IMG/VR virus record: IMGVR_UViG_3300028591_000173 | Span: 4,799 to 68,798 of that record | DNA length: 64,000 nt | Source of the DNA: a virus | Strand: one strand, 5' to 3' | Shown here: one piece after another, positions 1 to 64,000 of the stretch | Numbering within the stretch: position 1 is the first letter of the stretch | How the letters are laid out: every line of letters begins with the position of its first letter | The notes under the pieces: generated by a model | Seen by the model: the letters and a program-made list of their open reading frames with translations, nothing else | Told to the model about the DNA's origin: nothing | Databases searched by the model: none | Program-made: the position numbers and the translations under genes

Positions 1-19
1 TAAGGGGAGGTGACGCCAT

Positions 20-1114
20 ATGCTCGCGACAAAGCCAGGCAATGGCGGCCACGGCCTGGAAGTATATAACGTCGAGGACGGCAAGTACGCCCAGGTGTCA
101 TGCTCATTCAACGGGCAGCAGATAGACACGTGGGAGCAGTACAGGGACGCCATCCTCGCAAGCAACCCACAGTGGAAAAGCGCCTACGACGGCGACAAGA
201 ACGTCGCCGATCAGTTCGACGCGATGGTTCAGGATCAGCTGTATCCCGAGCTCGTGCAGGGCGAGGTCGACAGGCTGAATATGGAAGGCGAAAGCCAGAT
301 CAGATTCAGCTCCCCCGACGAAGCGGCGCTGAACATGCACAAGCTGTTCGGAAGCAAGCTGGTCGACAATTTGCTCGCCAACAACATCCTGAACAGCGAG
401 ATGATCTCGGTCAACCCGTATAAACCTGACTACAAAGTCAGCGTTTTGGCCGCCTGCATCCAGATGAACAGATATCCGGGCAACAACCGCATGAAACCGA
501 TTACGGCAAGCGATTACAGAGATCGCGCGCGGAACTTCCCAAGCATGAGCCTCGATTACGGAAGCGATGAGGACGATCTGAGAAGGTATCTGTCCGACGC
601 GAAGGAAATCCCGGTGACGAGGAACATGGGCATCGCGAGCGAAGCGGTTTGGAAGGAAGTCAAGAGAAGTTTCTGGGATCAGAATTCCCAAATCAACTCG
701 ACCCTATCGCGCGTCGGCGGGAAGAACTGCTCCTATTTCGGCTCGGTTTGCTATATGGCCACCGGCGGCTACGAATACGACGAAGGCGCCGCCCATACCA
801 TCAAGGGCATCGTGAAGATGGATGGCGTCAAATACACCTTTTGCCCTTATTCCAACAGGGGCGACGACATAGACGCTTTCAGGCAGGCGTTCGAGAGAAA
901 CAAACCCGCGATCGTCGGCAATTTGATCGGCAAACTGACCGAAGGCGGGAAAATGAGCGCGAGCCAGGCAGGGCAGATATGCGCTTCTTTGGAAAGGCAG
1001 ATCTCAAAAGACTGCGGCTTGTGCGCGATGATCATGGGTTTTGACGCGATAGCCGGCGAAGGATACCAATTCGATATCATAAACCCGAATATCGTCGACG
1101 TCGTTTACGATTAG
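20..1114 (+). CDS. hypothetical protein, candidate virion/ejected protein; N-terminal ATKPGNGG...GKY leader shared with the 1340..2362 product
   Basis: 364-aa ORF; SD aaggggagg 7 nt upstream; N-terminal 25 aa align with the next-but-one gene. Confidence 0.6.
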   Translation: MLATKPGNGGHGLEVYNVEDGKYAQVSCSFNGQQIDTWEQYRDAILASNPQWKSAYDGDKNVADQFDAMVQDQLYPELVQGEVDRLNMEGESQIRFSSPDEAALNMHKLFGSKLVDNLLANNILNSEMISVNPYKPDYKVSVLAACIQMNRYPGNNRMKPITASDYRDRARNFPSMSLDYGSDEDDLRRYLSDAKEIPVTRNMGIASEAVWKEVKRSFWDQNSQINSTLSRVGGKNCSYFGSVCYMATGGYEYDEGAAHTIKGIVKMDGVKYTFCPYSNRGDDIDAFRQAFERNKPAIVGNLIGKLTEGGKMSASQAGQICASLERQISKDCGLCAMIMGFDAIAGEGYQFDIINPNIVDVVYD

Positions 1115-1128
1115 CGGAGGCTGCGAGA

Positions 1129-1350
1129 ATGTTTGACGAACTGAAAAGAAGAACAATGGAACGCTTCCACATGACGGAAGAGGAATATTGGGAGAACATA
1201 GACATCTATAGGGACAATGTTTTGACGACCCATAAGATCCTGGATGAGATAGCCCAATACCTCGAAACCCACGACCCCAACGTTCTGAGCATCGAGGCGG
1301 AGAACAAAATAGCGAGGGATATGTTCGGAGGCTACAAATATGGCAACTAA
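1129..1350 (+). CDS. small hypothetical protein (73 aa)
   Basis: ORF with GGAGG upstream; stop overlaps next start. Confidence 0.45.
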   Translation: MFDELKRRTMERFHMTEEEYWENIDIYRDNVLTTHKILDEIAQYLETHDPNVLSIEAENKIARDMFGGYKYGN

Positions 1351-2362
1351 ACCAGGCGGCGGGAACCAGCAGGAAAGCTATGACCCGAATACCGGCAAAT
1401 ACGTCGCCAGCGGCGGCGAGGGCTACCAAGACGACAAGACCGGGCTCAAGAAATACCACAGCGGGTCGATGAAGTCCACCCAGGACATAATCGACGCGAT
1501 AACCAGCGGCGCCTACGGGCAGGATTTTTCCGATTACTATAACCAAGCGGACCCGCAGACCAGGCAGGAGATGATAGACTACGTCCATTCCGAGATGGAC
1601 AGCGCGAACACCCAAGGCGAGATCTCCCAAAGGTTCACGCCGATGGACTACAACGAATACAGGGACTTCCAGCGCCAGGCGATGGCCAGCTCAGGGCTCA
1701 CCCCGCAGGACTGGAGCGTCATAGACCATTACATCGGCACCGGATCGACCTCCTTCTACCTCAACACCGCGATGCGCCTCGGGTACGACGAGATGCTCAA
1801 GCAGTTCAAAGCCGTGAAGGGGTATGACCCGAACACGAACCCAGGCGATTACCTCTCCAGGGCGAACGTCGAGCTTTTCAGAAAGACGATGGAGAAGGCC
1901 ACGCATTCGTGCCACGCCCCGAGGAACATGCAGGTCGACAGGTACATCGGCACCGGCCCTCTCGTATCGTGGCTCAAGAACACGGGCGTCCTGGACGGCC
2001 TCCCGACCGAGAACAACGGCTGGCACGACAGGCTCGTGAAGGGCACGTACACCATGGACGACCTGGCCAACAGGCTGACGGCCCTCATCGGATCGGTGAT
2101 GCCGAAGGACGGGTCGTTCCTCAGCTTCTCCGCCTGCCCGAACCTGTCCCACATGAAAGGGAAGGTCGGGGCGACCAAGAAGGACATACTCATAAGGATA
2201 GACGTCCCGCAGGGGCAGGACATGCTCATCACGAGGAACACCCACGAGAGCGAGGGGATGTTCCCGAACGACATAGATTTCTTCGTGAAGGACGTCAAGG
2301 TCGAGCGCGACGGCGGGATCGGCACGGAAAGGGTGGTATTGTACTATGGAATCAGGAAATAA
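1340..2362 (+). CDS. putative ADP-ribosyltransferase-like protein (R ... S-x-S ... E-x-E motif order), with shared N-terminal leader
   Basis: 340-aa ORF; motifs DRYIGTG / FLSFSAC / HESEGMF in the order and spacing of R-S-E ARTs; internal YIGTG duplication. Confidence 0.5.
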   Translation: MATKPGGGNQQESYDPNTGKYVASGGEGYQDDKTGLKKYHSGSMKSTQDIIDAITSGAYGQDFSDYYNQADPQTRQEMIDYVHSEMDSANTQGEISQRFTPMDYNEYRDFQRQAMASSGLTPQDWSVIDHYIGTGSTSFYLNTAMRLGYDEMLKQFKAVKGYDPNTNPGDYLSRANVELFRKTMEKATHSCHAPRNMQVDRYIGTGPLVSWLKNTGVLDGLPTENNGWHDRLVKGTYTMDDLANRLTALIGSVMPKDGSFLSFSACPNLSHMKGKVGATKKDILIRIDVPQGQDMLITRNTHESEGMFPNDIDFFVKDVKVERDGGIGTERVVLYYGIRK

Positions 2363-2600
2363 CAGATACACCGAGAACATCGAGGGCGTCGACGGCGAGA
2401 TGGTCGGGAGGAAGATGATCGTCCCGAACTGCGCCAAGTGCGTGCATTCCGACGGGCTCAGGTGCGCCAAGATGAACGCGGCGAAGAACGATCTCGCCGA
2501 CCACGGGGTGGATATCTTCCATTGCCCGAGCTTCGAGGCCAAAAAAGACAAGCCGATGGTCGAGAGGGTGAAGACCATGGGCTTCTCATCGGGGGAATGA
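2346..2600 (+). CDS. small Cys-containing hypothetical protein
   Basis: 84-aa ORF overlapping upstream stop; CxxC...C...C. Confidence 0.4.
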   Translation: MESGNNRYTENIEGVDGEMVGRKMIVPNCAKCVHSDGLRCAKMNAAKNDLADHGVDIFHCPSFEAKKDKPMVERVKTMGFSSGE

Positions 2601-2705
2601 CGATGGGAAACGGGCAGACGATAGCAGGGGCGTCAAGATGCTCGACGAGAAAGGCTGATAAGCCTTTCAAAGCGAGATCGTTTACAAAAAAGTCAAAGAA
2701 ACATA

Positions 2706-2734
2706 TTGACAAATGATATTTCTAAGAGGATAAT
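2706..2734 (+). promoter_or_regulatory. sigma70-like promoter TTGACA-N17-GATAAT
   Basis: hexamers at 2706-2711 and 2729-2734; 150-bp intergenic region; SD+ATG at 2755. Confidence 0.55.
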
Positions 2735-2754
2735 TTCCTCGAAAGGAGCGCAAA

Positions 2755-3624
2755 ATGAACGAGAATCATTACCCAAAAGGAAGCTCAAAAGGCGGCCAAT
2801 TCGCGCCTAAAGACGGCGCCGCCGTCGCCAACGCGATGGGCCTCAGCGAGGCCGACCTGTCCTTTGACGTGCGGAAACAAGGGGAGATGGATTCCCGATA
2901 CGTGAAAGACTCGCTCCCGCCTTTGGCCTCCTATCCGCCTGAGATCAGGCAGACGGCGTCTGCCCTCCATGAGCAGTCGCTGGCCAACGAGGCCCCGATC
3001 ACCGAGGATATGAGAGGCATATCGAAGCTGATCGGCGGCGATATGGTCGGCCTTGACCATGTCGTGAAAAGCCCGGACAGCATCGCCCACAAGCTGCAGG
3101 AGAACATGGAATACTATGGGAACACCGCGCAGGAAGCCGTGGAGTGGTGCGACGACCTCATAAGGTACACCATCCTGTTCAACCCTGACGAGTTCGCCGG
3201 GAGCACCAACGATTTCATCGAGGCGCTGATGTCCCGCGGATACAAGGTCAGATACCTTCAGAACAGGTATCTCGCGTCCAAAAACGGCATGATGCAGGAA
3301 GGCTATAAGGACATAGGGCTGAAGCTCGTGTCCCCGAACGGCCACAAAGTCGAGGTTCAGTTCATGCTCCCGAAGATGTACGCGGCCAAGAACGGCCTGT
3401 CCATCGACGAGCATGGGAATTTCTTCCAAAGGGCGGACGGGATCATGTCGGGGCATGACTACTACGACATGCAGAAACAAGCCAAGATCGGCGACCTTCC
3501 CGACGATGAGAAGCAGGAAAGGCTGCGCTACCTCGATTACATGAACAGGACCATCTACAAAGACGTCGAGATACCCAACGGCGTCGAGAACATAAGGAGA
3601 GAGAATTACTATGGAAGAGAATGA
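2755..3624 (+). CDS. hypothetical protein (289 aa)
   Basis: ORF with SD aaaggag. Confidence 0.6.
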   Translation: MNENHYPKGSSKGGQFAPKDGAAVANAMGLSEADLSFDVRKQGEMDSRYVKDSLPPLASYPPEIRQTASALHEQSLANEAPITEDMRGISKLIGGDMVGLDHVVKSPDSIAHKLQENMEYYGNTAQEAVEWCDDLIRYTILFNPDEFAGSTNDFIEALMSRGYKVRYLQNRYLASKNGMMQEGYKDIGLKLVSPNGHKVEVQFMLPKMYAAKNGLSIDEHGNFFQRADGIMSGHDYYDMQKQAKIGDLPDDEKQERLRYLDYMNRTIYKDVEIPNGVENIRRENYYGRE

Positions 3625-3832
3625 GACCTATTGCCGCTTCGGCAACACGCTATTCAAGACCGATGCGGACGGAAACGACTTCTGGGTCAACCAGAAGTTC
3701 CACGACTCATGGCAGAGAGTGGAATTCGAGCGCGGGCCGCACCCAAGCGCAGGATATCCCATCCTCGACAGGGACGAGGCCCTCGAGTTCGCGAAAGGGC
3801 TCGGCATGAGCGAGGAGGCCTTCGGGGCATAA
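3611..3832 (+). CDS. small hypothetical protein
   Basis: 73-aa ORF, ATGA-type overlap. Confidence 0.45.
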   Translation: MEENETYCRFGNTLFKTDADGNDFWVNQKFHDSWQRVEFERGPHPSAGYPILDRDEALEFAKGLGMSEEAFGA

Positions 3833-3834
3833 GC

Positions 3835-4293
3835 ATGGCCGACGACAGAAACAAAAGATACATAGACGGCTACGACAGCGTCTACAAAGACGTCAGGGAA
3901 GGGCTCAAGAGAGGCGAGAAGAACGGCCACTGGATGTGGTTCATATTCCCGCAGGTGAAAGGGCTCGGCAAATCCCCGGTATCCGATTTCTACGCATTCG
4001 ACGGGATTGGGGACGCCAAGGCGTTCTACGCCAACTGGGGGCTCAGAAGGAGGCTCGTCAGCCTTTTCAGGATAGTCAACTCCTTCCCGGACAAGGCCTA
4101 TCTGACGAAATGCTTCGGCGAGACCGACTCCAAGAAGTTCCATTCGTGCGCGACCATATTCTATCTGGCCACCGGAAAACGCGTTTTCCGCAATTCGCTG
4201 GACAGGTTCTTCGGCGGGGCTTTGGACATAAAGACCGTGGACATACTCAGGGCGAGAAGCGAGTATAAGCCGGACGCTTTACCAAAGCGATAG
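3835..4293 (+). CDS. DUF1810-like small protein (motif HWMWFIFPQ); start trimmed to internal ATG
   Basis: ORF track 3631..4293; upstream part overlaps the preceding gene; ATG at 3835 follows stop 3830-3832. Confidence 0.5.
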   Translation: MADDRNKRYIDGYDSVYKDVREGLKRGEKNGHWMWFIFPQVKGLGKSPVSDFYAFDGIGDAKAFYANWGLRRRLVSLFRIVNSFPDKAYLTKCFGETDSKKFHSCATIFYLATGKRVFRNSLDRFFGGALDIKTVDILRARSEYKPDALPKR

Positions 4294-4318
4294 GCTTTGC
4301 TATCATTGTAAAGAGGTA

Positions 4319-4789
4319 ATGAAAATGAAGAAAGTTTTCGTAAGCATCCCATTGAAAGGGCGCTCGAAAGAGCAGATCCAGGACTCCCTGGACAAAATAA
4401 AAGCCGCGGTCGAAGGCCTTTTGGACGCGAAGGTCGAGATACTCCACCAGAAAGTCGAGGATCTCCCGGACTTCACCAAAGAGGACTCAGACGACAGCAT
4501 CGAGTTCATCGGCGAGGATCTCAAGCTGATGTCCGAGGCTGACTATTTCGCCACGGTCGAGCACAACTACGACTACAGGCATTGCTCCCTTGAGGAGGAC
4601 ATCTTCAGGAGATACAAAGACGACGAGTTCGGCAAGAACGACAAGATGTTCAGATTCTCCCTGAACATCATAGCCCCGGACGTCATCAAGAAGGAGAGAG
4701 AGCAGGCGGAGAAGCTCTGGAAGATGGAGTTCAAGGACTCCGGCTGCGAGGTCAGGGAAGACATCTCCGAGATGAACAACCGCGACTGA
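4319..4789 (+). CDS. hypothetical protein
   Basis: 156-aa ORF, SD gagg. Confidence 0.55.
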   Translation: MKMKKVFVSIPLKGRSKEQIQDSLDKIKAAVEGLLDAKVEILHQKVEDLPDFTKEDSDDSIEFIGEDLKLMSEADYFATVEHNYDYRHCSLEEDIFRRYKDDEFGKNDKMFRFSLNIIAPDVIKKEREQAEKLWKMEFKDSGCEVREDISEMNNRD

Positions 4790-4808
4790 CCATAGGGGGT
4801 AACCGAAG

Positions 4809-5522
4809 ATGGCATACATACCTTTCGACAAGATGAAATCCTTGCGTGAGGCCGCCAAGAAAGGCGACGAGCGCGCCAAGAAGATCCTGATCATGCAGAT
4901 GGACGGGACCGATTTCGGCCCATCCCTCGAGGAGTATTTCACCTCCCCTCAGCCCCAAGGGCAACCGAAGCCGCAACCAGCGGCCTCCCCGACGCCTGGG
5001 CACAAGATAGACGACCCGAAGCTCGCCAAATTCCTTGAGTACAACGGCGTGAGCGAGGGCGACCCGGACTACGAATCCACGATAGAGGCGTATTACCAGG
5101 AATTCCCGAAGGCCAGGCCGGCCGAGATGAAGGCGACCGAGAGCCATTCCGACCCAGGCGACGACGGGATAAACATCCCGAGCACCCCGGGCGACAGCGA
5201 GTCCATCTACGGCGACGAGGATGAGGACGACGCGCCTCAGGCCGCGACGGAGCAGAAGGACTGCATCGACTCCCTGATAGACAGCGAGTACGAGGCCATC
5301 AAGGAATACAACGAGGCCATATCCGATGTGATGAGAATGGACCTCGGCGACGCCGTCAAAAGAGGCATGATCGCCGACCTTGAGGAGATCCGCAAGGACG
5401 AGATGGAGCACGTCGACAAGCTCAAGAGGATGAAGGAATCCGTCAATAAGAAGGAAGAGAAGGCCGAAGAGGCCGCCCAGCCTTCCGAAAACATGCAGGA
5501 AACGCCACAAACCATCGAATGA
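4809..5522 (+). CDS. acidic low-complexity protein (Pro/Gln-rich linker, Asp/Glu-rich C-terminus)
   Basis: 237-aa ORF. Confidence 0.55.
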   Translation: MAYIPFDKMKSLREAAKKGDERAKKILIMQMDGTDFGPSLEEYFTSPQPQGQPKPQPAASPTPGHKIDDPKLAKFLEYNGVSEGDPDYESTIEAYYQEFPKARPAEMKATESHSDPGDDGINIPSTPGDSESIYGDEDEDDAPQAATEQKDCIDSLIDSEYEAIKEYNEAISDVMRMDLGDAVKRGMIADLEEIRKDEMEHVDKLKRMKESVNKKEEKAEEAAQPSENMQETPQTIE

Positions 5523-5534
5523 AAACCTTTTTTC

Positions 5535-5564
5535 TTGAAACATGTATGAAAAAAGCCTTAAAAT
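5535..5564 (+). promoter_or_regulatory. sigma70-like promoter TTGAAA-N18-TAAAAT
   Basis: hexamers 5535-5540 / 5559-5564 in intergenic region. Confidence 0.45.
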
Positions 5565-5614
5565 AGGGATGGTAAGGTAAGTTCCTACTTTACTGCGTTC
5601 TTTCTGTGGAAGGG

Positions 5615-5648
5615 CAAGGCGCTTTGCGCTTTGTCTTTTCTTTTTTTC
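5615..5648 (+). terminator. intrinsic terminator-like hairpin CAAGGCGC-TTT-GCGCTTTG + TCTTTTCTTTTTTTC
   Basis: 8-bp stem (one G:U) followed by T-rich tract. Confidence 0.45.
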
Positions 5649-5691
5649 ATTTTCATATTAAAATGAGGTCAAATGTAGCGGAGTGAGGAAT

Positions 5692-5952
5692 ATGAAGGTC
5701 GCATTGGATATCCGTAATATGTCGAAGCTGGTCAAGCCGTCCAGCAACGACGTCATCGTCTATGACGGCAAAGAATGGTATGTCACCACGAAAGAGGACA
5801 TACTCAAGGAAGCCAACGACCTGCTTTCCGAATGCAGGACGGAGCTTGCCAACGAGAAAGAGGCGAACCGCAGGTTCAGGGAACAGGTTTCCCAGGACAT
5901 GTCGGAGCTTACTGGCATGGTCAGATCGCTGCTTTCGCTAAAAGGAGAATGA
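5692..5952 (+). CDS. hypothetical protein; start moved to ATG 5692 (track start 5683 is GTG)
   Basis: SD GGAG/GAGG upstream of ATG 5692. Confidence 0.5.
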   Translation: MKVALDIRNMSKLVKPSSNDVIVYDGKEWYVTTKEDILKEANDLLSECRTELANEKEANRRFREQVSQDMSELTGMVRSLLSLKGE

Positions 5953-5954
5953 GA

Positions 5955-6953
5955 ATGAGAAGCGTTTCCAAGATTTTTCTGGCGACTCTGGGCCTGTTCG
6001 CCATAACGGGTTTCTCCGGAACCCCGAGCAAAGCGGGGGCCGAGCCGTTCATAGAGGCCCCGATGAGGCTGGAAGACCCGATCGATTCCGCGAGCGAGGC
6101 CATCAGCGAGCCTGAGCCGGCCGTTTCCTCCGAGGAAGAGCAGAAGCCTTGCAAGGTCACCATAGAGAAGGCCGAGCACGGGACGGTCAAAACGGACATC
6201 CTCGAGGGCGAGATCGGCGACATAGTCACCGTCACCGCCAAGCACGACCTGCTCTACACGGTCGATTTCGTCGCCGTGAACGGGGTCAGCCTGATCGAGG
6301 ACGAGGACATAAGCGGCAGATACCAGTTCGCGCTCGCCGAGGGCGAGAACGTCATAACCGCGAGATTCGTCGTGGACGAAGAGCTCTGCGGGGCCATGAC
6401 CGAGATAGTCAAGGAAGCCTCGGAGGGCGACTGGGAGAGCCTGTTCACCGTCGAGAACCTCCTGACCGTCATCAAATGGATCATGGACGGAGGCATCCTT
6501 GTCGCGATGGTCGCTTACTTCATAAAGGACAAGAAACTCGCCACCAAGATCGAGAAAGCCGTGACGGAGAAAGTGTCCAAAGCCGTCCCGGACGCCACGA
6601 AGCAGGCCGTTTTGGCTGAGACCAAGACCCTCATCGAGCCTATGTTCTCCCAATACATCCAAGACAGCGCGCTCGCCAGGCAGCTCATGTGCATCGTAGT
6701 CAAATGCATGGTCCTCATGCAGCAGAACACCCCTGAGGCGAAAGTCGCCATACTGAACGAGTTCGAGAAGCTCAAAGGCATCGTCGACCTGGATTCCATA
6801 GCGAACGTCAAGAAGTTCATAGAGGAAACCGTCGAGAAGCAGGCCAAAGCCTATCAGGACACGATCAAGAGGCTCAACAACATAGAGGCCCGCCATCAGG
6901 AAGCCGCAGCACCGGCCGAGGATGAGCCGAAGGACAACGGCACCCAGATCTGA
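5955..6953 (+). CDS. secreted/membrane protein: N-terminal signal peptide (MRSVSKIFLATLGLFAITGFSG), Ig-like beta domain, C-terminal TM helix
   Basis: track ORF 5775..6953 trimmed to ATG 5955 (SD AAAGGAG 7 nt upstream); the opposite-strand ORF 5760..6896 was rejected. Confidence 0.6.
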   Translation: MRSVSKIFLATLGLFAITGFSGTPSKAGAEPFIEAPMRLEDPIDSASEAISEPEPAVSSEEEQKPCKVTIEKAEHGTVKTDILEGEIGDIVTVTAKHDLLYTVDFVAVNGVSLIEDEDISGRYQFALAEGENVITARFVVDEELCGAMTEIVKEASEGDWESLFTVENLLTVIKWIMDGGILVAMVAYFIKDKKLATKIEKAVTEKVSKAVPDATKQAVLAETKTLIEPMFSQYIQDSALARQLMCIVVKCMVLMQQNTPEAKVAILNEFEKLKGIVDLDSIANVKKFIEETVEKQAKAYQDTIKRLNNIEARHQEAAAPAEDEPKDNGTQI

Positions 6954-6979
6954 TAAGGCACAGGAAGAAAGGACGCAAA

Positions 6980-7189
6980 ATGAACAAAAGAAACAAAATC
7001 ATCATCATAATGTCGATCGTATTCATCGTGTTGGCCATAGCCTTCCTCATAACGGGGTTCGCCTTGGCCGGCAACGATGTTCTCGCGTGGTTCGGCTCGA
7101 AATACGCGATGCTGTTCTACATAGTCTTCGGGGTCTATTTCCTCGTCATAATGTACTTCGTCGTAACGGATAGGATAAAGAAGATATGA
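6980..7189 (+). CDS. small membrane protein (2 TM)
   Basis: 69-aa hydrophobic ORF. Confidence 0.5.
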   Translation: MNKRNKIIIIMSIVFIVLAIAFLITGFALAGNDVLAWFGSKYAMLFYIVFGVYFLVIMYFVVTDRIKKI

Positions 7190-8172
7190 GCGCGGAGAGA
7201 GAAGAGAAGAGAAACCCCCTGAACCGAAAGGTTCTTCTCGGGGTGTCGGCGCTTGCCATCGGCGTCGCGCTGATAGCGGTATGCTCGTTCGTGCCGTTCA
7301 TAATCGACCCAAGCAGATGGATGACGGTCGAGTTCCTCACCGACGAGCTGATAATGGTCGCGATAGTCATATTCGCGATGATATCGGCCATGTTCATCGG
7401 GGAGGCGAGCAACGCGCAGGACGAGAGAAGCGCGCTGTCGAAGGCCAGGGTCGAGTTCTTCGGCTCGGTCAAGCCGATAAAAGACAGCATAAACTCCTTC
7501 TCCCAATGGGTGAAGAAAGTGCTCCAGCCAAGGGACATCCTCAGCATGAAGCAGAGGATAATGCGCCAGGCCGGGATAACCGATTACAGCATCCTCGACC
7601 TCGAGGACAGCGAGATCAAGGCGCTCGTCAAGCCGCAGAAATACGGCGACCGCTACTACAAGAGCATCACAAAAGACCAGATCAAGGTCGTCATCGACAT
7701 AAAACACGGGAAGTACAGGGTCAAGCCGGTCGAGCCGGGATACTACCTTTCCGCGAAGAACCTCGTCGACCCGAGGACCATAACCGAGAGATCCGGTCAG
7801 GAAGGCTGGAAAAAAGGCCTCTACCTCTTCAAGGAGGTTTTCTCGAGGATAATGTTCACGGTCATATCGGCGATGATATTCGCCTCCCTCATGAGGGACC
7901 TGACCGCCGAGGATGCCGACGTGGCCGCCGCATGGATCAAATTCATCTCAAGGCTCTGGGCGATGGTATCCAGCGCGTTCATGGGCTACATAACCGGGAC
8001 CAAGGTCAACGACATCGACGCCGAGTACATCGAGATGCGCGTGGCCGTCCACAAGATGTTCTTGCAGGACAAGGACTTCAAGCCGCTGGATGAGCAGGAA
8101 GAGGCCAAGCAGCAGTTCATAGACAGGGTCAAAGAGGAGAACGTCCTCATGATAGAAGACAGGAAGGAGTGA
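7186..8172 (+). CDS. membrane protein (N-terminal TM pair + later TM)
   Basis: 328-aa ORF, ATGA overlap. Confidence 0.6.
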   Translation: MSAEREEKRNPLNRKVLLGVSALAIGVALIAVCSFVPFIIDPSRWMTVEFLTDELIMVAIVIFAMISAMFIGEASNAQDERSALSKARVEFFGSVKPIKDSINSFSQWVKKVLQPRDILSMKQRIMRQAGITDYSILDLEDSEIKALVKPQKYGDRYYKSITKDQIKVVIDIKHGKYRVKPVEPGYYLSAKNLVDPRTITERSGQEGWKKGLYLFKEVFSRIMFTVISAMIFASLMRDLTAEDADVAAAWIKFISRLWAMVSSAFMGYITGTKVNDIDAEYIEMRVAVHKMFLQDKDFKPLDEQEEAKQQFIDRVKEENVLMIEDRKE

Positions 8173-8178
8173 CGGACA

Positions 8179-8721
8179 ATGGCAGAGGAAGAGAGAACAG
8201 AGAACGCCGGGAAAGAGGAAAAGAAGACGCTTTCGGGCTGGCTTGACGACCATCCGAAGTCGGTTTTCGCGACCAGGCTGGTTCTTTGGACCGTCTTCTC
8301 AGCCGTCCTCCCGTTCGCGTTCATAGCGTGGAGATACGGGATATTCACATCCGAATGCAAGATCAAGCTGACCGGGTGGGGATTCATAGCGATAGTCATC
8401 GCCATCGTGTTCCTGTCCACTTTGGTCGGATACCTTTACAAGCTCCTCAAGCCGGGCCTGGTCAAGCAGTGCATAACCGGGCTCCTGAGGATAACCCTCC
8501 CGCTCGTCGTGCTCACCCTTCTGGTGCACAGCATAGCCAACAGCATCAGGCTGTTCGAGCAGGCGCTCATATGCGTCACCGTGTGCGAGACCGTGGGGAT
8601 ACCGATCAACCCGTTCCCTGAGCTGATAGCGAAGGTCCAGAAAGAGGACGAGAACACGAAGGTGGAGACCACGATGGATCTCCTCTGGGACAAGTTCTTC
8701 AAGAGAAAGAAGGACGAATAG
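8179..8721 (+). CDS. polytopic membrane protein
   Basis: 180-aa ORF, 4 predicted TM. Confidence 0.6.
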   Translation: MAEEERTENAGKEEKKTLSGWLDDHPKSVFATRLVLWTVFSAVLPFAFIAWRYGIFTSECKIKLTGWGFIAIVIAIVFLSTLVGYLYKLLKPGLVKQCITGLLRITLPLVVLTLLVHSIANSIRLFEQALICVTVCETVGIPINPFPELIAKVQKEDENTKVETTMDLLWDKFFKRKKDE

Positions 8722-8723
8722 CC

Positions 8724-9131
8724 ATGCCGAGGATAAGCGACGACGACCTCAAAAGGCTCGCGGCCATCATCGAGCGGAAGATCATGGAGGAGTTCGGCGA
8801 CAGGCATCTGTCCGGCAACCTCATGAGCACGCTTGAGGTGACCTACGGGGCAGGGACGGTCGCGATATCCATACCGGCCGAGGTGTATAACTTCTACGAA
8901 TTCTTCAAGACCGGCGCGATAGTGCCGAGGGGGAAAGGGAGCTACGCCTCATCCCTGGACATAAGGGGAAGCGAGTACGTCGTCTATGACGACAAAGGAA
9001 AAAGGACGTTCAAAAGGCCGCGCAACCACGTGGGCTACGTCAACAGGATAATAAACGACTCGATCGCGGAATGGACCGCGTCGATGTCGGACCGATACGA
9101 ACAGATTTCGAAGACAGACACAGGAGAGTGA
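8724..9131 (+). CDS. hypothetical protein (tail module)
   Basis: 135-aa ORF. Confidence 0.55.
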   Translation: MPRISDDDLKRLAAIIERKIMEEFGDRHLSGNLMSTLEVTYGAGTVAISIPAEVYNFYEFFKTGAIVPRGKGSYASSLDIRGSEYVVYDDKGKRTFKRPRNHVGYVNRIINDSIAEWTASMSDRYEQISKTDTGE

Positions 9132-9137
9132 TGAGAG

Positions 9138-9968
9138 ATGCCGACAACGATCGAAGACCTTGACATAAAGCAGATAGTTATGGAGAAGATCGCCAGCGAG
9201 ATCCAGTCCATCCGCGAGCTCGACAGCGACACATACGGCAAATACAAAGTCACCATAACCAACGAGAGGCAGTTCCTCAGGGAAGACGAATTCGAGCACA
9301 ACACGATCTACCTGGTCGTGAAGTTCCTCGAGGGAAGCAAGGAATTCGGCCAGCAGAAGCAGCCGTTCTCCATAAACGCCATGAGCGAGCACAACGCTTT
9401 CGGCGTGTGCCAGAAGCTCATGATGGACTTCTCCGAGACCTACAACCTCATCTTCGAGTTCAGCAACGCGGAATACACCCTCAGGCAGACTATGACCACG
9501 CCGTCGGCGGTGAGCAACTTCAACGAGGTCTACGCGGGATTCCGCTCGGTTTTCTATATGTCGGGGACGTTCCTGATCGGCATCAACTCCAACCCGATAA
9601 CCGGCATAACGGTCAAGGACGCTGGCGGCCTCAACGAGGAGATAAGGTTCCTCACCGCGCAGTGGACGTTCGAGGCGCAGCCGGACTCCCAGCCTTTCTA
9701 CGGGACGAACGACTTCAACAGGACGGTGGCGAAATCGGCGGCTCTGTCCGTGGGATTCACCATGTACGCGGTGAACACCGATTTCTTCAACGGGGTCATG
9801 GACCTCATATTCAACAAAGACAACAGAGCGGACATAAACAAGACGTACACGCTCTCCATATCGTTCAAGAGCGGGAACGCCTACGAGGTTCCGATGAAGC
9901 TCCTTAGCGTCAGCGGGGCACAGCAGATCAGGGATTTCCCTGCCTGCACCTTCACATTCATGAGGTGA
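9138..9968 (+). CDS. putative virion structural protein (possible tail tube/major tail)
   Basis: 276-aa ORF, beta-rich, just upstream of the giant tail protein. Confidence 0.5.
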   Translation: MPTTIEDLDIKQIVMEKIASEIQSIRELDSDTYGKYKVTITNERQFLREDEFEHNTIYLVVKFLEGSKEFGQQKQPFSINAMSEHNAFGVCQKLMMDFSETYNLIFEFSNAEYTLRQTMTTPSAVSNFNEVYAGFRSVFYMSGTFLIGINSNPITGITVKDAGGLNEEIRFLTAQWTFEAQPDSQPFYGTNDFNRTVAKSAALSVGFTMYAVNTDFFNGVMDLIFNKDNRADINKTYTLSISFKSGNAYEVPMKLLSVSGAQQIRDFPACTFTFMR

Positions 9969-9974
9969 TGAGAG

Positions 9975-10478
9975 ATGGCATCGGATGAGAGAAAGATAAC
10001 CATAGAGCTCAAAGCGATCGGGACGGACGATTCCGAGGACGACGGGAACGGGAAAGACGAGGACAAGAAAGAGAAAGCCGCGAAGAACGCCTTGAAAAGC
10101 TCCCTCAAGCAAATGGGGAAGTTCGCGGTCAGGCAAGCCACCACCCAGATGCTTTTCGAATTCGAGAGATACACCACCCTGTCCGAGAACTACAAATTCG
10201 AGGTGATGATAGGCAACGCCCAGACCGCATTGAAGAAAACCATGGCCCTGGGATCGTCCCTGATAAACGGGGCGGCTACGGGGATGATCATCGGAGGCCC
10301 GGCCGGAGCGGCCATCGGCGCTTTCGTCGGAGCCGCCGAATTCGCGGTCACTGAGGGCCTCTCCCTTTGGAGGCAGTACAGGCAGCAGGATCTTCAGCTG
10401 GCCACGGACGACAGGACGGCCTCTTATGCCAGATCGAGGCTCGGCCTCATAGACAACGGAAGGGGGACTCAGAACTGA
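9975..10478 (+). CDS. hypothetical protein with Gly/Ala-rich hydrophobic C-terminal segment
   Basis: 167-aa ORF. Confidence 0.5.
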   Translation: MASDERKITIELKAIGTDDSEDDGNGKDEDKKEKAAKNALKSSLKQMGKFAVRQATTQMLFEFERYTTLSENYKFEVMIGNAQTALKKTMALGSSLINGAATGMIIGGPAGAAIGAFVGAAEFAVTEGLSLWRQYRQQDLQLATDDRTASYARSRLGLIDNGRGTQN

Positions 10479-10479
10479 C

Positions 10480-13400
10480 ATGAAGCTGAAATGCAGGATA
10501 AACGGCGTCGATTACGACATAGTTCAGGGCGCCACTTTCACGGACAATTTCAACGAGACGCTCGACAGCGCCACCATTTGCCTCGACCAGGTCCGGAAAA
10601 TAGACGGCGTCAGGCAATACGACGACGTTTTCATATGGAACGCCGATGAGTCGTTCGACGGATACGGCGGCCCCAGGGACATAGCGGAGCTGGACGGCGG
10701 GATCACCGTCGGAGGCGACAAACATATCACAGACGCGTGGACCGATGTCTATCTCTCGAGCGGGGGGCTCACCATAGAGGACAAGGGCGCCTATTTCGAG
10801 CTGTCCGGACGGATATGCCAGATATGGTCCTGCATCTTCTACGGGTACACCGACCAGAACGAGGACGAATGCAGGTACAGAGGCGTGAGAATGGACGTCA
10901 CGGCCGGTTTCGTCATGAATGAGGGCCTGAGCCAAACGGAGCACAACGAGAGCGGATTCAGGATAGAAGCCGCCGACGGAAGGGCCCACGGCGGGATCGA
11001 TTCCGAGATAATCCTCACGAACGGGACGCATTCATTCGCGTGCTCCTACTCCCCAGACACGCAGTCCTTCACCGTGGACAAATGGCAGGGGCCGACCCTC
11101 ATCAAATGGCTGCAGAGCTCAGCGGTCGGGTATCAGGTCGACGGCATGAACAAAACCTTCGACATACAGGTCCATGCGGACGACTTCTCAGGCGACGGAA
11201 TCGTCGATTTCAGCATAGAGATCGTCTACAGAGGCAGGACATACACATTCACGATGACCGGCATCGAGGACGTCGACGAATGGACGAAAGTGGTCACTTT
11301 CGAGAACCCTGACCTAGGCAGTCTGGGCATCACCTTCGTCAGCGGCCAAAACGGGGGATGGAACTCGGAAGGCCTGGAGAACAGGGAACCGACCGCCACC
11401 GACCCTTCCGGGATACTCAGGGCGACGGATGGCATGTCCATATCGAACCTGATGGGCGTGAGGGACGGGACCAAAAAGCTCCCGACTTTCTACAAGCATC
11501 TCCTCTTCGACAAATTCCCGGAGGAGCAGGTCGGGCTTGAGACGGGGCTCTACAAGTGCGCCATCGACCTTTTCAGCGAGACGAAGAGGCTTGAGAAGAT
11601 ACCGCTTCCGAACATATCCATAACCCAGTCCCTCGTGCAGGAGAAGAAAAGATCCTGCTGGTTCTACATGAAGGAATACGTCGAGGCCTTCTCTCCTAAA
11701 TACAAGAAAGTCTCGAACAGGAGCGGGCATAAATGGAGATACGTGAGCAAATACTATCTCAGCGAGAGCGGGACGGACCGCGACGGCCTGATAGCCAACC
11801 TCAAGGAGATCTTCGACAGCGTCATATGCCCTGAGATGTCGATGACCAACCCAAGCCTGAAGGATCTGCTCGCGCAGATAATGAGGGTCAAGGACATGAT
11901 CCCCGTGGTCAAGGACGATGTCATATACGGCCTCGACATAAGCCATACGGTCGGGGATTTCGATAGGACGAACGCCAATTTCGTCAGAGGGTCGCTCAGC
12001 AGCGACGATTTCGCCACGGACGCGAGAAGGGAGCACAGCAACGCCCTATCGCAGGAGAATTCGGCCCACATGGTCGAGTACCTCGGGTTCAGGTCGCCCA
12101 ACAGCGTCTTCCTAACGCTCGACCAGCTCACGTTGGAGACAAGGTTCCCGATATACAAGATAAACAGCATCAAGATGTGCTATTACAAGGAAGCCGAGCT
12201 CGTGCCTGCGGCGGGAAGCAGCCTGCCAAGGGTCAAGAAATACTTCCTCTGCAAACAGGACATCACCCCTCTCATACTGCAGAACACCGTAAGGAACACG
12301 CTCAGCACGAACTGGGATAGCTTTCTGAGCGGCAGGCCGGTGGATACCCCCCACGATTTCTCGAACATGGATTACACGGACTTCGACGGCAATAAGGTCA
12401 CCATGGATTTCGCCAAGCAGTTCAAGATATGCACGATCGGATACGACATCGGCAGCAACAAGCTGATGGGCTGGGGCGCCAAATACCAGTATCTCAACGT
12501 GCTTTGGTTCAAGGCGGAATGCTCCTACATAGAGAACATAGTCAACCTCGTCGACGCGATAAACCCATACGGCCTGACCAACCCCCTTCAGCTCAAAGGC
12601 GGAGAGGGATATGAGGGCGTGACCGTACCCGGCGGGATAATGCACATCATGCCGCTTGACGGGGATCAGGACCTTCTCGGGCAGAATCCCGACGAGAACA
12701 TCGCGAAGAAGATAAAATCCATCGTGTTCGAGGTGGATTACGACGCCATGTACAGCGGCGCCATAATGCATGGCAAAGAGAACATAGACAGGGACGACAT
12801 AGTCACCGTCGACAACTGCAGCGCGGCCCTGACCGTCCTTGAGAGCGACGGGCTTTTCGAGCGCGAGAAGATGGACCGCATCGGCAACAAGATCTTCAAG
12901 ATGACGGCCAGATACGACGAGGACAACGGCGGGGCCGACCCAAGCAAGGTCCAGAAGGTCGGAACCTACGACAAAGAGACCGATTCCATAATCTACTCAA
13001 GGGAATACCAGATCTACGACAACGCCATACTCGCCAACTACGAATCCACCAGCGAATACGTCCTGAAGAACTACTTCACCACGGTGTGGGCCAAATACAG
13101 GACGTACAGCCTCATGCCCTATGGCGAGAGCATAAGAAGGGCCGAGAACGTCAGGAAGTTCCTCCTTCTCAGCAAAGAGAAAGCGTATTACGAGAACGAG
13201 GGCAGGGGCGATGAGATGCTTTTCGGCGACGCCGAGACGGCGAAGCAGTTCCTCAGCTTCGTCACCCCAAGCGAACTGGACAAGGAAAGCGGGACGGTGA
13301 GGCACGACGAGAAGATCAACTGCGGGTATTTCGTCTTCTACACAAGGGAAGACGGGAACGAGAACACGGGGATCTACCTCAGCGACGTCAACGCGTTCGC

Positions 13401-15597
13401 GAGCGGGACGTCGCTCTGCTTCAACATAGCCACGTACGACAACATATCCGGCGGAAGCTACATAGACGAGATGACCGCCGACCTCAAGCCAGCGTTCAAC
13501 GCGGACGACCTCCTTGACTACAAAACCACCCAGTCGTGGTGGAACATGGTCGGATCGACCGACGACGCGTTCGTGAAGAACGTCGGATTCAGCGTATGCC
13601 ATCTGGACAAAGAGGCGTATTTCCACGATTACCTGATCCCGAACCCGACCGTCCTGAGGTTCTACGGGGAAGCGTACCTCAAGCTCCCGAAGGCGATCAA
13701 CGCATCCGATTTCCTTCAGAGCAGCAGCATGTCGATAGGCGTGTCCAAAAAACCGCTATGCAAAGACAACAAAGAGATAATCGACATGACGATGCAGTTC
13801 GACTACCTCGCGGAGAACAGGGACGAGGTGGTCGTCTCGCCGTGGATGAGCAAGCTGAATGACCTGATAGGCCATTACGACAAATTCGACAGGGACGGCT
13901 CGCTGAAGACCGATTACGTCGGCGGGGTGAGCATAACCTGCTTCGCCTACGACAGCAAACCCAGATTCGGGATCCCCGCCAGGCTCCATAAAGCGGTCAT
14001 GAAGATCAAAGCGAGCGATTTCGCGACCCTTGAGCCCGACGATCCTTTCATGCTTGCCGATATCGGCGCTTCCTTCAATGTGCCCAAAACTCCTTTCTCT
14101 CAATATTCGTGGTCAAGCTACGAGGCGAACGGAAAAGGGACCCTTTCCCTGAACAAAGTCACGTCCGTGGACACCCAAAGCATGAGCGTCAGCGTAAGCG
14201 CGGCGTTCAGCGGCGGCTACCAGCTCCGGATCAACAAGATAATGAAGGGCGACATAAGCTCGTCCATATCCTTCTCGCGCACGTTCGCCATCGAATTCAG
14301 AAGGACGGCGGTCTCGAACGAGGGCGGCGAGACATACTATTACCTCGAAGGCGACATCCCGGCCGAGATCGTCGACGTCAACCTCCGCGAGGCGAACGAG
14401 AGCGACATGCCTTATAACGTCCCGGCCCATTACTGCGTCTTCCAGGAAGGCTCAGACGACCCGACAGAGCTGAGGGAAGCGAATTCCTCGGTGGCCTACG
14501 CATCGGTCTCGGCCGAATCGGTCAAAGTCAGATCGTTCGCCAAGAACATGTTCGTCGTGGCCTCATCCGCCAAAGCGGACAGGAGGCTCGAATACACCAT
14601 GTACAGATACGACGCCGAGTCCGACCCGGCGGTCAACACGTTCCCAGAAGACTTCTTCGTGGACGCCGAGGCCTCGGTGGAGAACATCTTCTCGGCCTTC
14701 GAGGACGAATCCGGGGCGGTCGGGATCTACGTCAACCCGTCCAGATACAGAAACAACCAGAACATACCGTTCGCGGTCCGCTCCCTGCAGTATTACTACA
14801 GAGACGACAACGGGACGATGCACTTCGTCTTCGGCGTGAACCTGCCCGATATATCGCGGAACGACGTCGTCTACGACCCGTTCAGCATATATCTCTCCGC
14901 CGTATCGAAGCGCTGCATGGATGTCTTCGACGAGAGCCACCTCGTGGTCGGCAGAGCCAAGAACGCCCTGCTCGACCCCGATCAATGCTTCTCCGACCAA
15001 TACTACGAGCCGGTCGGGCGCGTCCCGTCGGCCTACCAGAAGGCGAAATACCTCGAGTCAGACGGGCGCCAGATCATCCACATCGACGGCGCCGACGTGA
15101 GCGACGATACCGCCATCGAATGCGAATTCATGGCATCGGGGTCCGCCGACCCGACCGAATGCATGTTCGGCAGATGGGGCGCGGACGGACTCGTCATGAT
15201 GCGCGGTGAGAACGGGCTCATCCTCCGCAGGTCGGCGAGGGACTCCTCGCTGAGCACCAACCCGGTGGCGATCGACGAGGGCAGGAGATACCTGGCTAAG
15301 GCCGATTCGAACGGGCTCTCGCTGAACGGCATCCAAGTCTCGTGGTTCCACGGCGCAGCGTACAGGATGGATCCGACCCGCGGCATCGACGCGTTCGGGG
15401 CAAGCCTTGACGGGAACATGCTCGGCAAGGGCTTCGTCGGCAGGATATACGGGATGAAAGTGTATCAGGCGGGGGCTTTGGCCCACGACCTCGTGCCATG
15501 CGTCAGGAGATCGGACGGCAGACCGGGCCTGTACGACGCGGTCACGGAGACGTTCCACGCCAACACCGGCGCAGGCGATCTCAAATACGGATTCTAG
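10480..15597 (+). CDS. giant tail/virion protein (1705 aa); candidate central tail spike / host-recognition protein
   Basis: single uninterrupted ORF; not helical like a tape-measure protein; followed by fiber genes. Confidence 0.75.
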   Translation: MKLKCRINGVDYDIVQGATFTDNFNETLDSATICLDQVRKIDGVRQYDDVFIWNADESFDGYGGPRDIAELDGGITVGGDKHITDAWTDVYLSSGGLTIEDKGAYFELSGRICQIWSCIFYGYTDQNEDECRYRGVRMDVTAGFVMNEGLSQTEHNESGFRIEAADGRAHGGIDSEIILTNGTHSFACSYSPDTQSFTVDKWQGPTLIKWLQSSAVGYQVDGMNKTFDIQVHADDFSGDGIVDFSIEIVYRGRTYTFTMTGIEDVDEWTKVVTFENPDLGSLGITFVSGQNGGWNSEGLENREPTATDPSGILRATDGMSISNLMGVRDGTKKLPTFYKHLLFDKFPEEQVGLETGLYKCAIDLFSETKRLEKIPLPNISITQSLVQEKKRSCWFYMKEYVEAFSPKYKKVSNRSGHKWRYVSKYYLSESGTDRDGLIANLKEIFDSVICPEMSMTNPSLKDLLAQIMRVKDMIPVVKDDVIYGLDISHTVGDFDRTNANFVRGSLSSDDFATDARREHSNALSQENSAHMVEYLGFRSPNSVFLTLDQLTLETRFPIYKINSIKMCYYKEAELVPAAGSSLPRVKKYFLCKQDITPLILQNTVRNTLSTNWDSFLSGRPVDTPHDFSNMDYTDFDGNKVTMDFAKQFKICTIGYDIGSNKLMGWGAKYQYLNVLWFKAECSYIENIVNLVDAINPYGLTNPLQLKGGEGYEGVTVPGGIMHIMPLDGDQDLLGQNPDENIAKKIKSIVFEVDYDAMYSGAIMHGKENIDRDDIVTVDNCSAALTVLESDGLFEREKMDRIGNKIFKMTARYDEDNGGADPSKVQKVGTYDKETDSIIYSREYQIYDNAILANYESTSEYVLKNYFTTVWAKYRTYSLMPYGESIRRAENVRKFLLLSKEKAYYENEGRGDEMLFGDAETAKQFLSFVTPSELDKESGTVRHDEKINCGYFVFYTREDGNENTGIYLSDVNAFASGTSLCFNIATYDNISGGSYIDEMTADLKPAFNADDLLDYKTTQSWWNMVGSTDDAFVKNVGFSVCHLDKEAYFHDYLIPNPTVLRFYGEAYLKLPKAINASDFLQSSSMSIGVSKKPLCKDNKEIIDMTMQFDYLAENRDEVVVSPWMSKLNDLIGHYDKFDRDGSLKTDYVGGVSITCFAYDSKPRFGIPARLHKAVMKIKASDFATLEPDDPFMLADIGASFNVPKTPFSQYSWSSYEANGKGTLSLNKVTSVDTQSMSVSVSAAFSGGYQLRINKIMKGDISSSISFSRTFAIEFRRTAVSNEGGETYYYLEGDIPAEIVDVNLREANESDMPYNVPAHYCVFQEGSDDPTELREANSSVAYASVSAESVKVRSFAKNMFVVASSAKADRRLEYTMYRYDAESDPAVNTFPEDFFVDAEASVENIFSAFEDESGAVGIYVNPSRYRNNQNIPFAVRSLQYYYRDDNGTMHFVFGVNLPDISRNDVVYDPFSIYLSAVSKRCMDVFDESHLVVGRAKNALLDPDQCFSDQYYEPVGRVPSAYQKAKYLESDGRQIIHIDGADVSDDTAIECEFMASGSADPTECMFGRWGADGLVMMRGENGLILRRSARDSSLSTNPVAIDEGRRYLAKADSNGLSLNGIQVSWFHGAAYRMDPTRGIDAFGASLDGNMLGKGFVGRIYGMKVYQAGALAHDLVPCVRRSDGRPGLYDAVTETFHANTGAGDLKYGF

Positions 15598-15610
15598 GAG
15601 GAAAGACACG

Positions 15611-15988
15611 ATGGGCATAGACATATTCCAGTCAAGAAGGGGCTACGACGAATACTGCAGGTGGTGGTCCCGCGACGAGAGCGAGGAGCTCGATGACGCC
15701 GAGCTCGTCATGAAAAGGGTCCAGACGGGCTCATTCATGGCGAAGGAGGCCGCCCCGGAGCGCACTAGGACATCGGTGACGGTCGACTCATTCATGCACA
15801 GGCAGACGACGGTGACGATAAAATCGCCTGATGATCTGACGGGCATGAAGGCCAACGACCTGGTCGAATACCTCGGCGAGAGATGGATAGTCACGAACGT
15901 GCAGAAGGTCAAATCCAGGAAGCAGAACGCCAGGTACGCGAAGGACGGCTACTGCTCCCATTTCTGGTACGTGGACCTAAGGAGATAG
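15611..15988 (+). CDS. hypothetical protein
   Basis: 125-aa ORF, SD ggaggaaag. Confidence 0.5.
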   Translation: MGIDIFQSRRGYDEYCRWWSRDESEELDDAELVMKRVQTGSFMAKEAAPERTRTSVTVDSFMHRQTTVTIKSPDDLTGMKANDLVEYLGERWIVTNVQKVKSRKQNARYAKDGYCSHFWYVDLRR

Positions 15989-16047
15989 TTTCCGCTTTGC
16001 ATTCGCGCGCGAATACTTTAAAATGAGAATGACAATGAGGTGATTTC

Positions 16048-17403
16048 ATGTGGATTTGGTTAGACAGCACCGGAAAGGTTAAGCAATACCTGATGCATGG
16101 TCCGTCCCCGGTCGTCGGGGAGACCGATTTCCAGATTTTCGCGCATTTCGAGGGGCTCGATTACGAGCTTTTCGATTCGGCCACCATAAAATTCAGGAAG
16201 CCGGACAGGCAGGGGAATGCCTACCCAACTCTGTTCATGAGGAAGGTGAATCTGCCATTCTACCCGCTTCCGGAAGACACGGACAACGCCTATTTCGAGA
16301 TCAACCACGATGGCGGGTATCAGGGATTCCTTTTCGATTTCTCCAAGTTCACCTCGGACGACGAGGTCGTGAGGCTGCTTGACACGCCAGGCGTGTGGCA
16401 GGCCACGATAACCTGCCTCAGCGCACCGACGAAGACGAATGTCTCCGGCCTGATAACCTTCACCGTCGGCGCATCCGCGTCGGATTCCGAAGATCAGACC
16501 GAATTGGCGCTCGACCAGATACTCGAGAACCTCATCCTCTCGGCGATGATACTCAAGAAGAACAGCAACGCATACCTCAGGGTTTCGCCGACTTTCGTGG
16601 ATGACGCCACCGTCGGCACCCTCGATCCGAATATGTATTCCGTGGGCTCGGTCGTCTACGACACGACGAGGAAGAGCTTCTACAAGATCCTGACCGTCAC
16701 GACCGACGAGGTGCTGGGGACGACCCGCGCGACGTACGAGAAGGCGTACAGATCGGTCAAGGTATGCGAAGCCGACTCGAATACGACCATGGAGGAGGCA
16801 TACGCGCAGAACGACGGCGATCTCGCCGTGTTCAAGACGCCGAACGGCGGGTCCGTCATCGCCTCGTTCTATGAGGACGGGGTGCAGAAGATAGGCTTCG
16901 AGGCCGTGGAATTCCTCACCGGGAACAGATACGCGGGATCCGGGTTCAGGGACCACGCATTCCTCAGCCAACTGAACGCGGACAACATGACCGTCACGCC
17001 GCTGAGCGTCCTCGCAAGGGACGTCGACAACATACACAGGCTCGCGCCGCCATACGTCGCCTCGAACGCGTACGTGGCGGATGACATAGTCCTCCATGAC
17101 GGGACGTTCTACCGCTGCGTGAACGTCAACGGCACCACAGGGACGTGGACGGCCGCCGACTGGGCTGAGCTCGACCTCAACTACATAATGGGCAGAACCA
17201 GGGTGGACGAGGAGCTCGACGTCAACAGCCATCAGCCGATATCGAACCGGGCCGTCACTTTGGCGCTCAGGGGGAAAGTCGACAAGACGACGAAGGTCAA
17301 CAACCATGGGTTGGACCAGGACGTCAACCTGATCCCAGACGATCTGGGCATGGAAAGGGTGAGCAATTCGGACATAGACGATCTGTTCGGTCCGAACGAA
17401 TAA
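16048..17403 (+). CDS. tail/baseplate protein with C-terminal CBM5/12-like carbohydrate-binding motif (YVADDIV..GTFYRC...WTAADWAEL)
   Basis: 451-aa ORF; aromatic W/Y pattern of chitin-binding-type domains. Confidence 0.6.
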   Translation: MWIWLDSTGKVKQYLMHGPSPVVGETDFQIFAHFEGLDYELFDSATIKFRKPDRQGNAYPTLFMRKVNLPFYPLPEDTDNAYFEINHDGGYQGFLFDFSKFTSDDEVVRLLDTPGVWQATITCLSAPTKTNVSGLITFTVGASASDSEDQTELALDQILENLILSAMILKKNSNAYLRVSPTFVDDATVGTLDPNMYSVGSVVYDTTRKSFYKILTVTTDEVLGTTRATYEKAYRSVKVCEADSNTTMEEAYAQNDGDLAVFKTPNGGSVIASFYEDGVQKIGFEAVEFLTGNRYAGSGFRDHAFLSQLNADNMTVTPLSVLARDVDNIHRLAPPYVASNAYVADDIVLHDGTFYRCVNVNGTTGTWTAADWAELDLNYIMGRTRVDEELDVNSHQPISNRAVTLALRGKVDKTTKVNNHGLDQDVNLIPDDLGMERVSNSDIDDLFGPNE

Positions 17404-17437
17404 AAACCAACAAGGCAAGGCAAGGAGAGAAAAAAAG

Positions 17438-18493
17438 ATGTCTAGTTATCTGGATTTAAGCGGTCTGTCCCGATATGACGGGAAGATCAAGGCGCTCATA
17501 ACGGCCGAGGCGACCGCCAGGGCCAACGCCGACAGCGCGCTCAGCAGCAGGGTGAGCACGCTTGAGAACGCGGGGTATATCACGAAAGGCGCGAGCAACC
17601 TCGACTACTACTACACGAAGACGCAGTCGGACAGCCGCTACTACGACAAGGCGACGGTGGACGGGTTCATCGCCACGCTGAGCGGCAAGCTCGACATCAA
17701 CGTCGTGACAAAACAAGAATGGCTTGATACCTACGAAGAGCATCCGGACACCTATTACGGTACGGGCGTCTACCTCGTTCCGCAGAACGAAGGCCAAGAT
17801 GTAGGCCCCCACGACGCCTATGACGAGTACATATCCGCCAGATCGGGAACGTCCCCTAACTATACCTACAGATGGGAGAAACTCGGCGACACCAACCCAA
17901 GCCTCAGCGGTTACGTCCCGAATACCAGGACCGTCAACGGCCACGCTTTGTCGAGCAACGTCACCGTCACAAAGGCCGACGTCGGCCTCGGCGACACCGC
18001 CAACGGCGCCCAGGTCAACGTCCTGGAAGGCGTTCAGCTCAACGGGACGGATCTCACCATAACCGGCAAGAAGGTCAACATAAACCTTTCCTCATACGCC
18101 ACCCAGTCCTGGGTCACCTCGGGATACGTCGCCAAGGAAAGCGGGAAAGGCCTGTCCACGAACGATTTCACCAACGCTTACGAGATGGCGCTCCGCAACG
18201 CGTTGGACCCGAATACCGGAAAGGGCGTCGCGTCCGTGGTTTGGGTCAGTGATAATTTCCTTACATTAGACGGATGGGATCCATATCAGACCAAGCTCAA
18301 CGGCATCGCCGCCGGAGCCCAGGTCAACGTCATAGAGGTCATCAAGGTCAATGGCAACGCGGTCTCAGTGACCTCGCCTAAGACCGTCAGCCTCACCATC
18401 CCGACCAAGACGAGCGATCTCACCAATGACAGCGGGTTCATCACCGGCGTCACGTCCATAACCAACTCGGAGATAGACGCGCTGTTCGCGTAA
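17438..18493 (+). CDS. tail fiber protein (repeated YYxK / GLSTNDFT / AGAQVNV fiber-type motifs)
   Basis: 351-aa ORF. Confidence 0.7.
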   Translation: MSSYLDLSGLSRYDGKIKALITAEATARANADSALSSRVSTLENAGYITKGASNLDYYYTKTQSDSRYYDKATVDGFIATLSGKLDINVVTKQEWLDTYEEHPDTYYGTGVYLVPQNEGQDVGPHDAYDEYISARSGTSPNYTYRWEKLGDTNPSLSGYVPNTRTVNGHALSSNVTVTKADVGLGDTANGAQVNVLEGVQLNGTDLTITGKKVNINLSSYATQSWVTSGYVAKESGKGLSTNDFTNAYEMALRNALDPNTGKGVASVVWVSDNFLTLDGWDPYQTKLNGIAAGAQVNVIEVIKVNGNAVSVTSPKTVSLTIPTKTSDLTNDSGFITGVTSITNSEIDALFA

Positions 18494-18512
18494 AAGGAAA
18501 GGAGGGCAGTCG

Positions 18513-19064
18513 ATGCCTAAGTATTTAGACGACGCTGGCCTGGCCTATTTCCTCAGCAAGTGCGGCGGCAAGTTCCAGGCCAAGCTGATCAGCGGAACGA
18601 ACATAAAGACCATCAACGGCCAGTCCATACTTGGGTCGGGCAACCTCACGATAAGCGGTGGGGCGACTACCCGCTTATACCGACACGAGGTAAGGATCCA
18701 ATGCCAATGGGCTGGAAGCTCATACACCTTCTTGGAGATGACCTTCTATTCGACAAGCGTATATCCTATCGAGGATTTCGGCGATTTCCTTGATGTGGTT
18801 TTCTCAAGAGGCAATGCGGTCTATACGATTCCTGTCACGCTCTTCAATGTGTATAACGGAGCGGTCACGGAAGTGAAGCACCTTTTGTCATATGCCGTTT
18901 CTTACAGTAATGGCATTTTGGGCTTCAATTATGACCACAACTCCATAACCGATGGCGTTGGCGGAATCCAAGCGACTTCAAGTGGCGCAAGCATGGCTCA
19001 TTACTACACCGACATATACAGCTCGAATGTGAACTACGTCCAAGATGACGTGACGGAGGTTTGA
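18513..19064 (+). CDS. fiber-associated protein (lower-GC segment)
   Basis: 183-aa ORF, SD aaggaaaggaggg. Confidence 0.55.
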   Translation: MPKYLDDAGLAYFLSKCGGKFQAKLISGTNIKTINGQSILGSGNLTISGGATTRLYRHEVRIQCQWAGSSYTFLEMTFYSTSVYPIEDFGDFLDVVFSRGNAVYTIPVTLFNVYNGAVTEVKHLLSYAVSYSNGILGFNYDHNSITDGVGGIQATSSGASMAHYYTDIYSSNVNYVQDDVTEV

Positions 19065-19396
19065 TGATGACGTACCATTATTACAAAAAGGGTGACAACT
19101 ACATAGTCACAAAAAACCCTCTTGTTGAGCCGCTTCCGATCGGCTTCACGAAAGTCTCGAAAACCGCCTATGAGAAGCATCTTGCCCAAGGGAAAGCGGA
19201 GAGAGACAGGATGAAGGCAAGCGATTCTTACCTAAAAACAAAGGAGATCGCCCAACTCAAAAACCAGCTCTCAGCCACTGACTACAAGGCCATCAAATAC
19301 GCCGAAGGGGCCATCTCTGAGGAGGATTACGCGCCCATCAAAGCCCAACGCCAGCAATGGCGCGACAGGATAAATGAGCTGGAATCCGATGAATGA
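19061..19396 (+). CDS. small tail-fiber-associated protein (XkdX/XkdW-like pattern TDYKAIKYAEGAISEEDY)
   Basis: 111-aa ORF. Confidence 0.45.
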   Translation: MMMTYHYYKKGDNYIVTKNPLVEPLPIGFTKVSKTAYEKHLAQGKAERDRMKASDSYLKTKEIAQLKNQLSATDYKAIKYAEGAISEEDYAPIKAQRQQWRDRINELESDE

Positions 19397-19838
19397 CATA
19401 AAAAGCCGTCTTGAAAGAGCGGGGTTCAGATTCTCGCAAGAGATTCCAAGGAAAGCCTCGTTCATAATGCAGGACGGCTCTTTTTTGGATATGAGGGGGC
19501 TTTCCCACTCGGATCTGGAAGGGGTCTTCCTGGCGAACGGGATAACGGCGTCGGGCAGGGATAACCTCCTTCGCGGATACGGGGCCATACAGGTGAACGA
19601 CGGCACATATGAGATGCAATACGAATGCGCATATGCTCGCCTCCCCGATTCCATAACCCAGGCGCAGGGCGAATCGCTCCTCCGTTGGCTGGACCGCCTC
19701 ATGACGGACTGCCGCAAGGCGGAGGTGACCGTGGCGTTCAGGGGAAAACTGTCCGTCATCCCGCTGCTTTGCAAAAAAAGCCCCGACGGGGCTCTGCCTG
19801 ATGATATAATAAAGGATATAAGGAGGGAAAACCGATGA
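19389..19838 (+). CDS. hypothetical protein (start ambiguous: 19374 or 19389)
   Basis: ORF track 19374..19838. Confidence 0.45.
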   Translation: MNDIKSRLERAGFRFSQEIPRKASFIMQDGSFLDMRGLSHSDLEGVFLANGITASGRDNLLRGYGAIQVNDGTYEMQYECAYARLPDSITQAQGESLLRWLDRLMTDCRKAEVTVAFRGKLSVIPLLCKKSPDGALPDDIIKDIRRENR

Positions 19839-20278
19839 ATTTCGAGCCTAAATTCGTGACGGTCGACGACTTCAAGAACTACTGGGGCAAGGATCTCAGA
19901 TCCATGCTCAAAGACGAGGACAACCCGTCCAACGGGCCGTCCGCTTTCCTTGCGCGCACCGAGAGCGAGATGAAGCGCTACATCGACCACAACACGTTCA
20001 GGAGATTCAGATACGAGGATCTCCGCGGCGAGCAGCTCGACGCGTTCAGGGAGGCCATACTCCTTCAGGCGATGTACAAGATCAGGAACGGCGAGATAGG
20101 CATGGACAGCGGCTACGACACCGAGCATGGCATCGTGGCGAAGAGGTCCGAGCTCGTCGAGATCACCCTGTGCCAAGACGCGATAAACGTCCTGTCCAAC
20201 GCGGGCCTGTGGAACCTGGTCATGAAGAACCGCCCGAGGAAGTTCGGCGGCGGGTTCATACCGGGCGATTTCTCCTAA
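19835..20278 (+). CDS. hypothetical protein
   Basis: 147-aa ORF, SD aaggaggg. Confidence 0.55.
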   Translation: MNFEPKFVTVDDFKNYWGKDLRSMLKDEDNPSNGPSAFLARTESEMKRYIDHNTFRRFRYEDLRGEQLDAFREAILLQAMYKIRNGEIGMDSGYDTEHGIVAKRSELVEITLCQDAINVLSNAGLWNLVMKNRPRKFGGGFIPGDFS

Positions 20279-20298
20279 TGACGGAATAACGTGCTCAT

Positions 20299-20326
20299 AC
20301 CCGGTCGGATATGGCCGGGTTTTCTT
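20299..20326 (+). terminator. intrinsic terminator ACCCGG-loop-CCGGGT + TTTTCTT
   Basis: hairpin + T tract directly after the tail module. Confidence 0.5.
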
Positions 20327-20357
20327 ATCGGGAATTAAAACAAATTAAGATTTTTTC

Positions 20358-20387
20358 TTGACAAACATCAAATAAGTCAAATAAAAT
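20358..20387 (+). promoter_or_regulatory. sigma70-like promoter TTGACA-N18-TAAAAT
   Basis: hexamers 20358-20363 / 20382-20387 upstream of the HTH gene. Confidence 0.55.
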
Positions 20388-20413
20388 GGTGTGCGAAAGG
20401 AGAATATTCCAAA

Positions 20414-20665
20414 ATGTCAAATAATCTGGCTAAGTTCCGCGGGAAGCATGGCCTCACGCAGGAAAAGCTCGGGAAGAGGCTCGGCATCTCAAAGGCCGGC
20501 GTCAGCTACTACGAGAAGCACAGGCTCAGCCCTGAGCTCGCGGTGAAATGCGCCGACGTCCTCGGCGAGAACCCATTCGCCCTGCTCGGGACCGACGCCC
20601 TCGCGGCCATCCCAACCACCGAGGACGACAAGCAGATCCTCATCGAGATGATAGAGGGCTTATAG
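20414..20665 (+). CDS. XRE-family HTH transcriptional regulator (Cro/cI-like)
   Basis: HGLTQEKLGKRLGISKAGVSYYE helix-turn-helix. Confidence 0.7.
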   Translation: MSNNLAKFRGKHGLTQEKLGKRLGISKAGVSYYEKHRLSPELAVKCADVLGENPFALLGTDALAAIPTTEDDKQILIEMIEGL

Positions 20666-20666
20666 C

Positions 20667-21062
20667 ATGCTGACCAAAAAAGGGATAAACAAGCGCGTCG
20701 ACGACCTGAACACGGATGTGAAGAAGCTCACCGACCTCATCATCACCGACAGGGTCAAGAGGCTTGAGGAGACGGAAAGGCTCTACAACGAGCAGACCGC
20801 GCTCCTGTCGAACGTCAGGCTCAGGGTCAAAAGCGCCAGGATCGTCAAAGGCGACGACGGCGTGAGCAGGCTCGTCGTGACGTATCAGCTCCCAGTGGTC
20901 TCGGTCGCCCTCGACGAGAGCGGGAAACCGAGCGAGAAGGATCCGATGTTCTACTCGATCAACGCATTGGGCCTGGTCGGGCAGAGCGACTACGAAACCA
21001 TCTCAAGGGCTCTGGGCGACGCTGAGAAAGCGGCCATCGTCGATAACACAAATAAGAAATAG
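20667..21062 (+). CDS. hypothetical protein
   Basis: 131-aa ORF. Confidence 0.55.
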   Translation: MLTKKGINKRVDDLNTDVKKLTDLIITDRVKRLEETERLYNEQTALLSNVRLRVKSARIVKGDDGVSRLVVTYQLPVVSVALDESGKPSEKDPMFYSINALGLVGQSDYETISRALGDAEKAAIVDNTNKK

Positions 21063-21065
21063 TGT

Positions 21066-21094
21066 TTGATTTATATTATGAAAAACGCTATAAT
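21066..21094 (+). promoter_or_regulatory. sigma70-like promoter TTGATT-N17-TATAAT
   Basis: perfect -10 at 21089-21094. Confidence 0.6.
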
Positions 21095-21124
21095 CAAATC
21101 GTAAGTTGGAGGAAAGGAACACCG

Positions 21125-21319
21125 ATGTCTTTTGCAGAGAGACTGAAAAACTTACGGAAAGAACGCAATATGTCCATCAAGGAATTGTCGGACGTCTCGG
21201 GTCTTTCGGCTGTGCAGATAAGCAATTATGAGCATGGGCACAACGTGCCTAACGCCATAAACGCCAACCGCCTGGCCGCGGCCCTCGGATGCGCCTACGA
21301 CGAGCTGATGGGCCGTTAG
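21125..21319 (+). CDS. XRE-family HTH regulator (64 aa); start trimmed to ATG 21125
   Basis: SD ggaggaaagg; ERLKNLRKERNMSIKELSDVSGLSAVQISNYEHG. Confidence 0.65.
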   Translation: MSFAERLKNLRKERNMSIKELSDVSGLSAVQISNYEHGHNVPNAINANRLAAALGCAYDELMGR

Positions 21320-21332
21320 GAAGGAACGCAGC

Positions 21333-22163
21333 ATGGAACTGACCAACGAAAACTACCACAGCATCGAAGCCCGATCCGAGTACATGGGCTATTCCCAATT
21401 CAAGGATTTCCTCGACTGCGAGAAGAAAGGCCTGGCAAGGGTCAAAGGGGAGCTCGAGGACGAATCGTCCCCGGCATTGCTCTTCGGAAGCTATGTCGAC
21501 AACTACTTCAGCAAAGAGATCCCGATGGAGGAATTCAAGGCGAAGCATCAGGAGATGTTCAAGAAAGACGGCACATTCAAATCCGATTTCAAGAACATCG
21601 AGCCGGTGATAGCCGCGATAGAGGGCGACAAGCTCCTGTCGAAATACCTCGGAGGCGAGCACCAGGTCATCATGACCGGCACGATAGCGGGCGTGAAATT
21701 CAAGATCAAGATAGACGCCTATCACCGCGACAAGGCGATAGTCGACCAGAAGATCATGAAGGACATGTCAAGCGTGTGGGTCGAGGTGACCGACGAAGAC
21801 GGGGAGAAACGCAACGTCAGGATGGATTTCATCAAGGCGTGGCGATACGACCTCGAGGGCGCCATCTATCAGGAGATAGAGCGCCAGTGGAACGTAAAGC
21901 ATGGAGGGGAGGACAGAAAACTCCCGTTCATACTCGCCGTCACCACGAAAGAGGATGTGCCCGACAAGGCACTCATCAAAATCGACCAGGATATCCTGGA
22001 CGCGGCATTGGCGGAAGTCGTCGAGAAGGCCCCTAGGTTCGACGCGATAAAACGCGGCGAGATAGAGCCGAAAGGATGCGGCTCCTGCGATGTCTGCAGG
22101 AAGGGGAAGATGCTCACGGGCGTGTTCTCCTACAAAAAGCTATTCCATATGGAGGAGGACTGA
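21333..22163 (+). CDS. PD-(D/E)XK nuclease, Cas4/RecB-like exonuclease with C-terminal Cys cluster
   Basis: IDAYHRD ... VDQKIMK core; GCGSCDVC ... C cluster. Confidence 0.65.
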   Translation: MELTNENYHSIEARSEYMGYSQFKDFLDCEKKGLARVKGELEDESSPALLFGSYVDNYFSKEIPMEEFKAKHQEMFKKDGTFKSDFKNIEPVIAAIEGDKLLSKYLGGEHQVIMTGTIAGVKFKIKIDAYHRDKAIVDQKIMKDMSSVWVEVTDEDGEKRNVRMDFIKAWRYDLEGAIYQEIERQWNVKHGGEDRKLPFILAVTTKEDVPDKALIKIDQDILDAALAEVVEKAPRFDAIKRGEIEPKGCGSCDVCRKGKMLTGVFSYKKLFHMEED

Positions 22164-22165
22164 AA

Positions 22166-22648
22166 ATGGCAGAGCACAAACACTGGCGCAATTACACTGA
22201 CCTGACCTATCTCCGCGCCGAGCTCCTCAACCCTGGGGAGAAAAGGGTCCTGACGATCAAAGACGTCGTCATGGAAAAGGTCAAAGGAGAAGGAGGGGCG
22301 GAAGACACCAAACCCGTTCTCTATTTCTACGAAGACTCCCTCCCGATGTGCGTCAACAGCACCAACGGGAAGATCATAGAGTCGCTCTATGGGACGGGCA
22401 TGATGGACGAATGGGTCGGCAAGAAGATCCAGATCTTCGCCACCAAGACGAAAGTCGGCGGCGTCCCGACGCCATGCATCAGGGTCGAAAAGACCATCCC
22501 GACCGCGAACGAGCCGAAATACCTCTGCTCGGTCTGCAAGAAGGAGATCTCCAAAGACCTCTATGAGAAGAGCGTCAAACACTACGGCAAGGCATTCTGC
22601 AGCAAGGAGTGCCACGAAGCCGACGAGAACGGCGAGCAGGTCCTATAA
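22166..22648 (+). CDS. hypothetical protein with C-terminal C-x2-C-x20-C-x3-C (TRASH/MYM-like) zinc finger
   Basis: track ORF 22076 trimmed to ATG 22166 after stop 22163. Confidence 0.55.
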   Translation: MAEHKHWRNYTDLTYLRAELLNPGEKRVLTIKDVVMEKVKGEGGAEDTKPVLYFYEDSLPMCVNSTNGKIIESLYGTGMMDEWVGKKIQIFATKTKVGGVPTPCIRVEKTIPTANEPKYLCSVCKKEISKDLYEKSVKHYGKAFCSKECHEADENGEQVL

Positions 22649-22708
22649 GGCCTGAGCCGGTCTCCAAAAAAACAAAAAAAACGAAAGCCAACGGAGGAAA
22701 AAAAGAAA

Positions 22709-23251
22709 ATGGCAGAAGAAAACAACAGCGAAGTCGTCTTCGGACGAGACAAGAAATCGGAAGCGCCGCAGGAGGACTTCCCCCTTATCGACGAAGGGTC
22801 TTATGAGGTCGTTTTGGAAGACGTCGAGGAAAAGAAATCGGCTAAGGGCTACGAATACCTCAAGCTCAGATTCTGCATCCGAACCGATGTCGAGCAGAAC
22901 TTCAAAAACAGAAAGCTGTGGTACACCATCTTCAAGAGAGACGGCGACAAAGCCTACAACTTCAACGCGTTCAACGAGCTCATCCTGACTCAGGAAGGGA
23001 CCCCTAATTACAAGGATCACTTCGGACCTGAGAACATCAAGGAAGAGATCATTCAGTACGTCATCGGCCTTCATATGAGAGTCGATGTCGGCATCGAGCT
23101 CAACAAAGCGACGAGCAAGGACGACAACGTCATCGTGGCCGGCACGTTCGCACCGTCCATCTGGGATGCCAGCCATCCTAAGACGGCCGCCGCGGACCCA
23201 AATCCGAACACAGCGCCTATCGACGACGTTTCCGACGATCTCCCGTTCTAA
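22709..23251 (+). CDS. putative ssDNA-binding protein (DUF669-like) with SSB-type acidic C-terminal tail DDVSDDLPF
   Basis: 180-aa ORF; C-terminal D-rich ...PF tail. Confidence 0.55.
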   Translation: MAEENNSEVVFGRDKKSEAPQEDFPLIDEGSYEVVLEDVEEKKSAKGYEYLKLRFCIRTDVEQNFKNRKLWYTIFKRDGDKAYNFNAFNELILTQEGTPNYKDHFGPENIKEEIIQYVIGLHMRVDVGIELNKATSKDDNVIVAGTFAPSIWDASHPKTAAADPNPNTAPIDDVSDDLPF

Positions 23252-23259
23252 GCGATGCG

Positions 23260-23287
23260 GGGAGGCTTAGCCGCCTCCCTCTTATAT
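23260..23287 (+). terminator. hairpin GGGAGGC-TTAGCC-GCCTCCC + TCTTATAT (weak U tract)
   Basis: 7-bp GC stem right after the SSB stop. Confidence 0.4.
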
Positions 23288-23417
23288 GGAAGCGATCCGC
23301 CGCACTCCTTTTCACAAACGAATCATCCGACTTACGAGCGGCGGATGGCAGCCCAAAGCTGCGCGCTTCCTCCAACCAAAGACACGCGGTGCGGTTCAGG
23401 CCGCATCGCTTTTCTCT

Positions 23418-23494
23418 CGGGACGTAGCACAGCTTGGTAGTGCGCCTGGTTCGGGACCAGGAGGTCGTGGGTTCGAATCCCATCGTTCCGACCA
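23418..23494 (+). tRNA. tRNA-Pro(CGG): tRNA-Pro (anticodon CGG)
   Basis: hand-folded cloverleaf: C1-G72, D arm GCAC/GTGC, anticodon loop TTCGGGA, T loop TTCGAAT, A73, CCA. Confidence 0.75.
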
Positions 23495-23524
23495 ATTCGA
23501 ATATGCAAAAATAAAATGAAATGC

Positions 23525-23554
23525 TTGACTATTGATAACAAACAATGGTAAAGT
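23525..23554 (+). promoter_or_regulatory. promoter-like TTGACT-N18-TAAAGT inside the tRNA array
   Basis: hexamers 23525-23530 / 23549-23554. Confidence 0.35.
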
Positions 23555-23593
23555 GATCGTGCTGAGGGGAAATCCTCGGCGAAAACCTGTCAT

Positions 23594-23668
23594 CGCGGGG
23601 TGGAGCAGCGGTAGCTCACTAGGTTCATACCCTAGAGGCCGTGGGTCCGAGTCCCACCCCCGCAACCA
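23594..23668 (+). tRNA. tRNA-Met(CAT): tRNA-Met (anticodon CAT), initiator-like C1:A72 mismatch
   Basis: acceptor CGCGGGG/CCCCGCA, anticodon loop TTCATAC, T loop TCCGAGT, CCA. Confidence 0.7.
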
Positions 23669-23669
23669 T

Positions 23670-23743
23670 GCCGCAGTAGTATAGTGGCAGTACCTCTGCT
23701 TCCCAAGCAGATGGCGCGGGTCCGATTCCCGTCTGCGGCTCCA
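23670..23743 (+). tRNA. tRNA-Gly(CCC): tRNA-Gly (anticodon CCC)
   Basis: acceptor GCCGCAG/CTGCGGC, U73, anticodon loop TTCCCAA, CCA. Confidence 0.75.
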
Positions 23744-23763
23744 ACCGAAAACCAAAGAAACAC

Positions 23764-23839
23764 GCCCACTTAGCTCAGAGGATAGAGCGACGACCTCCTA
23801 AGTCGTAGGCCGAGGGTTCGAGTCCTTCAGCGGGCGCCA
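23764..23839 (+). tRNA. tRNA-Arg(CCT): tRNA-Arg (anticodon CCT)
   Basis: TAGCTCAG D region, anticodon loop CTCCTAA, T loop TTCGAGT, CCA; one A:C mismatch in acceptor. Confidence 0.7.
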
Positions 23840-24052
23840 AAAAAGAAACTCAAGCCGCCAAAACAAACCACCAATTCACCACCTAAGCGCAAGGTCTTTG
23901 TAAGAGTGGGCGGCGTGTAGGGGTTAGGGCTGTAAACTCCCTAACCCTCAACCTAAGGACATAAGGCGCCTATTATAAACGACCAGTTCCGGAAAATTTT
24001 CTTTCAAAACTGACGAAAGGGGAGGGGACAACCGGGGCGCCGCCATCATAAT

Positions 24053-24127
24053 TGGGGTATAGCCAAGCGGTAAGGCTCCGGACTCTGAATCCGGGATGCG
24101 CTGGTCCGATCCCAGCTACCCCAACCA
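24053..24127 (+). tRNA. tRNA-Gln(CTG): tRNA-Gln (anticodon CTG)
   Basis: U1-A72, 3-bp D stem as in bacterial tRNA-Gln, anticodon loop CTCTGAA, CCA. Confidence 0.75.
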
Positions 24128-24133
24128 TTTGAT

Positions 24134-24210
24134 GCCTGGGTAACCGAACTGGCATAGGTACTGGCCTCAGAAGCTAGGTTTTGCGGGTCCGAATCCCGCC
24201 CTGGGCACCA
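24134..24210 (+). tRNA. tRNA-Leu?(CAG): tRNA with anticodon CAG (Leu by anticodon) but type-I architecture (5-nt variable loop), A73
   Basis: acceptor GCCTGGG/CCTGGGC (two G:U), anticodon stem CTGGC/GCTAG, loop CTCAGAA, T arm GCGGG-TCCGAAT-CCCGC, CCA. Confidence 0.55.
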
Positions 24211-24256
24211 TCAAAAGGTTGTAATCGGCCCCGTCGGGCCATTATGATAGATATGC

Positions 24257-24332
24257 GCCTGATTAGCTCAGCGGTCAGAGCAGCCGCCTCGTAAGCGGCA
24301 GGTCGGAGGTTTGATTCCTTCATCAGGCACCA
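24257..24332 (+). tRNA. tRNA-Thr(CGT): tRNA-Thr (anticodon CGT)
   Basis: acceptor GCCTGAT/ATCAGGC, TAGCTCAG, anticodon loop CTCGTAA, CCA. Confidence 0.75.
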
Positions 24333-24340
24333 CACAGGAT

Positions 24341-24414
24341 GGGGGCGTAGTTAAGCGGGATAATATCGGTTCCGCAGACCGAAGCCAGGGGTTCGACCCC
24401 CCTCGCCTCCACCA
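24341..24414 (+). tRNA. tRNA-Ala(CGC): tRNA-Ala (anticodon CGC) with G3:U70; unusual C33
   Basis: acceptor GGGGGCG/CGCCTCC, anticodon stem TCGGT/ACCGA, loop TCCGCAG, CCA. Confidence 0.55.
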
Positions 24415-24449
24415 ACACAGAACACATCCTACATCAAAGGAAAGAACGC

Positions 24450-26984
24450 ATGGCAACAATTCAAGAACTGGAAAAAAGGTATGAATCCATACCTCTTGAG
24501 ATCAAGAAGACCCGCAGATGGGTTGGCTACAGAGTCGAGGAAAGAGGCGGAAAGCAGACGAAAGTCCCTTATGACGCGATCTTCGGCAAATGGGCGAAAA
24601 GCAATGACCCGTCCACATGGACGACATTCAGCCTAGCCATCTCAGGCGCGGTGAAATACGGATTCGACGGCATCGGGTTCATGCTCGGCAAAGACACCGA
24701 GACCGACACCCATTACCTCGGGATAGACCTGGACAACCACGACGAGCCCGATTTCCAGGAGATCGCGAAGGATTTCATCGATACCCTCAACTCATATACC
24801 GAATATTCCCACAGCGGGAAAGGCATACATATCATATGCAAAGGCAAGAAGCCCGTCGGAAGATGCCGCAAAGCGAACATCGAGATGTACGACAACGGGC
24901 GCTTTTTCACCATGACCGGGAAAGTCATAAAGAACCTCCCAATAGCGCAAAGGGACCAAGAGGTCTACTCGCTATGGGAGAAATACATAGAGGACAAAGA
25001 CCATCCGCTCGAGCTCAACAACGCGTTCGCGGACGATGGAGTCGTGGTCTTCGGCAAGAGCTACAGGGCGGTCACGATAGAGAAGGACCCTCTCTCGGCG
25101 AACATGAGCGACCATGACCTCATGGACAAGATCCGCAACAGCCGATATGGGCAGGAATTCAACGCTTTGTACAACGGCGACATGAGCGCCTACGGCAACG
25201 ACCACAGCAAAGCGGATTTCGCCCTGTGCAAGATCCTCGCGTTCTGGACGGGATGTGACAGGGTTCAGATGGACAGGATATTCAGAGGAAGCGCGCTCAT
25301 CCGCGAGAAATGGGACCAAAAGAGGAGTGAGACCAACAGGAACGGCGTCACCCTCAGCGCGGGCACATTCGGGAGCCAGACCATAGAATACGCCATAGCC
25401 ACCCAGAAGGACGTGTACAGGCCCGTCAAGGAAAGGAACGTCGTCGTGGAGAACACGGGGGCGACCCTCGAGCCGACCACCGACGTGGTGGAGTTCGACG
25501 ACAAGATGGACCCGATCATCCCCGTCAAGAAGATATTCAAGACATACCCGCTCAACGACACAGGCAACGCGGAGAGATTCTACGACTATTTCGGCGAGTG
25601 GTTCAAATTCAACAAGGAAAGCAACGGGTTCATGTTCTGGAACGGGAAGACCTGGACCAAGGACATGAAAGGCTGTGTGAGGAAATACGCGAACAAGCTC
25701 ATAGACATACTCAAAGACGAGGTGAAGAGCACCGAGGAGAGAATAGAGAAGGAGAATGATCCGGACGAGGCCGACACGCTCAAATCCGTCCTCAAGGCGC
25801 AATTAGACAATGTAAAAAGAGTGTCGAATAAAGCCGGCAAGGACGCGATGCTGAGCGAGTTGCACGACCTCCACGACCTGCCTGTCGTGAACAGCGAATT
25901 CGACACGCAGGACTACCTCCTCAACACCGACAGCGGGGTATTCGACCTGCGTGACGGCACGAGGCTTCCGTTCGACAAGAAGCTCATGCTCTCCAAGAAC
26001 ACGAACTGCAAAGTGGATTTCGATACCCCGACTGTGTGGCTCAAGTTCCTCCGCGACATATTCAAGCGCCCCGATTCCAAAGAGACCGAGGAGCTCATCG
26101 AGACCATTCAGATGGCTTTGGGCGAATCGCTTACGGGAAGGACCAACAAAGAGCACCTTTACATCCTCTATGGGAACGGCAGCAACGGAAAATCCACATT
26201 CATCAAGGTCGTCAACGACGTGTTCGGCGATTACGGCACGTCGGTCAACAGCGACCTGCTCGTCCAGAGCAACAGCTCAAGCCAGGCCAACGAATTCTCA
26301 TTGTCGGCCCTGCTTGGGGCGAGAATGGTGTCCACGAGCGAGACCGCCGAGGGCAAGAAGCTCGACGAGGTCATCATCAAGAAGATGCTCGGCGGCGAGA
26401 AGATAAACGCCCAGTTCAAATACGGGCAGCCATTCTCGTTCATGCCATCGTTCAGCCCTTGGATGTCGACCAACAACAAGCCTATCATCCGCGCGACGGA
26501 TTTCGGCACGTGGCGAAGGATCTTCTTCGTCCCGTTCCTCAATACCTTCACGGAGCAGACGAAAGACGTGGAGATGCCTAAGAAACTCGCCGCCGAGGCG
26601 CCTAAGATCCTCGGCTGGATGATAAAGGGCGCGATGCGCCTCCACAACGAATTCAAGGACAAACTCCCGAAGCCGAAATGCCTCGAGGAGGCTCTCAGCG
26701 ACTACAAGAAGGAACTGGACGTCATCGTCGCGTTCCTCAACGACCGCTGCATCCGATTCCCGACGATGTCCATATCGGCATCCGTCCTCTATCAGGAATA
26801 CAAGGAATGGGCCAAGAACAACAACGAATACCTGTTCAGCGAGAGCAGATTCAAGCAGGAGATACCTAAGAAAGGCTACAAACTCCACAAAGACATCAAC
26901 AAAGGCTGGGTGTACGTAGGCCTCAAGCTCGCGAAAGACGAGCGAGGGGTCATATTCGGAAGGAACAGCGAACCTCTATGCTAA
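24450..26984 (+). CDS. DNA primase-helicase: N-terminal prim-pol domain + D5-like SF3 helicase (Walker A GNGSNGKST)
   Basis: 844-aa ORF; prim-pol motifs DLD / SGKGIH; P-loop and Walker B. Confidence 0.8.
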   Translation: MATIQELEKRYESIPLEIKKTRRWVGYRVEERGGKQTKVPYDAIFGKWAKSNDPSTWTTFSLAISGAVKYGFDGIGFMLGKDTETDTHYLGIDLDNHDEPDFQEIAKDFIDTLNSYTEYSHSGKGIHIICKGKKPVGRCRKANIEMYDNGRFFTMTGKVIKNLPIAQRDQEVYSLWEKYIEDKDHPLELNNAFADDGVVVFGKSYRAVTIEKDPLSANMSDHDLMDKIRNSRYGQEFNALYNGDMSAYGNDHSKADFALCKILAFWTGCDRVQMDRIFRGSALIREKWDQKRSETNRNGVTLSAGTFGSQTIEYAIATQKDVYRPVKERNVVVENTGATLEPTTDVVEFDDKMDPIIPVKKIFKTYPLNDTGNAERFYDYFGEWFKFNKESNGFMFWNGKTWTKDMKGCVRKYANKLIDILKDEVKSTEERIEKENDPDEADTLKSVLKAQLDNVKRVSNKAGKDAMLSELHDLHDLPVVNSEFDTQDYLLNTDSGVFDLRDGTRLPFDKKLMLSKNTNCKVDFDTPTVWLKFLRDIFKRPDSKETEELIETIQMALGESLTGRTNKEHLYILYGNGSNGKSTFIKVVNDVFGDYGTSVNSDLLVQSNSSSQANEFSLSALLGARMVSTSETAEGKKLDEVIIKKMLGGEKINAQFKYGQPFSFMPSFSPWMSTNNKPIIRATDFGTWRRIFFVPFLNTFTEQTKDVEMPKKLAAEAPKILGWMIKGAMRLHNEFKDKLPKPKCLEEALSDYKKELDVIVAFLNDRCIRFPTMSISASVLYQEYKEWAKNNNEYLFSESRFKQEIPKKGYKLHKDINKGWVYVGLKLAKDERGVIFGRNSEPLC

Positions 26985-28300
26985 GGGACTATCAGCAGGA
27001 TATGTACGACAGGATAAGGGAATCGCTCAAGACGCACCAAGGCGTCTGCGCGGTCCTTCCCTGCCGAGCCGGCAAGACCTACATAATGGACGAGATATGC
27101 GAAAGCGCCCACAGAAAGGGCAAAAGCGTGCTCGTCATGGCCCACAGGAGGCTTCTCCTCGCCCAGCATGCCAAGATCATAGCCAACGCCCGCCTCGAGA
27201 GCGTGTTCACCGAGGTGAACCATCTCGGCGAGAACGGCCCGGTCGACCTGATCATAATCGATGAGGGCCACATCAGCGGGGCCGATTCGTACAGAAAGGT
27301 GTGCGATTTCTACGGGTGCAAGCGCATCCTGTTCACCGCCACCGCGAAACGCCTGGACAACAAGCCCCTGTCGCTCGCCGACGAGATACTCAACGGCATA
27401 AGCGCGGACGAGCTGATCGAGCGCGGCCTCATATCGAGATACGAGCTCTACGCCCCGAAGCTCGACATAGACCTCAAGAAGGTCAGCATGAGCGGGGCGG
27501 ACTTCAACAACGAGCAGCTTGGCGAGGTCATGCTCGACAGGAAGATCTACGGCGACATCATAAAGTACTACCGCGAATTGGCGGACGGCAAGCAGGCCAT
27601 AGCCTACTGCACCAACGTCAAGCACAGCCAGTCGATATGCCAGCTCTTCAACGACAACGGGATACCCGCGATCCACATCGACGCAAGCACCCCCGAGAAG
27701 AAGCGTGAGGAGGCGATGGCCGAGTACAAAGCTGGCAAGTACGCCGTCCTCTGCAACTGCAACCTCATCAGCGAGGGGATAACCCTCCCTGAGTGCGAGT
27801 GCTGCATGCTCCTCAGGCCGACGCAGTCCGAGACGCTCTACATCCAGCAGGCCTGCAGATGCCTCACCCCGGCTCCCGACAAAACGGCCATCATAATCGA
27901 TTTCGTGGGGAACTGCTACGCGCATGGCACCCCGACCGAGAAGAGGGTCTACACGCTCGATCCGAGCGCCCAGAGGGTCAAGAACCCGAGCAGGGAGCCC
28001 GAGGTCGTCGTGAGGGAATGCTCGAACTGCCTCAGGGTATACAAAGGCAACGGCCCGATATGCCCATACTGCGGATTCGACAACAAGAAGACGAAGAGGC
28101 AGATCGAGGAGGACAAGAAAGCCGAGCTTGAGAGGATCGAGGAGCTCGAGAGGAAGAACAAGAAGAAAGAGCAGGGGATGGCCAAAACCTACGAGGAATT
28201 GGTCGAACTGGCCAAGAAAAGAGGCTATAAGAACCCCCGCGGATGGGCGTGGTACGCCTGGAACGGGAGGAAAACCGTCACCTTCGGGAAGAAAAAATAA
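26978..28300 (+). CDS. SF2 DEAD/DEAH-box helicase with C-terminal zinc ribbon
   Basis: motif I LPCRAGKT, motif II IIIDEGH, motif III TAT; CxxC...CxxC. Confidence 0.75.
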   Translation: MLRDYQQDMYDRIRESLKTHQGVCAVLPCRAGKTYIMDEICESAHRKGKSVLVMAHRRLLLAQHAKIIANARLESVFTEVNHLGENGPVDLIIIDEGHISGADSYRKVCDFYGCKRILFTATAKRLDNKPLSLADEILNGISADELIERGLISRYELYAPKLDIDLKKVSMSGADFNNEQLGEVMLDRKIYGDIIKYYRELADGKQAIAYCTNVKHSQSICQLFNDNGIPAIHIDASTPEKKREEAMAEYKAGKYAVLCNCNLISEGITLPECECCMLLRPTQSETLYIQQACRCLTPAPDKTAIIIDFVGNCYAHGTPTEKRVYTLDPSAQRVKNPSREPEVVVRECSNCLRVYKGNGPICPYCGFDNKKTKRQIEEDKKAELERIEELERKNKKKEQGMAKTYEELVELAKKRGYKNPRGWAWYAWNGRKTVTFGKKK

Positions 28301-28312
28301 GGAGAACCTGAA

Positions 28313-28783
28313 ATGGAAATGAACAGAACTAAATTCATCAAGATACTGGATTCGCTGTCTCAGCACGCATTCAGCGTAAAGATCGGGGAGGAGGAGTTCA
28401 ACACGTACAGCCCCCTCTTCAAAAAGCATCTGGATAAGTCGATCGAGATCATCAAGGCGCATGACGAGGAGTGGAAGAAAGAGCAGGAAGCGAAGCCTCT
28501 CCTATGGGTCTTCATCAAGGAGCTGCAGAGGACGACGCCGGGGCATTATACCTTCAAGATCGGAGGCGGCGAGAACGAGCTCACCTTCAAAGACACCCAG
28601 CTCCCCTTCTTCGCGGGAAGCAAGCTGATGGAGGAGAACGTCGCCGTCTCGAGCAAAATCGTGAAGACGAAGCAAGGCTGGTACGGGAACCAGGCCCAAT
28701 ACGACTACCCGGAATACGAATGCACGATCGTCATAGACGACGCGGGGAAATACGACAATGTCAAGCGTGAAGCCACCGAATAA
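28313..28783 (+). CDS. hypothetical protein
   Basis: 156-aa ORF. Confidence 0.5.
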   Translation: MEMNRTKFIKILDSLSQHAFSVKIGEEEFNTYSPLFKKHLDKSIEIIKAHDEEWKKEQEAKPLLWVFIKELQRTTPGHYTFKIGGGENELTFKDTQLPFFAGSKLMEENVAVSSKIVKTKQGWYGNQAQYDYPEYECTIVIDDAGKYDNVKREATE

Positions 28784-29111
28784 GCTCGAGCACGACGTCC
28801 AGAATGAGATAAGGCTGTGGTGCGGGGAGCACGACATCCTCGCCATACGCCACAACGTCGGGAAATTCAGGGCCCTCAACAATCCTGAGAGGATAGTGGA
28901 CGCCGGCCCGCCGCCGGGCTGGCCCGACCTCGAGCTCATCGACAACAACGGCCACTCCATCTACTGCGAATGCAAGACGAAGGGCGGAAGGGTCAGAGAA
29001 GACCAGAAGAAGGTCCACGCGGTGCTGAGGGCAAGGGGCAAGATCGTCATCGTCCCGAAGAGCCTCGAGGAGTTCATCAAGGAGATAAGCAAGTATGAAT
29101 GGTTCAAATAA
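28758..29111 (+). CDS. VRR-NUC domain nuclease (PD-(D/E)XK)
   Basis: GWPDLEL ... CECKT ... Q motif. Confidence 0.65.
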   Translation: MSSVKPPNKLEHDVQNEIRLWCGEHDILAIRHNVGKFRALNNPERIVDAGPPPGWPDLELIDNNGHSIYCECKTKGGRVREDQKKVHAVLRARGKIVIVPKSLEEFIKEISKYEWFK

Positions 29112-29403
29112 CAGCATAGTGTTCGGGAAGACCACCATCGCGAACGCCAAGATCAAATTCACCCAGTCCGGCATAGGCGAGGACGGGTCCATGTCTGTGC
29201 AGATCGGGTTCGAGCTGCCTGAGGGCAAGACGGCCCTGACGGGCAAATTCGCCTTCGACTGCGCCAAGACCAAGGATATCCTGAACGTCCTCGAGCTGAG
29301 GAACTGGGAGGAGCTCCCGAAGAAATACGCGAGGGTCGAGATCGTCGGCGGGAAGGTCGTCGCGGTCGGCAACATCCTCAACGAAAGATGGGTGAGGCTG
29401 TGA
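29095..29403 (+). CDS. hypothetical protein
   Basis: 102-aa ORF. Confidence 0.5.
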   Translation: MNGSNNSIVFGKTTIANAKIKFTQSGIGEDGSMSVQIGFELPEGKTALTGKFAFDCAKTKDILNVLELRNWEELPKKYARVEIVGGKVVAVGNILNERWVRL

Positions 29404-29834
29404 AAGACGAGCTGAACCGATGCGGCATATTCCTTCAGGACGTCTTCATGCTGGACTACTACGGCATAAAGACGTTCTTCCAGGTATGCGGCACGACGAA
29501 GGAGACCGTATTCCTCATCGAGCTAGCCGTCAGGGAGACGGAGCAGGGCGTGATGATCAGGGTGCCTATGAAACCATCCAGGAAGCCACGTGTCATCCTC
29601 AGGGACAACACCCCGACGAAAAGCAGGTACGAGGTCACCCCGGCGAAGCTCAACGGAAAGGATTATTGGCTTCCGATACGCATAGATCCGGGCGACCCGC
29701 TCAACAGCGAGGCGAAGAGGTACGAATCGGACCCAATATGCGGATACGCGTACGCGATTCCTATTAAAGATGTGCTGAATAAGTACTGGGAAAAGCCGAA
29801 AGACAACAGAAAGCCCAAGGCTAATTGGGCATAA
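29388..29834 (+). CDS. hypothetical protein
   Basis: 148-aa ORF. Confidence 0.5.
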   Translation: MGEAVKDELNRCGIFLQDVFMLDYYGIKTFFQVCGTTKETVFLIELAVRETEQGVMIRVPMKPSRKPRVILRDNTPTKSRYEVTPAKLNGKDYWLPIRIDPGDPLNSEAKRYESDPICGYAYAIPIKDVLNKYWEKPKDNRKPKANWA

Positions 29835-29894
29835 AATAACAAAAATCAAAAAAACTTCTTGACAAGTATCAAACGAAAGAGGGAGAATGTAGCC

Positions 29895-30071
29895 ATGAAG
29901 AAAGAGAACAGAATGCTAATCGTCAACATCGGGATCGCGATAGTGCTCGCCGCCGACATCATCTTCTGCGCGACGAAACCGAATCCGGCGACCATCTCGA
30001 TGGTCGTAATGTCGGCCACGGCGTTGGGGATAGGCCTGTATCTCGATCTCAAAGGGAGAAAAAAACGATGA
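29895..30071 (+). CDS. small membrane protein (2 TM), start trimmed to ATG 29895
   Basis: SD gagggag; hydrophobic 58 aa. Confidence 0.45.
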   Translation: MKKENRMLIVNIGIAIVLAADIIFCATKPNPATISMVVMSATALGIGLYLDLKGRKKR

Positions 30072-30400
30072 AGTACGGAGATTACAGGGACGAGCTTCTA
30101 ACCGATGAGGAGATATCCAAACTTCCTGACATGGAGTTCGAATCGGAGAAAGAGGCGAACAAATTCGGGTTCGACCATTTCATCAGCATGCCGAGAGGGT
30201 GGAACGCCTTCCGAAAGAAAAACGGGAAATACGCTTTCAGCTGGTGGAAGCTCACCCACCCCTGGGAAGACGGAATGTGCCCCATGAAAACGCCCAAAGC
30301 CTACGAAAGAATGGGAAAATCGGCGATTTGCCAAAAAAACCCATGCAAATATTGCGATGAGGCATGGAAATGCCCTTACAACAAGGAGAGAACAAAATGA
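30068..30400 (+). CDS. hypothetical protein with C-terminal Cys cluster
   Basis: 110-aa ORF. Confidence 0.5.
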   Translation: MKYGDYRDELLTDEEISKLPDMEFESEKEANKFGFDHFISMPRGWNAFRKKNGKYAFSWWKLTHPWEDGMCPMKTPKAYERMGKSAICQKNPCKYCDEAWKCPYNKERTK

Positions 30401-31164
30401 AGAAAGAAAAGAAAATCTACGCAGCCTCGACCGAATTGGTCCACATCGACATCAATGAGATCTTAGGACACTGCAAAGAGCCTGAATACTGGGAGAGGGA
30501 ATGGACCGTCTTCAAATGCAAGGACTTCGACATCGTGTGGCATCTCACATGGATCAACGTCAGATCAAGAACCTTATCCTCGCGTATCCGCCTCGATTAC
30601 CATGGCAAGAGGAGATGCTGCGGATGGGACTGGAAATTCGACATCTCAAGGGAAGTCGACCTCAAAGATATCCCGCTCAGCCACGAGGAATACAGCCAGG
30701 AGAATTTCGAGAGAAACCTCATTAGCTGCATCATGAAGGCCATCGGCAACCTCGAGAGAAGCATAACGATGGGTACATATGACTACGAGCAGGCCAAATC
30801 GCTCGAGGAGAGCGAGAAGGAAAGGCTTGAGGAGATCGCCATCGCGTTCCTTGACTCCGAGAACGTCAAAAACGAGAGCATCAGGGATGCCTATATCGAG
30901 AAATACGTCAGCGACAACTCCAATTTCAGCTATTGCAAAGCCATCGTCGACGGAGCCGAGAGAAAGTTCTATCCATGCGTCAGGCTATTGGTCTGCAGCT
31001 GGTTCGGCGACGAGAAAGGCTTCAACAAGGAGAAGAACCTCCTCGCGGAAGGCGACAAGAGCAAGGAGAAGATCATCTTCAAGATCTGGAAATCCAGGAA
31101 AAAGCTCGAAAGCCAGAAGTGGCGCGACGAGATGGAGGACAACCTCGAGTCGATCCAAGGCTAG
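30397..31164 (+). CDS. hypothetical protein, start trimmed to ATG 30397
   Basis: SD ggagag 8 nt upstream. Confidence 0.5.
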   Translation: MKKEKKIYAASTELVHIDINEILGHCKEPEYWEREWTVFKCKDFDIVWHLTWINVRSRTLSSRIRLDYHGKRRCCGWDWKFDISREVDLKDIPLSHEEYSQENFERNLISCIMKAIGNLERSITMGTYDYEQAKSLEESEKERLEEIAIAFLDSENVKNESIRDAYIEKYVSDNSNFSYCKAIVDGAERKFYPCVRLLVCSWFGDEKGFNKEKNLLAEGDKSKEKIIFKIWKSRKKLESQKWRDEMEDNLESIQG

Positions 31165-31237
31165 AGGAAAGGGTGATAGGCAGGCTGCCCCATAAAGGCC
31201 TATGCCACCCATCGGGAGAGTTATCCGGTGGGATTAT

Positions 31238-31314
31238 GCTCCATTAGCTCAGCGGTCCAGAGCGGGCGCCTTATAAGCGCTAGGTCGGCGGTTCGAACCC
31301 GTCATGGAGCACCA
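31238..31314 (+). tRNA. tRNA-Ile(TAT): tRNA-Ile (anticodon TAT, reads AUA)
   Basis: acceptor GCTCCAT/ATGGAGC, TAGCTCAGCGG, anticodon loop CTTATAA, T loop TTCGAAC, A73, CCA. Confidence 0.7.
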
Positions 31315-31319
31315 AAAAA

Positions 31320-31440
31320 CGCTGCAAAAGACAGAGCTGGTGCATTTGGTAAAAGTCAGTTCCCAGAGAGTAAGAGCCCCTCGTCAAGCAAACTGATATG
31401 CTAGAGAGGCCAAGGCGGTTCGATTCCGCAAGCAGCACCT
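31320..31440 (+). ncRNA. tRNA-like element: T arm GGCGG-TTCGATT-CCGCA + acceptor-like GCTGC/GCAGC, with ~40 extra nt; degenerate or insertion-containing tRNA?
   Basis: T-loop consensus at 31419-31425; 5' GCTGC (31321) complementary to 3' GCAGC (31433-31437); no clean cloverleaf. Confidence 0.25.
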
Positions 31441-31474
31441 ACAGAAAGTCATTCGCACAACAAGGAGGAAAAGA

Positions 31475-32608
31475 ATGATCAGAGCAATTTTATTCGCGGT
31501 ATTCATCGTGCTCATGCTCGCCGCGATCGCCGTAGCAGCCTACGGCGGATGGAAGTGGTACGCATCGCTTGAGGAGGAACCGAAGAAGAAGACCTACGGG
31601 TTCTACGAGCCTGGCGTAAAGCCGGAAGAAGCCCCAAAGAAACCTAAGAAAGGCCTCTTCGTGGCAGGCTTGTTCGCCTTCATCGCGTCCGTCGCCCTCA
31701 CCGTATTCGTGCCGGGCAGCGTCCATCAGGTCGACACAGGAACAGTGGCCGTCGTAAGGCATCTCGGCAAAATCGTCGACATGAGGCAGCCGGGAACCTA
31801 TTTCGACTTCTACATGACGAACCATTACGAGACCTACGACACCAAGGTCCAGCAGGTCGAGATCGTCACCGCCGCGTATTCCCGCGACGGGCAGACGATG
31901 GAGCTTGAGGTCTTCCTTCAGTACAAGGTTCAGAGCGACCATATCATGGACATCGCCACCCAGTACGGAAGCCTCGACGCATTGCAGTCCCGCATCGAGA
32001 CGCAGACCATCGAGAAGACCAAAGCGGTCATGTCCAGCGACATCGCCATGAACATCATCCAAAACAGACCGCAGTTCTCCAATGACGTCAGCGAGGCTGT
32101 CAGAGCCGGCATCTCAGATGACTACTTCGTCGATGTCAAAGACGTCGTCCTCACCAACATCGATTTCACAGATGAATTCGAGCGCTCAGTCGAGGCCAAG
32201 GTCATCGCCGAGCAGGAAAAGCAAGCCGCCGAGACCAGAGCCAACGCAGAGGCGGAAGTCGCCAGGATCAAAGCCGAGGCGGAGAAGACCGTCGCGCAGA
32301 TCGAGGCGGAGAAGAGGGTCATCGAGGCCGAAGCCGATGCCGAGGTCGTGAGAATCGCCGCCGAGGCTGAGGCGAAAGCCGCCGTCGCCAAGATCGTCGA
32401 GCTTGCCAAGACCATCGGGTTCAACGTCATCGAGAACGAGGATGGATACGTCATCGAGTTCGACGCGATCCACACCGAGCAGATGTTCAGGGAAGCCGTC
32501 GAGGAATACCTCGAATACCTCGCTTATCTCGAGAAATGGAACGGCGAGCTCCCACAGGTCGTCTCAGGCGACGATGCCGTAAGCATCATCATCCCGAACG
32601 GCAACTAA
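31475..32608 (+). CDS. SPFH/band-7 (HflK/C-, prohibitin-like) membrane protein with coiled-coil Ala/Glu-rich region
   Basis: N-terminal TM pair; VDTGTVAVVRHLGKIVD...PGTYF SPFH core; AEAEAKAA repeats. Confidence 0.75.
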   Translation: MIRAILFAVFIVLMLAAIAVAAYGGWKWYASLEEEPKKKTYGFYEPGVKPEEAPKKPKKGLFVAGLFAFIASVALTVFVPGSVHQVDTGTVAVVRHLGKIVDMRQPGTYFDFYMTNHYETYDTKVQQVEIVTAAYSRDGQTMELEVFLQYKVQSDHIMDIATQYGSLDALQSRIETQTIEKTKAVMSSDIAMNIIQNRPQFSNDVSEAVRAGISDDYFVDVKDVVLTNIDFTDEFERSVEAKVIAEQEKQAAETRANAEAEVARIKAEAEKTVAQIEAEKRVIEAEADAEVVRIAAEAEAKAAVAKIVELAKTIGFNVIENEDGYVIEFDAIHTEQMFREAVEEYLEYLAYLEKWNGELPQVVSGDDAVSIIIPNGN

Positions 32609-32621
32609 AAAACAAAAAACG

Positions 32622-32644
32622 GAGCGGGGCATCCCGCTCTTTAT
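32622..32644 (+). terminator. intrinsic terminator GAGCGGG-GCAT-CCCGCTC + TTTAT
   Basis: 7-bp GC stem directly after the SPFH stop. Confidence 0.5.
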
Positions 32645-32727
32645 GGGCCCATGGTTCAAAGGCAGAACGGGCGGCAAAGACCGTCAGACCCGCGTTCGAT
32701 CCGCGGTGGACCCAACTGAAAAAAGAT

Positions 32728-32961
32728 ATGAGAAAGAACGAACGAACGACAAGCAGGATGGAACCGCCCGTCGGAAGGAAAGGCATCCCTGAGATCCGCT
32801 ACAGGATAATCTACAGGAGCCGTTCCGCAGGCAAAATCAAGACGATGGAGGCGACCAAACGCACCATCATGGGGAAAATAGTCGTCATCCGGAAAAAAGG
32901 ATATGCCATAGACGACATAGAGGTATATCAGCCAAAGGAGGGAAAGAACGATGTTCGATGA
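32728..32961 (+). CDS. small basic protein (uncertain)
   Basis: internal ATG of ORF 32536..32961; no clear SD. Confidence 0.3.
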   Translation: MRKNERTTSRMEPPVGRKGIPEIRYRIIYRSRSAGKIKTMEATKRTIMGKIVVIRKKGYAIDDIEVYQPKEGKNDVR

Positions 32962-33202
32962 AAAGAAAAACGAAAAGGATATCTGGGACTTCAAGTCATT
33001 GACCAAAGAGGAGATCCTGGAGCAGGTCAAAAGCGTCAAAAAAGACAGCGCGCGCAATTTGATGGGATGCCTTGAAAGCTGGTACAACCCATATTTCGCC
33101 ATCAGGGAGGCATTCGGCATCGAAACCCTGGAGAAAATGGGCGTCGATGAGCTCAGGGATCTCCTCAAATTGGCAAGCGTCGTCGGGGAAGGGCTCTATT
33201 GA
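32951..33202 (+). CDS. hypothetical protein
   Basis: 83-aa ORF, SD aggaggg. Confidence 0.5.
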   Translation: MFDEKKNEKDIWDFKSLTKEEILEQVKSVKKDSARNLMGCLESWYNPYFAIREAFGIETLEKMGVDELRDLLKLASVVGEGLY

Positions 33203-33203
33203 T

Positions 33204-33941
33204 ATGATATTCAAGATAGACAGAGACCCGAACGACACCGGGCGCGCCATGTTCCTCTCGGACGAGATCGAGATAAAGCCAGGCATCACGTGCATAGTGG
33301 GATGCAACGGCTCAGGCAAGACCACGCTGATGGACCATATCAGGCACCACCTCACCAGAGTCCGCCATGCCAAGGACGTCGGCGAGATCAACCCGTTCAA
33401 GGGCATATTCGGCATGAAAGACGAGGAAACCGACGAGCTCGTGTTCGCATTCGACAAAAACGAGGAATATGCGACCAGCGAGCAAGACGGCATCATGGGC
33501 AGGCTGTGCAGGTACATGGAATCCACGGGCGAGGGCATCATCTCCCGCCTGGGGCATGGCATACCCCTCCTCGGGAAAGCGTTCGGCGACAAGAGGAACG
33601 AAGGCAAGAAAGCCTATCTGTTCCTCGACGACCTCGACGCAGGCACGAGCATAGACATGATCTCCGAGATAAAGGAAACGCTCGGATTCATAGCTCAAAA
33701 CGCCAAAGAACACGGGATCGAATGCCATATAATCGTCTCGGCGAATTCGTATGAGATGTGCAGAGGTGTGAGATGCGTCGACGCGAACACGTTCGAGGAA
33801 TGGAGGTTCGACGATTACGAAGGATACAGAAAACTGGTCCTGGACAGCAGAAAAAGAAAGGAAAAGGCGATTATCCAAGCCGAAAAGCGTATCATAAAGG
33901 GTGAAAAGAAACGGAAACCCAAGGAGAGGAAGCATGAATAA
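33204..33941 (+). CDS. ABC/AAA_21-type P-loop ATPase (Walker A GCNGSGKT, Walker B LFLDDLD)
   Basis: track ORF 33072 trimmed to ATG 33204 after stop 33202. Confidence 0.6.
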   Translation: MIFKIDRDPNDTGRAMFLSDEIEIKPGITCIVGCNGSGKTTLMDHIRHHLTRVRHAKDVGEINPFKGIFGMKDEETDELVFAFDKNEEYATSEQDGIMGRLCRYMESTGEGIISRLGHGIPLLGKAFGDKRNEGKKAYLFLDDLDAGTSIDMISEIKETLGFIAQNAKEHGIECHIIVSANSYEMCRGVRCVDANTFEEWRFDDYEGYRKLVLDSRKRKEKAIIQAEKRIIKGEKKRKPKERKHE

Positions 33942-34428
33942 GATTCTTATATTAGAGACCAAGAGATGCGACACAAGAGCCCTTCCCAAAGGCGAGAAGC
34001 TCAAGGAAGAGGACGTCAGGATCGACACCAAGAGGCATATCTACGCCGTTATCGAGGCCTATAAAGCCCTGACCGAGCATGGCGTGGAGCAGGCCAAGAA
34101 ACACGACCACACCAAGCTCGAAGACCTCAAAGGGTTCACCGATGCGCTCAACACCAGGGCGGTCGGGGCTGAATTCAAGAAGCACCCATGGTGGAAGAAG
34201 CACATGACCGAGAGGCACCACCTCAACGACAGCGTCCCGGACGACGTCAACCTCCTCGATGTGCTCGAGATGGTATGCGACTGCGTCTGCGCCGGCATGG
34301 CCAGGACGGGGGAGGTCTATCCGGTCGAGATCAAGCCCGAGGTGCTCAAGAAAGCGGTGGCCAACACCGCCGAGCTCCTGAAGAAGAACATCAAGGTCGC
34401 CAAGCGCAAGGAAGGGACAGGCCGTTAA
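33934..34428 (+). CDS. hypothetical protein
   Basis: SD aaggagagg; 164 aa. Confidence 0.5.
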   Translation: MNKILILETKRCDTRALPKGEKLKEEDVRIDTKRHIYAVIEAYKALTEHGVEQAKKHDHTKLEDLKGFTDALNTRAVGAEFKKHPWWKKHMTERHHLNDSVPDDVNLLDVLEMVCDCVCAGMARTGEVYPVEIKPEVLKKAVANTAELLKKNIKVAKRKEGTGR

Positions 34429-34496
34429 CGAGCGTTCCGACGGGCCCATGATGGGGCGCTGTCGTGGATAAAAAACAAAGAAAGGAATCCAAAAAG

Positions 34497-34847
34497 ATGG
34501 AAAAGAAAATCAAGGTATTCATCAGCCAGCCGATGAACGGAAAACCGGGCTGGGAGATCGAGAAAGTGCGCGAGGAACTCATCGAATTCGCCAAAACAAA
34601 AGTAGGCGACAACATCGAAGTCATCGATAGCTACTTCAAAGGCGCGCCACACGAGGCAAAACCGCTCTGGTTCCTTGGCAAATCATTTGAATTGCTCTCA
34701 ACCGCCGACGTCGCCATCTTCGCGAAAGGATGGAATGAGACCAGGGGCTGCATGATGGAACACAAAGCCTGCGAAGCCTACGGAATCAAGGCCTATGAGT
34801 ATGGAAACCCGGTCCAGCAAGGCAACATCGGTAAAGTGCTTGCATGA
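34497..34847 (+). CDS. DUF4406 / nucleoside 2-deoxyribosyltransferase-like protein (motif GWNETRGCMMEHKACEAYG)
   Basis: track ORF 34464 (GTG) trimmed to ATG 34497. Confidence 0.5.
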   Translation: MEKKIKVFISQPMNGKPGWEIEKVREELIEFAKTKVGDNIEVIDSYFKGAPHEAKPLWFLGKSFELLSTADVAIFAKGWNETRGCMMEHKACEAYGIKAYEYGNPVQQGNIGKVLA

Positions 34848-34863
34848 GGATAGGGACCAGCAA

Positions 34864-35316
34864 ATGAAGAAAGAGCACACCTACAAGATCATGCACAAGT
34901 ACCTCAAGAGGCCACAGCTCCTCGAGAGGTTCGGATTCGCGCCATTCACCGACGAAAACGGCGAGACCGTCATAGCGAAGCCCCTCAGGCTGCCGCTAGA
35001 CTGCGGGATAGTCAAGAACACCAAGAGGCTGTTCGAGGTCTTCCGCAGGGACGCGACCGACGAGGAGAAGGCCGAGGATTTCAAGGATTTCCGATTCAAC
35101 GAGGACGGCACCGTCGTGGTCACGCCCGAGATGGAGAAGGAATGGACGGAATGCCAGCTTTGCTTCTATCCGGAAGGGGTCGGCAAGAACCAGCTCTTCA
35201 TAAACGCCCCGGACCACAACCAGTACTTCAACAAGCTGGTCCTGGACGAGTGCGCGAAGGCCGACGTCGAGACGCTCCTCGCCAACAAGGTCATATACAA
35301 GTCGCTCGTGAGATGA
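34864..35316 (+). CDS. hypothetical protein
   Basis: internal ATG of ORF 34795..35316. Confidence 0.45.
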   Translation: MKKEHTYKIMHKYLKRPQLLERFGFAPFTDENGETVIAKPLRLPLDCGIVKNTKRLFEVFRRDATDEEKAEDFKDFRFNEDGTVVVTPEMEKEWTECQLCFYPEGVGKNQLFINAPDHNQYFNKLVLDECAKADVETLLANKVIYKSLVR

Positions 35317-35324
35317 CGATCCAA

Positions 35325-35366
35325 GGGCCGTTTCCAGCCGAAAGTTGGAAAACCGGCCCTTTTTTT
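35325..35366 (+). terminator. strong intrinsic terminator: GGGCCG...TTTCCA-loop-TGGAAA...CGGCCC + TTTTTTT
   Basis: long GC-rich hairpin followed by a 7-T tract. Confidence 0.8.
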
Positions 35367-35399
35367 GCTATCATATTCCCATAGGCAGGAAGACGCGCA

Positions 35400-36947
35400 G
35401 TGAGGACCGACATTTTCACAGAAGAGAACGGCGTAAGGGACTTCGACGTACAGAAGATATTCGGCAAAGGCTACAACAACGGCCTCTTTTTCAATTTCAA
35501 GGGGAGATACCGCTTCTATGTCGGCTCCCGTTCGTCCAAGAAATCCCAGAACATGCTTGGGTATGAGCCGATACTCAAGATCCTCTCCGACCCGAGGAGG
35601 AACATCGTCATGTGCCGTCAGAACGATGTCGACAACAAGAATTCCACGTACGCGAACCTCATAAAATGCATAGAGGATCTGGGCCTCACATCCGAATTCG
35701 CCATAAGGAAGCAGCCGCTTGAGATCGAATACAAGAGGACCGGGCAGATGATAGTCTTCAAAGGCCTCAACAACCCTACCAGCATCACCTCGTCCAAATT
35801 CCCGCATGGCGAGCTTACGGACATCTACATAGAAGAGGCCTACGAATGCCAGAATTATGACGATTTCCTCAAGCTCGACGGCTCCCTCCGCGTCAGCGGC
35901 GAGCTTGCCAAGGAGATAGGCATACAGATAACCTGCGTCATGAACCCATGGTCCCCGGACCATTGGATCTTCACCGAGATATTCAGGGGAAGGCTCGAGC
36001 CGACCGAGGAATACATGGAGACCCACAAATACGACGATTACAGGGACGACGACTACGTCGGGCCTTTCGGCAAGGGCCTCTACCTCCACCAGTCCAACTA
36101 CAAGATCAACGAATTCAGGGACAGGGAGAGCTGGGATCCCGCGGCCGAGCAGATGAAGAAGAGGTCGCCTGAGCTCTACAAGCCGAACTTCCTCGGGCTT
36201 TTCGGGGCCACCACCGGCCTCGCCTACCCGGAATTCTCCACGGCCTGCTACGTCACCGCCCAGGAAGTCATGTCCATGACCGACATAACCGAATTCGCCA
36301 TAGGCATCGACACCGGCCTCTCAAACGGCGAGGGCAAGAAGATAACCATAAAGAAGGGCGAGGACCCGGACCTGAAGATTCGCTCCGCCACGACCATGTC
36401 GCTCGTGGGCGTCACGAGGGATTTCGGCAAGGTCATCGTCGTCGACGAGTACTTCCACTCGAACGACATGTCCTCCAACCAGACCAACACCGACAACAGG
36501 GAGAGCCTGAAGCACCCTGAGCTCATAAAGCAGTGCATCCTCTACATATCGAAGTGGATCGACAAGTACGGGAGGAACCAGACCAAGGGCAACCTGCTCA
36601 TGAAAGGCACGATAAACGTCTACGTGGACAACGCCGACATAGCCACCATACAGGGCCTCGAGATGGAGCTCAGAAGGGTGGGCCTGTTCAACGTCAACGT
36701 GATGGGCTGCACCAAGAAGAGCATCCAGACCCGCGTCGACTTCACGAGGATCCTGATGAGCTACGACTCGTTCAAGATATGCGCCGAGAACTGCCCGAAC
36801 GGCATCAGGGAGTACAAGGCCGCGAGGAAAGGCGAGAAAGGCGAGCCGAGGGCCCCTGGCAACGACCACTACATCGACAGCTGCGACTATGCGTGGGCCC
36901 CATTCTGCACAGAGCTGACCCTCTGGAAATCGTTCAAGGAGCATTAG
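35400..36947 (+). CDS. terL: terminase large subunit (ATPase + nuclease)
   Basis: 515 aa; deviant Walker A VGSRSSKKS, Walker B DIYIEEAYE, nuclease motifs GIDTG / VDEYFH; GTG start with SD aggaag. Confidence 0.75.
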   Translation: MRTDIFTEENGVRDFDVQKIFGKGYNNGLFFNFKGRYRFYVGSRSSKKSQNMLGYEPILKILSDPRRNIVMCRQNDVDNKNSTYANLIKCIEDLGLTSEFAIRKQPLEIEYKRTGQMIVFKGLNNPTSITSSKFPHGELTDIYIEEAYECQNYDDFLKLDGSLRVSGELAKEIGIQITCVMNPWSPDHWIFTEIFRGRLEPTEEYMETHKYDDYRDDDYVGPFGKGLYLHQSNYKINEFRDRESWDPAAEQMKKRSPELYKPNFLGLFGATTGLAYPEFSTACYVTAQEVMSMTDITEFAIGIDTGLSNGEGKKITIKKGEDPDLKIRSATTMSLVGVTRDFGKVIVVDEYFHSNDMSSNQTNTDNRESLKHPELIKQCILYISKWIDKYGRNQTKGNLLMKGTINVYVDNADIATIQGLEMELRRVGLFNVNVMGCTKKSIQTRVDFTRILMSYDSFKICAENCPNGIREYKAARKGEKGEPRAPGNDHYIDSCDYAWAPFCTELTLWKSFKEH

Positions 36948-36977
36948 GATAGGATACGCGTCCTATCCTTTTTTTTA
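36946..36977 (+). terminator. intrinsic terminator AGGATAGGA-loop-TCCTATCCT + TTTTTTTT
   Basis: 9-bp perfect stem + 8-T tract. Confidence 0.8.
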
Positions 36978-37000
36978 TTATAAAAAGTGTTAATTGGCAC

Positions 37001-37030
37001 TTGACTTTTCATATCGTTCATGAGTAGAAT
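37001..37030 (+). promoter_or_regulatory. sigma70-like promoter TTGACT-N18-TAGAAT
   Basis: hexamers 37001-37006 / 37025-37030. Confidence 0.55.
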
Positions 37031-37060
37031 ATCGGAGAAGAACGAAGAAGGGGGAGACCA

Positions 37061-37267
37061 ATGGGCAACACGATCGACAAAAACAAGCTATTGAGCCATC
37101 TCTCGAAGAAACTGGAAGACCTCCGCAACGAGCGCATCATGCACCTCGAGAGGGGGATGGACAGATTCGTCGAGCAATGCGACGCCGAGATAACCGCGTA
37201 TTCGGAGATGAAGGCGGCGGTCATAAAAGGCGAATTCGACGCAACGGAGGAGGAAAGCGGATCATGA
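37061..37267 (+). CDS. hypothetical protein
   Basis: 68-aa ORF, SD gggggag. Confidence 0.5.
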   Translation: MGNTIDKNKLLSHLSKKLEDLRNERIMHLERGMDRFVEQCDAEITAYSEMKAAVIKGEFDATEEESGS

Positions 37268-37686
37268 TGAGGATATCCGAATATCTCAGCCAAAACCCGC
37301 TCTGGAAGGCCAAAATGCGCCTGAGCAGCCTCCATATGGACCTCGAGACGATGCCGAAAGACACCCCGATCTACATCGCCGGGACCTTCGGGCCGCAGGG
37401 GAAAAGAACCCTCAAAAAGCTCCTTGAGAAAAACGGCTTCACAGCCGTCAAGGGGTATTATGACACCCATAAGGAGGCCATCGACGACGCCGGGAGGATC
37501 ATGACCTTGATCAAGAAGTCCGGGAAGGAATACACGGAGGCGGATTTCAAGGCCGCCTACTGGAAGCGCCTGGACAAAAGGGACGCCTACTACAAAGAGG
37601 AATACGCGAAGAACGGGATCGTCGTGGATTTCGGGCAAAGGACGCTCCGACAGATCCGCGAAGAGCTGAAGGAGATGCCAATATGA
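37264..37686 (+). CDS. hypothetical protein
   Basis: internal ATG of ORF 37177. Confidence 0.5.
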   Translation: MMRISEYLSQNPLWKAKMRLSSLHMDLETMPKDTPIYIAGTFGPQGKRTLKKLLEKNGFTAVKGYYDTHKEAIDDAGRIMTLIKKSGKEYTEADFKAAYWKRLDKRDAYYKEEYAKNGIVVDFGQRTLRQIREELKEMPI

Positions 37687-37970
37687 ACGAAAAAATCGAA
37701 AAATCCCCGACAAATCCCACGTCGATTCGCCCAAAAGAGGTCTTCTGCGAATTCAGGGAAGGCGAGCCCGTCATCTATCAGAATGGGCCGATCTTCCAGC
37801 TTGGGATAGTCAAGCGCGTGTGCGGAGGGGACGAATACTTCGTCTGGTACCATTCCGGCGACACCGCCGCAAAGACCCACGCAAGGCATCTCCGCAAGAT
37901 CAACAACCAATACGCATTCCATATCATCCGGCTTGACCCGGACGGAAACGAGAGGAGGGCTTCGGAATGA
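37683..37970 (+). CDS. hypothetical protein
   Basis: 95-aa ORF. Confidence 0.5.
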   Translation: MNEKIEKSPTNPTSIRPKEVFCEFREGEPVIYQNGPIFQLGIVKRVCGGDEYFVWYHSGDTAAKTHARHLRKINNQYAFHIIRLDPDGNERRASE

Positions 37971-38254
37971 AGATCCACGAACTTAAGATACTCGACAAAT
38001 ACGCCGCGGAGGTCGCGCTCGGCAGAAAACGCTTCGAGCTAAGGAAAGACGACCGCGGATATGAGGTCGGCGACCTCATCCATTTCAACGTCATAGCGGA
38101 CAAACCCGATCCGACCTTGGACGCATGCGTCTTCACGCTCATGAACTCAGGCAACCTATACAGGATAACCTACATCCTCAGGGACGTCCCGCAATACGGT
38201 CTCGCCGAAGGCTATTGCATATTCGGCATCGAGAAGCTCGTGCCGGAGCGATAG
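37967..38254 (+). CDS. ASCH/DUF3850-like (PUA-fold) protein
   Basis: MKIHELKI...GRKRFELRKDDR...GDLI pattern. Confidence 0.55.
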   Translation: MKIHELKILDKYAAEVALGRKRFELRKDDRGYEVGDLIHFNVIADKPDPTLDACVFTLMNSGNLYRITYILRDVPQYGLAEGYCIFGIEKLVPER

Positions 38255-38266
38255 GAGGGCCGCGCG

Positions 38267-38416
38267 ATGGAAAAGAAGGGGCCGATCTGCAACGACTGCA
38301 TGCATTTCTCGCCGTATTTCGGGGTGTGCAGGGACAAGCGCAACAAAGGCAACAGGCGCGGCGACGAGACGGCCTGCAGCCGCTTCGTCAGCGCGTGCCG
38401 CAAGGAGGCGAAGTGA
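38267..38416 (+). CDS. small Cys-rich (zinc-ribbon-like) protein, 49 aa, not in ORF track
   Basis: SD ggaggg 7 nt upstream; CxxC ... C ... C ... C. Confidence 0.35.
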   Translation: MEKKGPICNDCMHFSPYFGVCRDKRNKGNRRGDETACSRFVSACRKEAK

Positions 38417-38526
38417 TGGGCTGGGATATCCTCGGGATATGGCAGCTCGCGTTCATAATGGCCGCCATCCTGTTCCTGATAGGGATCGGACTGGGCATGG
38501 CCGCGAAAGGAAAAAGAAGGAAATGA
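38416..38526 (+). CDS. 36-aa single-TM peptide
   Basis: SD aaggagg 8 nt upstream; ATG overlaps previous TGA. Confidence 0.3.
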   Translation: MGWDILGIWQLAFIMAAILFLIGIGLGMAAKGKRRK

Positions 38527-38828
38527 AGGGAAGAAACACATTCCGCTGGATATCGGGCATCGTGGCGATGGCCATGGTGTTCGTGGTTTACTTCGTGGGG
38601 TGCCAATTCGGCTATCTCATGGGAAGGGCCTACGCAAAGGAATCCGCATACAGCGACGACAACATAGAAGTCACAGTCGCCCTTTACGAGATGGACTACG
38701 GGAAGAAAGTCAACGAGGCCATATTCGGGGACGACATCCTCTATCTCGTGCTCGAAGACGGGACGGTGGCGACGTTCGTCCTGAAAGAGGTCGACAAATG
38801 CCGGTTCGAATGGGTGATGAACGGATGA
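38523..38828 (+). CDS. membrane-anchored hypothetical protein
   Basis: N-terminal TM. Confidence 0.5.
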   Translation: MKGRNTFRWISGIVAMAMVFVVYFVGCQFGYLMGRAYAKESAYSDDNIEVTVALYEMDYGKKVNEAIFGDDILYLVLEDGTVATFVLKEVDKCRFEWVMNG

Positions 38829-39187
38829 ACGGGATCACATACCTATTGGTCCGCCACAGAGGGAACCGCTATTCCATCTATTCCCCGGACACATACGGGG
38901 CGGACACCTGGGGCATGAACACCCAGGAAGACCTCATATTCAAGAGGAAGCATTGGTACGCGACCTACTGGAGGGGAGGGAGCTTCGAACTCGACATCGA
39001 CGACTACGAAGAGGAAACCAGGCTCAACGTCGTCCTCGAGAGCAATAACCCCTCTAGCGTGTTCACATATCTAATAAAACACCGCGCCAGAGCCGAGAAT
39101 ATCGAAAACATCAGAAAGGACATCGATAAGATACAGGAAGACTGGAAGAAGATCGACGAATGGGCGAAAGGAGGCTCCCAGGAATGA
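38825..39187 (+). CDS. hypothetical protein
   Basis: internal ATG of ORF 38600. Confidence 0.5.
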   Translation: MNGITYLLVRHRGNRYSIYSPDTYGADTWGMNTQEDLIFKRKHWYATYWRGGSFELDIDDYEEETRLNVVLESNNPSSVFTYLIKHRARAENIENIRKDIDKIQEDWKKIDEWAKGGSQE

Positions 39188-39474
39188 CCAAGGAAGAAGA
39201 GCTGTTCAAGGCGCTGAGCCAAAAAGGCAAGATGGAGACCCTCATGGCCGACGCGGCGCTCCACACGGCGGTCGCCATGTGCATGACCGCGGCGTCGATG
39301 GCATGCGAGAAGCTGTCCGCCGACCTAGCCGCGGGGAAGACCACGCCAGCCGACGCGATGAGATCGGCAGGCCATCTCTTCGCCCTCGTCTGCGAGGAAA
39401 GCAGGAAGAAGATGGAAGACATACTCAACGAAGCCAGATCCATGATGGACGAAGGCAAAGAGAACGAAGCATAG
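39184..39474 (+). CDS. hypothetical protein
   Basis: SD aaggagg. Confidence 0.5.
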   Translation: MTKEEELFKALSQKGKMETLMADAALHTAVAMCMTAASMACEKLSADLAAGKTTPADAMRSAGHLFALVCEESRKKMEDILNEARSMMDEGKENEA

Positions 39475-39487
39475 GAGGAAAACCCAT

Positions 39488-39757
39488 ATGAAGAAAGCAA
39501 AAACATTGATCGCGCTGACCGCGATGGCCACGCTCCTCGCCGGATGCGGCTGGAGCAACAAGCAGATATTCGACTTCGACCAGAAGTTCGAGAAAGTCCA
39601 CGTGTTCGCCACGGGGCACTGCTACAGCATCGAGAGCTGGACCGATTACGAGGACGGCGACCAGATCCAGGTCAAGATCGAGGGGAAGGGCACATGCCTG
39701 TTCCACTCGAGCCAGATCGCCCTCATCGCGGACAAATGCCCGTTCTGTGACAGATAG
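39488..39757 (+). CDS. lipoprotein (signal peptide + lipobox LLAGC)
   Basis: MKKAKTLIALTAMATLLAGC. Confidence 0.6.
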   Translation: MKKAKTLIALTAMATLLAGCGWSNKQIFDFDQKFEKVHVFATGHCYSIESWTDYEDGDQIQVKIEGKGTCLFHSSQIALIADKCPFCDR

Positions 39758-39768
39758 GAGGGGCAGGC

Positions 39769-40098
39769 ATGGAAGAGAAAAGAAGATCCATCAAGGACGT
39801 GGTCCGGGAGCTCAGAGGCAGCGAAGACAGCGTGATGATCTCCGACGCGACTAAAGCCGTACTCGGGGGCATCGCCCTGATAGCTGAGAGATCGCCGTCG
39901 CTGAAAAGGCTGAAAGAGCTCGACGTCAAACTCTATAACAGCGTCGTCAACACCGTATTCATGACGACGGTCGTCAACCTTGCCGCGATAGGCAAGACCG
40001 AGGAAGAGGCGAAAAAGCTCATCGGCGAGATAGCGGCCTCCGACGGCGCGGTGGTCGAGGCCGGAATGGTCAAGTGCGTCGACATCAGCGACGCCTAG
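39769..40098 (+). CDS. hypothetical protein
   Basis: SD aggagggg. Confidence 0.5.
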   Translation: MEEKRRSIKDVVRELRGSEDSVMISDATKAVLGGIALIAERSPSLKRLKELDVKLYNSVVNTVFMTTVVNLAAIGKTEEEAKKLIGEIAASDGAVVEAGMVKCVDISDA

Positions 40099-40113
40099 AA
40101 GGGAGAAAAAGCA

Positions 40114-40419
40114 ATGGCAAAGAAAGCAAAAGCGAAGAAAAAATTGGAGAACGAGGTCATCAACCCGTTCACCGAAGAACAGTCGAAAGTCATCGGCAAC
40201 GTCGTGGGTCAGGCGATCCACGCCGCGGTGTGTCTGGCCTACAGAGGCATGTCGGCGCTCATGGACGAGGCCGCCAAAGGGATGGCCACGGGCCAGCTCA
40301 ACGCGCTCCAGGCGTTCGGCATGGTCTCGATGAAGCTCCACGTATTGGGAGACCTTGAGGCCAAGGAGGCCGGGTTCTCGCTGACCGAGGAGAAAGCCGG
40401 GGAGCAGCCGAAGAAATGA
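40114..40419 (+). CDS. hypothetical protein
   Basis: ORF. Confidence 0.5.
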   Translation: MAKKAKAKKKLENEVINPFTEEQSKVIGNVVGQAIHAAVCLAYRGMSALMDEAAKGMATGQLNALQAFGMVSMKLHVLGDLEAKEAGFSLTEEKAGEQPKK

Positions 40420-40682
40420 GCAGATACGAGCCAAAGCGCAAAGAGATCCTGAAAAAAGGCGAAGACGGGTTCGCGTATCTCGACCTCGAACACGTCGGGT
40501 ACAGGACCGTCGGCGAAGCCATAAGAGACATCCAAAAGCACAAAATCGAGAATTGGGTGATCGTGAGGAACGCCAGTGGGCTCTATGACATCTGCGCCAA
40601 ACCCGACACCGGCGGCGAAAGCCTCACCGAAACCCTGAAAAGCGTAATAGAGGGAATCAGATCGGGGAAACACCGACAATGA
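40416..40682 (+). CDS. hypothetical protein
   Basis: ORF. Confidence 0.5.
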   Translation: MSRYEPKRKEILKKGEDGFAYLDLEHVGYRTVGEAIRDIQKHKIENWVIVRNASGLYDICAKPDTGGESLTETLKSVIEGIRSGKHRQ

Positions 40683-41005
40683 AACGCAAGAAAACGTTCG
40701 AGGTCCCCGACGTGGAAGACTTCGAGAGGATAGTGCTCATGTCGATATTCTCCGAGATGATGTTCAAAGCGAGGAAAGGCCGCGAGGCGGAATTCGACTC
40801 ACTGGTTGCCAGCGCATGCAACGCAATGTTCGAAGCGGAGGTCATGGCCTTCATGATGGGGGCGAATCTGCTCCCCAAACCGAACACCGCGGGCGACTTC
40901 ATAAGCGCGTCGCGGTTCTACTTGGCGTGCATCGTGCCGAATCGGCGCACGATAATAACGGTGGCCACGCTGCCGGAGAACCATAAGGAGGAAAACAAAA
41001 AATGA
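40679..41005 (+). CDS. hypothetical protein
   Basis: ORF. Confidence 0.5.
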   Translation: MKRKKTFEVPDVEDFERIVLMSIFSEMMFKARKGREAEFDSLVASACNAMFEAEVMAFMMGANLLPKPNTAGDFISASRFYLACIVPNRRTIITVATLPENHKEENKK

Positions 41006-41346
41006 GCAAACTTGATTTAGACGACGATTTATTAGCCATCATCACGAAAATGAGCGAGGGAAACCCAGGATGCATAACATTCCTCATGGAAGTGATGAAG
41101 AATGTGGATCAGTTCAGATTCATCGAGATGGTCCTGAGGCTTGACAAGGCGGAGCTGTACGGAAGCCATATCTATATGCTATGGAACGACTGCTGCGACA
41201 GGGACCTTGACAAGACCATCGAAATGATTACGAACATAAAAAACGACGATGAGCTCCGCTCCTATGTCATCGATCGCGGCTATGGGAAAAAATACGAGCA
41301 GCAGAAGAGCCCAAAACCCGAGCTCTTCGAGGAGGAAGCGAAATGA
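41002..41346 (+). CDS. hypothetical protein
   Basis: ORF. Confidence 0.5.
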   Translation: MSKLDLDDDLLAIITKMSEGNPGCITFLMEVMKNVDQFRFIEMVLRLDKAELYGSHIYMLWNDCCDRDLDKTIEMITNIKNDDELRSYVIDRGYGKKYEQQKSPKPELFEEEAK

Positions 41347-41744
41347 GCAGACTCACGACCAGAATGAGCATCATGGGGCGCAAGCACGACATCGAGGGCG
41401 GCCAAGCGTACCATTGGAAGGAAAAGCTCAAAGGCTATGACTATTCACTCATAGAAGAAGTTGTGGATAAGTTAGGCGATTTGGAGGATATAGAGGAAGA
41501 GATGGGCTGTCCCATCGAAGTCCTATTCAAAGCCATGAAGCAGGGCTTATTCTACAAAGGATACTCCGGCGATATTAAGGAATTCATGCCGGATGGCTCG
41601 CAATTCATAGCTCCTGATCTGCCTAATGAGGGACTTTTGCTCCTTCACGTAAGCGCCTATGAAGACTGCATCATCATCGAGAAGGGCCTTGCTTTGAACG
41701 GTTACGGAACGGAATGGGCTCTGACCAAGGAGGAACTGCAATGA
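41343..41744 (+). CDS. paralog family A member (C-terminal GYGTEWALTKEELQ)
   Basis: full-length similarity to 51977..52330. Confidence 0.55.
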   Translation: MSRLTTRMSIMGRKHDIEGGQAYHWKEKLKGYDYSLIEEVVDKLGDLEDIEEEMGCPIEVLFKAMKQGLFYKGYSGDIKEFMPDGSQFIAPDLPNEGLLLLHVSAYEDCIIIEKGLALNGYGTEWALTKEELQ

Positions 41745-42130
41745 ACCGCCATAAATTAGAGCCGGCGCATACCCCGCCCCTCGGCACTGTGGAAGACGTC
41801 GAGGCCGTATTCGATAAATACGGCGTCAAGGACCTCAAGGACCTGGACGAGAGGCTCGGCATCTACCAGGCCCTCGCCGACCATGACTACACCGCCGTAG
41901 ACAAGCCCGCCTACGAGGCCATGATGGAGGACATCAAGCGCCTGAGGAGGAAATCCAAGGCCTGCGACATCCTCATCAAAATCGCCTATGAGCACTTCGA
42001 ATGGCACGCGGGGATGAATGCGGTCAAACTCCCCGACAGAACCATCGAATTGGAGGCCGACGATTACGATGCGCTCCGCAAAGAGGTCCTGAGATACTGG
42101 ACGAAGCTGGGCAAGGAGGGTAAGAGATGA
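41741..42130 (+). CDS. hypothetical protein
   Basis: internal ATG of ORF 41714. Confidence 0.5.
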   Translation: MNRHKLEPAHTPPLGTVEDVEAVFDKYGVKDLKDLDERLGIYQALADHDYTAVDKPAYEAMMEDIKRLRRKSKACDILIKIAYEHFEWHAGMNAVKLPDRTIELEADDYDALRKEVLRYWTKLGKEGKR

Positions 42131-42705
42131 CCTATTACGTGGTGAAGGTCGTGGCCCATGGAATCACGATGTATATGACCGATGTCGAGGAAAACGAAGG
42201 CCCTTCCTTCAAAAGCTTTACGATCGGGTACAGCTCGCGTCTGAAAAACGCCAAGAGGTTCGACAAATACCTCGACGCGCTCGAGAGATGCGGCAGGGGC
42301 GACGTCGTCGCGATGGTCGAGGACGGGACCGTCACCGACATGGAATTCAGGCTCGGCGACGTGCGCGTCTATCTCGTCCCGATGCTCCCGGAAGGCGTCG
42401 TGATGGAGACCTTCAAGGAAGACAGGGGAGACACGCTCATCCAGTATACGTTCACGGAATCCGAGTGGCTGGCCGTAAAACGCGACAAAGCCGCGTCGGA
42501 GCATTACAGGAAACACATTGCCGCATACGCGAGAAGCAAAGGGATCGAGTCATACCATCTGCATAAGGTGGAGACGAACTCCCGCGGCGCGTTCGATCTC
42601 CTGAGAAAGCAGGGAGAAGGGGAATGCGTGGAGATCTTCAGGATGTCCGAAGAGGACATAATCGCCTCCGGGATCCTGAGATGCCTCACTCCCAAAAAAT
42701 CCTAA
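42127..42705 (+). CDS. hypothetical protein
   Basis: 192-aa ORF. Confidence 0.55.
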   Translation: MTYYVVKVVAHGITMYMTDVEENEGPSFKSFTIGYSSRLKNAKRFDKYLDALERCGRGDVVAMVEDGTVTDMEFRLGDVRVYLVPMLPEGVVMETFKEDRGDTLIQYTFTESEWLAVKRDKAASEHYRKHIAAYARSKGIESYHLHKVETNSRGAFDLLRKQGEGECVEIFRMSEEDIIASGILRCLTPKKS

Positions 42706-42758
42706 AATCCCCGGCAAAACCGCATTATTTTCCGAAAAGAAAGGAGGGCAAAGACCCT

Positions 42759-43007
42759 ATGAGAAAGAAAAAAGACAGACCAAAGAGGCTGACTAGGAAG
42801 GAGTTCCTGACCGGCTGCGAGTACGCCCTGAACCCATGGGCGTCGGGCAACGAGGCCCAGGACAAGCTCGGTCCGATAGAGGACATCGAGGACGAGCTCG
42901 GCATAGACGCCGCGAAGTTCCTCAGATGGGTCCGCAACAACCCGGACAGGCCGATATCCGGCACCGTCTCCGGGCTGATCTCCGCGTTCAGGGGGAAGGC
43001 ATTATGA
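42759..43007 (+). CDS. hypothetical protein
   Basis: SD aaggaggg; internal ATG of ORF 42624. Confidence 0.5.
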   Translation: MRKKKDRPKRLTRKEFLTGCEYALNPWASGNEAQDKLGPIEDIEDELGIDAAKFLRWVRNNPDRPISGTVSGLISAFRGKAL

Positions 43008-43408
43008 GGGAAAGCGTCAGAAAATCGCTCATGGCAGCCTCGTTCGTGGCCGCGATAACCCTGCCCCTCCTCGCGATATGCGGGGCCGCCATCGGGGTCC
43101 GCGCCTCCCACAACTCGGAGAGATCGCTCACCCCGGTCGGCTGGTGCGTCGAGGCGGTGGCCGGCAGAATCGGCACCGACCCCGAAGGCATGCCATACAC
43201 CTATTCCATGATAGAAGGCACGCGCGGGGAGGATTCGGCGGGCTACGCCATCACCGCCTACGCGGCGGGGGCCAAGTCCGACTGGATCTGCCACGTCGAG
43301 TGCCGGACGGACGACTTCTGGTACAGGATGGCCACGTTCGGGGTGAGCTGGGAGAACACCCTATTCAGGGCCGATGAGGTCGCGTCCCTGACTTGCAAGC
43401 GCGTCTAG
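43004..43408 (+). CDS. lipoprotein (lipobox LLAIC)
   Basis: MRESVRKSLMAASFVAAITLPLLAIC. Confidence 0.55.
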   Translation: MRESVRKSLMAASFVAAITLPLLAICGAAIGVRASHNSERSLTPVGWCVEAVAGRIGTDPEGMPYTYSMIEGTRGEDSAGYAITAYAAGAKSDWICHVECRTDDFWYRMATFGVSWENTLFRADEVASLTCKRV

Positions 43409-43482
43409 GGTGTGCCATAATGGGATCCCCAGGTTATCCCCCACCCGTCCTATGCGGGATGGGCATCTGAAAGGGCTGCGCC

Positions 43483-43506
43483 GAGAGCGCGGCTCTTTTT
43501 TGTTTG
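43483..43506 (+). terminator. hairpin GAGAGC-GCG-GCTCTT + TTTTTGTTTG
   Basis: short stem, strong T tract. Confidence 0.45.
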
Positions 43507-43531
43507 CTTTATCATAATTCCAAAAAAACGC

Positions 43532-43560
43532 TTGACTTATATGAATGGAAGAGCGAAAAT
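43532..43560 (+). promoter_or_regulatory. promoter-like TTGACT-N17-GAAAAT
   Basis: weaker -10. Confidence 0.35.
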
Positions 43561-43595
43561 GTCACCGAACCGAAAAAGGAGAAACCGAAATCACA

Positions 43596-43805
43596 ATGAA
43601 AGACGAGAACAAGCAAAGCATCGACAGCCGCGTCGCCATCTATCTCAATGACGACAAGACCTATACGGTCCGCAGAGCCGATAAGGGCTGGACCATACAA
43701 AGCGGCATCAAGACGCCGGATGAGGCGCTCGCCATCAAGAGAGCGTACGTCTTCGGATACATCGACGGCAGAGAGGAAACCAAGGAGGAGCCGAAACAAC
43801 AATGA
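43596..43805 (+). CDS. hypothetical protein
   Basis: internal ATG of ORF 43545. Confidence 0.45.
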   Translation: MKDENKQSIDSRVAIYLNDDKTYTVRRADKGWTIQSGIKTPDEALAIKRAYVFGYIDGREETKEEPKQQ

Positions 43806-44467
43806 ACGAGAATTACGAAAGGGCGATAGCCTTAGCCGAGAGGCTTAAAAACGAGGGGTGGGCCATCCACTCCATCGACGTCGACAAGAGAGAAGTCAAC
43901 ATCAGCAAATACTACGCGAGCCTATCAGTGTGGTTCAGCGTCGAGAGCGAATACCGCGTCAAGATCAGCATCAAAGACGCCTATGAGAGCGAACATTACA
44001 GATACGCCGAATCAGACGAAAACGGCTTCATCGAGACCATCGTCAAGATGCTCAAAGAGTTCAGCCACGACAACTTCCGGCTCGTCACCGTCAACAGATA
44101 CGGCAAGAGCTGGGACGGGCATGACAGATACGAGTTTCGCTATTGCTCAGACGGCTCCTCGCTGATCAAGTCGCTGGTCGACGACCACTACGACAAGTCA
44201 TTGGACAGGGAGAACATATTCTCGCTCGAGAGACACGAGACGCAATACCCGAACCCATTGATGAAACTCATCGTCGAGAGGGTCAGCGGAGTGCCTGACG
44301 AGCTCAGGGACCATTACTTGCTCAAAGAGAGCACGATCATCTTCAAATGCTCCCACATCGAGTACAGGGACAACGGGCAAGGCAAACCTTCCCAAGAGGA
44401 AAGAGAGAGAAGGACCTACTACGCCTTGGTCGACTTCACCCAAAACAAGAACGAAAGAAGAGGATGA
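43802..44467 (+). CDS. hypothetical protein
   Basis: 221-aa ORF. Confidence 0.55.
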   Translation: MNENYERAIALAERLKNEGWAIHSIDVDKREVNISKYYASLSVWFSVESEYRVKISIKDAYESEHYRYAESDENGFIETIVKMLKEFSHDNFRLVTVNRYGKSWDGHDRYEFRYCSDGSSLIKSLVDDHYDKSLDRENIFSLERHETQYPNPLMKLIVERVSGVPDELRDHYLLKESTIIFKCSHIEYRDNGQGKPSQEERERRTYYALVDFTQNKNERRG

Positions 44468-44481
44468 GGAGGAAAACGCGA

Positions 44482-45282
44482 ATGGATGAATTCCACAGAA
44501 GGCTGAACATAGCCAACGAAGGCAAGAAAAGGGTCGCCGACGAGGTGATGAGATTCAACAAGCCCGACACCCTCGTGATCGACCTCGGGGCGGGGACATG
44601 CGTCATAGAGCGCCTTCTCCTTGAGCGCGGGTTCAAAGGGTCGGCATACGCCGTGGACCGGCAGGGGAGCGCCCCTGACTGGATGGCATCCGCCCCCGGC
44701 TTCCTATTCGTGAAAGGCGACATCATAGACAGATTCGCCCCGCTCATGGGCAAGCTCCGCAGGAAAGGCAAGGGCCAGCACGTCGTGTTCGTCCTGTCCG
44801 CCATCCTGCACGAGATGAAGAAAGAGGACAGGGAGGACCTCGCCGCCCTAATCAGGATCGCGTCAAGGCACACCGAGGCGAGGGTCCACCTCATCGTGAG
44901 GGAGGCCGTATACGGCCCGAGCATCGGCTACAGCCCGGAGATCGACGACATCGCCGTCACGAGCAACATCGCCGGATTCGAGAGGAAATGGCTCGAATAC
45001 TCCAAGCTCCACAGATACGAATGGACGCAGGACGTCCTATTCGCCAATTTCTGCTTCGCCCTGTCATACGGCGCCGAGTCGTGGGCCAGGGAGCGCAAGG
45101 AAGGCAGATACACCCTGAGCGAGACCGACCTGCGGGACTTCGTCAGGGCCTGCGGCTGCCACGTCGATGCGGAATGGTCCGAGAAGGATCCGCTCTACGA
45201 GGCGACGCTCCCGTTCGGGCTCTTCGAGGCCCTGCCATACACGAGCAGGGGGTTCGTATGCCACGAAGGAGAGGCACTATGA
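44482..45282 (+). CDS. class I SAM-dependent methyltransferase (motif I VIDLGAGTC)
   Basis: SD gaggagg 9 nt upstream of ATG 44482. Confidence 0.55.
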   Translation: MDEFHRRLNIANEGKKRVADEVMRFNKPDTLVIDLGAGTCVIERLLLERGFKGSAYAVDRQGSAPDWMASAPGFLFVKGDIIDRFAPLMGKLRRKGKGQHVVFVLSAILHEMKKEDREDLAALIRIASRHTEARVHLIVREAVYGPSIGYSPEIDDIAVTSNIAGFERKWLEYSKLHRYEWTQDVLFANFCFALSYGAESWARERKEGRYTLSETDLRDFVRACGCHVDAEWSEKDPLYEATLPFGLFEALPYTSRGFVCHEGEAL

Positions 45283-45641
45283 GTTACGTCAGGACCAAAG
45301 ACGGAAGGCTCTTCGAAGTCTTGAGAAGCGACGGAGAGAACGTTTTCGTCAAGGATTACGATTACGACAACGACGACTGGTACACAAGAACCATAAAATC
45401 GCGCGACGTCAGGCAAGCCGACTCCATCGAGAGGCTCTGCGACGAGTTCGTCGTGCTGGAATACGGGATCGAAAGCGGCGTTCTGTACGGCAGAAGCCAA
45501 TACATCATCCTTGAGGACGCGATAGCCTCGCAGACGTCGACACACAAATGCTCGTATGAGATCTACGGCGCGGTTTGGACGGACAATGGGCTTATCTACA
45601 GAGCCAAGATGAACGAGAAAGGGGAGTTTGAGCTATTATGA
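45279..45641 (+). CDS. paralog family B member (SIERLCDEF ... NEKGEFELL)
   Basis: SD ggagagg. Confidence 0.55.
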   Translation: MSYVRTKDGRLFEVLRSDGENVFVKDYDYDNDDWYTRTIKSRDVRQADSIERLCDEFVVLEYGIESGVLYGRSQYIILEDAIASQTSTHKCSYEIYGAVWTDNGLIYRAKMNEKGEFELL

Positions 45642-45913
45642 CTAAAGGTTTAAAGGCGCTAGGGAGAATCAGGGTCTTCATGAGCCAGAACTGCAAACAT
45701 TGGAAACAGGATATCGGATATGTCGAGGAAGAGCTCAAAGACGGCGCGAAATGCAGAAAAGCCCTTGAGATCATCAAGAACGCGTTAAAAGAAATGGGGC
45801 TTGAATATATTATCAGCAGCGAAACCATGCTCCTTCATGGTGATGACTTCGAAAGAGAATATAAATGCAAATCAGCAGAAGAATTCGATTTACTCAAGGA
45901 GGCGTTGGGATGA
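45638..45913 (+). CDS. hypothetical protein (lower-GC)
   Basis: 91-aa ORF. Confidence 0.5.
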   Translation: MTKGLKALGRIRVFMSQNCKHWKQDIGYVEEELKDGAKCRKALEIIKNALKEMGLEYIISSETMLLHGDDFEREYKCKSAEEFDLLKEALG

Positions 45914-46128
45914 GCAAGAAATCAATAATCAGCATACAAGATAGCGATAGTGAGCTGTGGGATAAAGCCAAAAAGCAAGGCTACATTTGGGTGAAAACCG
46001 AGAGTGGCTTCATCACCAAAGACGAAATGAGCAATTACGCTAAGCTCACAAGCGCATGGTATGGGGTTTTCCCCTCGCAAAAAACCTACGGCAAGACCTG
46101 GGCCCTCACGAAGGAGGAGCTGGAATGA
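45910..46128 (+). CDS. paralog family A member (C-terminal TYGKTWALTKEELE)
   Basis: internal ATG of ORF 45865. Confidence 0.5.
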   Translation: MSKKSIISIQDSDSELWDKAKKQGYIWVKTESGFITKDEMSNYAKLTSAWYGVFPSQKTYGKTWALTKEELE

Positions 46129-46448
46129 GCGCAGAATCGTTCACGTTCGGCGCGAACTGGCTCGGCCCTATGTTCACAGTGTCGCTGAATCCCAGTCCCA
46201 AAGCGAGGTTTGTCGACAAGTATTTCAGAACGCCAGACGGCGAAACATGCTGCGTGTCGTTCGAAGAAAGCACATGGCTTCTGGCGCAAGATCACCCAGA
46301 GATAGCCAAGACGATACGAGAGCTCGAAAGAGAGCATCTGCGTTCGCTCACTGGATCGGAGGTTGGCAACCAGCTAATAAAGATAAGGGCTCCACGAAAA
46401 GTGTTCGAGAGACTCAAAGAATATAATAGGGAGGATCATAGGAAATGA
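46125..46448 (+). CDS. hypothetical protein
   Basis: internal ATG of ORF 46056. Confidence 0.5.
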   Translation: MSAESFTFGANWLGPMFTVSLNPSPKARFVDKYFRTPDGETCCVSFEESTWLLAQDHPEIAKTIRELEREHLRSLTGSEVGNQLIKIRAPRKVFERLKEYNREDHRK

Positions 46449-46684
46449 GCGCATTGGAATACCTTATGGCTTACGGAAGATTCAGGGACGAAACGGACCA
46501 TTGCTCCGACTGCGAGCACCGCGACGCCTGCGACATAGCCGATCAGACGAGCTTCTGCGAGGACTGCAAAGACTTCGGCGACTGCGGCATACTGAAGACC
46601 TGCGAGAAGGGCGAATACGTGGAGTGCAACAACGGATTCGAGCCGAAATACGACGACGGATACGATGAGGAGGAATCGGAATGA
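46445..46684 (+). CDS. Cys-rich acidic small protein
   Basis: 79 aa, about 10 Cys. Confidence 0.5.
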   Translation: MSALEYLMAYGRFRDETDHCSDCEHRDACDIADQTSFCEDCKDFGDCGILKTCEKGEYVECNNGFEPKYDDGYDEEESE

Positions 46685-47073
46685 GCTGTGACAAAGGTTT
46701 TGCGATAAACATAAGCGGCCACGAGTACCGCGTCGTCTGCGAACGCGCCGTCTTCAGGAAAACCGGCGGATTCGACATGGCGCTTCTCATCCGGGTCTTC
46801 GCCGACGGCAAAAAGACGGAGCTGAAGGAAATCGACGGCTACGCCAAAGAGAAGATAAGCGACTACATCGAGAACACCATCAACGGGCAGGACACGCTCT
46901 ATTGGGATCCCGATGGGACGAACAGGCACCTGGACAAGGCTAGGATGCCCACGCAGAAATCGAAAGGCAAGGCTTCTTTCTCCGGGTATTTGAAGAGATT
47001 CTATTCAAACCATTCCCTGAATGCCGGCAAGAAGAAGCGCGTCATCGTCTCGGCGGGAAGGGTCATTTTCTGA
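46681..47073 (+). CDS. hypothetical protein
   Basis: ORF. Confidence 0.5.
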   Translation: MSCDKGFAINISGHEYRVVCERAVFRKTGGFDMALLIRVFADGKKTELKEIDGYAKEKISDYIENTINGQDTLYWDPDGTNRHLDKARMPTQKSKGKASFSGYLKRFYSNHSLNAGKKKRVIVSAGRVIF

Positions 47074-47084
47074 GGAGATCTACT

Positions 47085-47324
47085 ATGAGCTTTAATCAAC
47101 TTGACATTATCACCGTTCCTACTAAGTCTAGCCCAAAGTTGGGTCAGCTGATGGAATACCTTAAAGGTATCGAACATGAGTGCAGACGTACCATCAACAA
47201 ATACGGAATAGCCATTGTGGAGATGAAGATCTATGACAAATGGCATATCATCTATGACTGGGTTTGGAGTCCTATGAATAATCTGACTTATGTCTATTAT
47301 TTCAAAGAAGGGAGCGAAGAATGA
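47085..47324 (+). CDS. hypothetical protein (AT-richer)
   Basis: ORF. Confidence 0.5.
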   Translation: MSFNQLDIITVPTKSSPKLGQLMEYLKGIEHECRRTINKYGIAIVEMKIYDKWHIIYDWVWSPMNNLTYVYYFKEGSEE

Positions 47325-47506
47325 ATAAGCGCCTTAGGACAGGGAAAACCGTCCGCCTGAAAGACACGAGGGACAACAGGATCTACAAATGCGTGGCTTA
47401 TCGCATAAGCAGGAAAAACTACTGCTATCTATGCGCCGATGAGCATCACAGGCCCATCGCTTTTTACCAATACGAGATAGACAAAGGAGATTTCAAGCTG
47501 CTATGA
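47321..47506 (+). CDS. small hypothetical protein
   Basis: ORF. Confidence 0.45.
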   Translation: MNKRLRTGKTVRLKDTRDNRIYKCVAYRISRKNYCYLCADEHHRPIAFYQYEIDKGDFKLL

Positions 47507-47880
47507 ACAAGAAAGAGAAAGCGTTGCTTGACAAGGCAATTCCCTACGACTACAGAAACCCGAAGCCGATGAAGATCTTCTATCTCCTCAACACCCACAG
47601 GCGATACAGGGGGTTCTGGGGCAAGAACGGATACAACAACGTCATCGTGATCGGCACGTACTGGGAAGAGGGCATGGAAGACGAGGTCTTCTACAGGTTC
47701 GACGACTGCAAGGAAAGGGACCTGGTGGAGGTCTTCGTCCAAAAGCATATGTCCGTCGTCAAGCTCGACATCGACGGCAAGTACGACACCATGCGGCTCT
47801 GCCTCGACGAGAGGGTCTTCGTCCCTGAGTACAACCTATCGAACTTCGTCATCCATACGAACGGGGAGGATGGGAAATGA
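47503..47880 (+). CDS. hypothetical protein
   Basis: ORF. Confidence 0.5.
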   Translation: MNKKEKALLDKAIPYDYRNPKPMKIFYLLNTHRRYRGFWGKNGYNNVIVIGTYWEEGMEDEVFYRFDDCKERDLVEVFVQKHMSVVKLDIDGKYDTMRLCLDERVFVPEYNLSNFVIHTNGEDGK

Positions 47881-48077
47881 AGGCAAGCGTATGCAGGAAT
47901 TGCGAGCATTGCAAAAAGCGTTGCTGGGTGCAAAGATACAAGCCTGTTGGGTATCACGCCATCGGCATGGCTCACGCTTACGGGTATTGCTCCGCGCACG
48001 AAAAACGCTGCTCAGAGATAAGCGAATGCGCTGATTTCGAGCAAAAAATACTTTTGATGAATGGAAAGGAGTTATAA
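47877..48077 (+). CDS. Cys-rich small protein
   Basis: 66 aa, CxxCxxC. Confidence 0.5.
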   Translation: MKASVCRNCEHCKKRCWVQRYKPVGYHAIGMAHAYGYCSAHEKRCSEISECADFEQKILLMNGKEL

Positions 48078-48079
48078 AG

Positions 48080-49042
48080 ATGAAGAAAGAATACTTTGAG
48101 AAGATCATCGCCTCCATATGCGACTGCGGCATCAGCAGCGAGAAAATCGAGGAAGCGTTGGTCGACGTCATCCAGCTGGCCGAGAAGAACGGGGACAGGG
48201 AAGTCGCCGAAATCGTCCGCAAGAGAAAGGAGAGCTCCGGCAGGTGCTTCTCCTATGAGGTGACGAGGAAAGACGACTATGGCGGCTATCAGTTCATGCG
48301 CCTCGAGCAGAAGCCCAGCAAACCGCTCATCCTTCCTTTTGGCATCAAGAACGACATCAACAACGCGATAAAAGGCATCAAGAAGAAAGTCGGGATCAAC
48401 CGCGTCATCTTGATCGGAAAACCAGGGACAGGGAAGACAGAAGCGGCGCATCTCTTGGCGGAAAGGCTTGACGCCCACTTCTTCACCATCAACTGCGTCC
48501 AGCTCATCGATTCCAAACTGGGGGAAACGCCCAAGAACATTGTCAAGGTTTTCGAGACCATCAGCCATGCCGACAGACCTACATTGTTCTTCTTCGACGA
48601 GGTGGACAGCATAATCAACAACCGAACCAACTCAAAAGACGTGGAAGAAATGGCCAGAACCGTCACCGCGTTCATGAGAGGGCTTGACCTCACGGAAGAC
48701 AACCCAAACGCAGTCGTCGTGTGCGCCACCAACCTGAACAAGAAACTAGACCAAGCATTGCTTCGCAGGTTCGACATCGAGATAGACATAAGCGACTACG
48801 ACGGAGAGACCTTGGACCGCATCGCCGCCCACTACGTCGATGGCTATTACGGCCCCGGCGCTTACGAAAACGGGGACACGAAAGCGATCAAGGATTACTT
48901 GCGGGAATCCCAGAAGACGATAACCCCCGCCGACATCAGGCTGGCCGCCAAAAGGGCATACGCGTTCGGCTCGGGCGACAGGTTCGACAAATGGTTGCTA
49001 TTGAAGGAGCTCAGAAAAGAGGCGGAAAGGAAAAACCGATGA
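48080..49042 (+). CDS. AAA+ ATPase (classic clade: Walker A GKPGTGKT, Walker B LFFFDEVD, Arg finger ALLRRFD)
   Basis: 320-aa ORF. Confidence 0.75.
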   Translation: MKKEYFEKIIASICDCGISSEKIEEALVDVIQLAEKNGDREVAEIVRKRKESSGRCFSYEVTRKDDYGGYQFMRLEQKPSKPLILPFGIKNDINNAIKGIKKKVGINRVILIGKPGTGKTEAAHLLAERLDAHFFTINCVQLIDSKLGETPKNIVKVFETISHADRPTLFFFDEVDSIINNRTNSKDVEEMARTVTAFMRGLDLTEDNPNAVVVCATNLNKKLDQALLRRFDIEIDISDYDGETLDRIAAHYVDGYYGPGAYENGDTKAIKDYLRESQKTITPADIRLAAKRAYAFGSGDRFDKWLLLKELRKEAERKNR

Positions 49043-49227
49043 GGCAAAGCACGATCTTAACCAGCGAGAAGATAATCGTGAACGGAGTCGAGCTGCCACC
49101 CCTCCCGAACGGCGCGGGATTCACGAACTGCTCCGTCGTGGACAACAGGGTCTTCGTCAACGGCTATGAGCTCAGGAACGGGAAGTGGAAGAAGACGCTC
49201 AGGGCATTGTGGCATAAGCTGTTCTAG
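49039..49227 (+). CDS. small hypothetical protein
   Basis: internal ATG of ORF 48721. Confidence 0.4.
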   Translation: MRQSTILTSEKIIVNGVELPPLPNGAGFTNCSVVDNRVFVNGYELRNGKWKKTLRALWHKLF

Positions 49228-49259
49228 CCCGAAAAACATAAAGAAGTAAAAAAAATTTC

Positions 49260-49289
49260 TTGACCTTTTCATATTTTACATACTAAAAT
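49260..49289 (+). promoter_or_regulatory. sigma70-like promoter TTGACC-N18-TAAAAT
   Basis: hexamers 49260-49265 / 49284-49289. Confidence 0.55.
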
Positions 49290-49319
49290 GTGTACACATA
49301 GAAAAGGGAGGATCCTCAT

Positions 49320-49574
49320 ATGAGAAGAATCACACTGACCGACGGGCAGGCCGAATTGCTCGAAAAGCTCCTCGAACGCGAGATGGACGAGGAATGGCTC
49401 TACCAGATGGACGGATTCAGGGACCCGGCGCACTACAAAGACGTGCTCGGCCTCTACAAAGCCATCCAGCCAAAGCCAAGGAACCTAATCGACGCCCTGA
49501 CCATCGAAGGGCTGACGTCCGATAGGGACAGGGATCTCGCCGAGATCGTCGGAGGGCAGGCCAAATGTTCGTGA
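49320..49574 (+). CDS. hypothetical protein
   Basis: SD aagggagg. Confidence 0.5.
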   Translation: MRRITLTDGQAELLEKLLEREMDEEWLYQMDGFRDPAHYKDVLGLYKAIQPKPRNLIDALTIEGLTSDRDRDLAEIVGGQAKCS

Positions 49575-49714
49575 TAAAAAGCAAAATCGACTACCAGGAA
49601 TACGGCGGATTCGCCACAAAGAAAGAGGCCCGGGCCCGCATACGCGAGCTAAAGAGGTTCGACCGCGAGCAGGGCAACCCCTTCGACGAGGGGTACTTCA
49701 TCGAGGAGGAATGA
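49565..49714 (+). CDS. 49-aa hypothetical protein not in ORF track
   Basis: ATG 49565, fills the gap to 49716. Confidence 0.3.
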   Translation: MFVIKSKIDYQEYGGFATKKEARARIRELKRFDREQGNPFDEGYFIEEE

Positions 49715-49715
49715 G

Positions 49716-49922
49716 ATGAGCCTGAAAGGCATCATGCTGGCCGACGCGATGCTCTCGCTGATGGCCGGGGGCGACCTGCCCTACAAAGAGAGCCCGTACC
49801 TTGCGGCCCCAGCCGACCGAAGATGGAAGGAAAAGAGGCCGAAGGACGGGAAACCGAAGACTAGAGCCGTCTATTACTACGACGAGAAAGGCAACCTGAG
49901 AAGGAAGAAGGAGAAGCTATGA
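49716..49922 (+). CDS. hypothetical protein
   Basis: ORF. Confidence 0.45.
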   Translation: MSLKGIMLADAMLSLMAGGDLPYKESPYLAAPADRRWKEKRPKDGKPKTRAVYYYDEKGNLRRKKEKL

Positions 49923-50293
49923 GATACATCAGAACCGAAAACGGAAAAATCTACGATACCATAGAAGATAAAAGAATAAGGCTTGGACGCAATGATGAGA
50001 CACACGAAATTACCTTCTACCTTTGTGGGGTGAGCGCGTTTTCACCCCATGTTGTCCTAGACGTTATCGACCAAGCCGACACAGTCGACGAGCTCTGCGA
50101 CTGCTACCTCGAGGACTGCGGAAGAGGCGTACCGGCCATAATCACAAAGACGATGTGGGTGGATTTCCACATGGAAAAAGCCTTTAGAGGAGAGACCGCA
50201 TTCTACGCCTGCATAGTCAAGAGAGACGAAAAAGGCACCCATATAAACCCGGTCGCCAAGCTCAACGAAAAGATGGGGTGGGACCTATTATGA
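49919..50293 (+). CDS. paralog family B member (VDELCDCY ... NEKMGWDLL)
   Basis: ORF. Confidence 0.5.
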   Translation: MRYIRTENGKIYDTIEDKRIRLGRNDETHEITFYLCGVSAFSPHVVLDVIDQADTVDELCDCYLEDCGRGVPAIITKTMWVDFHMEKAFRGETAFYACIVKRDEKGTHINPVAKLNEKMGWDLL

Positions 50294-50481
50294 GCAAAGG
50301 CACCAAGGTCTGGTACAGATGGCCGAACGGGCAGATGCAGCGCGTCTACATCTACGAGGACTTCCATATAAAAGGCGAGATATGCCACCGGGGTTCCAGC
50401 GGGCATAGGAGCTTCGTGCTCAAAGACGGCGAGTACGGGAAAAACTGGGCATACACCAAGAAGGATTTCAGGGAGGAATGA
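50290..50481 (+). CDS. small protein with degenerate family A tail (EYGKNWAYTKKDFREE)
   Basis: internal ATG. Confidence 0.45.
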   Translation: MSKGTKVWYRWPNGQMQRVYIYEDFHIKGEICHRGSSGHRSFVLKDGEYGKNWAYTKKDFREE

Positions 50482-50483
50482 GG

Positions 50484-50891
50484 ATGATCGACGGAAAGAA
50501 GGCATTCATAGCGCTAGGCACATGCGTGCTGGCCAAATCCAAGAAATACAACGACGACTCGGCCCGCATCAGACCAAAGGGCGAGGAACGCGATTACTCC
50601 CCCAAAGAGCTGGCGGGGATCGTTCTCGAGGACCTTGAGAGAGGCGAGGGCAACGACAAGATCGGCATAAGCCTCACCAAAGCGGCCAAAGCCATCGACG
50701 CAGGATATATCTGGTTCAAGGAAGAGGGTCGCGAGCCGGAAGAGGCAGAGGTTCTGAGCCTCCTTCGCGGCACTCTCTTCTCGAAGGGCTGGCGCATAGA
50801 GTGCTGCGACATCGACTTCAAGCTGCGCGCGTTTCCCCTTAACGAATACGGCAAGACATGGGCCCTTACGAAGAAGGAGCTGGAGAGATGA
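50484..50891 (+). CDS. paralog family A member (C-terminal EYGKTWALTKKELER)
   Basis: SD ggagg. Confidence 0.5.
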   Translation: MIDGKKAFIALGTCVLAKSKKYNDDSARIRPKGEERDYSPKELAGIVLEDLERGEGNDKIGISLTKAAKAIDAGYIWFKEEGREPEEAEVLSLLRGTLFSKGWRIECCDIDFKLRAFPLNEYGKTWALTKKELER

Positions 50892-51403
50892 GCGAGATAA
50901 AGATAAAAAACAGCCGAGGCCTCATGAGAAGGGTCTACGGCCTCAGCCCCTCGGTCGAGGAGGCCATCGAGAGATTCGCCTCCACAAGCGAGGAGAACCG
51001 CCTCACCATAGAGGAAGCCAAAAGGCTCATCAAAGGGCAGGGCTACGTCAGGACCAAAAGCAGGATCTACAGGCTGGCCAGCCTCAAAGACGGGAAAGCC
51101 CTCGTCTGGAAAGGCTACGAGCTTGTCTGCATCAAAGAGAGCAGCATCCTCAGGAAGGCGGCTTCCATCGAGGAATTGTGCGATGAGTTCGTCCTTTATG
51201 ACCCCTATCCCGACCAACACGAATATTTGGTCAAAATATCAAAGATAAACGGTAAGGTCTATTATGAGTTCCTGACCGGGACGAACAAGAACAGATTCGA
51301 CTGGCAAAGCGGCAGGGAGAGGATCTACGGCGCGATCTGGACCGAAAAGGGCCTCATCTACGTCGCCGCGCTCACCGAGAAAGGAGGCTTCGAGCCGCTA
51401 TGA
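50888..51403 (+). CDS. paralog family B member (SIEELCDEF ... TEKGGFEPL)
   Basis: internal ATG of ORF 50858. Confidence 0.55.
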   Translation: MSEIKIKNSRGLMRRVYGLSPSVEEAIERFASTSEENRLTIEEAKRLIKGQGYVRTKSRIYRLASLKDGKALVWKGYELVCIKESSILRKAASIEELCDEFVLYDPYPDQHEYLVKISKINGKVYYEFLTGTNKNRFDWQSGRERIYGAIWTEKGLIYVAALTEKGGFEPL

Positions 51404-51729
51404 AAGAAGAGATGGAATACGTCCACCACCCGTTGGAGCAGGCTGTGCACAGCCTCGCCTGCCTGGCCACCCCCATCACCAGGATGCCGGGCCTCGTGGA
51501 CAACCTATACAAAGACGCCGAAGAGCAGATCGGGGCGCTCATGAAAGAGCACAAAGCCCTTGGGATCATCAAGAAACACGCAAGAGATATAAAACACTTC
51601 AAATACCTTCTCTACATGGCCAAATATTGGGAGGAGAACGAAATCGAGGTGACGGAAGAGCTTCTATACAATTACGATTTCCCGTATACCGTCGACGAGT
51701 TCAACCTCCTGAAGGAGGAACTGAAATAA
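51400..51729 (+). CDS. hypothetical protein
   Basis: ORF. Confidence 0.5.
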   Translation: MKEEMEYVHHPLEQAVHSLACLATPITRMPGLVDNLYKDAEEQIGALMKEHKALGIIKKHARDIKHFKYLLYMAKYWEENEIEVTEELLYNYDFPYTVDEFNLLKEELK

Positions 51730-51980
51730 TGCCGATAAAACACTGGGCCTTGGGGAGCGCCCGCAGCAAAACCCCCATGCGAATGAGCATCACCATGTCC
51801 AAGCAGACCGACCTGATGGAAAAGGTCGCGGCCAAGCTGGCCGAGGCAGGCATGGAGATCGCCAGGGAAACCCCGGACACGCAGTTTTTCGTCCTGAAAG
51901 ACGAGAACGAGCCGCATATGTGCGTGTCGGCCACGCTTAGGATCATCATCAAGCCAAGGAAGGAGTACATCACGAGATGA
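51729..51980 (+). CDS. hypothetical protein
   Basis: internal ATG of ORF 51627. Confidence 0.45.
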   Translation: MPIKHWALGSARSKTPMRMSITMSKQTDLMEKVAAKLAEAGMEIARETPDTQFFVLKDENEPHMCVSATLRIIIKPRKEYITR

Positions 51981-52330
51981 GAGAAAGAATAACCGAGAAA
52001 ACGAACGGCCATTGGTCTTACAACATAGACCAGGATTTCAGCGAAGACGACGCCGGCGGCTATGGCATCAACTTCGGCTCCCACACGCTGGAGAGCGCGG
52101 TCGAGAAACTTGGCAAGCTGGAGGACTTCGAGGATAAGTTCGACTTCCCCCTCGAAATCCTGCTGAAGGCTTTGACGGAAGGCATCTACGACAAGCGAAG
52201 ATACTACATCGGAAGCTGCATCAGCCTAAGCAACGGGAACATCGGATTATACATCGGCGACCTGGACAGGCTGTTCCTATTCAAGGATTACGGCGAAACC
52301 TGGGCCGCAACAAAGGAGGAACTGGAATGA
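51977..52330 (+). CDS. paralog family A member (C-terminal DYGETWAATKEELE)
   Basis: ORF. Confidence 0.5.
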   Translation: MRERITEKTNGHWSYNIDQDFSEDDAGGYGINFGSHTLESAVEKLGKLEDFEDKFDFPLEILLKALTEGIYDKRRYYIGSCISLSNGNIGLYIGDLDRLFLFKDYGETWAATKEELE

Positions 52331-52515
52331 GAAACGGGCGATTCATGGACGTCACCGAGGCCTACGACGAGATGCTGAACGCGTTCGGAAGGCTCAGGAA
52401 GAACAGCGACCTCGCGATCATGTGCGTGGACGGCAGGTTCGTCCTGGTCAACACCAAAGGCAACAGATTCAGCGTCGTCAAAGAGCTCAAGAAGGTGGGG
52501 GAATGCCACCTATGA
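52327..52515 (+). CDS. small hypothetical protein
   Basis: ORF. Confidence 0.45.
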   Translation: MRNGRFMDVTEAYDEMLNAFGRLRKNSDLAIMCVDGRFVLVNTKGNRFSVVKELKKVGECHL

Positions 52516-52721
52516 GCCTGTGGGAGGAGTTCGAGCTCTCCGAGGACAGGGCCAAGGAGCTCAGGCTCGACGGGCTCAATGAGCCGACCGAGAAAGACTG
52601 CCTCTTCCTGATGTGCTTCATGACCTTCGGCGGGATATGCAGCGAGGAAGAGGTGAGGAAGATAGCCGACATAGCGTACGGCGCGTACGAAAGGAAACGC
52701 CATAAGGAGGAAACGAGATGA
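52512..52721 (+). CDS. small hypothetical protein
   Basis: internal ATG of ORF 52422. Confidence 0.45.
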   Translation: MSLWEEFELSEDRAKELRLDGLNEPTEKDCLFLMCFMTFGGICSEEEVRKIADIAYGAYERKRHKEETR

Positions 52722-52972
52722 GAATCGAGACGAAATTCAATTTAGGCGACAAGTTATACTTCGTCAGGGAGAACAGAATCAACGAAGGAACCGTCAGCGG
52801 GATCGAGATAGACGTCGGCAAAACGAACAAGAAGAAAATCGTGACGGACCTCTCATACCGCGTCTGGAACGGCTCTTCCATGACGATGATCTCCGAGTCA
52901 AGGGCCTTCGCCACGATCGACGAGCTCACAGCGAGCCTCGTCGGCGAGTACAGAAAGGGGGCCAAGCGATGA
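52718..52972 (+). CDS. hypothetical protein
   Basis: ORF. Confidence 0.5.
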   Translation: MRIETKFNLGDKLYFVRENRINEGTVSGIEIDVGKTNKKKIVTDLSYRVWNGSSMTMISESRAFATIDELTASLVGEYRKGAKR

Positions 52973-53337
52973 GCTACAGGCTGGAGAAGATCATAGCCCC
53001 GGACTGCGTCACCCATGGCAGGCCCCGCAAGAGCTTCGAGGAGGCATACAACGAATACCTTTTCGAGGATACGTGGACATCCTCGGCGACCGTCTACCTC
53101 CAAGAGAAGAGGGACGGGGAATGGGTCACCCTCTCAAAGCCCGAGATAGCGAGGCTCTGCCGCAAGGTCAGCGAGCGCGGCGAGATCTCCATCGCCACCG
53201 CCGGCTACACCTACACATTCAGGCTGCCGAAGAAGGTCGAGGTCCCGAGCGACCTCGGCGGGTGGCAGGCCCTCGCATACGTCCTCCTGTCCCTCCTATG
53301 CGACAAGATGGAAACCGAGCCAAGGGAGGGGTTCTGA
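52969..53337 (+). CDS. hypothetical protein
   Basis: ORF. Confidence 0.5.
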   Translation: MSYRLEKIIAPDCVTHGRPRKSFEEAYNEYLFEDTWTSSATVYLQEKRDGEWVTLSKPEIARLCRKVSERGEISIATAGYTYTFRLPKKVEVPSDLGGWQALAYVLLSLLCDKMETEPREGF

Positions 53338-53339
53338 CG

Positions 53340-53636
53340 ATGAGATACGCGAGGATGAGGGACGGCTCGATCATTGAGAGGAAAGCCGGGAACTACGCCA
53401 TCCCAAACCCAGAGGATATCGTCAGGGAATCCGACGACCTGGAGAGCCTCTTCGACGGGATCATATTCAAGGACACCTGCGCGAACAGGCTCCGCTTCGT
53501 CGACATAAACGCCGCGTGGGACATCCTCGGGGCCGCCCTGTTCAAAGAGACCGTAAGGGGATACGTCGAGACCGAGGAGGGCCTCAGGTACGCCGCGAGG
53601 CTCAGCCCAAGCGGGGAAGGGTGGGAGCTGCTATGA
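53340..53636 (+). CDS. family B-like small protein (MRYARMRDG ... GEGWELL)
   Basis: SD gggagggg. Confidence 0.5.
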   Translation: MRYARMRDGSIIERKAGNYAIPNPEDIVRESDDLESLFDGIIFKDTCANRLRFVDINAAWDILGAALFKETVRGYVETEEGLRYAARLSPSGEGWELL

Positions 53637-54373
53637 GGCGCATAATGCTGGCGATGAGCCCGGAACGGGCCAAGCTCGCCCTTGAGGGGAGGCTGAAGGA
53701 CGAGATCCGCAAGACATTCCCGAAATGCGAATTGCCCTGCGAGGTGTTCATATACGTGACGAAGGGGGAGGACATCCTCATCGCGTATGAGGACTATGAC
53801 TACGATAGTATGAGTTACTATAGCCCTGAATACGCACTCATACCGAAAACCCTCTTCGCCAAGAAACCCAGCAAAGACGATGAGGATTACAGCCTCTACG
53901 AAAGCGAGCGCGATGCCTACAGATACTACAAGAACGATTTTGACAAGACGCAGCACGACCATGAGTGGAAGCTCAACGGCAAAGTGGTTGCCAAGTTCAC
54001 CTTAAACAAAGTCGGTGAAATACATAACTTCCCATATGGGTACGAAATGTTTGTGAGCAATGCAGACATTAGAAGAGAAGGAGAAATTTGCCAAAAAGCC
54101 TGCCTAACAAGCGACGAACTTAGAGAATATCTTCCTTGTGACAAAGAAAGATATGGCTACGCTTGGCATATCGACAACCTTGTGATCTTCGACGAGCCGA
54201 AAGAGCTGAAAGACTTCGTCGGATTCGGCACCCCGACATACGAGCAGACCAGATCGCTCGTCGAGCTGTCCGGCAAGCCTTATTCCAAAGAGACCTACAG
54301 AGAGCATTGCGAGCGTTTCGGATACACTCTCAAGAGACCGCCTCAGTCGTGGCAGTACGTGGAGGAGATATAG
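53633..54373 (+). CDS. hypothetical protein, possible ASCH-like N-terminus; contains a low-GC internal segment
   Basis: internal ATG of ORF 53516. Confidence 0.5.
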   Translation: MRRIMLAMSPERAKLALEGRLKDEIRKTFPKCELPCEVFIYVTKGEDILIAYEDYDYDSMSYYSPEYALIPKTLFAKKPSKDDEDYSLYESERDAYRYYKNDFDKTQHDHEWKLNGKVVAKFTLNKVGEIHNFPYGYEMFVSNADIRREGEICQKACLTSDELREYLPCDKERYGYAWHIDNLVIFDEPKELKDFVGFGTPTYEQTRSLVELSGKPYSKETYREHCERFGYTLKRPPQSWQYVEEI

Positions 54374-54374
54374 C

Positions 54375-54842
54375 ATGGGGACATACACATACCTGAGATT
54401 CTCCGGCCAGCTCAAAAGGGAGCACGCCAAGGAGATAAAGAAACTGTTCGACATGGGCCAACCGACCGTCGTGGATTCCGAGGGCAAGAACGAGTGGGAG
54501 CTCTTCGCCGAGAGGCACGATTTCGCGAAGCATCTCGCGAGCCTCCCCCGCGCGACCCAGATCCCGTTCGGGGCGATAACCGCGTACAACAGGGACAAGG
54601 CCGGGACCGACGACGCGTTCAGCAACGTGTTCTTCGGGGACGATGAGCAAGCCTGGGCGTTCCAATGCGACCTCAAGGACTACGACGGGGAGATCGAGGC
54701 GTTCCTGACCGAGGTCGCCCCGGAGATATGCGAGAGGTTCGTGGCCGAGGAGTGGCTCGAGGAATGCGATTTCCCGATAGTGCATGCGTACAACCTCGGG
54801 GGATACCTCAACGAGATAAAACGGAAAGGAGCCAAACCATGA
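54375..54842 (+). CDS. hypothetical protein
   Basis: ORF. Confidence 0.5.
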   Translation: MGTYTYLRFSGQLKREHAKEIKKLFDMGQPTVVDSEGKNEWELFAERHDFAKHLASLPRATQIPFGAITAYNRDKAGTDDAFSNVFFGDDEQAWAFQCDLKDYDGEIEAFLTEVAPEICERFVAEEWLEECDFPIVHAYNLGGYLNEIKRKGAKP

Positions 54843-55129
54843 CCGAAGAGGAATACCTGAGGCAACGCGAAGCCAGGATCGAGGGGATAAAGGAAAGATT
54901 CCCGTTCGTCCGCTCGATATGCATCGACGGGGACCCGTATATCGTGACCGCCTGGTTCATATTCGGCGGGAAGTGCCACTACGGCTCGCTCGAGCAGCTT
55001 GAGGGATACTGCGCCGAATGCAGGGACGCGCTCATGAGGGCGCTGTTCCCGGAGGCCGACGGGCATCGCGATGAGATCGTCGTGGCCCCGCTTGCCGAGA
55101 CAGACAGAAAGGAAAAACGAAAACCATGA
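54839..55129 (+). CDS. hypothetical protein
   Basis: internal ATG of ORF 54665. Confidence 0.5.
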   Translation: MTEEEYLRQREARIEGIKERFPFVRSICIDGDPYIVTAWFIFGGKCHYGSLEQLEGYCAECRDALMRALFPEADGHRDEIVVAPLAETDRKEKRKP

Positions 55130-55332
55130 AAGACATAGCCATAGAGAGAACCGCGCCGACCGGGCTGGCCGACACCGTCAGATGCAAGGTCATCGACTTC
55201 GGGCTCGCCGCATGCTGCGGGAGCGCCGCCGTATCGGACCTCCTCAAATACGAGTTCGGCGAGGACTACGCCGACCAGCAAGTCAACCTCATGTCGCCGA
55301 AGGCCGGCACGCTCATCCCCGATCCGGAATAG
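55126..55332 (+). CDS. small hypothetical protein
   Basis: ORF. Confidence 0.45.
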   Translation: MKDIAIERTAPTGLADTVRCKVIDFGLAACCGSAAVSDLLKYEFGEDYADQQVNLMSPKAGTLIPDPE

Positions 55333-55657
55333 GCGCCTTGCCTTAAACCGCGTCGGACCGCCCCATCATACCCTGTTTCGGGCAGGCATATATCATATCT
55401 TAGATAGATATATGCGGACCCCCCGGACGGCCCTTCCCAGAGATTTCCTGTATTTACTAATACCTCATTATAATAATAATAATAATTATTATAATAGAGG
55501 TATTGGTAATCCGGGCGATTTCTTCATTCTTATCTTTTTCCCCTATTGTACGCATAATAGGAAAGCAAGAGACAAAATATTAGTACAATAGGGAAAAAAC
55601 GTAAGATTCAACTTCCCGAAGGGCTGATTTATATATAAATCACTTGAAAAAAAACAA
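55333..55657. repeat. AT-rich non-coding region with nested inverted repeats and an (AAT)5 tract; candidate ori / packaging or regulatory hub
   Basis: CCCTATTGTAC...GTACAATAGGG 11-bp perfect IR; AATACCTCATTATAAT-(AAT)n-ATTATAATAGAGGTATT IR; CATATATCATATCT/AGATAGATATATG IR. Confidence 0.5.
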
Positions 55658-56194
55658 ATGAAACGCCAAACTTATGTTATGGAACCGAGAATGAGATACC
55701 TGAGCTCGACCGAGTCGTTCGAGATGGACGCGCCGGACCCGCTCGACCCGTCCGCATGGATACGCATACGGCTCACCGACCTCGACCTGATCAACCTCAT
55801 CGGGTCGGATTTCGCGTCCAAACCAGAAGGCATCGACGACGACTCGTTCAGGGGCGCCAGGCTGCTCTGGGAGGGGTGGTTCCTCTCGCCGAGGGCGCTC
55901 ACCCTGGCCAAACGCAGGGCCCACCTGAGGAGGCTCGGGCGCGCCGAATCGGCATGGCTCGCGCTCAGACCCAGGAAACGCGCCCCGAAGAAACCCCGTC
56001 AGGCCGACCCGGAGAGGATCGCGTACCTGAGGGAGAACCGCCTCGCGATAGAGGACAGCTGCGCCAGGCATGGATGGATCGACGAGTTCCTCGCCCTCAT
56101 GAGGGACCTCGAGCCGGGCATCCGCAGGGCCGAGGCGATGGGGCGCTGGAAGGAGGCCCGATCACGCGTGGGTGTTGCAAAGGCGCGCCCATAA
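55658..56194 (+). CDS. hypothetical basic protein (start uncertain)
   Basis: 178-aa ORF, no clear SD. Confidence 0.45.
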   Translation: MKRQTYVMEPRMRYLSSTESFEMDAPDPLDPSAWIRIRLTDLDLINLIGSDFASKPEGIDDDSFRGARLLWEGWFLSPRALTLAKRRAHLRRLGRAESAWLALRPRKRAPKKPRQADPERIAYLRENRLAIEDSCARHGWIDEFLALMRDLEPGIRRAEAMGRWKEARSRVGVAKARP

Positions 56195-56227
56195 GCGCTA
56201 TAATCGGGTGAGAAAGCGGAGAACGGC

Positions 56228-56590
56228 ATGGGAAACAGCATCTTGGAATCATATCAGCTCACCGTCGAGAGGTTCGAGGCGGCCATAGCCGTCGGCAGGA
56301 CCAGGCCGCAGATACTCTCCATGTTCCATAAGACCCCGGACGAGATGGACAAGTGGTGCAGGGAGACCTACGGCCACGACTTCAAGACCGTCGAGGAATG
56401 GGTCAGGCAATGCACCATAGACGAATACCTCCATCTCGTGAGGGACCTGGGCATGGGCGGGAACGCCAGCGCCCTGGCCATAATAGACAAGGCGATACAG
56501 AAGGACGAGTCCGCGGGCACCGTCGCGATCAGGTTCGTGGCGAGCGGCGTCAAGCCGACCGGGGACGACGACAAGGAAGACGATGGATAG
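56228..56590 (+). CDS. hypothetical protein (possible small terminase/HTH-like; unproven)
   Basis: SD aagcggagaacgg. Confidence 0.5.
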   Translation: MGNSILESYQLTVERFEAAIAVGRTRPQILSMFHKTPDEMDKWCRETYGHDFKTVEEWVRQCTIDEYLHLVRDLGMGGNASALAIIDKAIQKDESAGTVAIRFVASGVKPTGDDDKEDDG

Positions 56591-57257
56591 CGCGACGATC
56601 ATAGCCGGGGCGGCCAGGCAGGAGGCCCGCGGAAGGGCCAGCGCCGCGGCGCAGAGGAAAAAAGCCGATGCGATGGACAGATCGATGGGGGGCGGGATTA
56701 GCCAAAAATTTTTCATTTCGGGCCATGTGTACCTATACATCGTGTCCATAGACGACACACCCATATCCCGGGACGACTTCAGGCGCCTCGATCCACGCAT
56801 ACGCGGGACACGTGGGCGCTATTCCTTACAATACATACCCGCGGGGTCGCCCAGGCGCAACCCGAGGTTCCCATACCTGATCGGGCAGGACCTGGTCCGC
56901 ATCCGCGTGACCGTCTCCGGGCCGAGGCACTGGGGGGCGCTCTGCAAACGCATCCCCGAGCTGGACTGGGTCAGGAGGAACTCCACGATGACGGACGCGA
57001 TGTTCGCCATAGCCAAGAAGCACCCGGGCCTGGTCCTCAGGTTCGGCATAGACTTCCCGAAGTACTGCGGCAAGATCGAGTCCGCCGCGGAACGGCTCGG
57101 GATAGACATAGACCACAAGCCCCTGGTCACGTACCAGTGGGGGTCGGATGCCCCTGTGCCCGAGAAGGGCGCCGAGGCGGCCAAGAGGACCAAAGCCGAT
57201 TACCTTAGGGAGATAGAGCTGGCCGCATCCGAGTCGGCCGGGGAGGAGGAGATCTGA
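56583..57257 (+). CDS. hypothetical protein
   Basis: 224-aa ORF. Confidence 0.5.
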   Translation: MDSATIIAGAARQEARGRASAAAQRKKADAMDRSMGGGISQKFFISGHVYLYIVSIDDTPISRDDFRRLDPRIRGTRGRYSLQYIPAGSPRRNPRFPYLIGQDLVRIRVTVSGPRHWGALCKRIPELDWVRRNSTMTDAMFAIAKKHPGLVLRFGIDFPKYCGKIESAAERLGIDIDHKPLVTYQWGSDAPVPEKGAEAAKRTKADYLREIELAASESAGEEEI

Positions 57258-57258
57258 C

Positions 57259-58896
57259 ATGTCCATAACCGTGCAGGAATACATCAGGAAGAAAGCCCTT
57301 GGGCTGGTCGGCCTCATAGAGACGCCGATCGACCCGCGGGTCCGCGAGGAGAGGCTGACGTTCGTCAACAACATCAACGAGGACATCCAGAACAAGCTCC
57401 ACGAGTACTGCGTCTGGTACGGCGGGGACTCAGAGGAGATCCTGAACTACTACAGCAGGGCGCAGGTCCTCGATTTCAACTACGACCCGATCTACAACAG
57501 GAACAAGAAGTCCTACTTCTGGGCGGTCAGCGCCGTCGAGCAGGACATAAAGAGGACCCACTCAGGGCAGCCGAGGAACATCGTCGACACATTGGTCAAC
57601 ATAGTCGGCATCCCGAGGATAAGCGTCGGGTCCGGCGACAAGCTGAAGAAGCTCGACGGGAGGCTTCAGGAGATCCTCAGGGAGAACCACTTCACGAGGA
57701 TGGTCATGCAGCAGGCCAGGCCGATGACGTTCGTCGAGGGCTGGGGCGCATGGAAGATCAACTGGGACAAAGAGATATCGGACTGCCCGATACTGCTCTA
57801 CTACCGCGCCGACGCGGTCGATTTCGTGTATTCGTCCGGCAGGCTCAGGGCGATCATATACAAAGACTATTTCCAGGACGAGAACCGCAAGGACTACGTC
57901 CTGTTCGAGATACGCAGGAGGGACGGCAAGGACCTCGTCATCGAGAAGGAGCTCTTCAGGATGACGCCCGCCTCCGATCTGCTCACCCCGGTGAAGCTGG
58001 AATCGCTCCCTCAGCTGAAGGACGTCAGAAAGACGATCAGGGTCAGCAACTACAAGGGGTTCCTCGGATATCCGTGCATAATATACGAGGACAGCAACGC
58101 GGACACCTACGGCAGATCGATATTCACCGGCAAGATAGACCTGTTCGACGACCTCGACCAGTGCCTGTCCCAGTCGGCCAATACCGTGCGCAGATCCACC
58201 ACGCTGGAGTACTTCGACACGATGTACCTCGAGAAGGACGAGAAGACCGGCATGCCTAAGATGCCTCACGCCTTCGACAGGAAGTACGTCGCGTTCAAGG
58301 GCTTCAGGGGAGGCGACGGGCAGTCCGGCACGACCGGCCCTGTCACCGTAACCCAGCCTAAGCTCGACATCGCGCAGTACAGCGAGGAGGCCACGGCCAT
58401 ATTGCTCCAGATCATATCGGGCATCATGTCGCCGGCCACCCTCGGCATAGACATCGCCAAGAAGGACAACGCCCAGGCGCAGCGCGAGAAGGAGAAGGTC
58501 ACGATCTTCACCAGGAACACCGTCAAGGACGAGGAAGGCGAGACCTTCAGGAGGGTCGCGAACGACCTTCTGATCGCCGATGAGATGATGAGGACCAACG
58601 AGTGCACCTGCCATAACTACGACATCTCGGTCACGTACGACGAGTTCGCCGACTCCTCATTCGAGAACAAGCTCGAATCCGTGCTGGGAGGCTGGAGGGA
58701 AGGCCTGATCAGCGACGAGACGGCCGTCGACTACCTCTACGGCAAGAGCTGGTCCAAGGAGAGGAAGGACGAGGAGCTCGCCAGGATAAAGGCCAAGCGC
58801 GAGGAGTCCGAGAAGGATCCGTTCGCCCAGGGCGCCTATGGCGAGATGGGCGCGGAGAACCCTCACAACGATGCTCTCGAGGACGTTGAGATATAG
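57259..58896 (+). CDS. portal protein (SPP1 gp6-like), acidic C-terminus
   Basis: 545 aa; size and acidic tail; followed by a head-morphogenesis-like gene. Confidence 0.6.
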   Translation: MSITVQEYIRKKALGLVGLIETPIDPRVREERLTFVNNINEDIQNKLHEYCVWYGGDSEEILNYYSRAQVLDFNYDPIYNRNKKSYFWAVSAVEQDIKRTHSGQPRNIVDTLVNIVGIPRISVGSGDKLKKLDGRLQEILRENHFTRMVMQQARPMTFVEGWGAWKINWDKEISDCPILLYYRADAVDFVYSSGRLRAIIYKDYFQDENRKDYVLFEIRRRDGKDLVIEKELFRMTPASDLLTPVKLESLPQLKDVRKTIRVSNYKGFLGYPCIIYEDSNADTYGRSIFTGKIDLFDDLDQCLSQSANTVRRSTTLEYFDTMYLEKDEKTGMPKMPHAFDRKYVAFKGFRGGDGQSGTTGPVTVTQPKLDIAQYSEEATAILLQIISGIMSPATLGIDIAKKDNAQAQREKEKVTIFTRNTVKDEEGETFRRVANDLLIADEMMRTNECTCHNYDISVTYDEFADSSFENKLESVLGGWREGLISDETAVDYLYGKSWSKERKDEELARIKAKREESEKDPFAQGAYGEMGAENPHNDALEDVEI

Positions 58897-59731
58897 GATA
58901 TCCTGGCCCCTGGTCAGATGCGCGGCAGCGATATGCCGCGTTTTCTCGTCGGGGCATGGCAGGCAGCCTGCGCTGAAGGCTATCCGTGCTGAGATCTCAG
59001 GGCTGCCCGATCGGGCGCCGCTCACCAGGGACGAATGCTCCAGGGCGTGGCGGATCGCGTCGGGGCTCCAGAGGGAGCTGACCAGAAAGGCCGACCGCTA
59101 TCTGATGTCGGATCATGACCGTGCTGAGGCGGCCTACCTGGCGTTCAGGGATCTGATGCCGGGGATGATGAGGGCCATCGGGGAGCTCTCAAGGGACGCC
59201 GACTCCAGGATAAGGCTCGAGAGGGCCGAGAGGATCGCGTCCAGGGGGATCCTGTACCTGTGCTCATCCCACGCAGGATGCGCCGAAGGCCACCTGGAAT
59301 ACCAGGGGAGGCTCTACGTGAGCTCGCACTGGAGGGAGAGGTGCCGCGACGCCAGGCTCAGGAAGAGGCTTGCCAAGATGATCAGGGACAGGCATATCAG
59401 GACGGTCGAGTGGGCGATGGGCGCGCCGGCGTACCTGCTGACCAGGCCGAACTGCCGCCACAGGATGGTGAGGGTCCCGATCGAGGAGGCCCTGGGCTCC
59501 ACCGTGCGGAAGATGCTGAGGAGGAGGGATCTCATCCAGACCGACCCCGAAGAACCGGCTTGGGCCGGGGAGATCAGGAGGAAGAGGGCCCAGCTCAGGA
59601 TACTCCGATTCCTCCAGGGGGCCCTACCGTGCTCCGCTTTGGATGGGGACATAAGGAAGCTCAGCCGATCCATAAGGAAAACGGCCGCCAGGCATAAGCC
59701 TGACGACCGAGTCCCGAACCCCGCGGCATGA
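58871..59731 (+). CDS. putative minor head / head morphogenesis protein (Arg-rich)
   Basis: internal ATG of ORF 58838; position after portal. Confidence 0.4.
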   Translation: MLSRTLRYRISWPLVRCAAAICRVFSSGHGRQPALKAIRAEISGLPDRAPLTRDECSRAWRIASGLQRELTRKADRYLMSDHDRAEAAYLAFRDLMPGMMRAIGELSRDADSRIRLERAERIASRGILYLCSSHAGCAEGHLEYQGRLYVSSHWRERCRDARLRKRLAKMIRDRHIRTVEWAMGAPAYLLTRPNCRHRMVRVPIEEALGSTVRKMLRRRDLIQTDPEEPAWAGEIRRKRAQLRILRFLQGALPCSALDGDIRKLSRSIRKTAARHKPDDRVPNPAA

Positions 59732-59889
59732 TATGGATTTTTTGGTAAGGTAATGTTTGGCAAGAAAAGTGAGGTTTCCGCCGCGGGTATGCGATGCCGG
59801 TTTGGGCCGGCGGATCGTATCCTCTGAGTGAGGTGGGGAGGTTAGGGGCCTCCCCTCGTATTGTATTATGCTTGACTTATGTTAATTTG

Positions 59890-60135
59890 TCAAGCGTTTT
59901 CTTTTATTGCTGACAAGAAGCTGACTGGGACGAGCGATAGGATCCTCTCCCTGACGATGAAGTCGAGCATGAAGTTGCCCTTCTTCCCGGATTTCCTCTC
60001 CGGTCGGACCGAGGCGAACCTGATCCCCCTCTTCGTCTCAAGGCCCTCGATCTTCCCGATGAAGTAGCCTTGGCCCTTCTGATCCCAGGCCTTGACGGTC
60101 TGGCCTTTCGTGAACTTGTTTTTGGTATCCTTCAT
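59890..60135 (-). CDS. hypothetical protein
   Basis: SD aaggagg upstream of ATG at 60135. Confidence 0.5.
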   Translation of the reverse strand: MKDTKNKFTKGQTVKAWDQKGQGYFIGKIEGLETKRGIRFASVRPERKSGKKGNFMLDFIVRERILSLVPVSFLSAIKENA

Positions 60136-60205
60136 ATGCGGATCCTCCTTTTCGCAAGCTCATTCTAGCCTATTGATTATCATAAGTCAAGAGGTTTTTT
60201 TGATT

Positions 60206-60394
60206 TTAGATCATATAATCGTATTTTTTCTTGATCCTGCCCAACATCCTGGCGGCTTTCTTCCAGAACATCGAGCTTTTCCTGACGGGTTTCCCCACGA
60301 CTGGGTCGGCGAAGACGTGGAATCTCCCTGTGAACGTGTCCAGGTCGATGCCGCTTGAGCCGTTGCGGCCTGAGCTCCTGTAGATCTTCATCAT
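60206..60394 (-). CDS. small hypothetical protein
   Basis: ORF. Confidence 0.4.
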   Translation of the reverse strand: MMKIYRSSGRNGSSGIDLDTFTGRFHVFADPVVGKPVRKSSMFWKKAARMLGRIKKKYDYMI

Positions 60395-60588
60395 CTGCGT
60401 TTCCTCTTCCCGAGGGGGATCGCGAAGGATTCCTTGGCCTTGCTGAGCTCCTTGGCCTTGTTCAGGCTCTCAAGCTCTTTCCTGAACGCCGCGTACCTGG
60501 CGCATCCGTCGTGGCAGGCGGCATGCCTGTCCTCGCAGCCTTTGCATGGGGACATCAGCCCCCCGTTCCATCCGAATCCTGTGATCAT
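60391..60588 (-). CDS. Cys-rich small protein (CxxC...CxxxC)
   Basis: ORF. Confidence 0.45.
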   Translation of the reverse strand: MITGFGWNGGLMSPCKGCEDRHAACHDGCARYAAFRKELESLNKAKELSKAKESFAIPLGKRKRR

Positions 60589-60746
60589 CTTCCGGCTCCT
60601 CTCAGCGCCATCACCGCTTTGTTCATTATCTCGTTCATGCTCTTCTTGGTCCTCTTCGACCTGGTTCTCACGTACGCGTCCAGCTCAGGGGTGAGGTTGA
60701 CTGTGATGGATCTGCTCGCGTACGTGGCCTTGCCGTGCCGGCTCAT
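60585..60746 (-). CDS. ribbon-helix-helix (CopG/Arc-like) DNA-binding protein, 53 aa, not in ORF track
   Basis: MSRHGKATYASRSITVNLTPELDAYVRTRSKRTKKSMNEIMNKAVMAL; ATGA overlaps on both sides. Confidence 0.5.
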   Translation of the reverse strand: MSRHGKATYASRSITVNLTPELDAYVRTRSKRTKKSMNEIMNKAVMALRGAGR

Positions 60747-60943
60747 AGGTCCTCCTTCATCCTGATCAGCTCCGATGCGGAAAGCCCGAAGGCCCTCCTG
60801 AGCTTGTCCCAGGTCGATCGGCTGCCGCCGGATCTCCCGTTTTCGATGAGACAGTAGTTCGCGGTCGTGATCCCCAACCGTGCTGCCATCTCCCTCTGGG
60901 TGAGATCATGCCTGACCCTGAGTACTTTGAGTTCGGTCCTCAT
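60743..60943 (-). CDS. XRE-family HTH regulator
   Basis: LTQREMAARLGITTANYCLIENG. Confidence 0.65.
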   Translation of the reverse strand: MRTELKVLRVRHDLTQREMAARLGITTANYCLIENGRSGGSRSTWDKLRRAFGLSASELIRMKEDL

Positions 60944-61320
60944 GCCGCTTTCTCCCTCAGGTAGACGAAGATCGTCCCCTCTCTGACGCAGGCTTTCAGG
61001 CTGGCCCTGATCCTAAGCTCCCTGAACGCCTTCCTGATGACCGCCTCGACGGTGAGCCTCTCGTAAGGCTTCATGAAATCGATCCCGAAGACGTCGTAGG
61101 CCGGCGTCTCGATCTTCGGCCTCTCGTCCCCCCAGTACCAGAATATGACGACGTGGCTTGGGAACCCTTTCCGGATCTGCTTGCGCCTGACCGCCAGGAA
61201 AGCCCCCTCGCCGGCCAGCGCGACCCAGAACGCCTCAGGCGCCTTCTCGCTGAGCTCAGCGTCCTTGAGCTCCCTCGGGAACCTCTCTATCCCCATGTCT
61301 TTGATCTTTGCGTTCTCCAT
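60940..61320 (-). CDS. hypothetical protein, first gene of the - strand operon
   Basis: 126-aa ORF. Confidence 0.5.
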   Translation of the reverse strand: MENAKIKDMGIERFPRELKDAELSEKAPEAFWVALAGEGAFLAVRRKQIRKGFPSHVVIFWYWGDERPKIETPAYDVFGIDFMKPYERLTVEAVIRKAFRELRIRASLKACVREGTIFVYLREKAA

Positions 61321-61349
61321 ATTTATATACCTCTTTCTGTGTATGCCTT

Positions 61350-61379
61350 ATTCTATCGCCTATCATATGTAAATGTCAA
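61350..61379 (-). promoter_or_regulatory. sigma70-like promoter (- strand) TTGACA-N18-TAGAAT
   Basis: reverse complement of 61374-61379 / 61350-61355. Confidence 0.5.
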
Positions 61380-61408
61380 TAAAAAAATTATCGATGTTGA
61401 TCGGGACC

Positions 61409-61422
61409 CCCCTTACCGTGCT
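61409..61422. repeat. copy 1 of conserved motif CCCCTTACCGTGCT, flanked by GATCGGG direct repeats
   Basis: exact 14/15 match to the other copies. Confidence 0.7.
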
Positions 61423-61434
61423 CCGATCGGGCGC

Positions 61435-61458
61435 AAAAAGAAAAGGGGCCGAAGCCCC
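61435..61458 (-). terminator. intrinsic terminator (- strand) GGGGC-TTCG-GCCCC + TTTTCTTTTT
   Basis: 8 nt after the stop of 61466..62080. Confidence 0.7.
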
Positions 61459-61465
61459 GATCCGG

Positions 61466-62080
61466 TCAGTGCTGCCTGAAGTAGACCGACTGCCCTTTCT
61501 CCAGGGACCAGCAAGCCAGGCATTCGGGGCAATGCCCCCCGCATGGGATGGCCAGGTCCGGGATGTCCGGGTTGAGCTCGCCTTTCCTGAAGAGCACATA
61601 CGCGACCGGCAGCCTGTAAGGGTTGTCGACCCGGAATGACTTGCTCCAGGCGCTGAAGACGATTCTCAGGTTCTTGGGAATCCTGCCGCCGCGGCCTAAG
61701 TAGCCGTTGACGATGCCGAACTTCTTCGTGAAGCATAGGAACTTGACGCCCGGGCAGGCTTTCGCGACCTTCACCATCCCGAGGAAGTACGCGTCGTCGA
61801 CTATGTCCCCGACCGCATGCCAGCGGAAGTACTTATAGGAGACGAGCGAATCATTGAGGAATGAGACGATGTCGCCGAAGTACGCGTCGGAGTCCGCCAT
61901 ATAGCGCTCATAGTTGTGCCTGTGGGACTCCTGGACGTTCCTGAATAGGAAGTTGCCCCTCTTGCCGTAGCAGAGGCGCGCGCAGGGCGCGTCTTCCCTG
62001 CAGCTCATCTGGGGAGGCAGCGACACGCTTGGTATCTGCGAGCCCAGCTTCGAATTTGTCATTGAGATGTTGATTTCCAT
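61466..62080 (-). CDS. Cys-rich hypothetical protein (cassette 1); possibly DUF5131/Gp37-Gp68-like
   Basis: 204-aa ORF; SCREDAPCARLCYG and CGGHCPECLAC clusters. Confidence 0.55.
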   Translation of the reverse strand: MEINISMTNSKLGSQIPSVSLPPQMSCREDAPCARLCYGKRGNFLFRNVQESHRHNYERYMADSDAYFGDIVSFLNDSLVSYKYFRWHAVGDIVDDAYFLGMVKVAKACPGVKFLCFTKKFGIVNGYLGRGGRIPKNLRIVFSAWSKSFRVDNPYRLPVAYVLFRKGELNPDIPDLAIPCGGHCPECLACWSLEKGQSVYFRQH

Positions 62081-62099
62081 TTTCTTAACCTCTGACTAT

Positions 62100-62127
62100 A
62101 TATTACACTTACATACGCATATGTCAA
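62100..62127 (-). promoter_or_regulatory. promoter (- strand) TTGACA-N16-TAATAT
   Basis: reverse complement of 62122-62127 / 62100-62105. Confidence 0.45.
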
Positions 62128-62160
62128 GTAAATCTTTTGACGAATTTCATCTGATCACGA

Positions 62161-62203
62161 TGCACGGGCCTGGGAATCCGGATCCAGATGGGTTACCGTG
62201 CTG
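62161..62203. repeat. copy 2: inverted repeat TGCACGG...TTACCGTGCTG
   Basis: motif at 62193-62203. Confidence 0.65.
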
Positions 62204-62217
62204 CGATCGGGAGGCAT

Positions 62218-62243
62218 AAAAAAAGAGGCGGGTGATCCGCCTC
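62218..62243 (-). terminator. intrinsic terminator (- strand) GAGGCGG-ATCAC-CCGCCTC + TTTTTTT
   Basis: 17 nt after the stop of 62260..62523. Confidence 0.75.
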
Positions 62244-62259
62244 GATGCGACGCTGTCCG

Positions 62260-62523
62260 TCAGTCCTCGTCTTCCAGGAGCTCAGGCTCGCAGCCGGCTT
62301 TGTCGATGAGCCATTCCTTGAATGCCTCGTCAGGCGCGTCCGCGTCCTTGGTCAGCTCCCTGTATGCCTTGAGAAGGTCGACGGGGGTGTAGAAGTTGTC
62401 GTCGTAGGAGATGGCTTTGCTCTCGCCTTGGTAGTTCGCCATCACCCACATGCAATGCTCCTGTGAGTTGAAGAGCTCGACGTATGCGTCGCAGTAGTGG
62501 TTTTCGGTGTTCGGTTCTCTCAT
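62260..62523 (-). CDS. hypothetical acidic protein (cassette 2), start trimmed to ATG 62523
   Basis: SD aaggagg 7 nt upstream; the upstream part of track ORF 62260..62607 contains the promoter. Confidence 0.5.
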   Translation of the reverse strand: MREPNTENHYCDAYVELFNSQEHCMWVMANYQGESKAISYDDNFYTPVDLLKAYRELTKDADAPDEAFKEWLIDKAGCEPELLEDED

Positions 62524-62548
62524 ATACGAACCTCCTTTTCTATACCAT

Positions 62549-62577
62549 ATGTTAGCATCTCCTATGATATATGTCAA
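62549..62577 (-). promoter_or_regulatory. promoter (- strand) TTGACA-N17-TAACAT
   Basis: CCTATTGACATAT conserved with the 63303..63331 promoter. Confidence 0.55.
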
Positions 62578-62620
62578 TAGGTTTATTTGACTTTTATTAA
62601 CTTTCATCCAGATCAGATCG

Positions 62621-62665
62621 GAGCACGGAGGATCATCTGATGCCTGTCATCCCCTTACCGTGCTG
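62621..62665. repeat. copy 3: inverted repeat GAGCACGG-(22 nt)-CCCCTTACCGTGCTG
   Basis: motif 62651-62665. Confidence 0.7.
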
Positions 62666-62678
62666 GCTTTGGGCGCAT

Positions 62679-62710
62679 AAAAAAAAGAGGCAGAGCTAGC
62701 TGTCTGCCTC
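62679..62710 (-). terminator. intrinsic terminator (- strand) GAGGCAGA..TCTGCCTC + TTTTTTTT
   Basis: 10 nt after the stop of 62720..63274. Confidence 0.75.
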
Positions 62711-62719
62711 CCCTCCTTC

Positions 62720-63274
62720 CTAATCGCCTATAACCCAGAGGTAGTCTTCGGTCTGATTCCTTCTGTGAGGATTCAGGACGACGCTGACCAAGTCGTCTTT
62801 GTCGTAGTCGGGGTTCTCGATGATTCTGCCTTCGGAATCCTGCCCGGCTTCCTGAATCGACTGGGTGTCGTTCGTCACGCATTCCCCGTCTTTGTAGAGG
62901 AGATGCTCGCTGAACGCCATACCCGTCTCTTCGCTGAAGGCCTCGATTTCGCATCCCTTCGAGAGCTCTTTCAGGGTGGTTCCCATAAAGATGTCCGGGT
63001 GGTCGGTCTTCAGAAGGTCGTAGTAGGTGAGCTCGCCCTCGCACATACAGACATACAGGCTCCAAGCGCAGTACCCACTGACGAATTGGGTGAAGGTCCC
63101 GTCCCCGTTGTCGTGGACTTCATCGGCGTTCGCCTCGAAGACTCTCTGAAGGTGCTTGTGGGCCGGTTTGCCCTCACCGTAGTTGTAGTCGGCTTTCAGG
63201 CACTCAAGCACATTCTTGATGATGTTTTTGTCGCTACTTCTGATTTTCATCTCGTAGTCGCAGTAGTTCGGCAT
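62720..63274 (-). CDS. hypothetical Cys-containing protein (cassette 3), start trimmed to ATG 63274
   Basis: SD aaggaggg 8 nt upstream. Confidence 0.5.
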   Translation of the reverse strand: MPNYCDYEMKIRSSDKNIIKNVLECLKADYNYGEGKPAHKHLQRVFEANADEVHDNGDGTFTQFVSGYCAWSLYVCMCEGELTYYDLLKTDHPDIFMGTTLKELSKGCEIEAFSEETGMAFSEHLLYKDGECVTNDTQSIQEAGQDSEGRIIENPDYDKDDLVSVVLNPHRRNQTEDYLWVIGD

Positions 63275-63302
63275 ATCTATGCCCTCCTTTTCTTGTTGCC
63301 TT

Positions 63303-63331
63303 AATATTAAACCTATATAGGGCATATGTCA
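63303..63331 (-). promoter_or_regulatory. promoter (- strand) TTGACA-N17-TAATAT
   Basis: reverse complement of 63326-63331 / 63303-63308. Confidence 0.55.
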
Positions 63332-63374
63332 ATAGGGAATTAAGACTTTTATTAATTTTCTTATGAGCTCAGGA

Positions 63375-63419
63375 CAGCACGGGGCATGATCATCCGGATC
63401 GGATCCCCTTACCGTGCTG
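63375..63419. repeat. copy 4: inverted repeat CAGCACGGGG-(20 nt)-CCCCTTACCGTGCTG
   Basis: motif 63405-63419; spacer contains TGATCA / TCCGGA / GGATCC palindromes. Confidence 0.7.
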
Positions 63420-63440
63420 GCACATCGCCGGCGCGGCATG

Positions 63441-63466
63441 AAAAAAAGCGCCCTCGTTGGGGCGCT
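63441..63466 (-). terminator. intrinsic terminator (- strand) AGCGCCC-CAACGA-GGGCGCT + TTTTTTT
   Basis: 16 nt after the stop of 63482..63730. Confidence 0.75.
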
Positions 63467-63481
63467 CGCGAGAACCCTCGC

Positions 63482-63730
63482 TTAGAGGGTCTCGACTTTG
63501 AGCTTGGCTTCGAGTTGCTCGTAGACGGCTTTGGTGACGACGATGTCGGTTCCGCCCTCGAGGACGATTTTGTAGTTGCTCTCGTTCTCTTCGGTTCTCA
63601 CCTCGTTGCCATTCTCGTCGAAGAGTTTGGTAGGCTTGAGCTTGAGTTCCTTGACGGCGACGATTTTGTTGGTGTCGATGAGGGCGTCGGTTTCCTCGTG
63701 TTTGTGGTTGAGACGTTTGATTTTAAGCAT
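63482..63730 (-). CDS. hypothetical protein (cassette 4)
   Basis: 82-aa ORF, SD gagg. Confidence 0.5.
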   Translation of the reverse strand: MLKIKRLNHKHEETDALIDTNKIVAVKELKLKPTKLFDENGNEVRTEENESNYKIVLEGGTDIVVTKAVYEQLEAKLKVETL

Positions 63731-63800
63731 TGTTTTTTTCCTCGCTTTCTTTTTTTTGATTTAGGGGGAAGAGGTCTCTTTTTCTTCCCCCTATGCCTAT

Positions 63801-63829
63801 ATATTAAACTTATATATGGGACTTGTCAA
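63801..63829 (-). promoter_or_regulatory. promoter (- strand) TTGACA-N17-TAATAT, followed by a 5'-UTR hairpin GGGGGAAGA...TCTTCCCCC (63754-63791)
   Basis: reverse complement of 63824-63829 / 63801-63806. Confidence 0.5.
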
Positions 63830-63842
63830 CAACTTTTTAGAT

Positions 63843-64000
63843 TTATTTTATGTTCCTCACTTTGATGAGGTCTACGAGCATTCCACTCTTGTTGCGTTTC
63901 TCAATGAAAATGCATGCGTGTGGGACATTCTCAGGGACTTTGAAATGTTTTCCAAAGGCGAAAGCAGTCGCGTCAGCGTAGCTATAGAAAAAGCCTTTTT
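63843..64000 (-). CDS. partial CDS (C-terminal about 52 aa; start beyond window), cassette 5
   Basis: open frame to window edge, ends ...LIKVRNIK*. Confidence 0.35.
   Translation of the reverse strand, partial: KGFFYSYADATAFAFGKHFKVPENVPHACIFIEKRNKSGMLVDLIKVRNIK

Follow-up and report, generated by a model that had tools for sequence, protein, structure and literature searches.

The start of the window, that is, of the 64,000-nucleotide stretch of virus DNA analyzed here, encodes two neighboring proteins, A and B, with a common N-terminal leader, and this leader is a genuine, selected, portable, and conserved module carried by otherwise unrelated toxin-like proteins. Protein B is predicted from its motifs and its model to be a C3/iota-class R-S-E ADP-ribosyltransferase (ART) of the arginine type (ExE). 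On balance, we lean toward regarding the cassette that begins with these genes as a split version of the phage polymorphic toxins fused to MuF or portal proteins, with the leader serving as a head-loading tag.

Gene organization of the cassette

The features of the region are summarized in Table 1. The three ORFs outlined in the first-pass annotation (A, the 73-aa ORF behind it, and B) were borne out in their coordinates and in the 11-nt overlap of the small ORF with the start of B; each begins with ATG, and a GGAGG-type Shine-Dalgarno sequence lies 7 to 9 nt 5' of each. Beyond what that annotation described, a third protein, C, carries a variant of the leader, and the system reaches at least position 4293.

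Table 1. Features of the leader-tagged cassette at the start of the window
Feature	Position	Strand	Remark
Protein A (364 aa)	20..1114	+	Leader-tagged cargo with enzyme-like conservation and no recognizable fold
Leader of A, residues 1-24, MLATKPGNGGHGLEVYNVEDGKYA	20..91	+	Leader HMM, 34.8 bits
73-aa ORF between A and B	1129..1350	+	Candidate immunity/chaperone partner of A
Protein B (340 aa)	1340..2362	+	Leader-tagged, predicted C3-like ADP-ribosyltransferase
Leader of B, residues 1-22, MATKPGGGNQQESYDPNTGKYV, then Gly-rich linker	1340..1405	+	Leader HMM, 39.2 bits
Putative ART catalytic domain of B, residues ~125-340	1712..2359	+	Invariant residues and model
Putative catalytic codons of B	R201, 1940-1942; S262-F-S264, 2123-2131; E303-S-E305, 2246-2254	+	
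84-aa Cys4 ORF	2346..2600	+	Overlaps the stop of B by 17 nt
Protein C (289 aa), leader variant MNENHYPKGSSKGGQFAPK and predicted RelA/SpoT-like domain	2755..3624	+	
73-aa ORF, candidate partner of C	3611..3832	+	Overlaps the stop of C by 14 nt
DUF1810 protein (152 aa)	3835..4293	+	Variable accessory slot of the cassette; PF08837

The cassette is encoded on the late strand, with the major head gene to one side of it and the tail genes to the other. Its gene order in the relatives L001 to L004 and L092 is scaffold-like protein, 129-142 aa, major head protein, 316-322-aa protein, A, 73-aa ORF, B, Cys4 ORF, C, 73-aa ORF; in these relatives the major head protein matches phrog_422 (E value of 8.5e-60), and the 316-322-aa protein directly 5' of A has internal DGKFT-type motifs. 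The putative MuF protein of the window (58838..59731) was recognized by its RPNCRHR signature only, Pfam giving no match to it. Scans of bacterial and archaeal genomes for families A and B revealed no relative and hence no prophage or host.

A conserved leader shared by otherwise unlike proteins

That A and B begin with a common N-terminal peptide and then diverge had been noted from the sequence, and this holds: about 22 residues are shared, and little else. Pairwise BLASTP aligned A and B with an E value of 2e-4, and profile-profile comparison of the two families gave 1.2e-7. Once the leader was removed, only a 21-column stretch could be aligned (E value of 0.04), and the C-terminal halves yielded no alignment (E values of 0.16 and 0.075); thus, the description of the two proteins as diverging completely is essentially right. 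When all six frames of the window were searched by regular expression, the pattern KPG..G...Y..GKY was found at the starts of A and B only.

The core of the leader reads P/E-x-[YFH]-[DN]-x-x-x-G-[KR]-[YF]-[TVA], with a K-x-G-x-G-G stretch N-terminal to it. Residues K5, G7, G9, G10, and G21 are invariant in 29 family A sequences, and no other part of that family is as well conserved as the leader, down to ~20% overall identity; it is also conserved across family B. In A it was modeled as confident beta-hairpins (pLDDT of 86 to 90), and residues 1 to 27 of B have low model confidence and look flexible. A local duplication including the flanking DNA, which the first-pass annotation had put forward as the finding that would speak against its reading, was checked and did not hold. 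The DNA around the two starts contains no direct repeat, the upstream flanks are unlike, and different synonymous codons are used in A and B for 5 of the 12 shared leader residues; the leader is therefore not a product of DNA duplication, and this source was ruled out.

A leader HMM was then run against 2,627 six-frame segments drawn from 21 sources. All matches above 16 bits lay at ORF starts, no more than 4 residues from the start Met, the next best match scoring 4.8 bits, and no fewer than 10 types of cargo were found to carry the leader, in every case at the N terminus. It can occur several times in one contig, with four consecutive leader genes in L001 and four leader genes in L007. A profile of 44-residue N termini was also compared with a 5.8-billion-protein database; it yielded only 188 candidates and 7 short fragments, from which no architecture could be read. 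Back-translated YDPNTGKY matched 48 stretches in IMG/VR, most of them in one ~2,580-aa protein of phages of 100 to 190 kb; since all of these are internal in unrelated proteins, giant ones among them, the hairpin core alone is not specific.

Cargo diversity and a sister motif at portal junctions

In related phages, the leader is carried by two ART families, a Zeta-toxin kinase, a RelA/SpoT-like domain, and unknown folds, with the genes placed directly 3' of the one for the major head protein. ADPrib_exo_Tox was detected on leader cargo of L005 (550 aa; E value of 7e-20) and L009 (406 aa; 7e-11), ART-PolyVal on that of L020 (8e-14), and Zeta_toxin on that of L007 (1.4e-12). Between B and the ART of L009, the leader is the only part that aligns.

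A sister motif, GNP[NY]HDxxG[KR]F, was found in 71 distinct instances in IMG/VR; it lies at most 30 aa from the ORF start in 28 and more than 100 aa into the ORF in 24. Seven of the ten internal motifs that were scanned have a portal Pfam domain just upstream, and an effector-type domain follows the motif in three of these seven (PBECR3 twice, LPD3 once). G, S, A, and T make up 58% of the 12 residues that follow the motif, and one 1,444-aa ORF (L059) has the motif at residues ~11 and ~1151. The window-type leader (KPGxGG...YDxxTGKY) and GNPxHDxxGRF occur together in one cassette (L001), and their 10-residue cores align without gaps, which suggests that the two are equivalent; the HMM that matches both was built from both. 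The C terminus of the phage Mu portal and Mu gp30 (F) are without the sister motif, which is thus not a general portal/MuF feature, and it is likewise absent from the window's own portal (57259..58896). No description of the junction or leader motif was found in the searched text of PMC5512222 or with sequence strings in the literature searched.

Protein B is predicted to be a C3-like ADP-ribosyltransferase

The ART-like motifs attributed to B from its letters are present, namely DRY (R201), S262-F-S264, and E303-S-E305, and residues R201, S262, S264, E303, and E305 are invariant in 17 B-family sequences. S262 and E303 are 41 residues apart, and the distance from R to SxS is one that we take to be ~15 residues longer than in C3bot1 and iota Ia. 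In an AlphaFold (AF2) model of B (pLDDT of 85.6), R201 falls in strand 197-203 and SxS in strand 262-264, and ExE opens strand 305-307. This arrangement agrees with that of the R-S-E class, which has its catalytic Arg on strand 1, Ser-x-Ser on the following core strand, and [QE]-x-E at the ARTT loop or strand. Comparison of this model with the PDB by Foldseek, a check that the first-pass annotation had proposed, returned ART folds, with a best E value of 4.8e-10, a probability of 1.0, and TM(target) of 0.65 to 0.75. The matches included C3bot1, C3stau2, Plx2A, Certhrax, CDTa, and iota Ia; the best 50 were all C3-like or binary-toxin ARTs, and more than 130 PDB ART chains matched at an E value of ≤1e-3.

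By sequence, five B relatives (52 to 64% identity) scored 23.9 to 31.6 bits against PF03496 (ADPrib_exo_Tox; gathering cutoff, 23.4 bits), the match spanning residues ~105 to 327 and profile positions 4 to 188 of 196. B itself showed no PF03496 match at an E value of ≤1 and reached no Pfam ART threshold; a PDB sequence search with the B profile gave no ART or other meaningful match, and tblastn of B against GenBank phages gave no match. The predicted enzyme resembles the C3-like and binary-toxin ARTs (including VIP2) in fold, a split beta-sandwich with helices at its N-terminal side, and in the R / S-x-S / E-x-E layout, and the Y-x-G-x-G...F-Y-L-N-x-A-x-R helix region N-terminal to these residues is covered by PF03496 in relatives. 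It differs from them in its low sequence identity (12 to 17%), in an extra helical N-terminal region of ~100 residues plus the leader, and in having neither a signal peptide nor a binding component.

An internal YIGTG duplication had also been remarked upon in B. The repeat is real (residues 131-135 and 202-206) and is exact over 14 nt in the DNA (TACATCGGCACCGG at 1730 and 1943), but it has no structural meaning: a domain duplication was rejected because the copies occupy different structural elements of the model, the loop before helix 135-147 and strand 197-203. Two other exact 14-nt repeats, equally meaningless, occur within the same 4.4 kb.

Small ORFs accompany the cargo genes

Most cargo genes are followed by an ORF of 47 to 84 aa that overlaps or abuts their stop. 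The 73-aa ORF between A and B is syntenic and 49 to 92% identical in L092, L002, and L001 and matches phrog_6664 weakly (E value of 0.0045). The first-pass annotation had offered it as an immunity or chaperone partner. Its overlap with B is real, but the pairing with B fares less well, as the Cys4 ORF stands more consistently beside ARTs; lying 3' of A, it is more naturally a candidate partner of A.

The Cys4 ORF is named for a pattern, P-C-x2-C...C...C, whose residues (P27, C29, C32, C40, and C60) do not vary among six small ORFs. All six lie immediately 3' of an ART-type cargo in their own contig: B-family ARTs in the window, L092, L002, and L001, the PF03496-positive 550-aa protein in L005, and a similar, unscanned 551-aa protein in L019. 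BLASTP between the Cys4 ORFs of the window and L005 was not significant, the Cys pattern being conserved in the alignment. Because this ORF is the one most consistently paired with ART cargo, even with distant ARTs, its position makes it our best candidate for an immunity or inhibitor partner of B, likelier than the 73-aa ORF. Behind C, a syntenic 73-aa ORF is likewise present in L002 and L092, and the window's ORF at that place has no similarity to the small ORF 3' of the IPP46 MuF toxin.

Proteins A and C

Protein A belongs to an enzyme-like family with no recognizable fold. Pfam detected nothing in 15 A relatives, a PDB sequence search with the A profile gave no ART or other meaningful match, and hhalign of the C-terminal half of A with the ART domain of B gave an E value of 0.075. 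The family was never seen fused to MuF or portal.

Protein C is predicted from sequence to be a toxin of the RelA/SpoT-like nucleotide pyrophosphokinase type (toxic alarmone synthetase type). It matches phrog_7625, "head morphogenesis," at profile positions 322 to 472 of 504 (E value of 1.2e-11), i.e., only in the C-terminal (toxin) part, and its tblastn matches are to C-terminal parts of MuF/SPP1-gp7 head proteins from pneumococcal, Aggregatibacter, and Mannheimia phages. Its sequence also matches the SaSAS structure 8vx3 weakly (E value of 0.018), and it shows no similarity to a 370-aa cargo of L007. The L001 gene that corresponds to C in position has a full leader, MPEKLGNGGHGPEKFDEKTGKYV, and an intermediate form, GNPNHKPAGSPDGGQFTSK, is present in L005 and L019.

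A proposed split version of MuF- and portal-fused toxins

ART and RelA/SpoT toxins fused to MuF have been described (PMC3482391, PMC5576092, PMC10083569, PMC11699363). Like the MuF polymorphic toxins (Jamet et al. 2017, PMC5576092), the cassette combines a predicted C3-like ART with a predicted RelA/SpoT-type alarmone synthetase, has small ORFs downstream, and has possible "eraser" genes nearby (HD hydrolase or ADP-ribosylhydrolase in the MuF systems, Macro or DUF1810 in the cassette); the domain of C is directly homologous to the C terminus of the pneumococcal MuF toxins. In contrast to those toxins, A, B, and C gave no match to a MuF domain (PF04233/PF06152 type) in Pfam or PHROGs and are separate polypeptides, several in tandem, with an N-terminal tag of ~20 residues, and their genes are located 3' of the capsid gene instead of after the portal. 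The polyvalent proteins (Iyer et al. 2017, PMC5512222) share ART-PolyVal, PBECR3, and LPD3 with motif-bearing proteins, and delivery from the head with the DNA is predicted for them as it is proposed for the cassette; they differ in joining 2 to 15 domains in a giant protein, whereas A, B, and C have one recognizable or predicted domain each.

The leader had further been likened to a T4-type capsid targeting or propeptide sequence. The T4 capsid targeting sequence is found on IPI-III and Alt (Mullaney and Black 1996, cited in PMC9958956). Both it and the leader are short N-terminal peptides on unrelated proteins, one of them an ART, with head loading and injection as the presumed outcome, and to this extent the comparison stands. 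It does not extend to sequence or processing: the two peptides have no sequence similarity, no prohead protease was found among the 92 ORFs of the window (E value of ≤1e-4) or the head genes of relatives, a T4-like scaffold core was not detected, and the (L/I)-x-E cleavage site is not conserved in the leaders (A has G-L-E, with the Leu misplaced, and B has Q-Q-E). Unlike the T4 sequence, the leader of A appears from its model to remain in the mature protein as a structured segment. The parallel with T4 is one of function alone.

Encapsulin cargo-loading peptides are short, Gly-rich, terminal sequences that, with a flexible linker, bring diverse enzymes into an HK97-fold shell; they are usually C-terminal, and their binding to the shell interior is established. 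The leader differs from them in sequence and in its N-terminal position and would have a loading role by prediction.

A leader on unrelated toxin-like proteins beside head genes is the arrangement to be expected of an injected-effector system. Under our preferred reading, the region would be the start of a late-expressed cassette of stand-alone effectors (toxins) in an uncultured phage of ~70 kb, located directly 3' of its head genes. Each effector would consist of the conserved peptide, a flexible linker rich in Gly and Ser, and an enzymatic domain that varies from one to the next. The leader would dock its cargo inside the head during assembly, the likeliest site being at or close to the portal or a MuF-type head protein, and the enzymes would be packaged and ejected with the DNA into the next host; for A, B, and C, packaging and injection are suggested by the context of their genes. 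The small ORF 3' of each effector (73 aa for A, Cys4 of 84 aa for B, and 73 aa for C) would keep it inactive in the producing cell, as the immunity proteins of polymorphic toxins do.

It is also conceivable, if unlikely, that the cassette consists of unpackaged toxin-immunity or anti-defense genes acting in the infected or producing cell, for example in host takeover, superinfection exclusion, or interbacterial competition after lysis, with the leader serving in oligomerization, regulated degradation, binding of a common host target, or translational control. A toxin with a small downstream ORF is the classic toxin-immunity layout, and enzymes that could reverse the toxin products, such as the Macro protein of L092, matter in the producing cell; moreover, injection has not been demonstrated for the MuF toxins themselves, and the papers on Apk2 (PMC10083569) and Bxa (PMC11699363) explicitly leave open whether and by what route such toxins enter the virion. 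However, early takeover genes are not typically located on the late strand between major head and tail genes, cargo of the same types is joined covalently to portal or MuF elsewhere, and a strictly N-terminal tag with a flexible linker has the architecture of a trafficking signal.

Slightly less likely still is a reading in which the leader serves in processing or marks the junction between head protein and cargo (as a protease or self-cleavage site or a structural "plug"); on stand-alone proteins, it would be the remnant of a split from the head gene, any packaging being achieved by other means. The sister motif does coincide exactly with portal-cargo junctions and can appear more than once in a protein, as in L059, and proteolytic processing has been predicted for polyvalent proteins (PMC5512222). 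A vestige should nonetheless decay, and the family A leader keeps its invariant residues to ~20% identity; nor did the window or the head genes of relatives reveal a protease gene, and in the model of A the leader forms an ordered hairpin that packs against the protein instead of an exposed loop open to cleavage. That the likeness of the two leaders is due to chance or recent local duplication, with fortuitous motifs in B and no functional system, is extremely improbable: the leader is short (only ~22 residues) and rich in Gly and its YDPNTGKY core recurs in unrelated proteins, but the profile comparison, the HMM scan, the diversity of cargo behind a strictly N-terminal leader, the differing codons and absent DNA repeat, and the ART fold match effectively refute this reading.

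Returning to the head-loading tag, a broader version of this proposal, which we offer tentatively and hold to be doubtful, is that the leader and GNPxHDxxGRF together represent a widespread portable cargo-loading peptide of tailed phages that docks free effectors to the portal or inner head in trans. If so, it would constitute an unrecognized way of delivering polymorphic toxins, alongside their covalent fusion to MuF or portal, and A would be a new family of injected enzymes, possibly a very divergent ART. A tag common to free effectors and portal-effector junctions would make virion entry testable with simple constructs; it would also be a signature with which to search metagenomes of uncultured phages for injected effectors, and it could aid engineered phage delivery by loading foreign proteins into heads.

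A variable accessory slot encodes DUF1810

The enzyme candidates newly brought forward by the cassette are the predicted C3-like ExE ART with its conserved Cys4 partner, family A, and the DUF1810 protein. The last of these matches PF08837 with an E value of 2.9e-36 and the PDB entry 2jek (Rv1873) with 5.7e-21, and it is possibly an "eraser" or immunity enzyme. In L092, the closest long relative, its slot is taken by a Macro domain (PF01661), and in L007 a DUF1810 homologue (40% identity) lies directly 3' of another leader-tagged cargo.

A common N-terminal leader on otherwise unrelated proteins

The first-pass annotation had described proteins A and B, encoded side by side at the start of the window, as sharing a short N-terminal peptide and then diverging completely, and our comparisons bore this out. 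The two proteins matched each other in pairwise BLASTP with an E value of 2e-4, and their families (alignments of 15 and 17 database relatives, respectively) matched in a profile-to-profile comparison with an E value of 1.2e-7; when the leader columns were deleted from the profiles, a 21-column stretch with an E value of 0.04 was left. Because little remained after this deletion, the similarity between A and B was attributed to the leader. The C-terminal halves of the two families gave no match (E = 0.16, or 0.075 with a deeper alignment), and a regular-expression search of all six frames of the 64-kb window found the leader pattern only at the starts of A and B. The coordinates of both ORFs and of the small ORF between them were exactly those annotated (see the table), and each of the three is preceded by a GGAGG-type ribosome-binding site. 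A local DNA duplication was rejected as the origin of the leader, since no direct repeat joins the A and B starts, their upstream flanks are unrelated, and several residues common to the two leaders are coded by different codons.

Within family A, the leader is the best-conserved part, with K5, G7, G9, G10, and G21 unchanged across 29 sequences whose identity elsewhere falls to about 20%. It was modeled as an ordered beta-hairpin in A (pLDDT 86 to 90), a form that would suit beta-augmentation, and as flexible in B. We are confident that the leader is a functional module. The A family itself is compact, its 56 representatives at 50% identity being nearly all of the same length and architecture. 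Conserved positions include R201 at a strand end, G-S-V-I-Y245-M-S, G340-Y-D342-A, and L-N355-P, together with an acidic residue that alternates between position 350 (E) and position 352 (D), a pattern that looks enzyme-like.

Features of the leader cassette, of its counterparts in related IMG/VR loci (L numbers), and of other genes in the window
Feature	Location	Length	Remarks
Protein A	window 20..1114	364 aa	N-terminus MLATKPGNGGHGLEVYNVEDGKYA
Small ORF between A and B	window 1129..1350	73 aa	
Protein B	window 1340..2362	340 aa	N-terminus MATKPGGGNQQESYDPNTGKYV
Cys4 ORF	window 2346..2600		after B, overlapping the stop of this almost certain ART gene; invariant P-C-x2-C...C...C
Protein C	window 2755..3624		third cargo; N-terminal leader variant MNENHYPKGSSKGGQFAPK / NHYPKGSSKGGQFAPK
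DUF1810	window 3835..4293		adjoins the partner ORF of C; Rv1873-like
MacroD-type Macro domain	L092 13810-14316		same slot as DUF1810, in the closest long relative
DUF1810 homologue	L007 16298-16717		40% identical; directly after a different leader-tagged cargo
Protein between major head gene and A	L002 7692-8660; L092 9035-9985; L001 7523-8647	316-374 aa	in relatives
Tail-fibre-like protein	window 17438..18493		
Primase	window 24450..26984		
Large terminase	window 35400..36947		
Portal	window 57259..58896		
Probable short MuF	window 58838..59731		directly after portal; RPNCRHR signature

Protein B as an ADP-ribosyltransferase

B itself had no Pfam match, while five of its relatives (52 to 64% identity) passed the gathering cutoff of PF03496 (ADPrib_exo_Tox) with nearly the whole profile covered, and 6 of the 17 relatives matched it at an E value of 1 or below. 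An AlphaFold model of B built from the 17-sequence alignment (mean pLDDT 85.6) was searched against the PDB with Foldseek, and the top matches were exclusively C3-like and binary-toxin ADP-ribosyltransferases (ARTs), namely, C3bot1, C3stau2, Plx2A, Certhrax, CDTa, iota Ia, BECa, and VIP2 (E values down to 4.8e-10, probability 1.0, target TM-scores 0.65 to 0.75). The three motifs from which an ART had been proposed correspond to the catalytic signature: the family alignment has R201, S262-x-S264, and E303-x-E305 in every member, with 41 residues from S262 to E303, and the model places R201 on strand 197-203, SxS on strand 262-264, and ExE at the start of strand 305-307. B is thus almost certainly an ART. 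Having ExE instead of QxE is characteristic of ARTs that modify arginine. The reported internal YIGTG duplication is present, including 14 nt of DNA identity, but other, meaningless 14-mers equal it within the same 4.4 kb and no structural unit is duplicated; the first copy is part of a conserved helix region (Y-x-G-x-G...FYLN-x-A-x-R) that precedes the core, and the second of the stretch containing the catalytic Arg.

The leader as a portable module

An HMM built from 13 leaders was run against the window and 20 related loci, translated in six frames to give 2,627 segments. All matches above 16 bits fell at ORF starts, within 4 residues of the start Met, and the next best match scored 4.8 bits. 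Four consecutive leader genes were found in L001 and four in L007, and at least one in each of L005, L006, L009, L019, and L020. By Pfam, the cargo behind the leader includes ADPrib_exo_Tox in L005 (550 aa) and L009 (406 aa), ART-PolyVal in L020, and Zeta toxin in L007, and several cargo proteins had no Pfam match. B aligned with the L009 ART through the leader only.

The leader variant of C occurs in full, as GNPNHKPAGSPDGGQFTSK, on cargo of L005 and L019, and the L001 gene matched to C by position carries the canonical leader. The body of C is homologous to the toxin portion at the C-terminus of MuF/SPP1-gp7 "head morphogenesis" proteins from pneumococcal, Aggregatibacter, and Mannheimia phages, and it weakly matches a small alarmone synthetase. 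These MuF fusions are the RelA/SpoT-type toxins of Zhang et al. (PMC3482391), characterized as Apk2 (PMC10083569). A promoter-like site (11/12 matches) lies just upstream of C at 2706-2734.

Candidate small partner ORFs and a possible eraser slot

Most cargo genes are followed by an ORF of 47 to 84 aa that abuts or overlaps their stop. The Cys4 pattern is invariant in six such ORFs, each behind ART-type cargo. Besides the ORF after B, they include the one behind the distant ART of L005 and the one behind a similar 551-aa cargo, unscanned, in L019; B and its Cys4 ORF look like a conserved ART/zinc-ribbon-like pair. The small ORF between A and B had been suggested as an immunity or chaperone partner. 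For B, the Cys4 ORF is the better candidate (immunity or inhibitor), whereas the ORF between A and B, which is strongly conserved, would by its position belong to A.

The slot that DUF1810 occupies in the cassette is variable, and this placement, with the Macro domain of L092 and the tagged cargo of L007, hints that DUF1810 confers immunity or acts as an "eraser." An ADP-ribosylhydrolase lies beside Bxa (PMC11699363) and an HD hydrolase beside Apk2 (PMC10083569); on that analogy, the DUF1810/Macro slot may hold erasers, which for DUF1810 is speculation; we found no functional literature on this domain.

A sister motif at portal-effector junctions

In one L001 leader, MKPGHNGGGNPNHDENGRFTS, the prefix is of the window type but the core is GNPxHDxxGRF, which aligns gaplessly to P-Y-D-x-x-T-G-K-Y-T. 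In IMG/VR, GNP[NY]HDxxG[KR]F was found in 70 stretches as 71 distinct instances; in 28 the distance from the first possible start is at most 30 residues, and in 24 it exceeds 100 residues. Ten internal cases were scanned with Pfam, and in seven of them the motif comes shortly after the end of a portal domain (Portal_Mu, Phage_portal, or Phage_portal_3); a recognizable effector-type domain follows it in three of the seven (PBECR3 twice, LPD3 once). The residue after the motif is T, A, or S, and the next 12 residues are 58% G/S/A/T. Iyer et al. (PMC5512222) noted that such effector domains can be fused to portal and MuF; we found no mention of the motif there or in the literature searched. From their alignment, we infer that the window-type leader and the junction motif may be one entity.

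A 1,444-aa ORF of L059 (IMGVR_UViG_3300025436_000111) contains GNPNHDEHGRF twice (residues ~11 and ~1151), so the motif can punctuate multidomain proteins; a neighboring ORF has one more copy. The bare octapeptide YDPNTGKY is also internal to unrelated giant proteins: in L094-L139 (IMG/VR, 97 to 190 kb), it lies inside a highly conserved ~2,580-aa protein (...KIKYLAISKTYDPNTGKYEDSTDF...) that occurs in many large gut-type phage contigs and is unrelated to the leader system. The portal of the window ends in ...GAYGEMGAENPHNDALEDVEI (58850-58893), loosely like GNPNHD with H and N swapped, which may be coincidence or a decayed motif. The following ORF had no Pfam or PHROG match; its ...RPNCRHRM... 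motif and H/C-rich stretches are reminiscent of MuF (Phage_Mu_F), and on this motif it is a probable short MuF, with its true start probably downstream of 58838.

The cassette within the head module

The window is phage DNA, with primase, helicase, large terminase, portal, and tail-fibre-like genes, and as far as ~60 kb nearly all coding is on a single strand. No GenBank phage has a terminase that exceeds 34% identity to that of the window. Contigs with relatives of A and B are 63 to 71 kb long and reveal the gene order just upstream of the first base of the window: an acidic scaffold-like protein, a 129- to 142-aa protein, the major head protein (phrog_422, E = 8.5e-60), a 316- to 322-aa protein containing DGKFT-type motifs, and then the cassette (A, 73 aa, B, a ~80-aa Cys-rich ORF, C, 73 aa). 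The cassettes of the window and L002 share 67% nucleotide identity over 3.8 kb, and gene spacing is tight, with 11-, 17-, and 14-nt overlaps. The 316- to 374-aa protein ahead of A in relatives contains internal leader-like elements (DSGFGxY, GGGG, and RTxDGKFTYKS) and could be further cargo or a docking partner.

A possible route into the head

The architecture is a tag, a flexible linker, and a variable enzyme, encoded within the late head module. Because of this build and position, and because the same enzymes are fused to portal or MuF elsewhere, we lean toward a split version of head-protein-fused toxins, in which the tag would serve to load separate cargo proteins into the head, the portal or MuF being the probable site. 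Of the two main alternatives, one, in which the toxins act only in the producing cell and the tag serves some other shared need, is unlikely; the other, a role of the leader in processing or as a junction element, is improbable. No prohead protease was found among the 92 ORFs of the window or the head genes of relatives, and no conserved L/I-x-E site in the leaders; in both respects the system differs from T4, and the T4-type capsid targeting first suggested does not hold in detail. There are precedents for phage ARTs, for their packaging (T4 Alt), and for polymorphic toxins fused to head proteins, so the system is not categorically new. Three parts are apparently undescribed: that effectors encoded in a row behind the capsid gene, as separate proteins, have a short conserved tag at the N-terminus; the presumed kinship of this tag with the portal-junction motif; and the ART-Cys4 pairing.

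Other features of the window

Downstream of the cassette, several predicted membrane proteins (7186-8721) precede a 1,705-aa ORF (10480-15597) without a PHROG match, which may be a tail or ejection protein; its counterparts in relatives have 1,488 to 1,797 aa. An array of tRNA genes, eight in number (Pro, Met, Gly, Arg, Gln, Leu, Thr, and Ala), lies just upstream of the primase at 23418-24414, with tRNA-Ile(tat) at 31238-31314 and an odd tRNA-like call at 32644-32716. A minus-strand block (59890-63730), within which the AT skew flips, separates the portal/MuF region from the scaffold and capsid genes, which lie outside the window. The block contains an HTH regulator-like ORF (60743-60943) and has the appearance of a regulatory or moron module that was inserted among the head genes and divides them.

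What the first reader, a model, noticed from the sequence alone, without database searches (positions are those of the whole stretch)
23418..24414. Eight-gene tRNA array in which every anticodon has C34
Hand-folded tRNAs are Pro(CGG), Met(CAT), Gly(CCC), Arg(CCT), Gln(CTG), a CAG-anticodon tRNA, Thr(CGT) and Ala(CGC); all decode G-ending codons. Some spacers are as short as 1 nt, and there is an internal promoter-like site (23525-23554). Several members have a noncanonical T-loop TCCGA (C55) and the Met tRNA has the initiator-type C1:A72 mismatch. Such a biased set points to deliberate supplementation of NNG decoding for this high-GC phage in a host whose tRNA pool is weak for those codons.
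Basis: partly seen in the sequence, partly recalled or inferred. Interest (0 to 1): 0.6.

Follow-up and report, generated by a model that had tools for sequence, protein, structure and literature searches.

The report
Phage tRNA cluster retuned to NNG
This is a real cluster of eight phage tRNA genes that all read G-ending codons; they descend from A/G-reading (U34) tRNAs of AT-rich sister phages and switched their wobble base from U to C as the whole genome's synonymous sites moved from A/T to G/C, which makes it an ordinary kind of element caught in an unusually clear episode of codon-anticodon co-evolution.

Summary
The array lies between a DUF669 gene and the primase of an uncultured phage of about 75 kb. 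Sister phages whose primases are 75-81% identical carry a syntenic array with U34 anticodons (Pro-TGG, Gly-TCC, Leu-TAG, Thr-TGT, Ala-TGC, Arg-TCT). Those phages have GC3 of 0.24-0.40; the window has 0.78. The shift is almost purely synonymous: T became C at 70% of conserved third positions and A became G at 60%. Across the family, U34 tRNAs (n=17) occur where the NNG share of NNA+NNG codons is 0.07-0.59, and C34 tRNAs (n=9) where it is 0.64-0.86. A second deeply diverged high-GC relative (L111) also has Gln-CTG and Thr-CGT. The set is therefore mostly an inherited array retuned in place to the phage's own codon usage. Whether the host is weak for NNG codons could not be tested, because the host is unknown. 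The C55 T-loops are real and rare (4/9 versus 0/80). The short Leu tRNA belongs to a form already annotated in T5-like phages. A ninth tRNA, Ile-UAU at 31238, matches heavy ATA use.

The parts
22709..23251 (+). DUF669 gene, the upstream boundary of the conserved tRNA insertion site
   Evidence: Pfam PF05037. The order DUF3799, DUF669, gap, primase, ResIII helicase is conserved in relatives.
23386..23409 (+). Terminator-like hairpin followed by TTTTCTCT, just upstream of the first tRNA
   Evidence: Consensus scan: 10 pairs, 7 of them G-C. Function not shown.
23418..23494 (+). tRNA-Pro(CGG), with C1:G72, A73 and a canonical TTCGA T-loop
   Evidence: 66 bits. It is 0.71-0.78 identical to the syntenic Pro(TGG) of L002, L090, L092 and L003.
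23525..23554 (+). Promoter-like site TTGACT-18-TAAAGT, with TG before the second hexamer
   Evidence: It is identical in L001. Consensus match only.
23594..23668 (+). Initiator-like tRNA-Met(CAT): C1xA72, acceptor stem CGCGGGG, A11:U24, two of three anticodon-stem G:C pairs, C55
   Evidence: 60.4 bits. It is 0.81 identical to L002 Met. Features read.
23670..23743 (+). tRNA-Gly(CCC), with U73 and C55, 1 nt after the Met tRNA
   Evidence: 62.2 bits. It is 0.76 identical to L002 Gly(TCC), and the 1-nt Met-Gly spacer is the same.
23764..23839 (+). tRNA-Arg(CCT); reads AGG, the phage's commonest Arg codon (47%)
   Evidence: (62.5 bits). No clear orthologue was found; within the window it is closest to Thr and Ile (0.74).
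23840..24052 (+). 213-nt spacer with one hairpin (23921-23947) and a promoter-like site (24025-24052). No tRNA or Rfam family.
   Evidence: One search found no match. Fold z-score is 0.04. Promoter-like site.
24053..24127 (+). tRNA-Gln(CTG), with U1:A72, A73 and C55
   Evidence: 61.9 bits. It resembles L111 Gln(CTG), which also has U1:A72 and C55.
24134..24210 (+). tRNA-Leu(CAG), short form: 5-nt variable loop, 3-bp D stem with an 11-nt D loop, A73, A15/U48, C55
   Evidence: 48.8 bits. Cloverleaf covariation across six short Leu tRNAs: 100% of cells paired, 16 of 20 pairs compensatory. CTG codons align with Leu. 77-nt tRNA-Leu genes are annotated in T5-like phages.
24219..24248 (+). Promoter-like site TTGTAA-18-TATGAT upstream of Thr; the second hexamer region is conserved in L002 (TATAAT)
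24257..24332 (+). tRNA-Thr(CGT)
   Evidence: 68.9 bits. It is 0.75 identical to L002 Thr(TGT).
24341..24414 (+). tRNA-Ala(CGC), with G3:U70 and A73
   Evidence: 52.2 bits. The Thr-Ala adjacency is shared with L002, but sequence identity is at background level.
24450..26984 (+). Primase-polymerase/D5-type helicase gene, the downstream boundary, used as the anchor to find relatives
   Evidence: Pfam PF22763, PF08706, PF19263 and PF03288. 783 homologues.
31238..31314 (+). Ninth tRNA, Ile(TAT), with U34, outside the array; reads ATA, which is 41% of Ile codons
   Evidence: (67 bits). Also present in L001.

Best explanation
The array is an accessory phage tRNA gene cluster at a conserved hotspot between the DUF669 gene and the primase gene. 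It supplies extra decoders for the phage's own mRNAs. Most of its members were inherited from an array of U34 tRNAs, which read NNA and NNG, in AT-rich ancestors. This lineage underwent a near-saturating A:T to G:C transition sweep at synonymous sites, plausibly after moving to a higher-GC host (inferred). NNG codons then overtook NNA codons, and the wobble base of each resident tRNA changed from T to C, giving Watson-Crick readers of the now dominant NNG codons.

Shown: the tRNAs and their anticodons; orthology and synteny with U34 arrays; the synonymous GC shift; and the complete association between wobble base and NNG share.

Inferred: that the tRNAs are expressed and charged; that C34 improves translation of phage genes; and that a host change caused the sweep.
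For: 1. Eight intact tRNAs are called by two methods.
2. L002 (primase 80% identical) has the order Pro-Met-Gly...Leu-Thr-Ala with TGG, TCC, TAG, TGT and TGC, plus Arg-TCT. Seven of the window's eight isoacceptor families are shared.
3. The tRNA bodies are orthologous: Pro 0.71-0.78, Met 0.81, Gly 0.76, Thr 0.75 and Leu 0.71, against a background of 0.52-0.68. The 1-nt Met-Gly spacer is the same and the -10-like element before Thr is conserved.
4. The CAG tRNA is a short-arm Leu tRNA. That form was found here only in phage sequences, and the identity review says cellular Leu tRNAs keep a long arm. It therefore most likely derives from the phage's Leu-TAG and not from host capture.
5. Window GC3 is 0.78, against 0.21-0.42 in 15 relatives. 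Primase GC1/GC2/GC3 are 0.48/0.35/0.78, against 0.44/0.34/0.28 in L090.
6. At conserved codons, T became C in 70% and A became G in 60% of cases.
7. U34 tRNAs (n=17) occur where the NNG share is 0.07-0.59, and C34 tRNAs (n=9) where it is 0.64-0.86. L002, partway along the sweep (T to C 34%), still has NNG below 0.5 and still has U34.
8. A second high-GC relative, L111 (74% amino-acid identity), has Gln-CTG and Thr-CGT.
9. Purifying selection on the tRNAs is evident. U8, U33 and T54 are kept in all of them. The stems show compensatory changes. The identity elements are intact: G3:U70 in Ala, C1:G72/A73 in Pro, U73 in Gly and A73 in Leu.
10. The covered codons are all frequent, at 17.7-28.6 per thousand.
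Against: - The host is unknown, so no benefit over the host tRNA pool has been shown.
- Given 70% T to C at free sites, five or six T34-to-C34 changes are not significantly more than mutation pressure alone would give (0.7^5 = 0.17).
- The commonest NNG codons (GAG, AAG) and the commonest codons overall (NNC) have no phage tRNA.
- Arg-CCT, Gln-CTG and Ala-CGC have no demonstrable U34 orthologue, so part of the set may have been gained rather than converted.
- The window and L111 may share one ancestral shift. The wobble/GC association may therefore rest on only one or two independent events.
- Four tRNAs carry C55, which could impair folding or charging.
Confidence: 0.7

Rival explanations
1. 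A by-product of mutation pressure with no adaptive tuning. The same strand-wide T-to-C drive that removed third-position T simply hit position 34, and position 55, of accessory tRNA genes that contribute little. The uniform C34 is then drift, and some members may be decaying.
For: T became C at 70% of synonymous T sites, so 5-6 conversions out of 5-6 is not significant against that rate. The universally conserved U55 became C in four window tRNAs and in L111 Gln, and U33 became C in L111 Thr. That suggests mutation pressure strong enough to fix changes at conserved uridines, or relaxed constraint. GAG and AAG are not covered.
Against: The tRNAs kept full cloverleaves with compensatory stem changes and intact identity elements through a sweep that replaced about 90% of free third-position T. 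Within the tRNAs only 32% of T became C, and U8, U33 and T54 were kept in every window tRNA. Rfam scores are 49-69 bits. The array is kept in L001 and in the deeply diverged L111. A change at position 34 alters which codon is read, so it is not functionally silent.
Confidence: 0.17
2. Defence evasion or independence from host modification. C34 and C55 would make the phage tRNAs insensitive to host anticodon nucleases or toxins that recognise modified U34, or independent of host U34- and U55-modifying enzymes. The phage tRNAs would then replace host tRNAs that are depleted during infection.
For: This is the published hypothesis for phage tRNAs (PMC10264068). Both positions that changed are sites of uridine modification. 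A relative (L008) encodes an RNA ligase domain, PF09414. From my own knowledge, such ligases take part in tRNA repair in T4.
Against: The wobble state follows the phage's own NNG share exactly, and nuclease evasion does not predict that. A C34 tRNA cannot replace a cleaved U34 tRNA for NNA codons. No tRNA-repair or anti-nuclease gene was found in the window, although many of its smaller ORFs were not scanned. The host and its nucleases are unknown.
Confidence: 0.08
3. Wholesale capture. The C34 tRNAs were picked up as a block from a new high-GC host and replaced the old array.
For: Arg-CCT, Gln-CTG and Ala-CGC show only background similarity to any tRNA of the AT-rich relatives. tRNA content at this site turns over among family members.
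Against: Pro, Met, Gly, Leu and Thr are orthologous to the U34 array in sequence, order and spacers. The short-arm Leu form was found here only in phage sequences. Seven of eight isoacceptor families are shared with L002.
Confidence: 0.05

Closest known systems
Phage tRNA gene clusters explained by codon compensation (for example T4, T5 and many large virulent phages)
   Same: Tandem tRNA genes with short spacers and encoded CCA, placed among early or replication genes. The anticodons match codons that the phage uses heavily.
   Different: Here every informative anticodon has C34, and sister phages carry the U34 versions at the same site, so the tuning can be seen as a change at one nucleotide per tRNA. 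The comparison with the host that defines 'compensation' could not be made.
Phage tRNAs proposed to resist anticodon nucleases (mycobacteriophage cluster C1; PMC10264068)
   Same: Phage tRNAs differ from expectation within the anticodon loop.
   Different: The difference here is the wobble base itself and it changes decoding. It correlates with the phage's codon usage, whereas that study found no codon-frequency signal.
Short (about 77 nt) tRNA-Leu genes of T5-like phages (Demerecviridae) and of some jumbo phages
   Same: A Leu-type D arm (3-bp stem, 11-nt loop, G18G19), A73 and a 5-nt variable loop. Identity to the window's Leu tRNA is 80-82%, and the genes are annotated tRNA-Leu at 77-78 nt. 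L094 Leu-tag is 0.81 identical.
   Different: The window copy has anticodon CAG and C55, while the others seen have TAA, TAG or CAA and U55.
tRNA anticodon shifts or 'tRNA gene recruitment' in cellular genomes (recalled from memory, not checked here)
   Same: A point mutation in the anticodon re-assigns a tRNA gene to another codon of the same family.
   Different: Here several isoacceptors in one phage array appear to have shifted in the same direction, together with a genome-wide compositional sweep.

Membership tests
Canonical tRNA (Rfam RF00005) | Covariance-model score at or above the gathering threshold (29 bits) | tested here: met
   All eight array tRNAs and Ile-tat score 48.8-68.9 bits. 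ARAGORN agrees.
Canonical tRNA (Rfam RF00005) | Conserved T-loop T54-U55-C56-R57-A58 (U55 becomes pseudouridine 55) | tested here: not met
   Met, Gly, Gln and Leu have T54-C55-C56-G57-A58, while Pro, Arg, Thr, Ala and Ile are canonical. Other fetched tRNAs: 0 of 80 with C55.
Canonical tRNA (Rfam RF00005) | U33 and a 7-nt anticodon loop | tested here: met
   All nine window tRNAs have T33 (sequences).
Bacterial initiator tRNA-fMet | C1xA72 mismatch, with G2:C71, C3:G70 and G4:C69 | tested here: met
   Acceptor stem CGCGGGG / CCCCGCA followed by ACCA.
Bacterial initiator tRNA-fMet | A11:U24 in the D stem | tested here: met
   D stem GAGC / GCTC.
Bacterial initiator tRNA-fMet | Three consecutive G:C pairs at 29-31 / 39-41 | tested here: not met
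   The anticodon stem is CTAGG / CCTAG, so only 30:40 and 31:39 are G:C and 29:41 is A:U. The L002 orthologue is the same.
tRNA-Leu (bacterial, class II) | Long variable arm | tested here: not met
   The variable loop is 5 nt (GTTTT). The cloverleaf is supported by covariation in six short Leu tRNAs.
tRNA-Leu (bacterial, class II) | A73, A15:U48, G18G19 and A20a, which are the E. coli LeuRS determinants (PMC9976931) | tested here: met
   Read from the sequence: D loop GAACTGGCATA, U48 as the last base of the variable loop, and discriminator A. The G18:U55 contact listed in that review is altered here by C55.
tRNA-Leu (bacterial, class II) | The cognate codon means Leu in the phage's proteins | tested here: met
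   CTG codons of the primase align with Leu in 78% of homologue residues, against 80% for CTC.
tRNA-Ala | G3:U70 and A73 | tested here: met
   Acceptor stem GGGGGCG / CGCCTCC followed by ACCA.
Codon-compensating phage tRNA set | The tRNAs read codons that the phage uses heavily | tested here: met
   The covered codons are used at 17.7-28.6 per thousand, and the NNG share is 0.64-0.86.
Codon-compensating phage tRNA set | Those codons are rare in the host, or the host has few cognate tRNAs | not testable with these tools
   Host unidentified.
Nuclease-resistant phage tRNAs | Anticodon-loop differences from host tRNAs at known cleavage sites | not testable with these tools
   Host tRNAs and host nucleases are unknown.

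The most novel reading that the evidence does not exclude
The U-to-C changes at the two uridines that are normally modified, wobble U34 and the near-universal U55, are selected rather than tolerated. The phage would then carry a tRNA set that works without host U34- and U55-modifying enzymes, or that escapes a host factor recognising those modified uridines. C55 would be stably maintained, since it is shared by the window and the deeply diverged L111 Gln tRNA. A related possibility is that a specific A:T-to-G:C mutator process, not ordinary host amelioration, drove the purely synonymous sweep.
Probability: 0.1. Interest if true: 0.75.

Novelty: new member of a known kind. Interest (0 to 1): 0.42.

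Why it matters
Why phages carry tRNA genes is still debated; the two main ideas are codon compensation and escape from tRNA-targeting defences (PMC10264068, PMC13015707). This family offers a natural experiment. The proteins are about 80% identical. The tRNA array sits at the same site in each phage. GC3 ranges from about 0.25 to 0.8. The wobble base switches exactly where NNG overtakes NNA.

That is direct comparative evidence that the anticodons of phage tRNAs follow the phage's own codon usage. It also gives matched U34 and C34 arrays that could be swapped experimentally.

The family additionally shows how far a phage's synonymous sites can move while its amino-acid composition stays put, and that U55 can be replaced by C in tRNAs that otherwise look functional.

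Tried and rejected
- **BLASTN of the array region against GenBank phages:** only generic tRNA similarity, no close relative.
- **Single-protein primase search in IMG/VR:** nothing found.
- **Exact Leu-tRNA pattern in IMG/VR:** nothing found.
- **Met-Gly junction pattern in JGI metagenomes and IMG/VR:** 12 hits, all chance matches without tRNAs.
- **CTG recoding by the oddly shaped CAG tRNA:** rejected. CTG aligns with Leu as often as CTC does.
- **Short Leu tRNA as a novelty of this phage:** rejected. The same form is annotated in T5-like phages and occurs in jumbo-phage contigs.
- **A hidden tRNA or other RNA in the 213-nt gap:** no Rfam match and no structure beyond chance (z = 0.04).
- **ARAGORN 'tRNA-???(aa)' at 32644-32716:** treated as a false positive. 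It has no Rfam support, it lies inside ORF 32536-32961, and ARAGORN does not call it in the 98%-identical L001.
- **Host identification from window genes:** no integrase, lysin or host flank among the ORFs scanned. MAG labels for relatives say only Clostridia or Lachnospiraceae, and those relatives are the AT-rich ones.
- **Independence of the two high-GC lineages:** unresolved. Four-point distance sums are 0.43 against 0.45 and 0.46, and synonymous matching exceeds expectation (318 observed, 247 expected), which shared ancestry or a shared regime could both explain.
- **Ile-UAU and Arg-CCU as paralogues of Thr made by a change at position 35:** only weakly suggested (0.74-0.77 against a background of 0.68 or less), and the shared D arm is generic.
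- **DUF2828 protein of relatives as a Ro60-like partner of the adjacent small tRNA-like gene:** no sequence match in the PDB. Left open.
Full report
**1. The observation**

ARAGORN finds eight tRNA genes on the + strand between 23418 and 24414. They are Pro-cgg, Met-cat, Gly-ccc, Arg-cct, Gln-ctg, Leu-cag, Thr-cgt and Ala-cgc. Rfam's tRNA model matches all eight at 48.8-68.9 bits, against a threshold of 29.
- The Met-Gly spacer is 1 nt.
- All eight genes encode CCA.
- The Met tRNA has C1xA72, with the E. coli-type initiator acceptor stem CGCGGGG/CCCCGCA and A11:U24. It has only two of the three G:C pairs expected at the bottom of the anticodon stem.
- Met, Gly, Gln and Leu have the T-loop TCCGA, that is, C55.

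The promoter-like site at 23525-23554 is found by the consensus scan, along with two more such sites on the + strand inside the array and a terminator-like hairpin just before the first tRNA. These are consensus matches only.

A ninth tRNA, Ile-tat at 31238-31314, has U34. An ARAGORN call at 32644-32716 looks like a false positive: it has no Rfam support, it lies inside an ORF, and it is not called in the 98%-identical relative L001.

**2. Context**

The window is about 55% GC throughout, and its recognisable genes are transcribed in one direction up to about 60 kb. They include a large terminase, a portal and a 1705-aa ORF. The array sits between a DUF669 gene and a primase-polymerase/D5-helicase gene.

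GenBank phages hold no close relative. The large protein collection holds hundreds of homologous primases on uncultured contigs of 62-85 kb. The gene order DUF3799, DUF669, gap, primase, ResIII helicase is conserved among them.

**3. The key comparison**

- L001 (98% identical primase) has the same nine tRNAs.
- L002 (80% identical) has ten tRNAs at the same site: Cys-gca, Pro-TGG, Met, Gly-TCC, Val-tac, Asn-gtt, Leu-TAG, Thr-TGT, Ala-TGC and Arg-TCT. Seven of the window's eight isoacceptor families are therefore present in L002, and six of them carry U34 where the window has C34.
- Other clade members carry smaller U34 or G34 sets (L090, L092, L003). More distant members carry none, or other small sets.

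The window and L002 arrays align. The Met-Gly 1-nt spacer is identical, and the -10-like element before Thr is conserved. Pairwise identities to the syntenic U34 tRNAs are 0.71-0.81 for Pro, Met, Gly, Thr and Leu, against a background of 0.52-0.68 between unrelated tRNAs. Arg-CCT, Gln-CTG and Ala-CGC have no demonstrable orthologue in the AT-rich relatives.

**4. Composition**

The window's lineage is an outlier. Its GC is 0.55 and its GC3 0.78, whereas 15 relatives have GC 0.31-0.41 and GC3 0.21-0.42.

The shift is almost purely synonymous. Primase GC1/GC2/GC3 are 0.48/0.35/0.78 in the window and 0.44/0.34/0.28 in L090, and the GARP/FYMINK amino-acid ratio is unchanged at 0.60.

At conserved codons where L090 has third-base T, the window has C in 70% of cases and T in 10%. 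Where L090 has A, the window has G in 60%. L002 is partway along the same path (T to C 34%, A to G 25%), even though its primase is 96% identical to that of L090.

Third-position T in the window is only 7.6%.

**5. Codons and anticodons**

In the window the NNG share of NNA+NNG is 0.64-0.86 for the seven families served by C34 tRNAs. In L002 it is 0.15-0.41 for the six of those families for which L002 carries a U34 tRNA.

The covered codons are all frequent, per thousand codons: CCG 17.8, GGG 20.5, AGG 28.6, CAG 21.7, CTG 20.2, ACG 17.7 and GCG 26.9. The rare CGG (3.0) and TTG (4.7) have no tRNA. Neither do the very common GAG (55) and AAG (47), nor the NNC codons that top most four-codon boxes.

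Across all family loci, the 17 U34 tRNAs lie in phages where the matching NNG share is 0.07-0.59, and the 9 C34 tRNAs where it is 0.64-0.86. The two groups do not overlap.

The last look-up gave L111. It is deeply diverged from the window, at 74% amino-acid identity over primase plus helicase, and it is also high-GC (primase GC3 0.82). The visible end of its array holds Gln-CTG, Thr-CGT and Asp-GTC. Whether the window and L111 shifted independently is unresolved.

**6. Selection or mutation?**

Within the five orthologous tRNA pairs, 32% of T positions became C and 56% stayed T. U8, U33 and T54 were always kept, the stems changed by compensation, and every T34 became C.

Position 34 thus behaves like a synonymous third-codon site, not like an average constrained tRNA site. 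Against the 70% rate at free sites, five or six conversions out of five or six is not significant. The uniform C34 is therefore what mutation pressure would give wherever the change is allowed, and it is allowed, or favoured, because the codons moved the same way.

The tRNAs stayed intact through a sweep that replaced about 90% of free third-position T. That indicates they are under purifying selection and so probably functional.

**7. The odd members**

*The CAG tRNA.* It is 77 nt long, with a 5-nt variable loop. Its D arm is of the Leu type (3-bp stem, 11-nt loop), and it has A73, A15 and U48. The review PMC9976931 lists these as the E. coli LeuRS determinants and reports that the long arm is dispensable.
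- Six such short Leu tRNAs support the cloverleaf by covariation: 100% of cells pair, 16 of 20 pairs show compensatory changes, and 0 of 500 shuffles reach the observed values.
- CTG codons align with Leu as often as CTC codons do (78% against 80%), so there is no recoding.
- The form is not new. T5-like phages annotate 77-nt tRNA-Leu genes that are 80-82% identical, and unrelated jumbo-phage contigs carry them too.

*C55.* It occurs in 4 of the window's 9 tRNAs and in 0 of 80 distinct tRNAs from all other fetched DNA (p = 5e-5). It recurs in L111's Gln tRNA, and L111's Thr tRNA even has C33. The review PMC7912444 calls pseudouridine 55 the most universally conserved tRNA modification. The simplest reading is that the T-to-C drive is eroding conserved loop uridines that can tolerate the change. 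A selected role is not excluded.

*Ile-UAU.* It matches the striking use of ATA, which is 41% of Ile codons in the window and 50% in L111, against about 20% in AT-rich relatives. ATA cannot escape by an A-to-G transition without becoming Met.

**8. Comparison and verdict**

This is a phage tRNA gene cluster, which is a known kind of element, and it matches the phage's own codon usage as the codon-compensation idea expects. The part of that idea that concerns the host could not be tested.

The nuclease-evasion hypothesis (PMC10264068) does not predict the exact tracking of NNG share. Wholesale capture from a host is contradicted for five members.

What is unusual is the clarity of the evolutionary record: matched U34 and C34 arrays in sister phages separated by a nearly pure synonymous A:T-to-G:C sweep.

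I rate it a new member of a known kind, of moderate interest.

Noticed in passing
window 31238-31314: A ninth tRNA, Ile(TAT), lies outside the array between a 266-aa ORF and the SPFH/Band_7 gene. ATA is 41% of Ile codons (25.6 per thousand), twice its share in AT-rich relatives, while ATT has fallen to 4%. No relative's locus other than L001 showed this tRNA. L111 uses ATA for 50% of Ile codons.
   Followed up: partly
window 1-60000 (whole coding strand): Third-position base use is A 0.14, C 0.45, G 0.33, T 0.076. AT skew is about +0.25 along the whole coding strand. GC1, GC2 and amino-acid composition are unchanged relative to relatives of 31-41% GC. This looks like a near-saturating synonymous A:T-to-G:C transition sweep with extra depletion of T. 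Its cause (host change or a mutator process) is unknown.
   Followed up: partly
L002 10073-12607 versus L090 10001-12517: These two primases are 96% identical in protein sequence but have GC3 of 0.47 and 0.28. Synonymous composition therefore moves very fast in this clade. L002 has ten tRNAs and L090 has four.
   Followed up: partly
L111 211-285 and 133-206: In the second high-GC relative, the Thr(CGT) tRNA has anticodon loop CCCGTAA, with C33 in place of the universal U33. Its Gln(CTG) tRNA has the same TCCGA (C55) T-loop as the window's Gln.
   Followed up: partly
L002 7200-8884; L003 7278-8957; L090 7802-9483; L092 7412-9103: AT-rich clade members have a 523-526-aa DUF2828/DUF7788 protein inserted upstream of the array. 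Directly after it comes a conserved AT-rich tRNA-like gene of 69-71 nt with a weak acceptor stem, no CCA and a variable 'anticodon' (called Cys-gca, Ser-gct, Ser-tga or unknown). This may be a protein plus tRNA-like RNA pair. The window lacks both. The protein has no sequence match in the PDB.
   Followed up: partly
window 32644-32716: ARAGORN calls a 'tRNA-???' with a two-base anticodon inside ORF 32536-32961. It has no Rfam support and is not called in the 98%-identical L001, so it is probably a false positive.
   Followed up: yes
window 23764-23839, 24257-24332 and 31238-31314: Arg(CCT), Thr(CGT) and Ile(TAT) are more alike (0.74-0.77) than any other tRNA pairs in the window (0.68 or less). 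Their anticodons differ from one another mainly at position 35. This is a weak hint that they are paralogues made by anticodon change, but the shared D arm is a generic one.
   Followed up: partly
L094 13454-13610; L095 9952-10108; L096 8760-8836 and 5061-5464: Unrelated jumbo-phage contigs (237 kb and 313 kb) carry short 77-nt Leu tRNAs (tag, caa) beside a normal 85-nt Leu(taa), within arrays of 14-19 tRNAs. L096 also carries a tmRNA gene.
   Followed up: no
L008 21784-22446; L002 4594-5388 and 13938-14600; L003 9301-9975; L090 17347-19857: Relatives carry an RNA ligase domain protein (PF09414). They also carry GIY-YIG and HNH homing endonucleases, one of them between the tRNAs and the primase, and an intein-containing C5 DNA methylase. 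None of these was seen in the window's counterpart regions.
   Followed up: no
window about 60000-64000: The coding strand switches here (AT skew turns negative) and GC falls to 0.50. Minus-strand ORFs include a GP88-family protein at 61466-62080. No integrase was found.
   Followed up: partly

Follow-up and report, generated by a model that had tools for sequence, protein, structure and literature searches.

The 77-nucleotide (nt) gene at positions 24134-24210 of the window (the whole 64,000-nt stretch of viral DNA that was analysed) is a leucine tRNA gene with anticodon CAG and a variable loop of only 5 nt. It is very probably a functional tRNA, charged by the host's leucyl-tRNA synthetase (LeuRS), whose anticodon arose by a U34-to-C34 switch from a tRNA-Leu of the UAG type. 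Short-arm tRNA-Leu is a known kind, documented biochemically in Streptomyces and functionally in T5, and the gene in the window is an ordinary member of an under-appreciated class. Its annotation can be taken as settled: tRNA-Leu(CAG).

The phage and its tRNA cluster

The window is a tailed-phage genome of about 55% GC in which, up to about 60 kb, a single strand carries all the long ORFs. It encodes a large terminase (35400-36947), an NrS-1-like primase-polymerase/D5 helicase (24450-26984), a further helicase, a PDDEXK protein and a DUF669 protein. ARAGORN finds ten tRNA-like genes, of which eight form a cluster directly before the primase gene: Pro(CGG), an initiator-like Met(CAU), Gly(CCC), Arg(CCU), Gln(CUG), Leu(CAG), Thr(CGU) and Ala(CGC). 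The tRNA-Gln and tRNA-Leu(CAG) genes are separated by 6 nt. Directly upstream of this pair is a promoter-like site that matches the consensus weakly (9 of 12 hexamer matches); four such sites are found in the region, where 0.8 are expected. The features that concern us here are as follows.

23418-24414, + strand: phage tRNA cluster of 8 genes (ARAGORN and Rfam)
24025-24052, + strand: promoter-like site upstream of the Gln-Leu pair (weak consensus match)
24134-24210, + strand: short-arm (type I) tRNA-Leu(CAG) gene, 77 nt, CCA encoded (ARAGORN, Rfam and family model)
24143-24159, + strand: Leu-type D arm (sequence and Rfam alignment)
24168-24170, + strand: anticodon CAG, which reads CUG (sequence, ARAGORN and Rfam alignment)
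24178-24182, + strand: variable loop of 5 nt, G44 U45 U46 U47 U48 (sequence)
24183-24199, + strand: T arm GCGGG-UCCGAAU-CCCGC, with C55 where U55 is usual (sequence)
24207, + strand: discriminator A73 (sequence)

A blastn search with the tRNA cluster yields no close relative among GenBank phages, only scattered tRNA matches. At the protein level, the primase has hundreds of homologues on metagenomic contigs of 60-85 kb, and twelve loci around such homologues were fetched for comparison; a primase-based search for related loci in IMG/VR confirmed none. An archaeal origin was considered, as the codons AGG and AUA are so frequent, and was dropped, the cluster having a bacterial-type initiator tRNA with C1.A72. 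The AGG and AUA bias is attributed instead to AT-rich ancestry, the relatives using AGA and AUA.

Anatomy of the tRNA

ARAGORN reports tRNA-Leu(cag) on the + strand, 77 nt long, with the anticodon at position 35. The general tRNA model of Rfam (RF00005) aligns end to end over 24134-24207 in the same register, with 48.8 bits (E = 3.4e-8), which is above the gathering score of 29 and is the weakest score in the cluster. The initial annotation, made from sequence, had described a class-I body of 77 nt with a 5-nt variable loop, A73 and CCA (24208-24210); every structural detail is borne out by the sequence, ARAGORN and Rfam, and a Leu anticodon on such a body is indeed a departure from the textbook rule. 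A different fold, with a long arm or another anticodon, is not found: both ARAGORN and Rfam give the 5-nt loop and CAG, and the total length of 77 nt makes a long extra arm impossible.

The acceptor stem is GCCUGGG/CCUGGGC, including U4.G69 and G5.U68. The D stem has three base pairs (A10-U25, C11-G24 and C12-G23) and a G13.A22 mismatch, and the D loop reads A14 A15 C16 U17 G18 G19 C20 A20a U21. The anticodon stem, CUGGC/GCUAG, contains one G.U pair and closes the loop CUCAGAA (C32 U33 C34 A35 G36 A37 A38), where position 37 is A and not G. U48 of the variable loop is available for a Levitt pair with A15. A suppressor or stop-codon recoding tRNA was also considered and rejected, since CAG, in a standard 7-nt loop with U33, is not complementary to UAG, UAA or UGA.

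Folded thermodynamically on its own, the sequence fails to form the cloverleaf and does no better than shuffled sequences (z = -0.09). It is the covariance models and the covariation among homologues that support the cloverleaf, not the folding energy. In the family described below, 59 distinct pattern matches can be aligned without gaps, and the only stem positions that the pattern itself constrained were the D stem and two pairs of the T stem. In this alignment 98.6% of the cells are paired in the class-I cloverleaf and 16 of the 20 pairs have changes in both partners; shuffles reach a covariation score of 0.196, the alignment one of 0.815. Neither the percentage paired nor the covariation score was matched in any of 500 shuffles, and slid controls were 33-49% paired.

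A family confined to leucine anticodons

To read the identity of the class from its anticodons, the anticodon has to be left free. A degenerate pattern was built from five sequences, specifying positions 8-25, the loop flanks, U48 and the T loop, with NNN as the anticodon, and it matched at least 119 IMG/VR contigs. Over the fetched loci, including the three related loci L001, L002 and L009 described below, it gave 125 matches, of which 123 have Leu anticodons (TAA 78, CAA 23, TAG 18, AAG 3 and CAG 1); of the other two, one is GTT (Asn) and one is too short to read. A73 is present in every readable Leu match among the 125 listed, and the lone GTT match has G73. A second pattern, directed at CAG with A37 or G37 allowed, matched 65 viral contigs of IMG/VR and yielded 59 distinct sequences, all with A73 and nearly all with the full acceptor stem of 7 bp. 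Confinement of the anticodons to both Leu codon boxes, with A73 always present, marks this as a leucine tRNA family.

In cellular genomes position 48, fixed as U in the viral pattern, was relaxed to Y (C or T). The scan of one genome for each of 185,579 bacterial and archaeal species gave 49 hits at 48 loci, and all 49 have a TAA, CAA or TAG anticodon, A73 and T at position 48. Solitary chromosomal hits without an encoded CCA occur in Synechococcus (RCC307 and MIT S9452) and in three actinobacteria, Thermobifida, Pseudonocardia and Marinactinospora; other hits lie within dense phage-like tRNA arrays on MAG contigs. By these scans, short-arm tRNA-Leu is common among phages but seldom found in cells. 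A near-exact pattern of the tRNA in the window, with a gap of 8-30 nt for a possible long arm, had no match in IMG/VR.

The membership of the window tRNA in this family does not depend on its own sequence having shaped the model. A covariance model (R1) built from 54 IMG/VR sequences, with the window tRNA and its relatives excluded, scores tRNA-Leu(CAG) at 80.4 bits (E = 7.5e-25); other tRNAs of the window reach 47.5 (Ile), 46.9 (Gln) and 46.7 bits (Thr). Global alignments against the 1465 ARAGORN tRNAs from all the fetched loci place it likewise. The median score is 22 for short-arm Leu, 11.4 for long-arm Leu and 6.8 for Gln; once the short-arm family itself is set aside, long-arm tRNA-Leu comes closest. 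Of 116 distinct short Leu tRNAs, 102 have the D-loop motif AAY(N)GGYAKA, a figure inflated by the retrieval of most loci with a pattern containing the motif; elsewhere in the fetched phage loci it is found in 15 of 30 long Leu tRNAs, and in no other isotype does its share exceed 14%. The Leu-type D arm is not exclusive, as T5-like tRNA-Glu has a similar one, but with G73.

Leucine identity elements

In E. coli, leucine identity is carried by A73, A14, A15-U48, G18G19, A20a and contacts of the D loop with the T loop, among them the G18:U55 tertiary pair (PMC9976931; PMC6614811). Neither the anticodon nor the long arm is required, and arm-less variants are still active (PMC9976931), whereas serine identity depends on the long arm (PMC9976931; PMC6614811). 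When the identity elements are checked, as the initial annotation had advised, the window tRNA has the E. coli LeuRS set (U8, A14, A15, G18, G19, A20a, U48, U54, C56, A58 and A73) with the exception of G18:U55, and the features of a GlnRS substrate are absent. The pairs U8:A14, A15:U48, U54:A58 and G19:C56 are possible in the sequence.

The exception is at position 55, which is C (T loop UCCGAAU). Since G18:U55 is an E. coli Leu determinant, C55 could lower leucine charging. The UCC T loop is rare, being found in 31 of the 1465 tRNAs and clustered in few phages, and in the window cluster it recurs in the initiator-like Met, Gly and Gln tRNAs; its presence in these three points to a habit of the lineage and not to decay of tRNA-Leu(CAG). 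The E. coli tRNA-Leu that reads CUN has G37 (m1G). The A37 of the window tRNA is shared by most of the short-arm CAG tRNAs in IMG/VR, 42 of their 59 distinct sequences having A at this position and 17 having G.

Relatives of the phage and the switch from U34 to C34

In L001, whose primase is 98% identical to that of the window, an identical tRNA is found at 9685-9761. In L002 (primase 80% identical) a 77-nt tRNA-Leu(UAG) occupies the same place in the cluster as tRNA-Leu(CAG) in the window, and in L009 there are three adjacent 77-nt tRNA-Leu genes, with anticodons UAG, CAA and UAA. The tRNA-Leu(UAG) of L002 differs from the window tRNA by compensatory changes in three stems; with the tRNA-Leu genes of L002 and L009 taken together, the D arm, U48 and A73 are kept and the compensatory changes fall in the acceptor, anticodon and T stems, which argues for purifying selection on the fold. 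No long-arm tRNA-Leu was found in this phage family. By position and sequence, the window tRNA-Leu(CAG) is evidently orthologous to the tRNA-Leu(UAG) of the relatives.

The change of anticodon is not peculiar to leucine. For six of the seven elongator tRNAs of the cluster, the best match in L002 or L009 is the same isotype with U34, the pairs being Pro CGG/UGG, Gly CCC/UCC, Gln CUG/UUG, Leu CAG/UAG, Thr CGU/UGU and Ala CGC/UGC. For Arg(CCU) there is a near tie in L002 and L009 between a tRNA-Thr (0.67) and Arg(UCU) (0.66). The lineage of the window and L001 has 55% GC, against 32-43% in the relatives, and is the only one in which NNG codons exceed NNA codons for Leu, Pro, Gly, Thr, Ala, Arg and Gln.

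The tRNA set matches well-used codons of the phage. Codon usage, counted over a crude set of 72 long + strand ORFs, is CCG 49%, CAG 76%, AGG 45%, AUA 40%, GCG 36%, ACG 34%, GGG 29% and CUG 27%. CUG had been taken for the dominant Leu codon; in this set it is the second most used, behind CUC, which accounts for 48% of Leu codons. The CAG anticodon is thus one instance of a concerted U34-to-C34 switch that followed the shift in GC content and codon usage. Anticodons that track a codon shift are as expected of tRNAs that decode, and the lineage offers a clear-cut case in nature of an entire phage tRNA set passing from U34 to C34 alongside a change in GC content and codons.

Proposed function and alternative explanations

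In the proposed scheme, tRNA-Leu(CAG) would be transcribed as part of the phage cluster, and the LeuRS of the host would load it with leucine. Recognition would be through A73 and the Leu-type D arm and elbow (U8:A14, A15:U48, G18G19, A20a and U54:A58), with no reliance on the anticodon or an extra arm, and C34 would then direct the reading of CUG on the ribosome. The CAG anticodon would be derived from a UAG-type ancestor, within a concerted U34-to-C34 switch of the whole set, while GC in the lineage rose from about 32-43% to 55% and NNA codons gave way to NNG codons. Expression of the gene is inferred, as are its leucylation and its use on the ribosome, for which the evidence comes from homologues. 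There is no sign of recoding, so CUG is expected to be translated as leucine.

The initial annotation had wavered between a highly unusual tRNA-Leu and a tRNA of another identity. A real tRNA-Leu is strongly favoured, and it is not highly unusual, its kind being frequent in phages. That the tRNA reads CUG but receives an amino acid other than leucine, and so mischarges or recodes, is very unlikely. Such a reading can draw on the class-I body, which lacks the textbook Leu arm, and on the atypical C55 and A37. Against it, more than 200 family sequences have A73 and only Leu-box anticodons (UAA, CAA, UAG, AAG and CAG), and a restriction to both Leu boxes is not what a non-leucine identity would produce; the same restriction speaks against the mischarging or decoy tRNA suggested earlier. 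The determinants of other synthetases are also absent, there being no G3:U70 and no U35, C35 or G35 (our own reading and PMC9976931), and CUG codons occur in the phage at an ordinary Leu frequency. Descent from the adjacent tRNA-Gln by mutation of the anticodon (UUG or CUG to CAG) was suggested by the anticodon loops, which do differ by one base as the initial annotation had noted (CUCAGAA in Leu and CUCUGAA in Gln), and by the short distance between the two genes. This origin, to which we give almost no credence, was rejected on the global alignment scores: tRNA-Leu(CAG) scores 11.3 with the adjacent tRNA-Gln, not above its scores with the Gly (14.8) or Ile (11.4) tRNAs of the window, and the class medians given above rank Gln below both long-arm and short-arm Leu. 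The body differs as well, with G1-C72, A73, A10 and A35 in tRNA-Leu(CAG) against U1-A72 and G10 in the adjacent tRNA-Gln, and the orthologue at the same cluster place in related phages is Leu(UAG). The identity features of E. coli GlnRS are U35, G73, a weak 1-72 pair and G10.

A tRNA-like gene that is decaying or has no part in translation, for instance a decoy for a host tRNA nuclease, and that does not decode CUG, is quite improbable too, if less so than a non-leucine identity. It would account for the lowest general tRNA score in the cluster, for C55 and for a minimum-free-energy fold that is not a cloverleaf. The four stems are intact, however, and their compensatory changes relative to L002 and L009 speak for selection on the fold; C55 is shared by the initiator-like, Gly and Gln tRNAs of the same phage; and the anticodon has followed the codon shift of the lineage with the rest of the cluster, as is expected only of a decoding tRNA. 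A functional leucine tRNA with a short arm thus remains much the best explanation of the gene.

Loss of the arm in leucine tRNAs alone

The fetched phage loci encode 172 short and 47 long tRNA-Leu, a ratio that is biased by the choice of loci for short Leu. The figures for the other type II isotypes at the same loci are unbiased: the long arm is kept in 99 of 102 tRNA-Ser and in all 47 tRNA-Tyr. Loss of the arm is specific to Leu, which fits the rule that the E. coli LeuRS needs no arm; Leu would be the only type II isotype able to shed it, because LeuRS does not require it, which would account for the retention of the arm in Ser and Tyr.

It is conceivable, although we consider it unlikely, that the loss in phage tRNA-Leu is an adaptation and not neutral streamlining, in that decoding would survive an attack on type II tRNAs. 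The putative attacker could be a host defence nuclease that recognises the arm or a host-shutoff activity of the phage itself. Human Schlafens have a specificity directed to the arm. The recurrent C55 T loops in the window phage might be a second evasion of the same sort. The one bacterial Schlafen to have been studied cuts type I tRNAs (Lys, Met and the Ala tRNA of T5) within their anticodon arm and does not act specifically on type II tRNAs (PMC13056530), so it lends no support to an arm-directed defence in bacteria. The eLife paper on phage tRNAs that evade nucleases does not discuss the variable arm.

In the library searched, no paper describing the phage class of type I tRNA-Leu was found, and a 2023 review of tRNA identity gives tRNA-Leu a long arm everywhere except in animal mitochondria (PMC9976931). 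In view of both, the class may deserve a census. Together with a biochemical test this would be a modest but useful undertaking, with a bearing on tRNA annotation pipelines and on the co-evolution of tRNA and LeuRS. It would bear equally on the design of compact orthogonal suppressor tRNAs of the Leu type.

Comparison with known systems

The closest functional precedent is in T5. The commonest member of the family, GGGGGUGUAAUCGAAUUGGCAUAGGUACUGGACUUAAAAUUCAGGUUUUGUGGGUUCGAAUCCCACCACCCCUACCA, is T5 tRNA-Leu2 (UAA), 77 nt long, which is identical in about 300 T5-like GenBank records and is annotated there as tRNA-Leu. Over 61 nt its identity to the window tRNA is 82%, and the two have a near-identical core, with the D arm UAAYCGAAYUGGCAUAGGU, the variable loop GUUUU, A73 and an encoded CCA; both lie in a phage tRNA cluster. 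When its anticodon is swapped for CUA, T5 tRNA-Leu2 becomes an effective amber suppressor (AJ604531.1, tRNAL2 feature note), indicating that it is charged and used in E. coli whatever its anticodon. The differences are the anticodon (UAA in T5 and CAG in the window), position 55 (U in T5 and C in the window), and the phage family and host. T5-like phages also bear a long-arm tRNA-Leu(UAG), whereas the family of the window phage has short-arm Leu only.

The biochemical precedent is the type I tRNA-Leu(CAA) of S. coelicolor, which resembles the window tRNA in its 5-nt variable loop and depends on U8:A14 (Fan et al., 2019, NAR, PMC6614811). In vitro it is leucylated by its own LeuRS (ScoLeuRS) with about half the efficiency of the type II isoacceptor, but it is not charged by the E. 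coli LeuRS; ScoLeuRS does not charge mitochondrial tRNA-Leu (PMC6614811). The failure of the E. coli enzyme on the S. coelicolor tRNA indicates that acceptance of a short-arm tRNA-Leu depends on the LeuRS. The S. coelicolor gene differs in being chromosomal and essential, in its CAA anticodon, and in a variable loop ACAGC with C48, where the window tRNA has GUUUU with U48; A73, moreover, is not an identity element for ScoLeuRS (PMC6614811). The chromosomal genes of Thermobifida, Pseudonocardia and Marinactinospora are similar to that of S. coelicolor and match the family pattern, but they lack the encoded CCA that the window tRNA has.

The type II tRNA-Leu(CAG) of E. coli shares with the window tRNA a Leu anticodon, A73, a 3-bp D stem with a 13.22 mismatch, the D loop A14 A15 .. 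G18 G19. A20a and the A15:U48 pair. In canonical type II tRNA-Leu the variable arm is long (at least 10 nt), in place of the 5-nt loop, and the D stem has G10-C25 and G12-C23, where the window tRNA has A10-U25 and C12-G23. Leucylation without a long arm, given A73 and contacts that link the D loop to the T loop, is known from two other settings, animal mitochondrial tRNA-Leu and engineered E. coli tRNA-Leu (PMC9976931); the former is organellar, and the latter, without the variable and anticodon arms, is artificial, whereas the tRNA of the window is a natural phage gene.

Anticodon Switch and Codon Use

The GC content of the window phage lineage is 55%, versus 32-43% in the phages related to it through the primase. 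When the tRNA cluster of the window (23418-24414, +) was compared with the clusters of two such relatives, L002 (8814-10048) and L009 (7778-10141), the window tRNAs were found to carry C34 and their best matches U34, with Arg being a near tie in the comparison. The switch of the anticodon from U34 to C34 is paralleled by a shift in codon use, in which NNG takes the place of NNA. In the window phage, AGG accounts for 45% of the Arg codons and AUA for 40% of the Ile codons, a high usage that is explained by the GC and codon shift of the lineage relative to its lower-GC relatives. Among close relatives, the number of tRNA genes varies widely, from 0 to 18, and genes for GIY-YIG and HNH homing endonucleases are found within or beside the tRNA clusters of several of them (L002, L003, L009, and L010).

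Features of Individual tRNAs

Position 55 of tRNAs is near-universally U or pseudouridine. C replaces it in four tRNAs of the window, whose T loops read U54-C55-C56:

23594-23668 (+), tRNA-Met
23670-23743 (+), tRNA-Gly
24053-24127 (+), tRNA-Gln
24134-24210 (+), tRNA-Leu

Over all fetched phage loci, C55 is present in 31 of 1465 tRNAs, concentrated in a few phages (L013, L014, L038, L073, and L103).

With a C1.A72 mismatch in its acceptor (CGCGGGG...CCCCGCA), the tRNA-Met belongs to the bacterial initiator type and so points to a bacterial host. The anticodon stem of the E. coli initiator has three consecutive G-C pairs, whereas the window tRNA has only two of the three. The tRNA-Ala(CGC) (24341-24414) contains G3.U70. 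Its match to tmRNA in Rfam, at 37.7 bits, lies below the cut-off of 47, and because of clan competition the gene is listed there as tmRNA and not as tRNA.

The spacer between tRNA-Arg and tRNA-Gln (23840-24052) is 213 nt long and contains:

about 23921-23948, hairpin GGGUUAGGG...CCCUAACCC
24025-24052, promoter-like site directly adjoining tRNA-Gln

tRNA-Like Elements

Right after the Band_7/SPFH gene, ARAGORN calls a "tRNA-???" with a two-base anticodon (32644-32716, +). Its T arm is good (CCGCG-UUCGAUC-CGCGG); Rfam reports nothing for it at E <= 1, and ARAGORN makes no call for a counterpart in L001, the locus with a 98% identical primase. In several related phages, a tRNA-like element that is homologous among them, AT-rich, and weak-stemmed follows the DUF2828 gene:

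L002, 8814-8884
L011, 9033-9103
L005, 9415-9483
L003, 8888-8957

The apparent anticodon of this post-DUF2828 element differs: GCA ("Cys"), GCU ("Ser"), and UGA ("Ser") occur, as does a two-base loop that cannot be read. A true short-arm tRNA-Ser was rejected, the short "tRNA-Ser" calls being this same element.

Short-Arm tRNA-Leu in Another Phage

A single phage contig, L084 (IMGVR_UViG_3300000177_000009), encodes short-arm tRNA-Leu with five different anticodons (CAA, CAG, AAG, UAG, and UAA), and three of these tRNAs (CAA, CAG, and AAG) have the D arm UAGACAAAUUGGUAAAGUC. Nearly the same D arm is present in the 77-nt tRNA-Glu(UUC) of T5-like phages (L033, L043, and L053), which carries G73.
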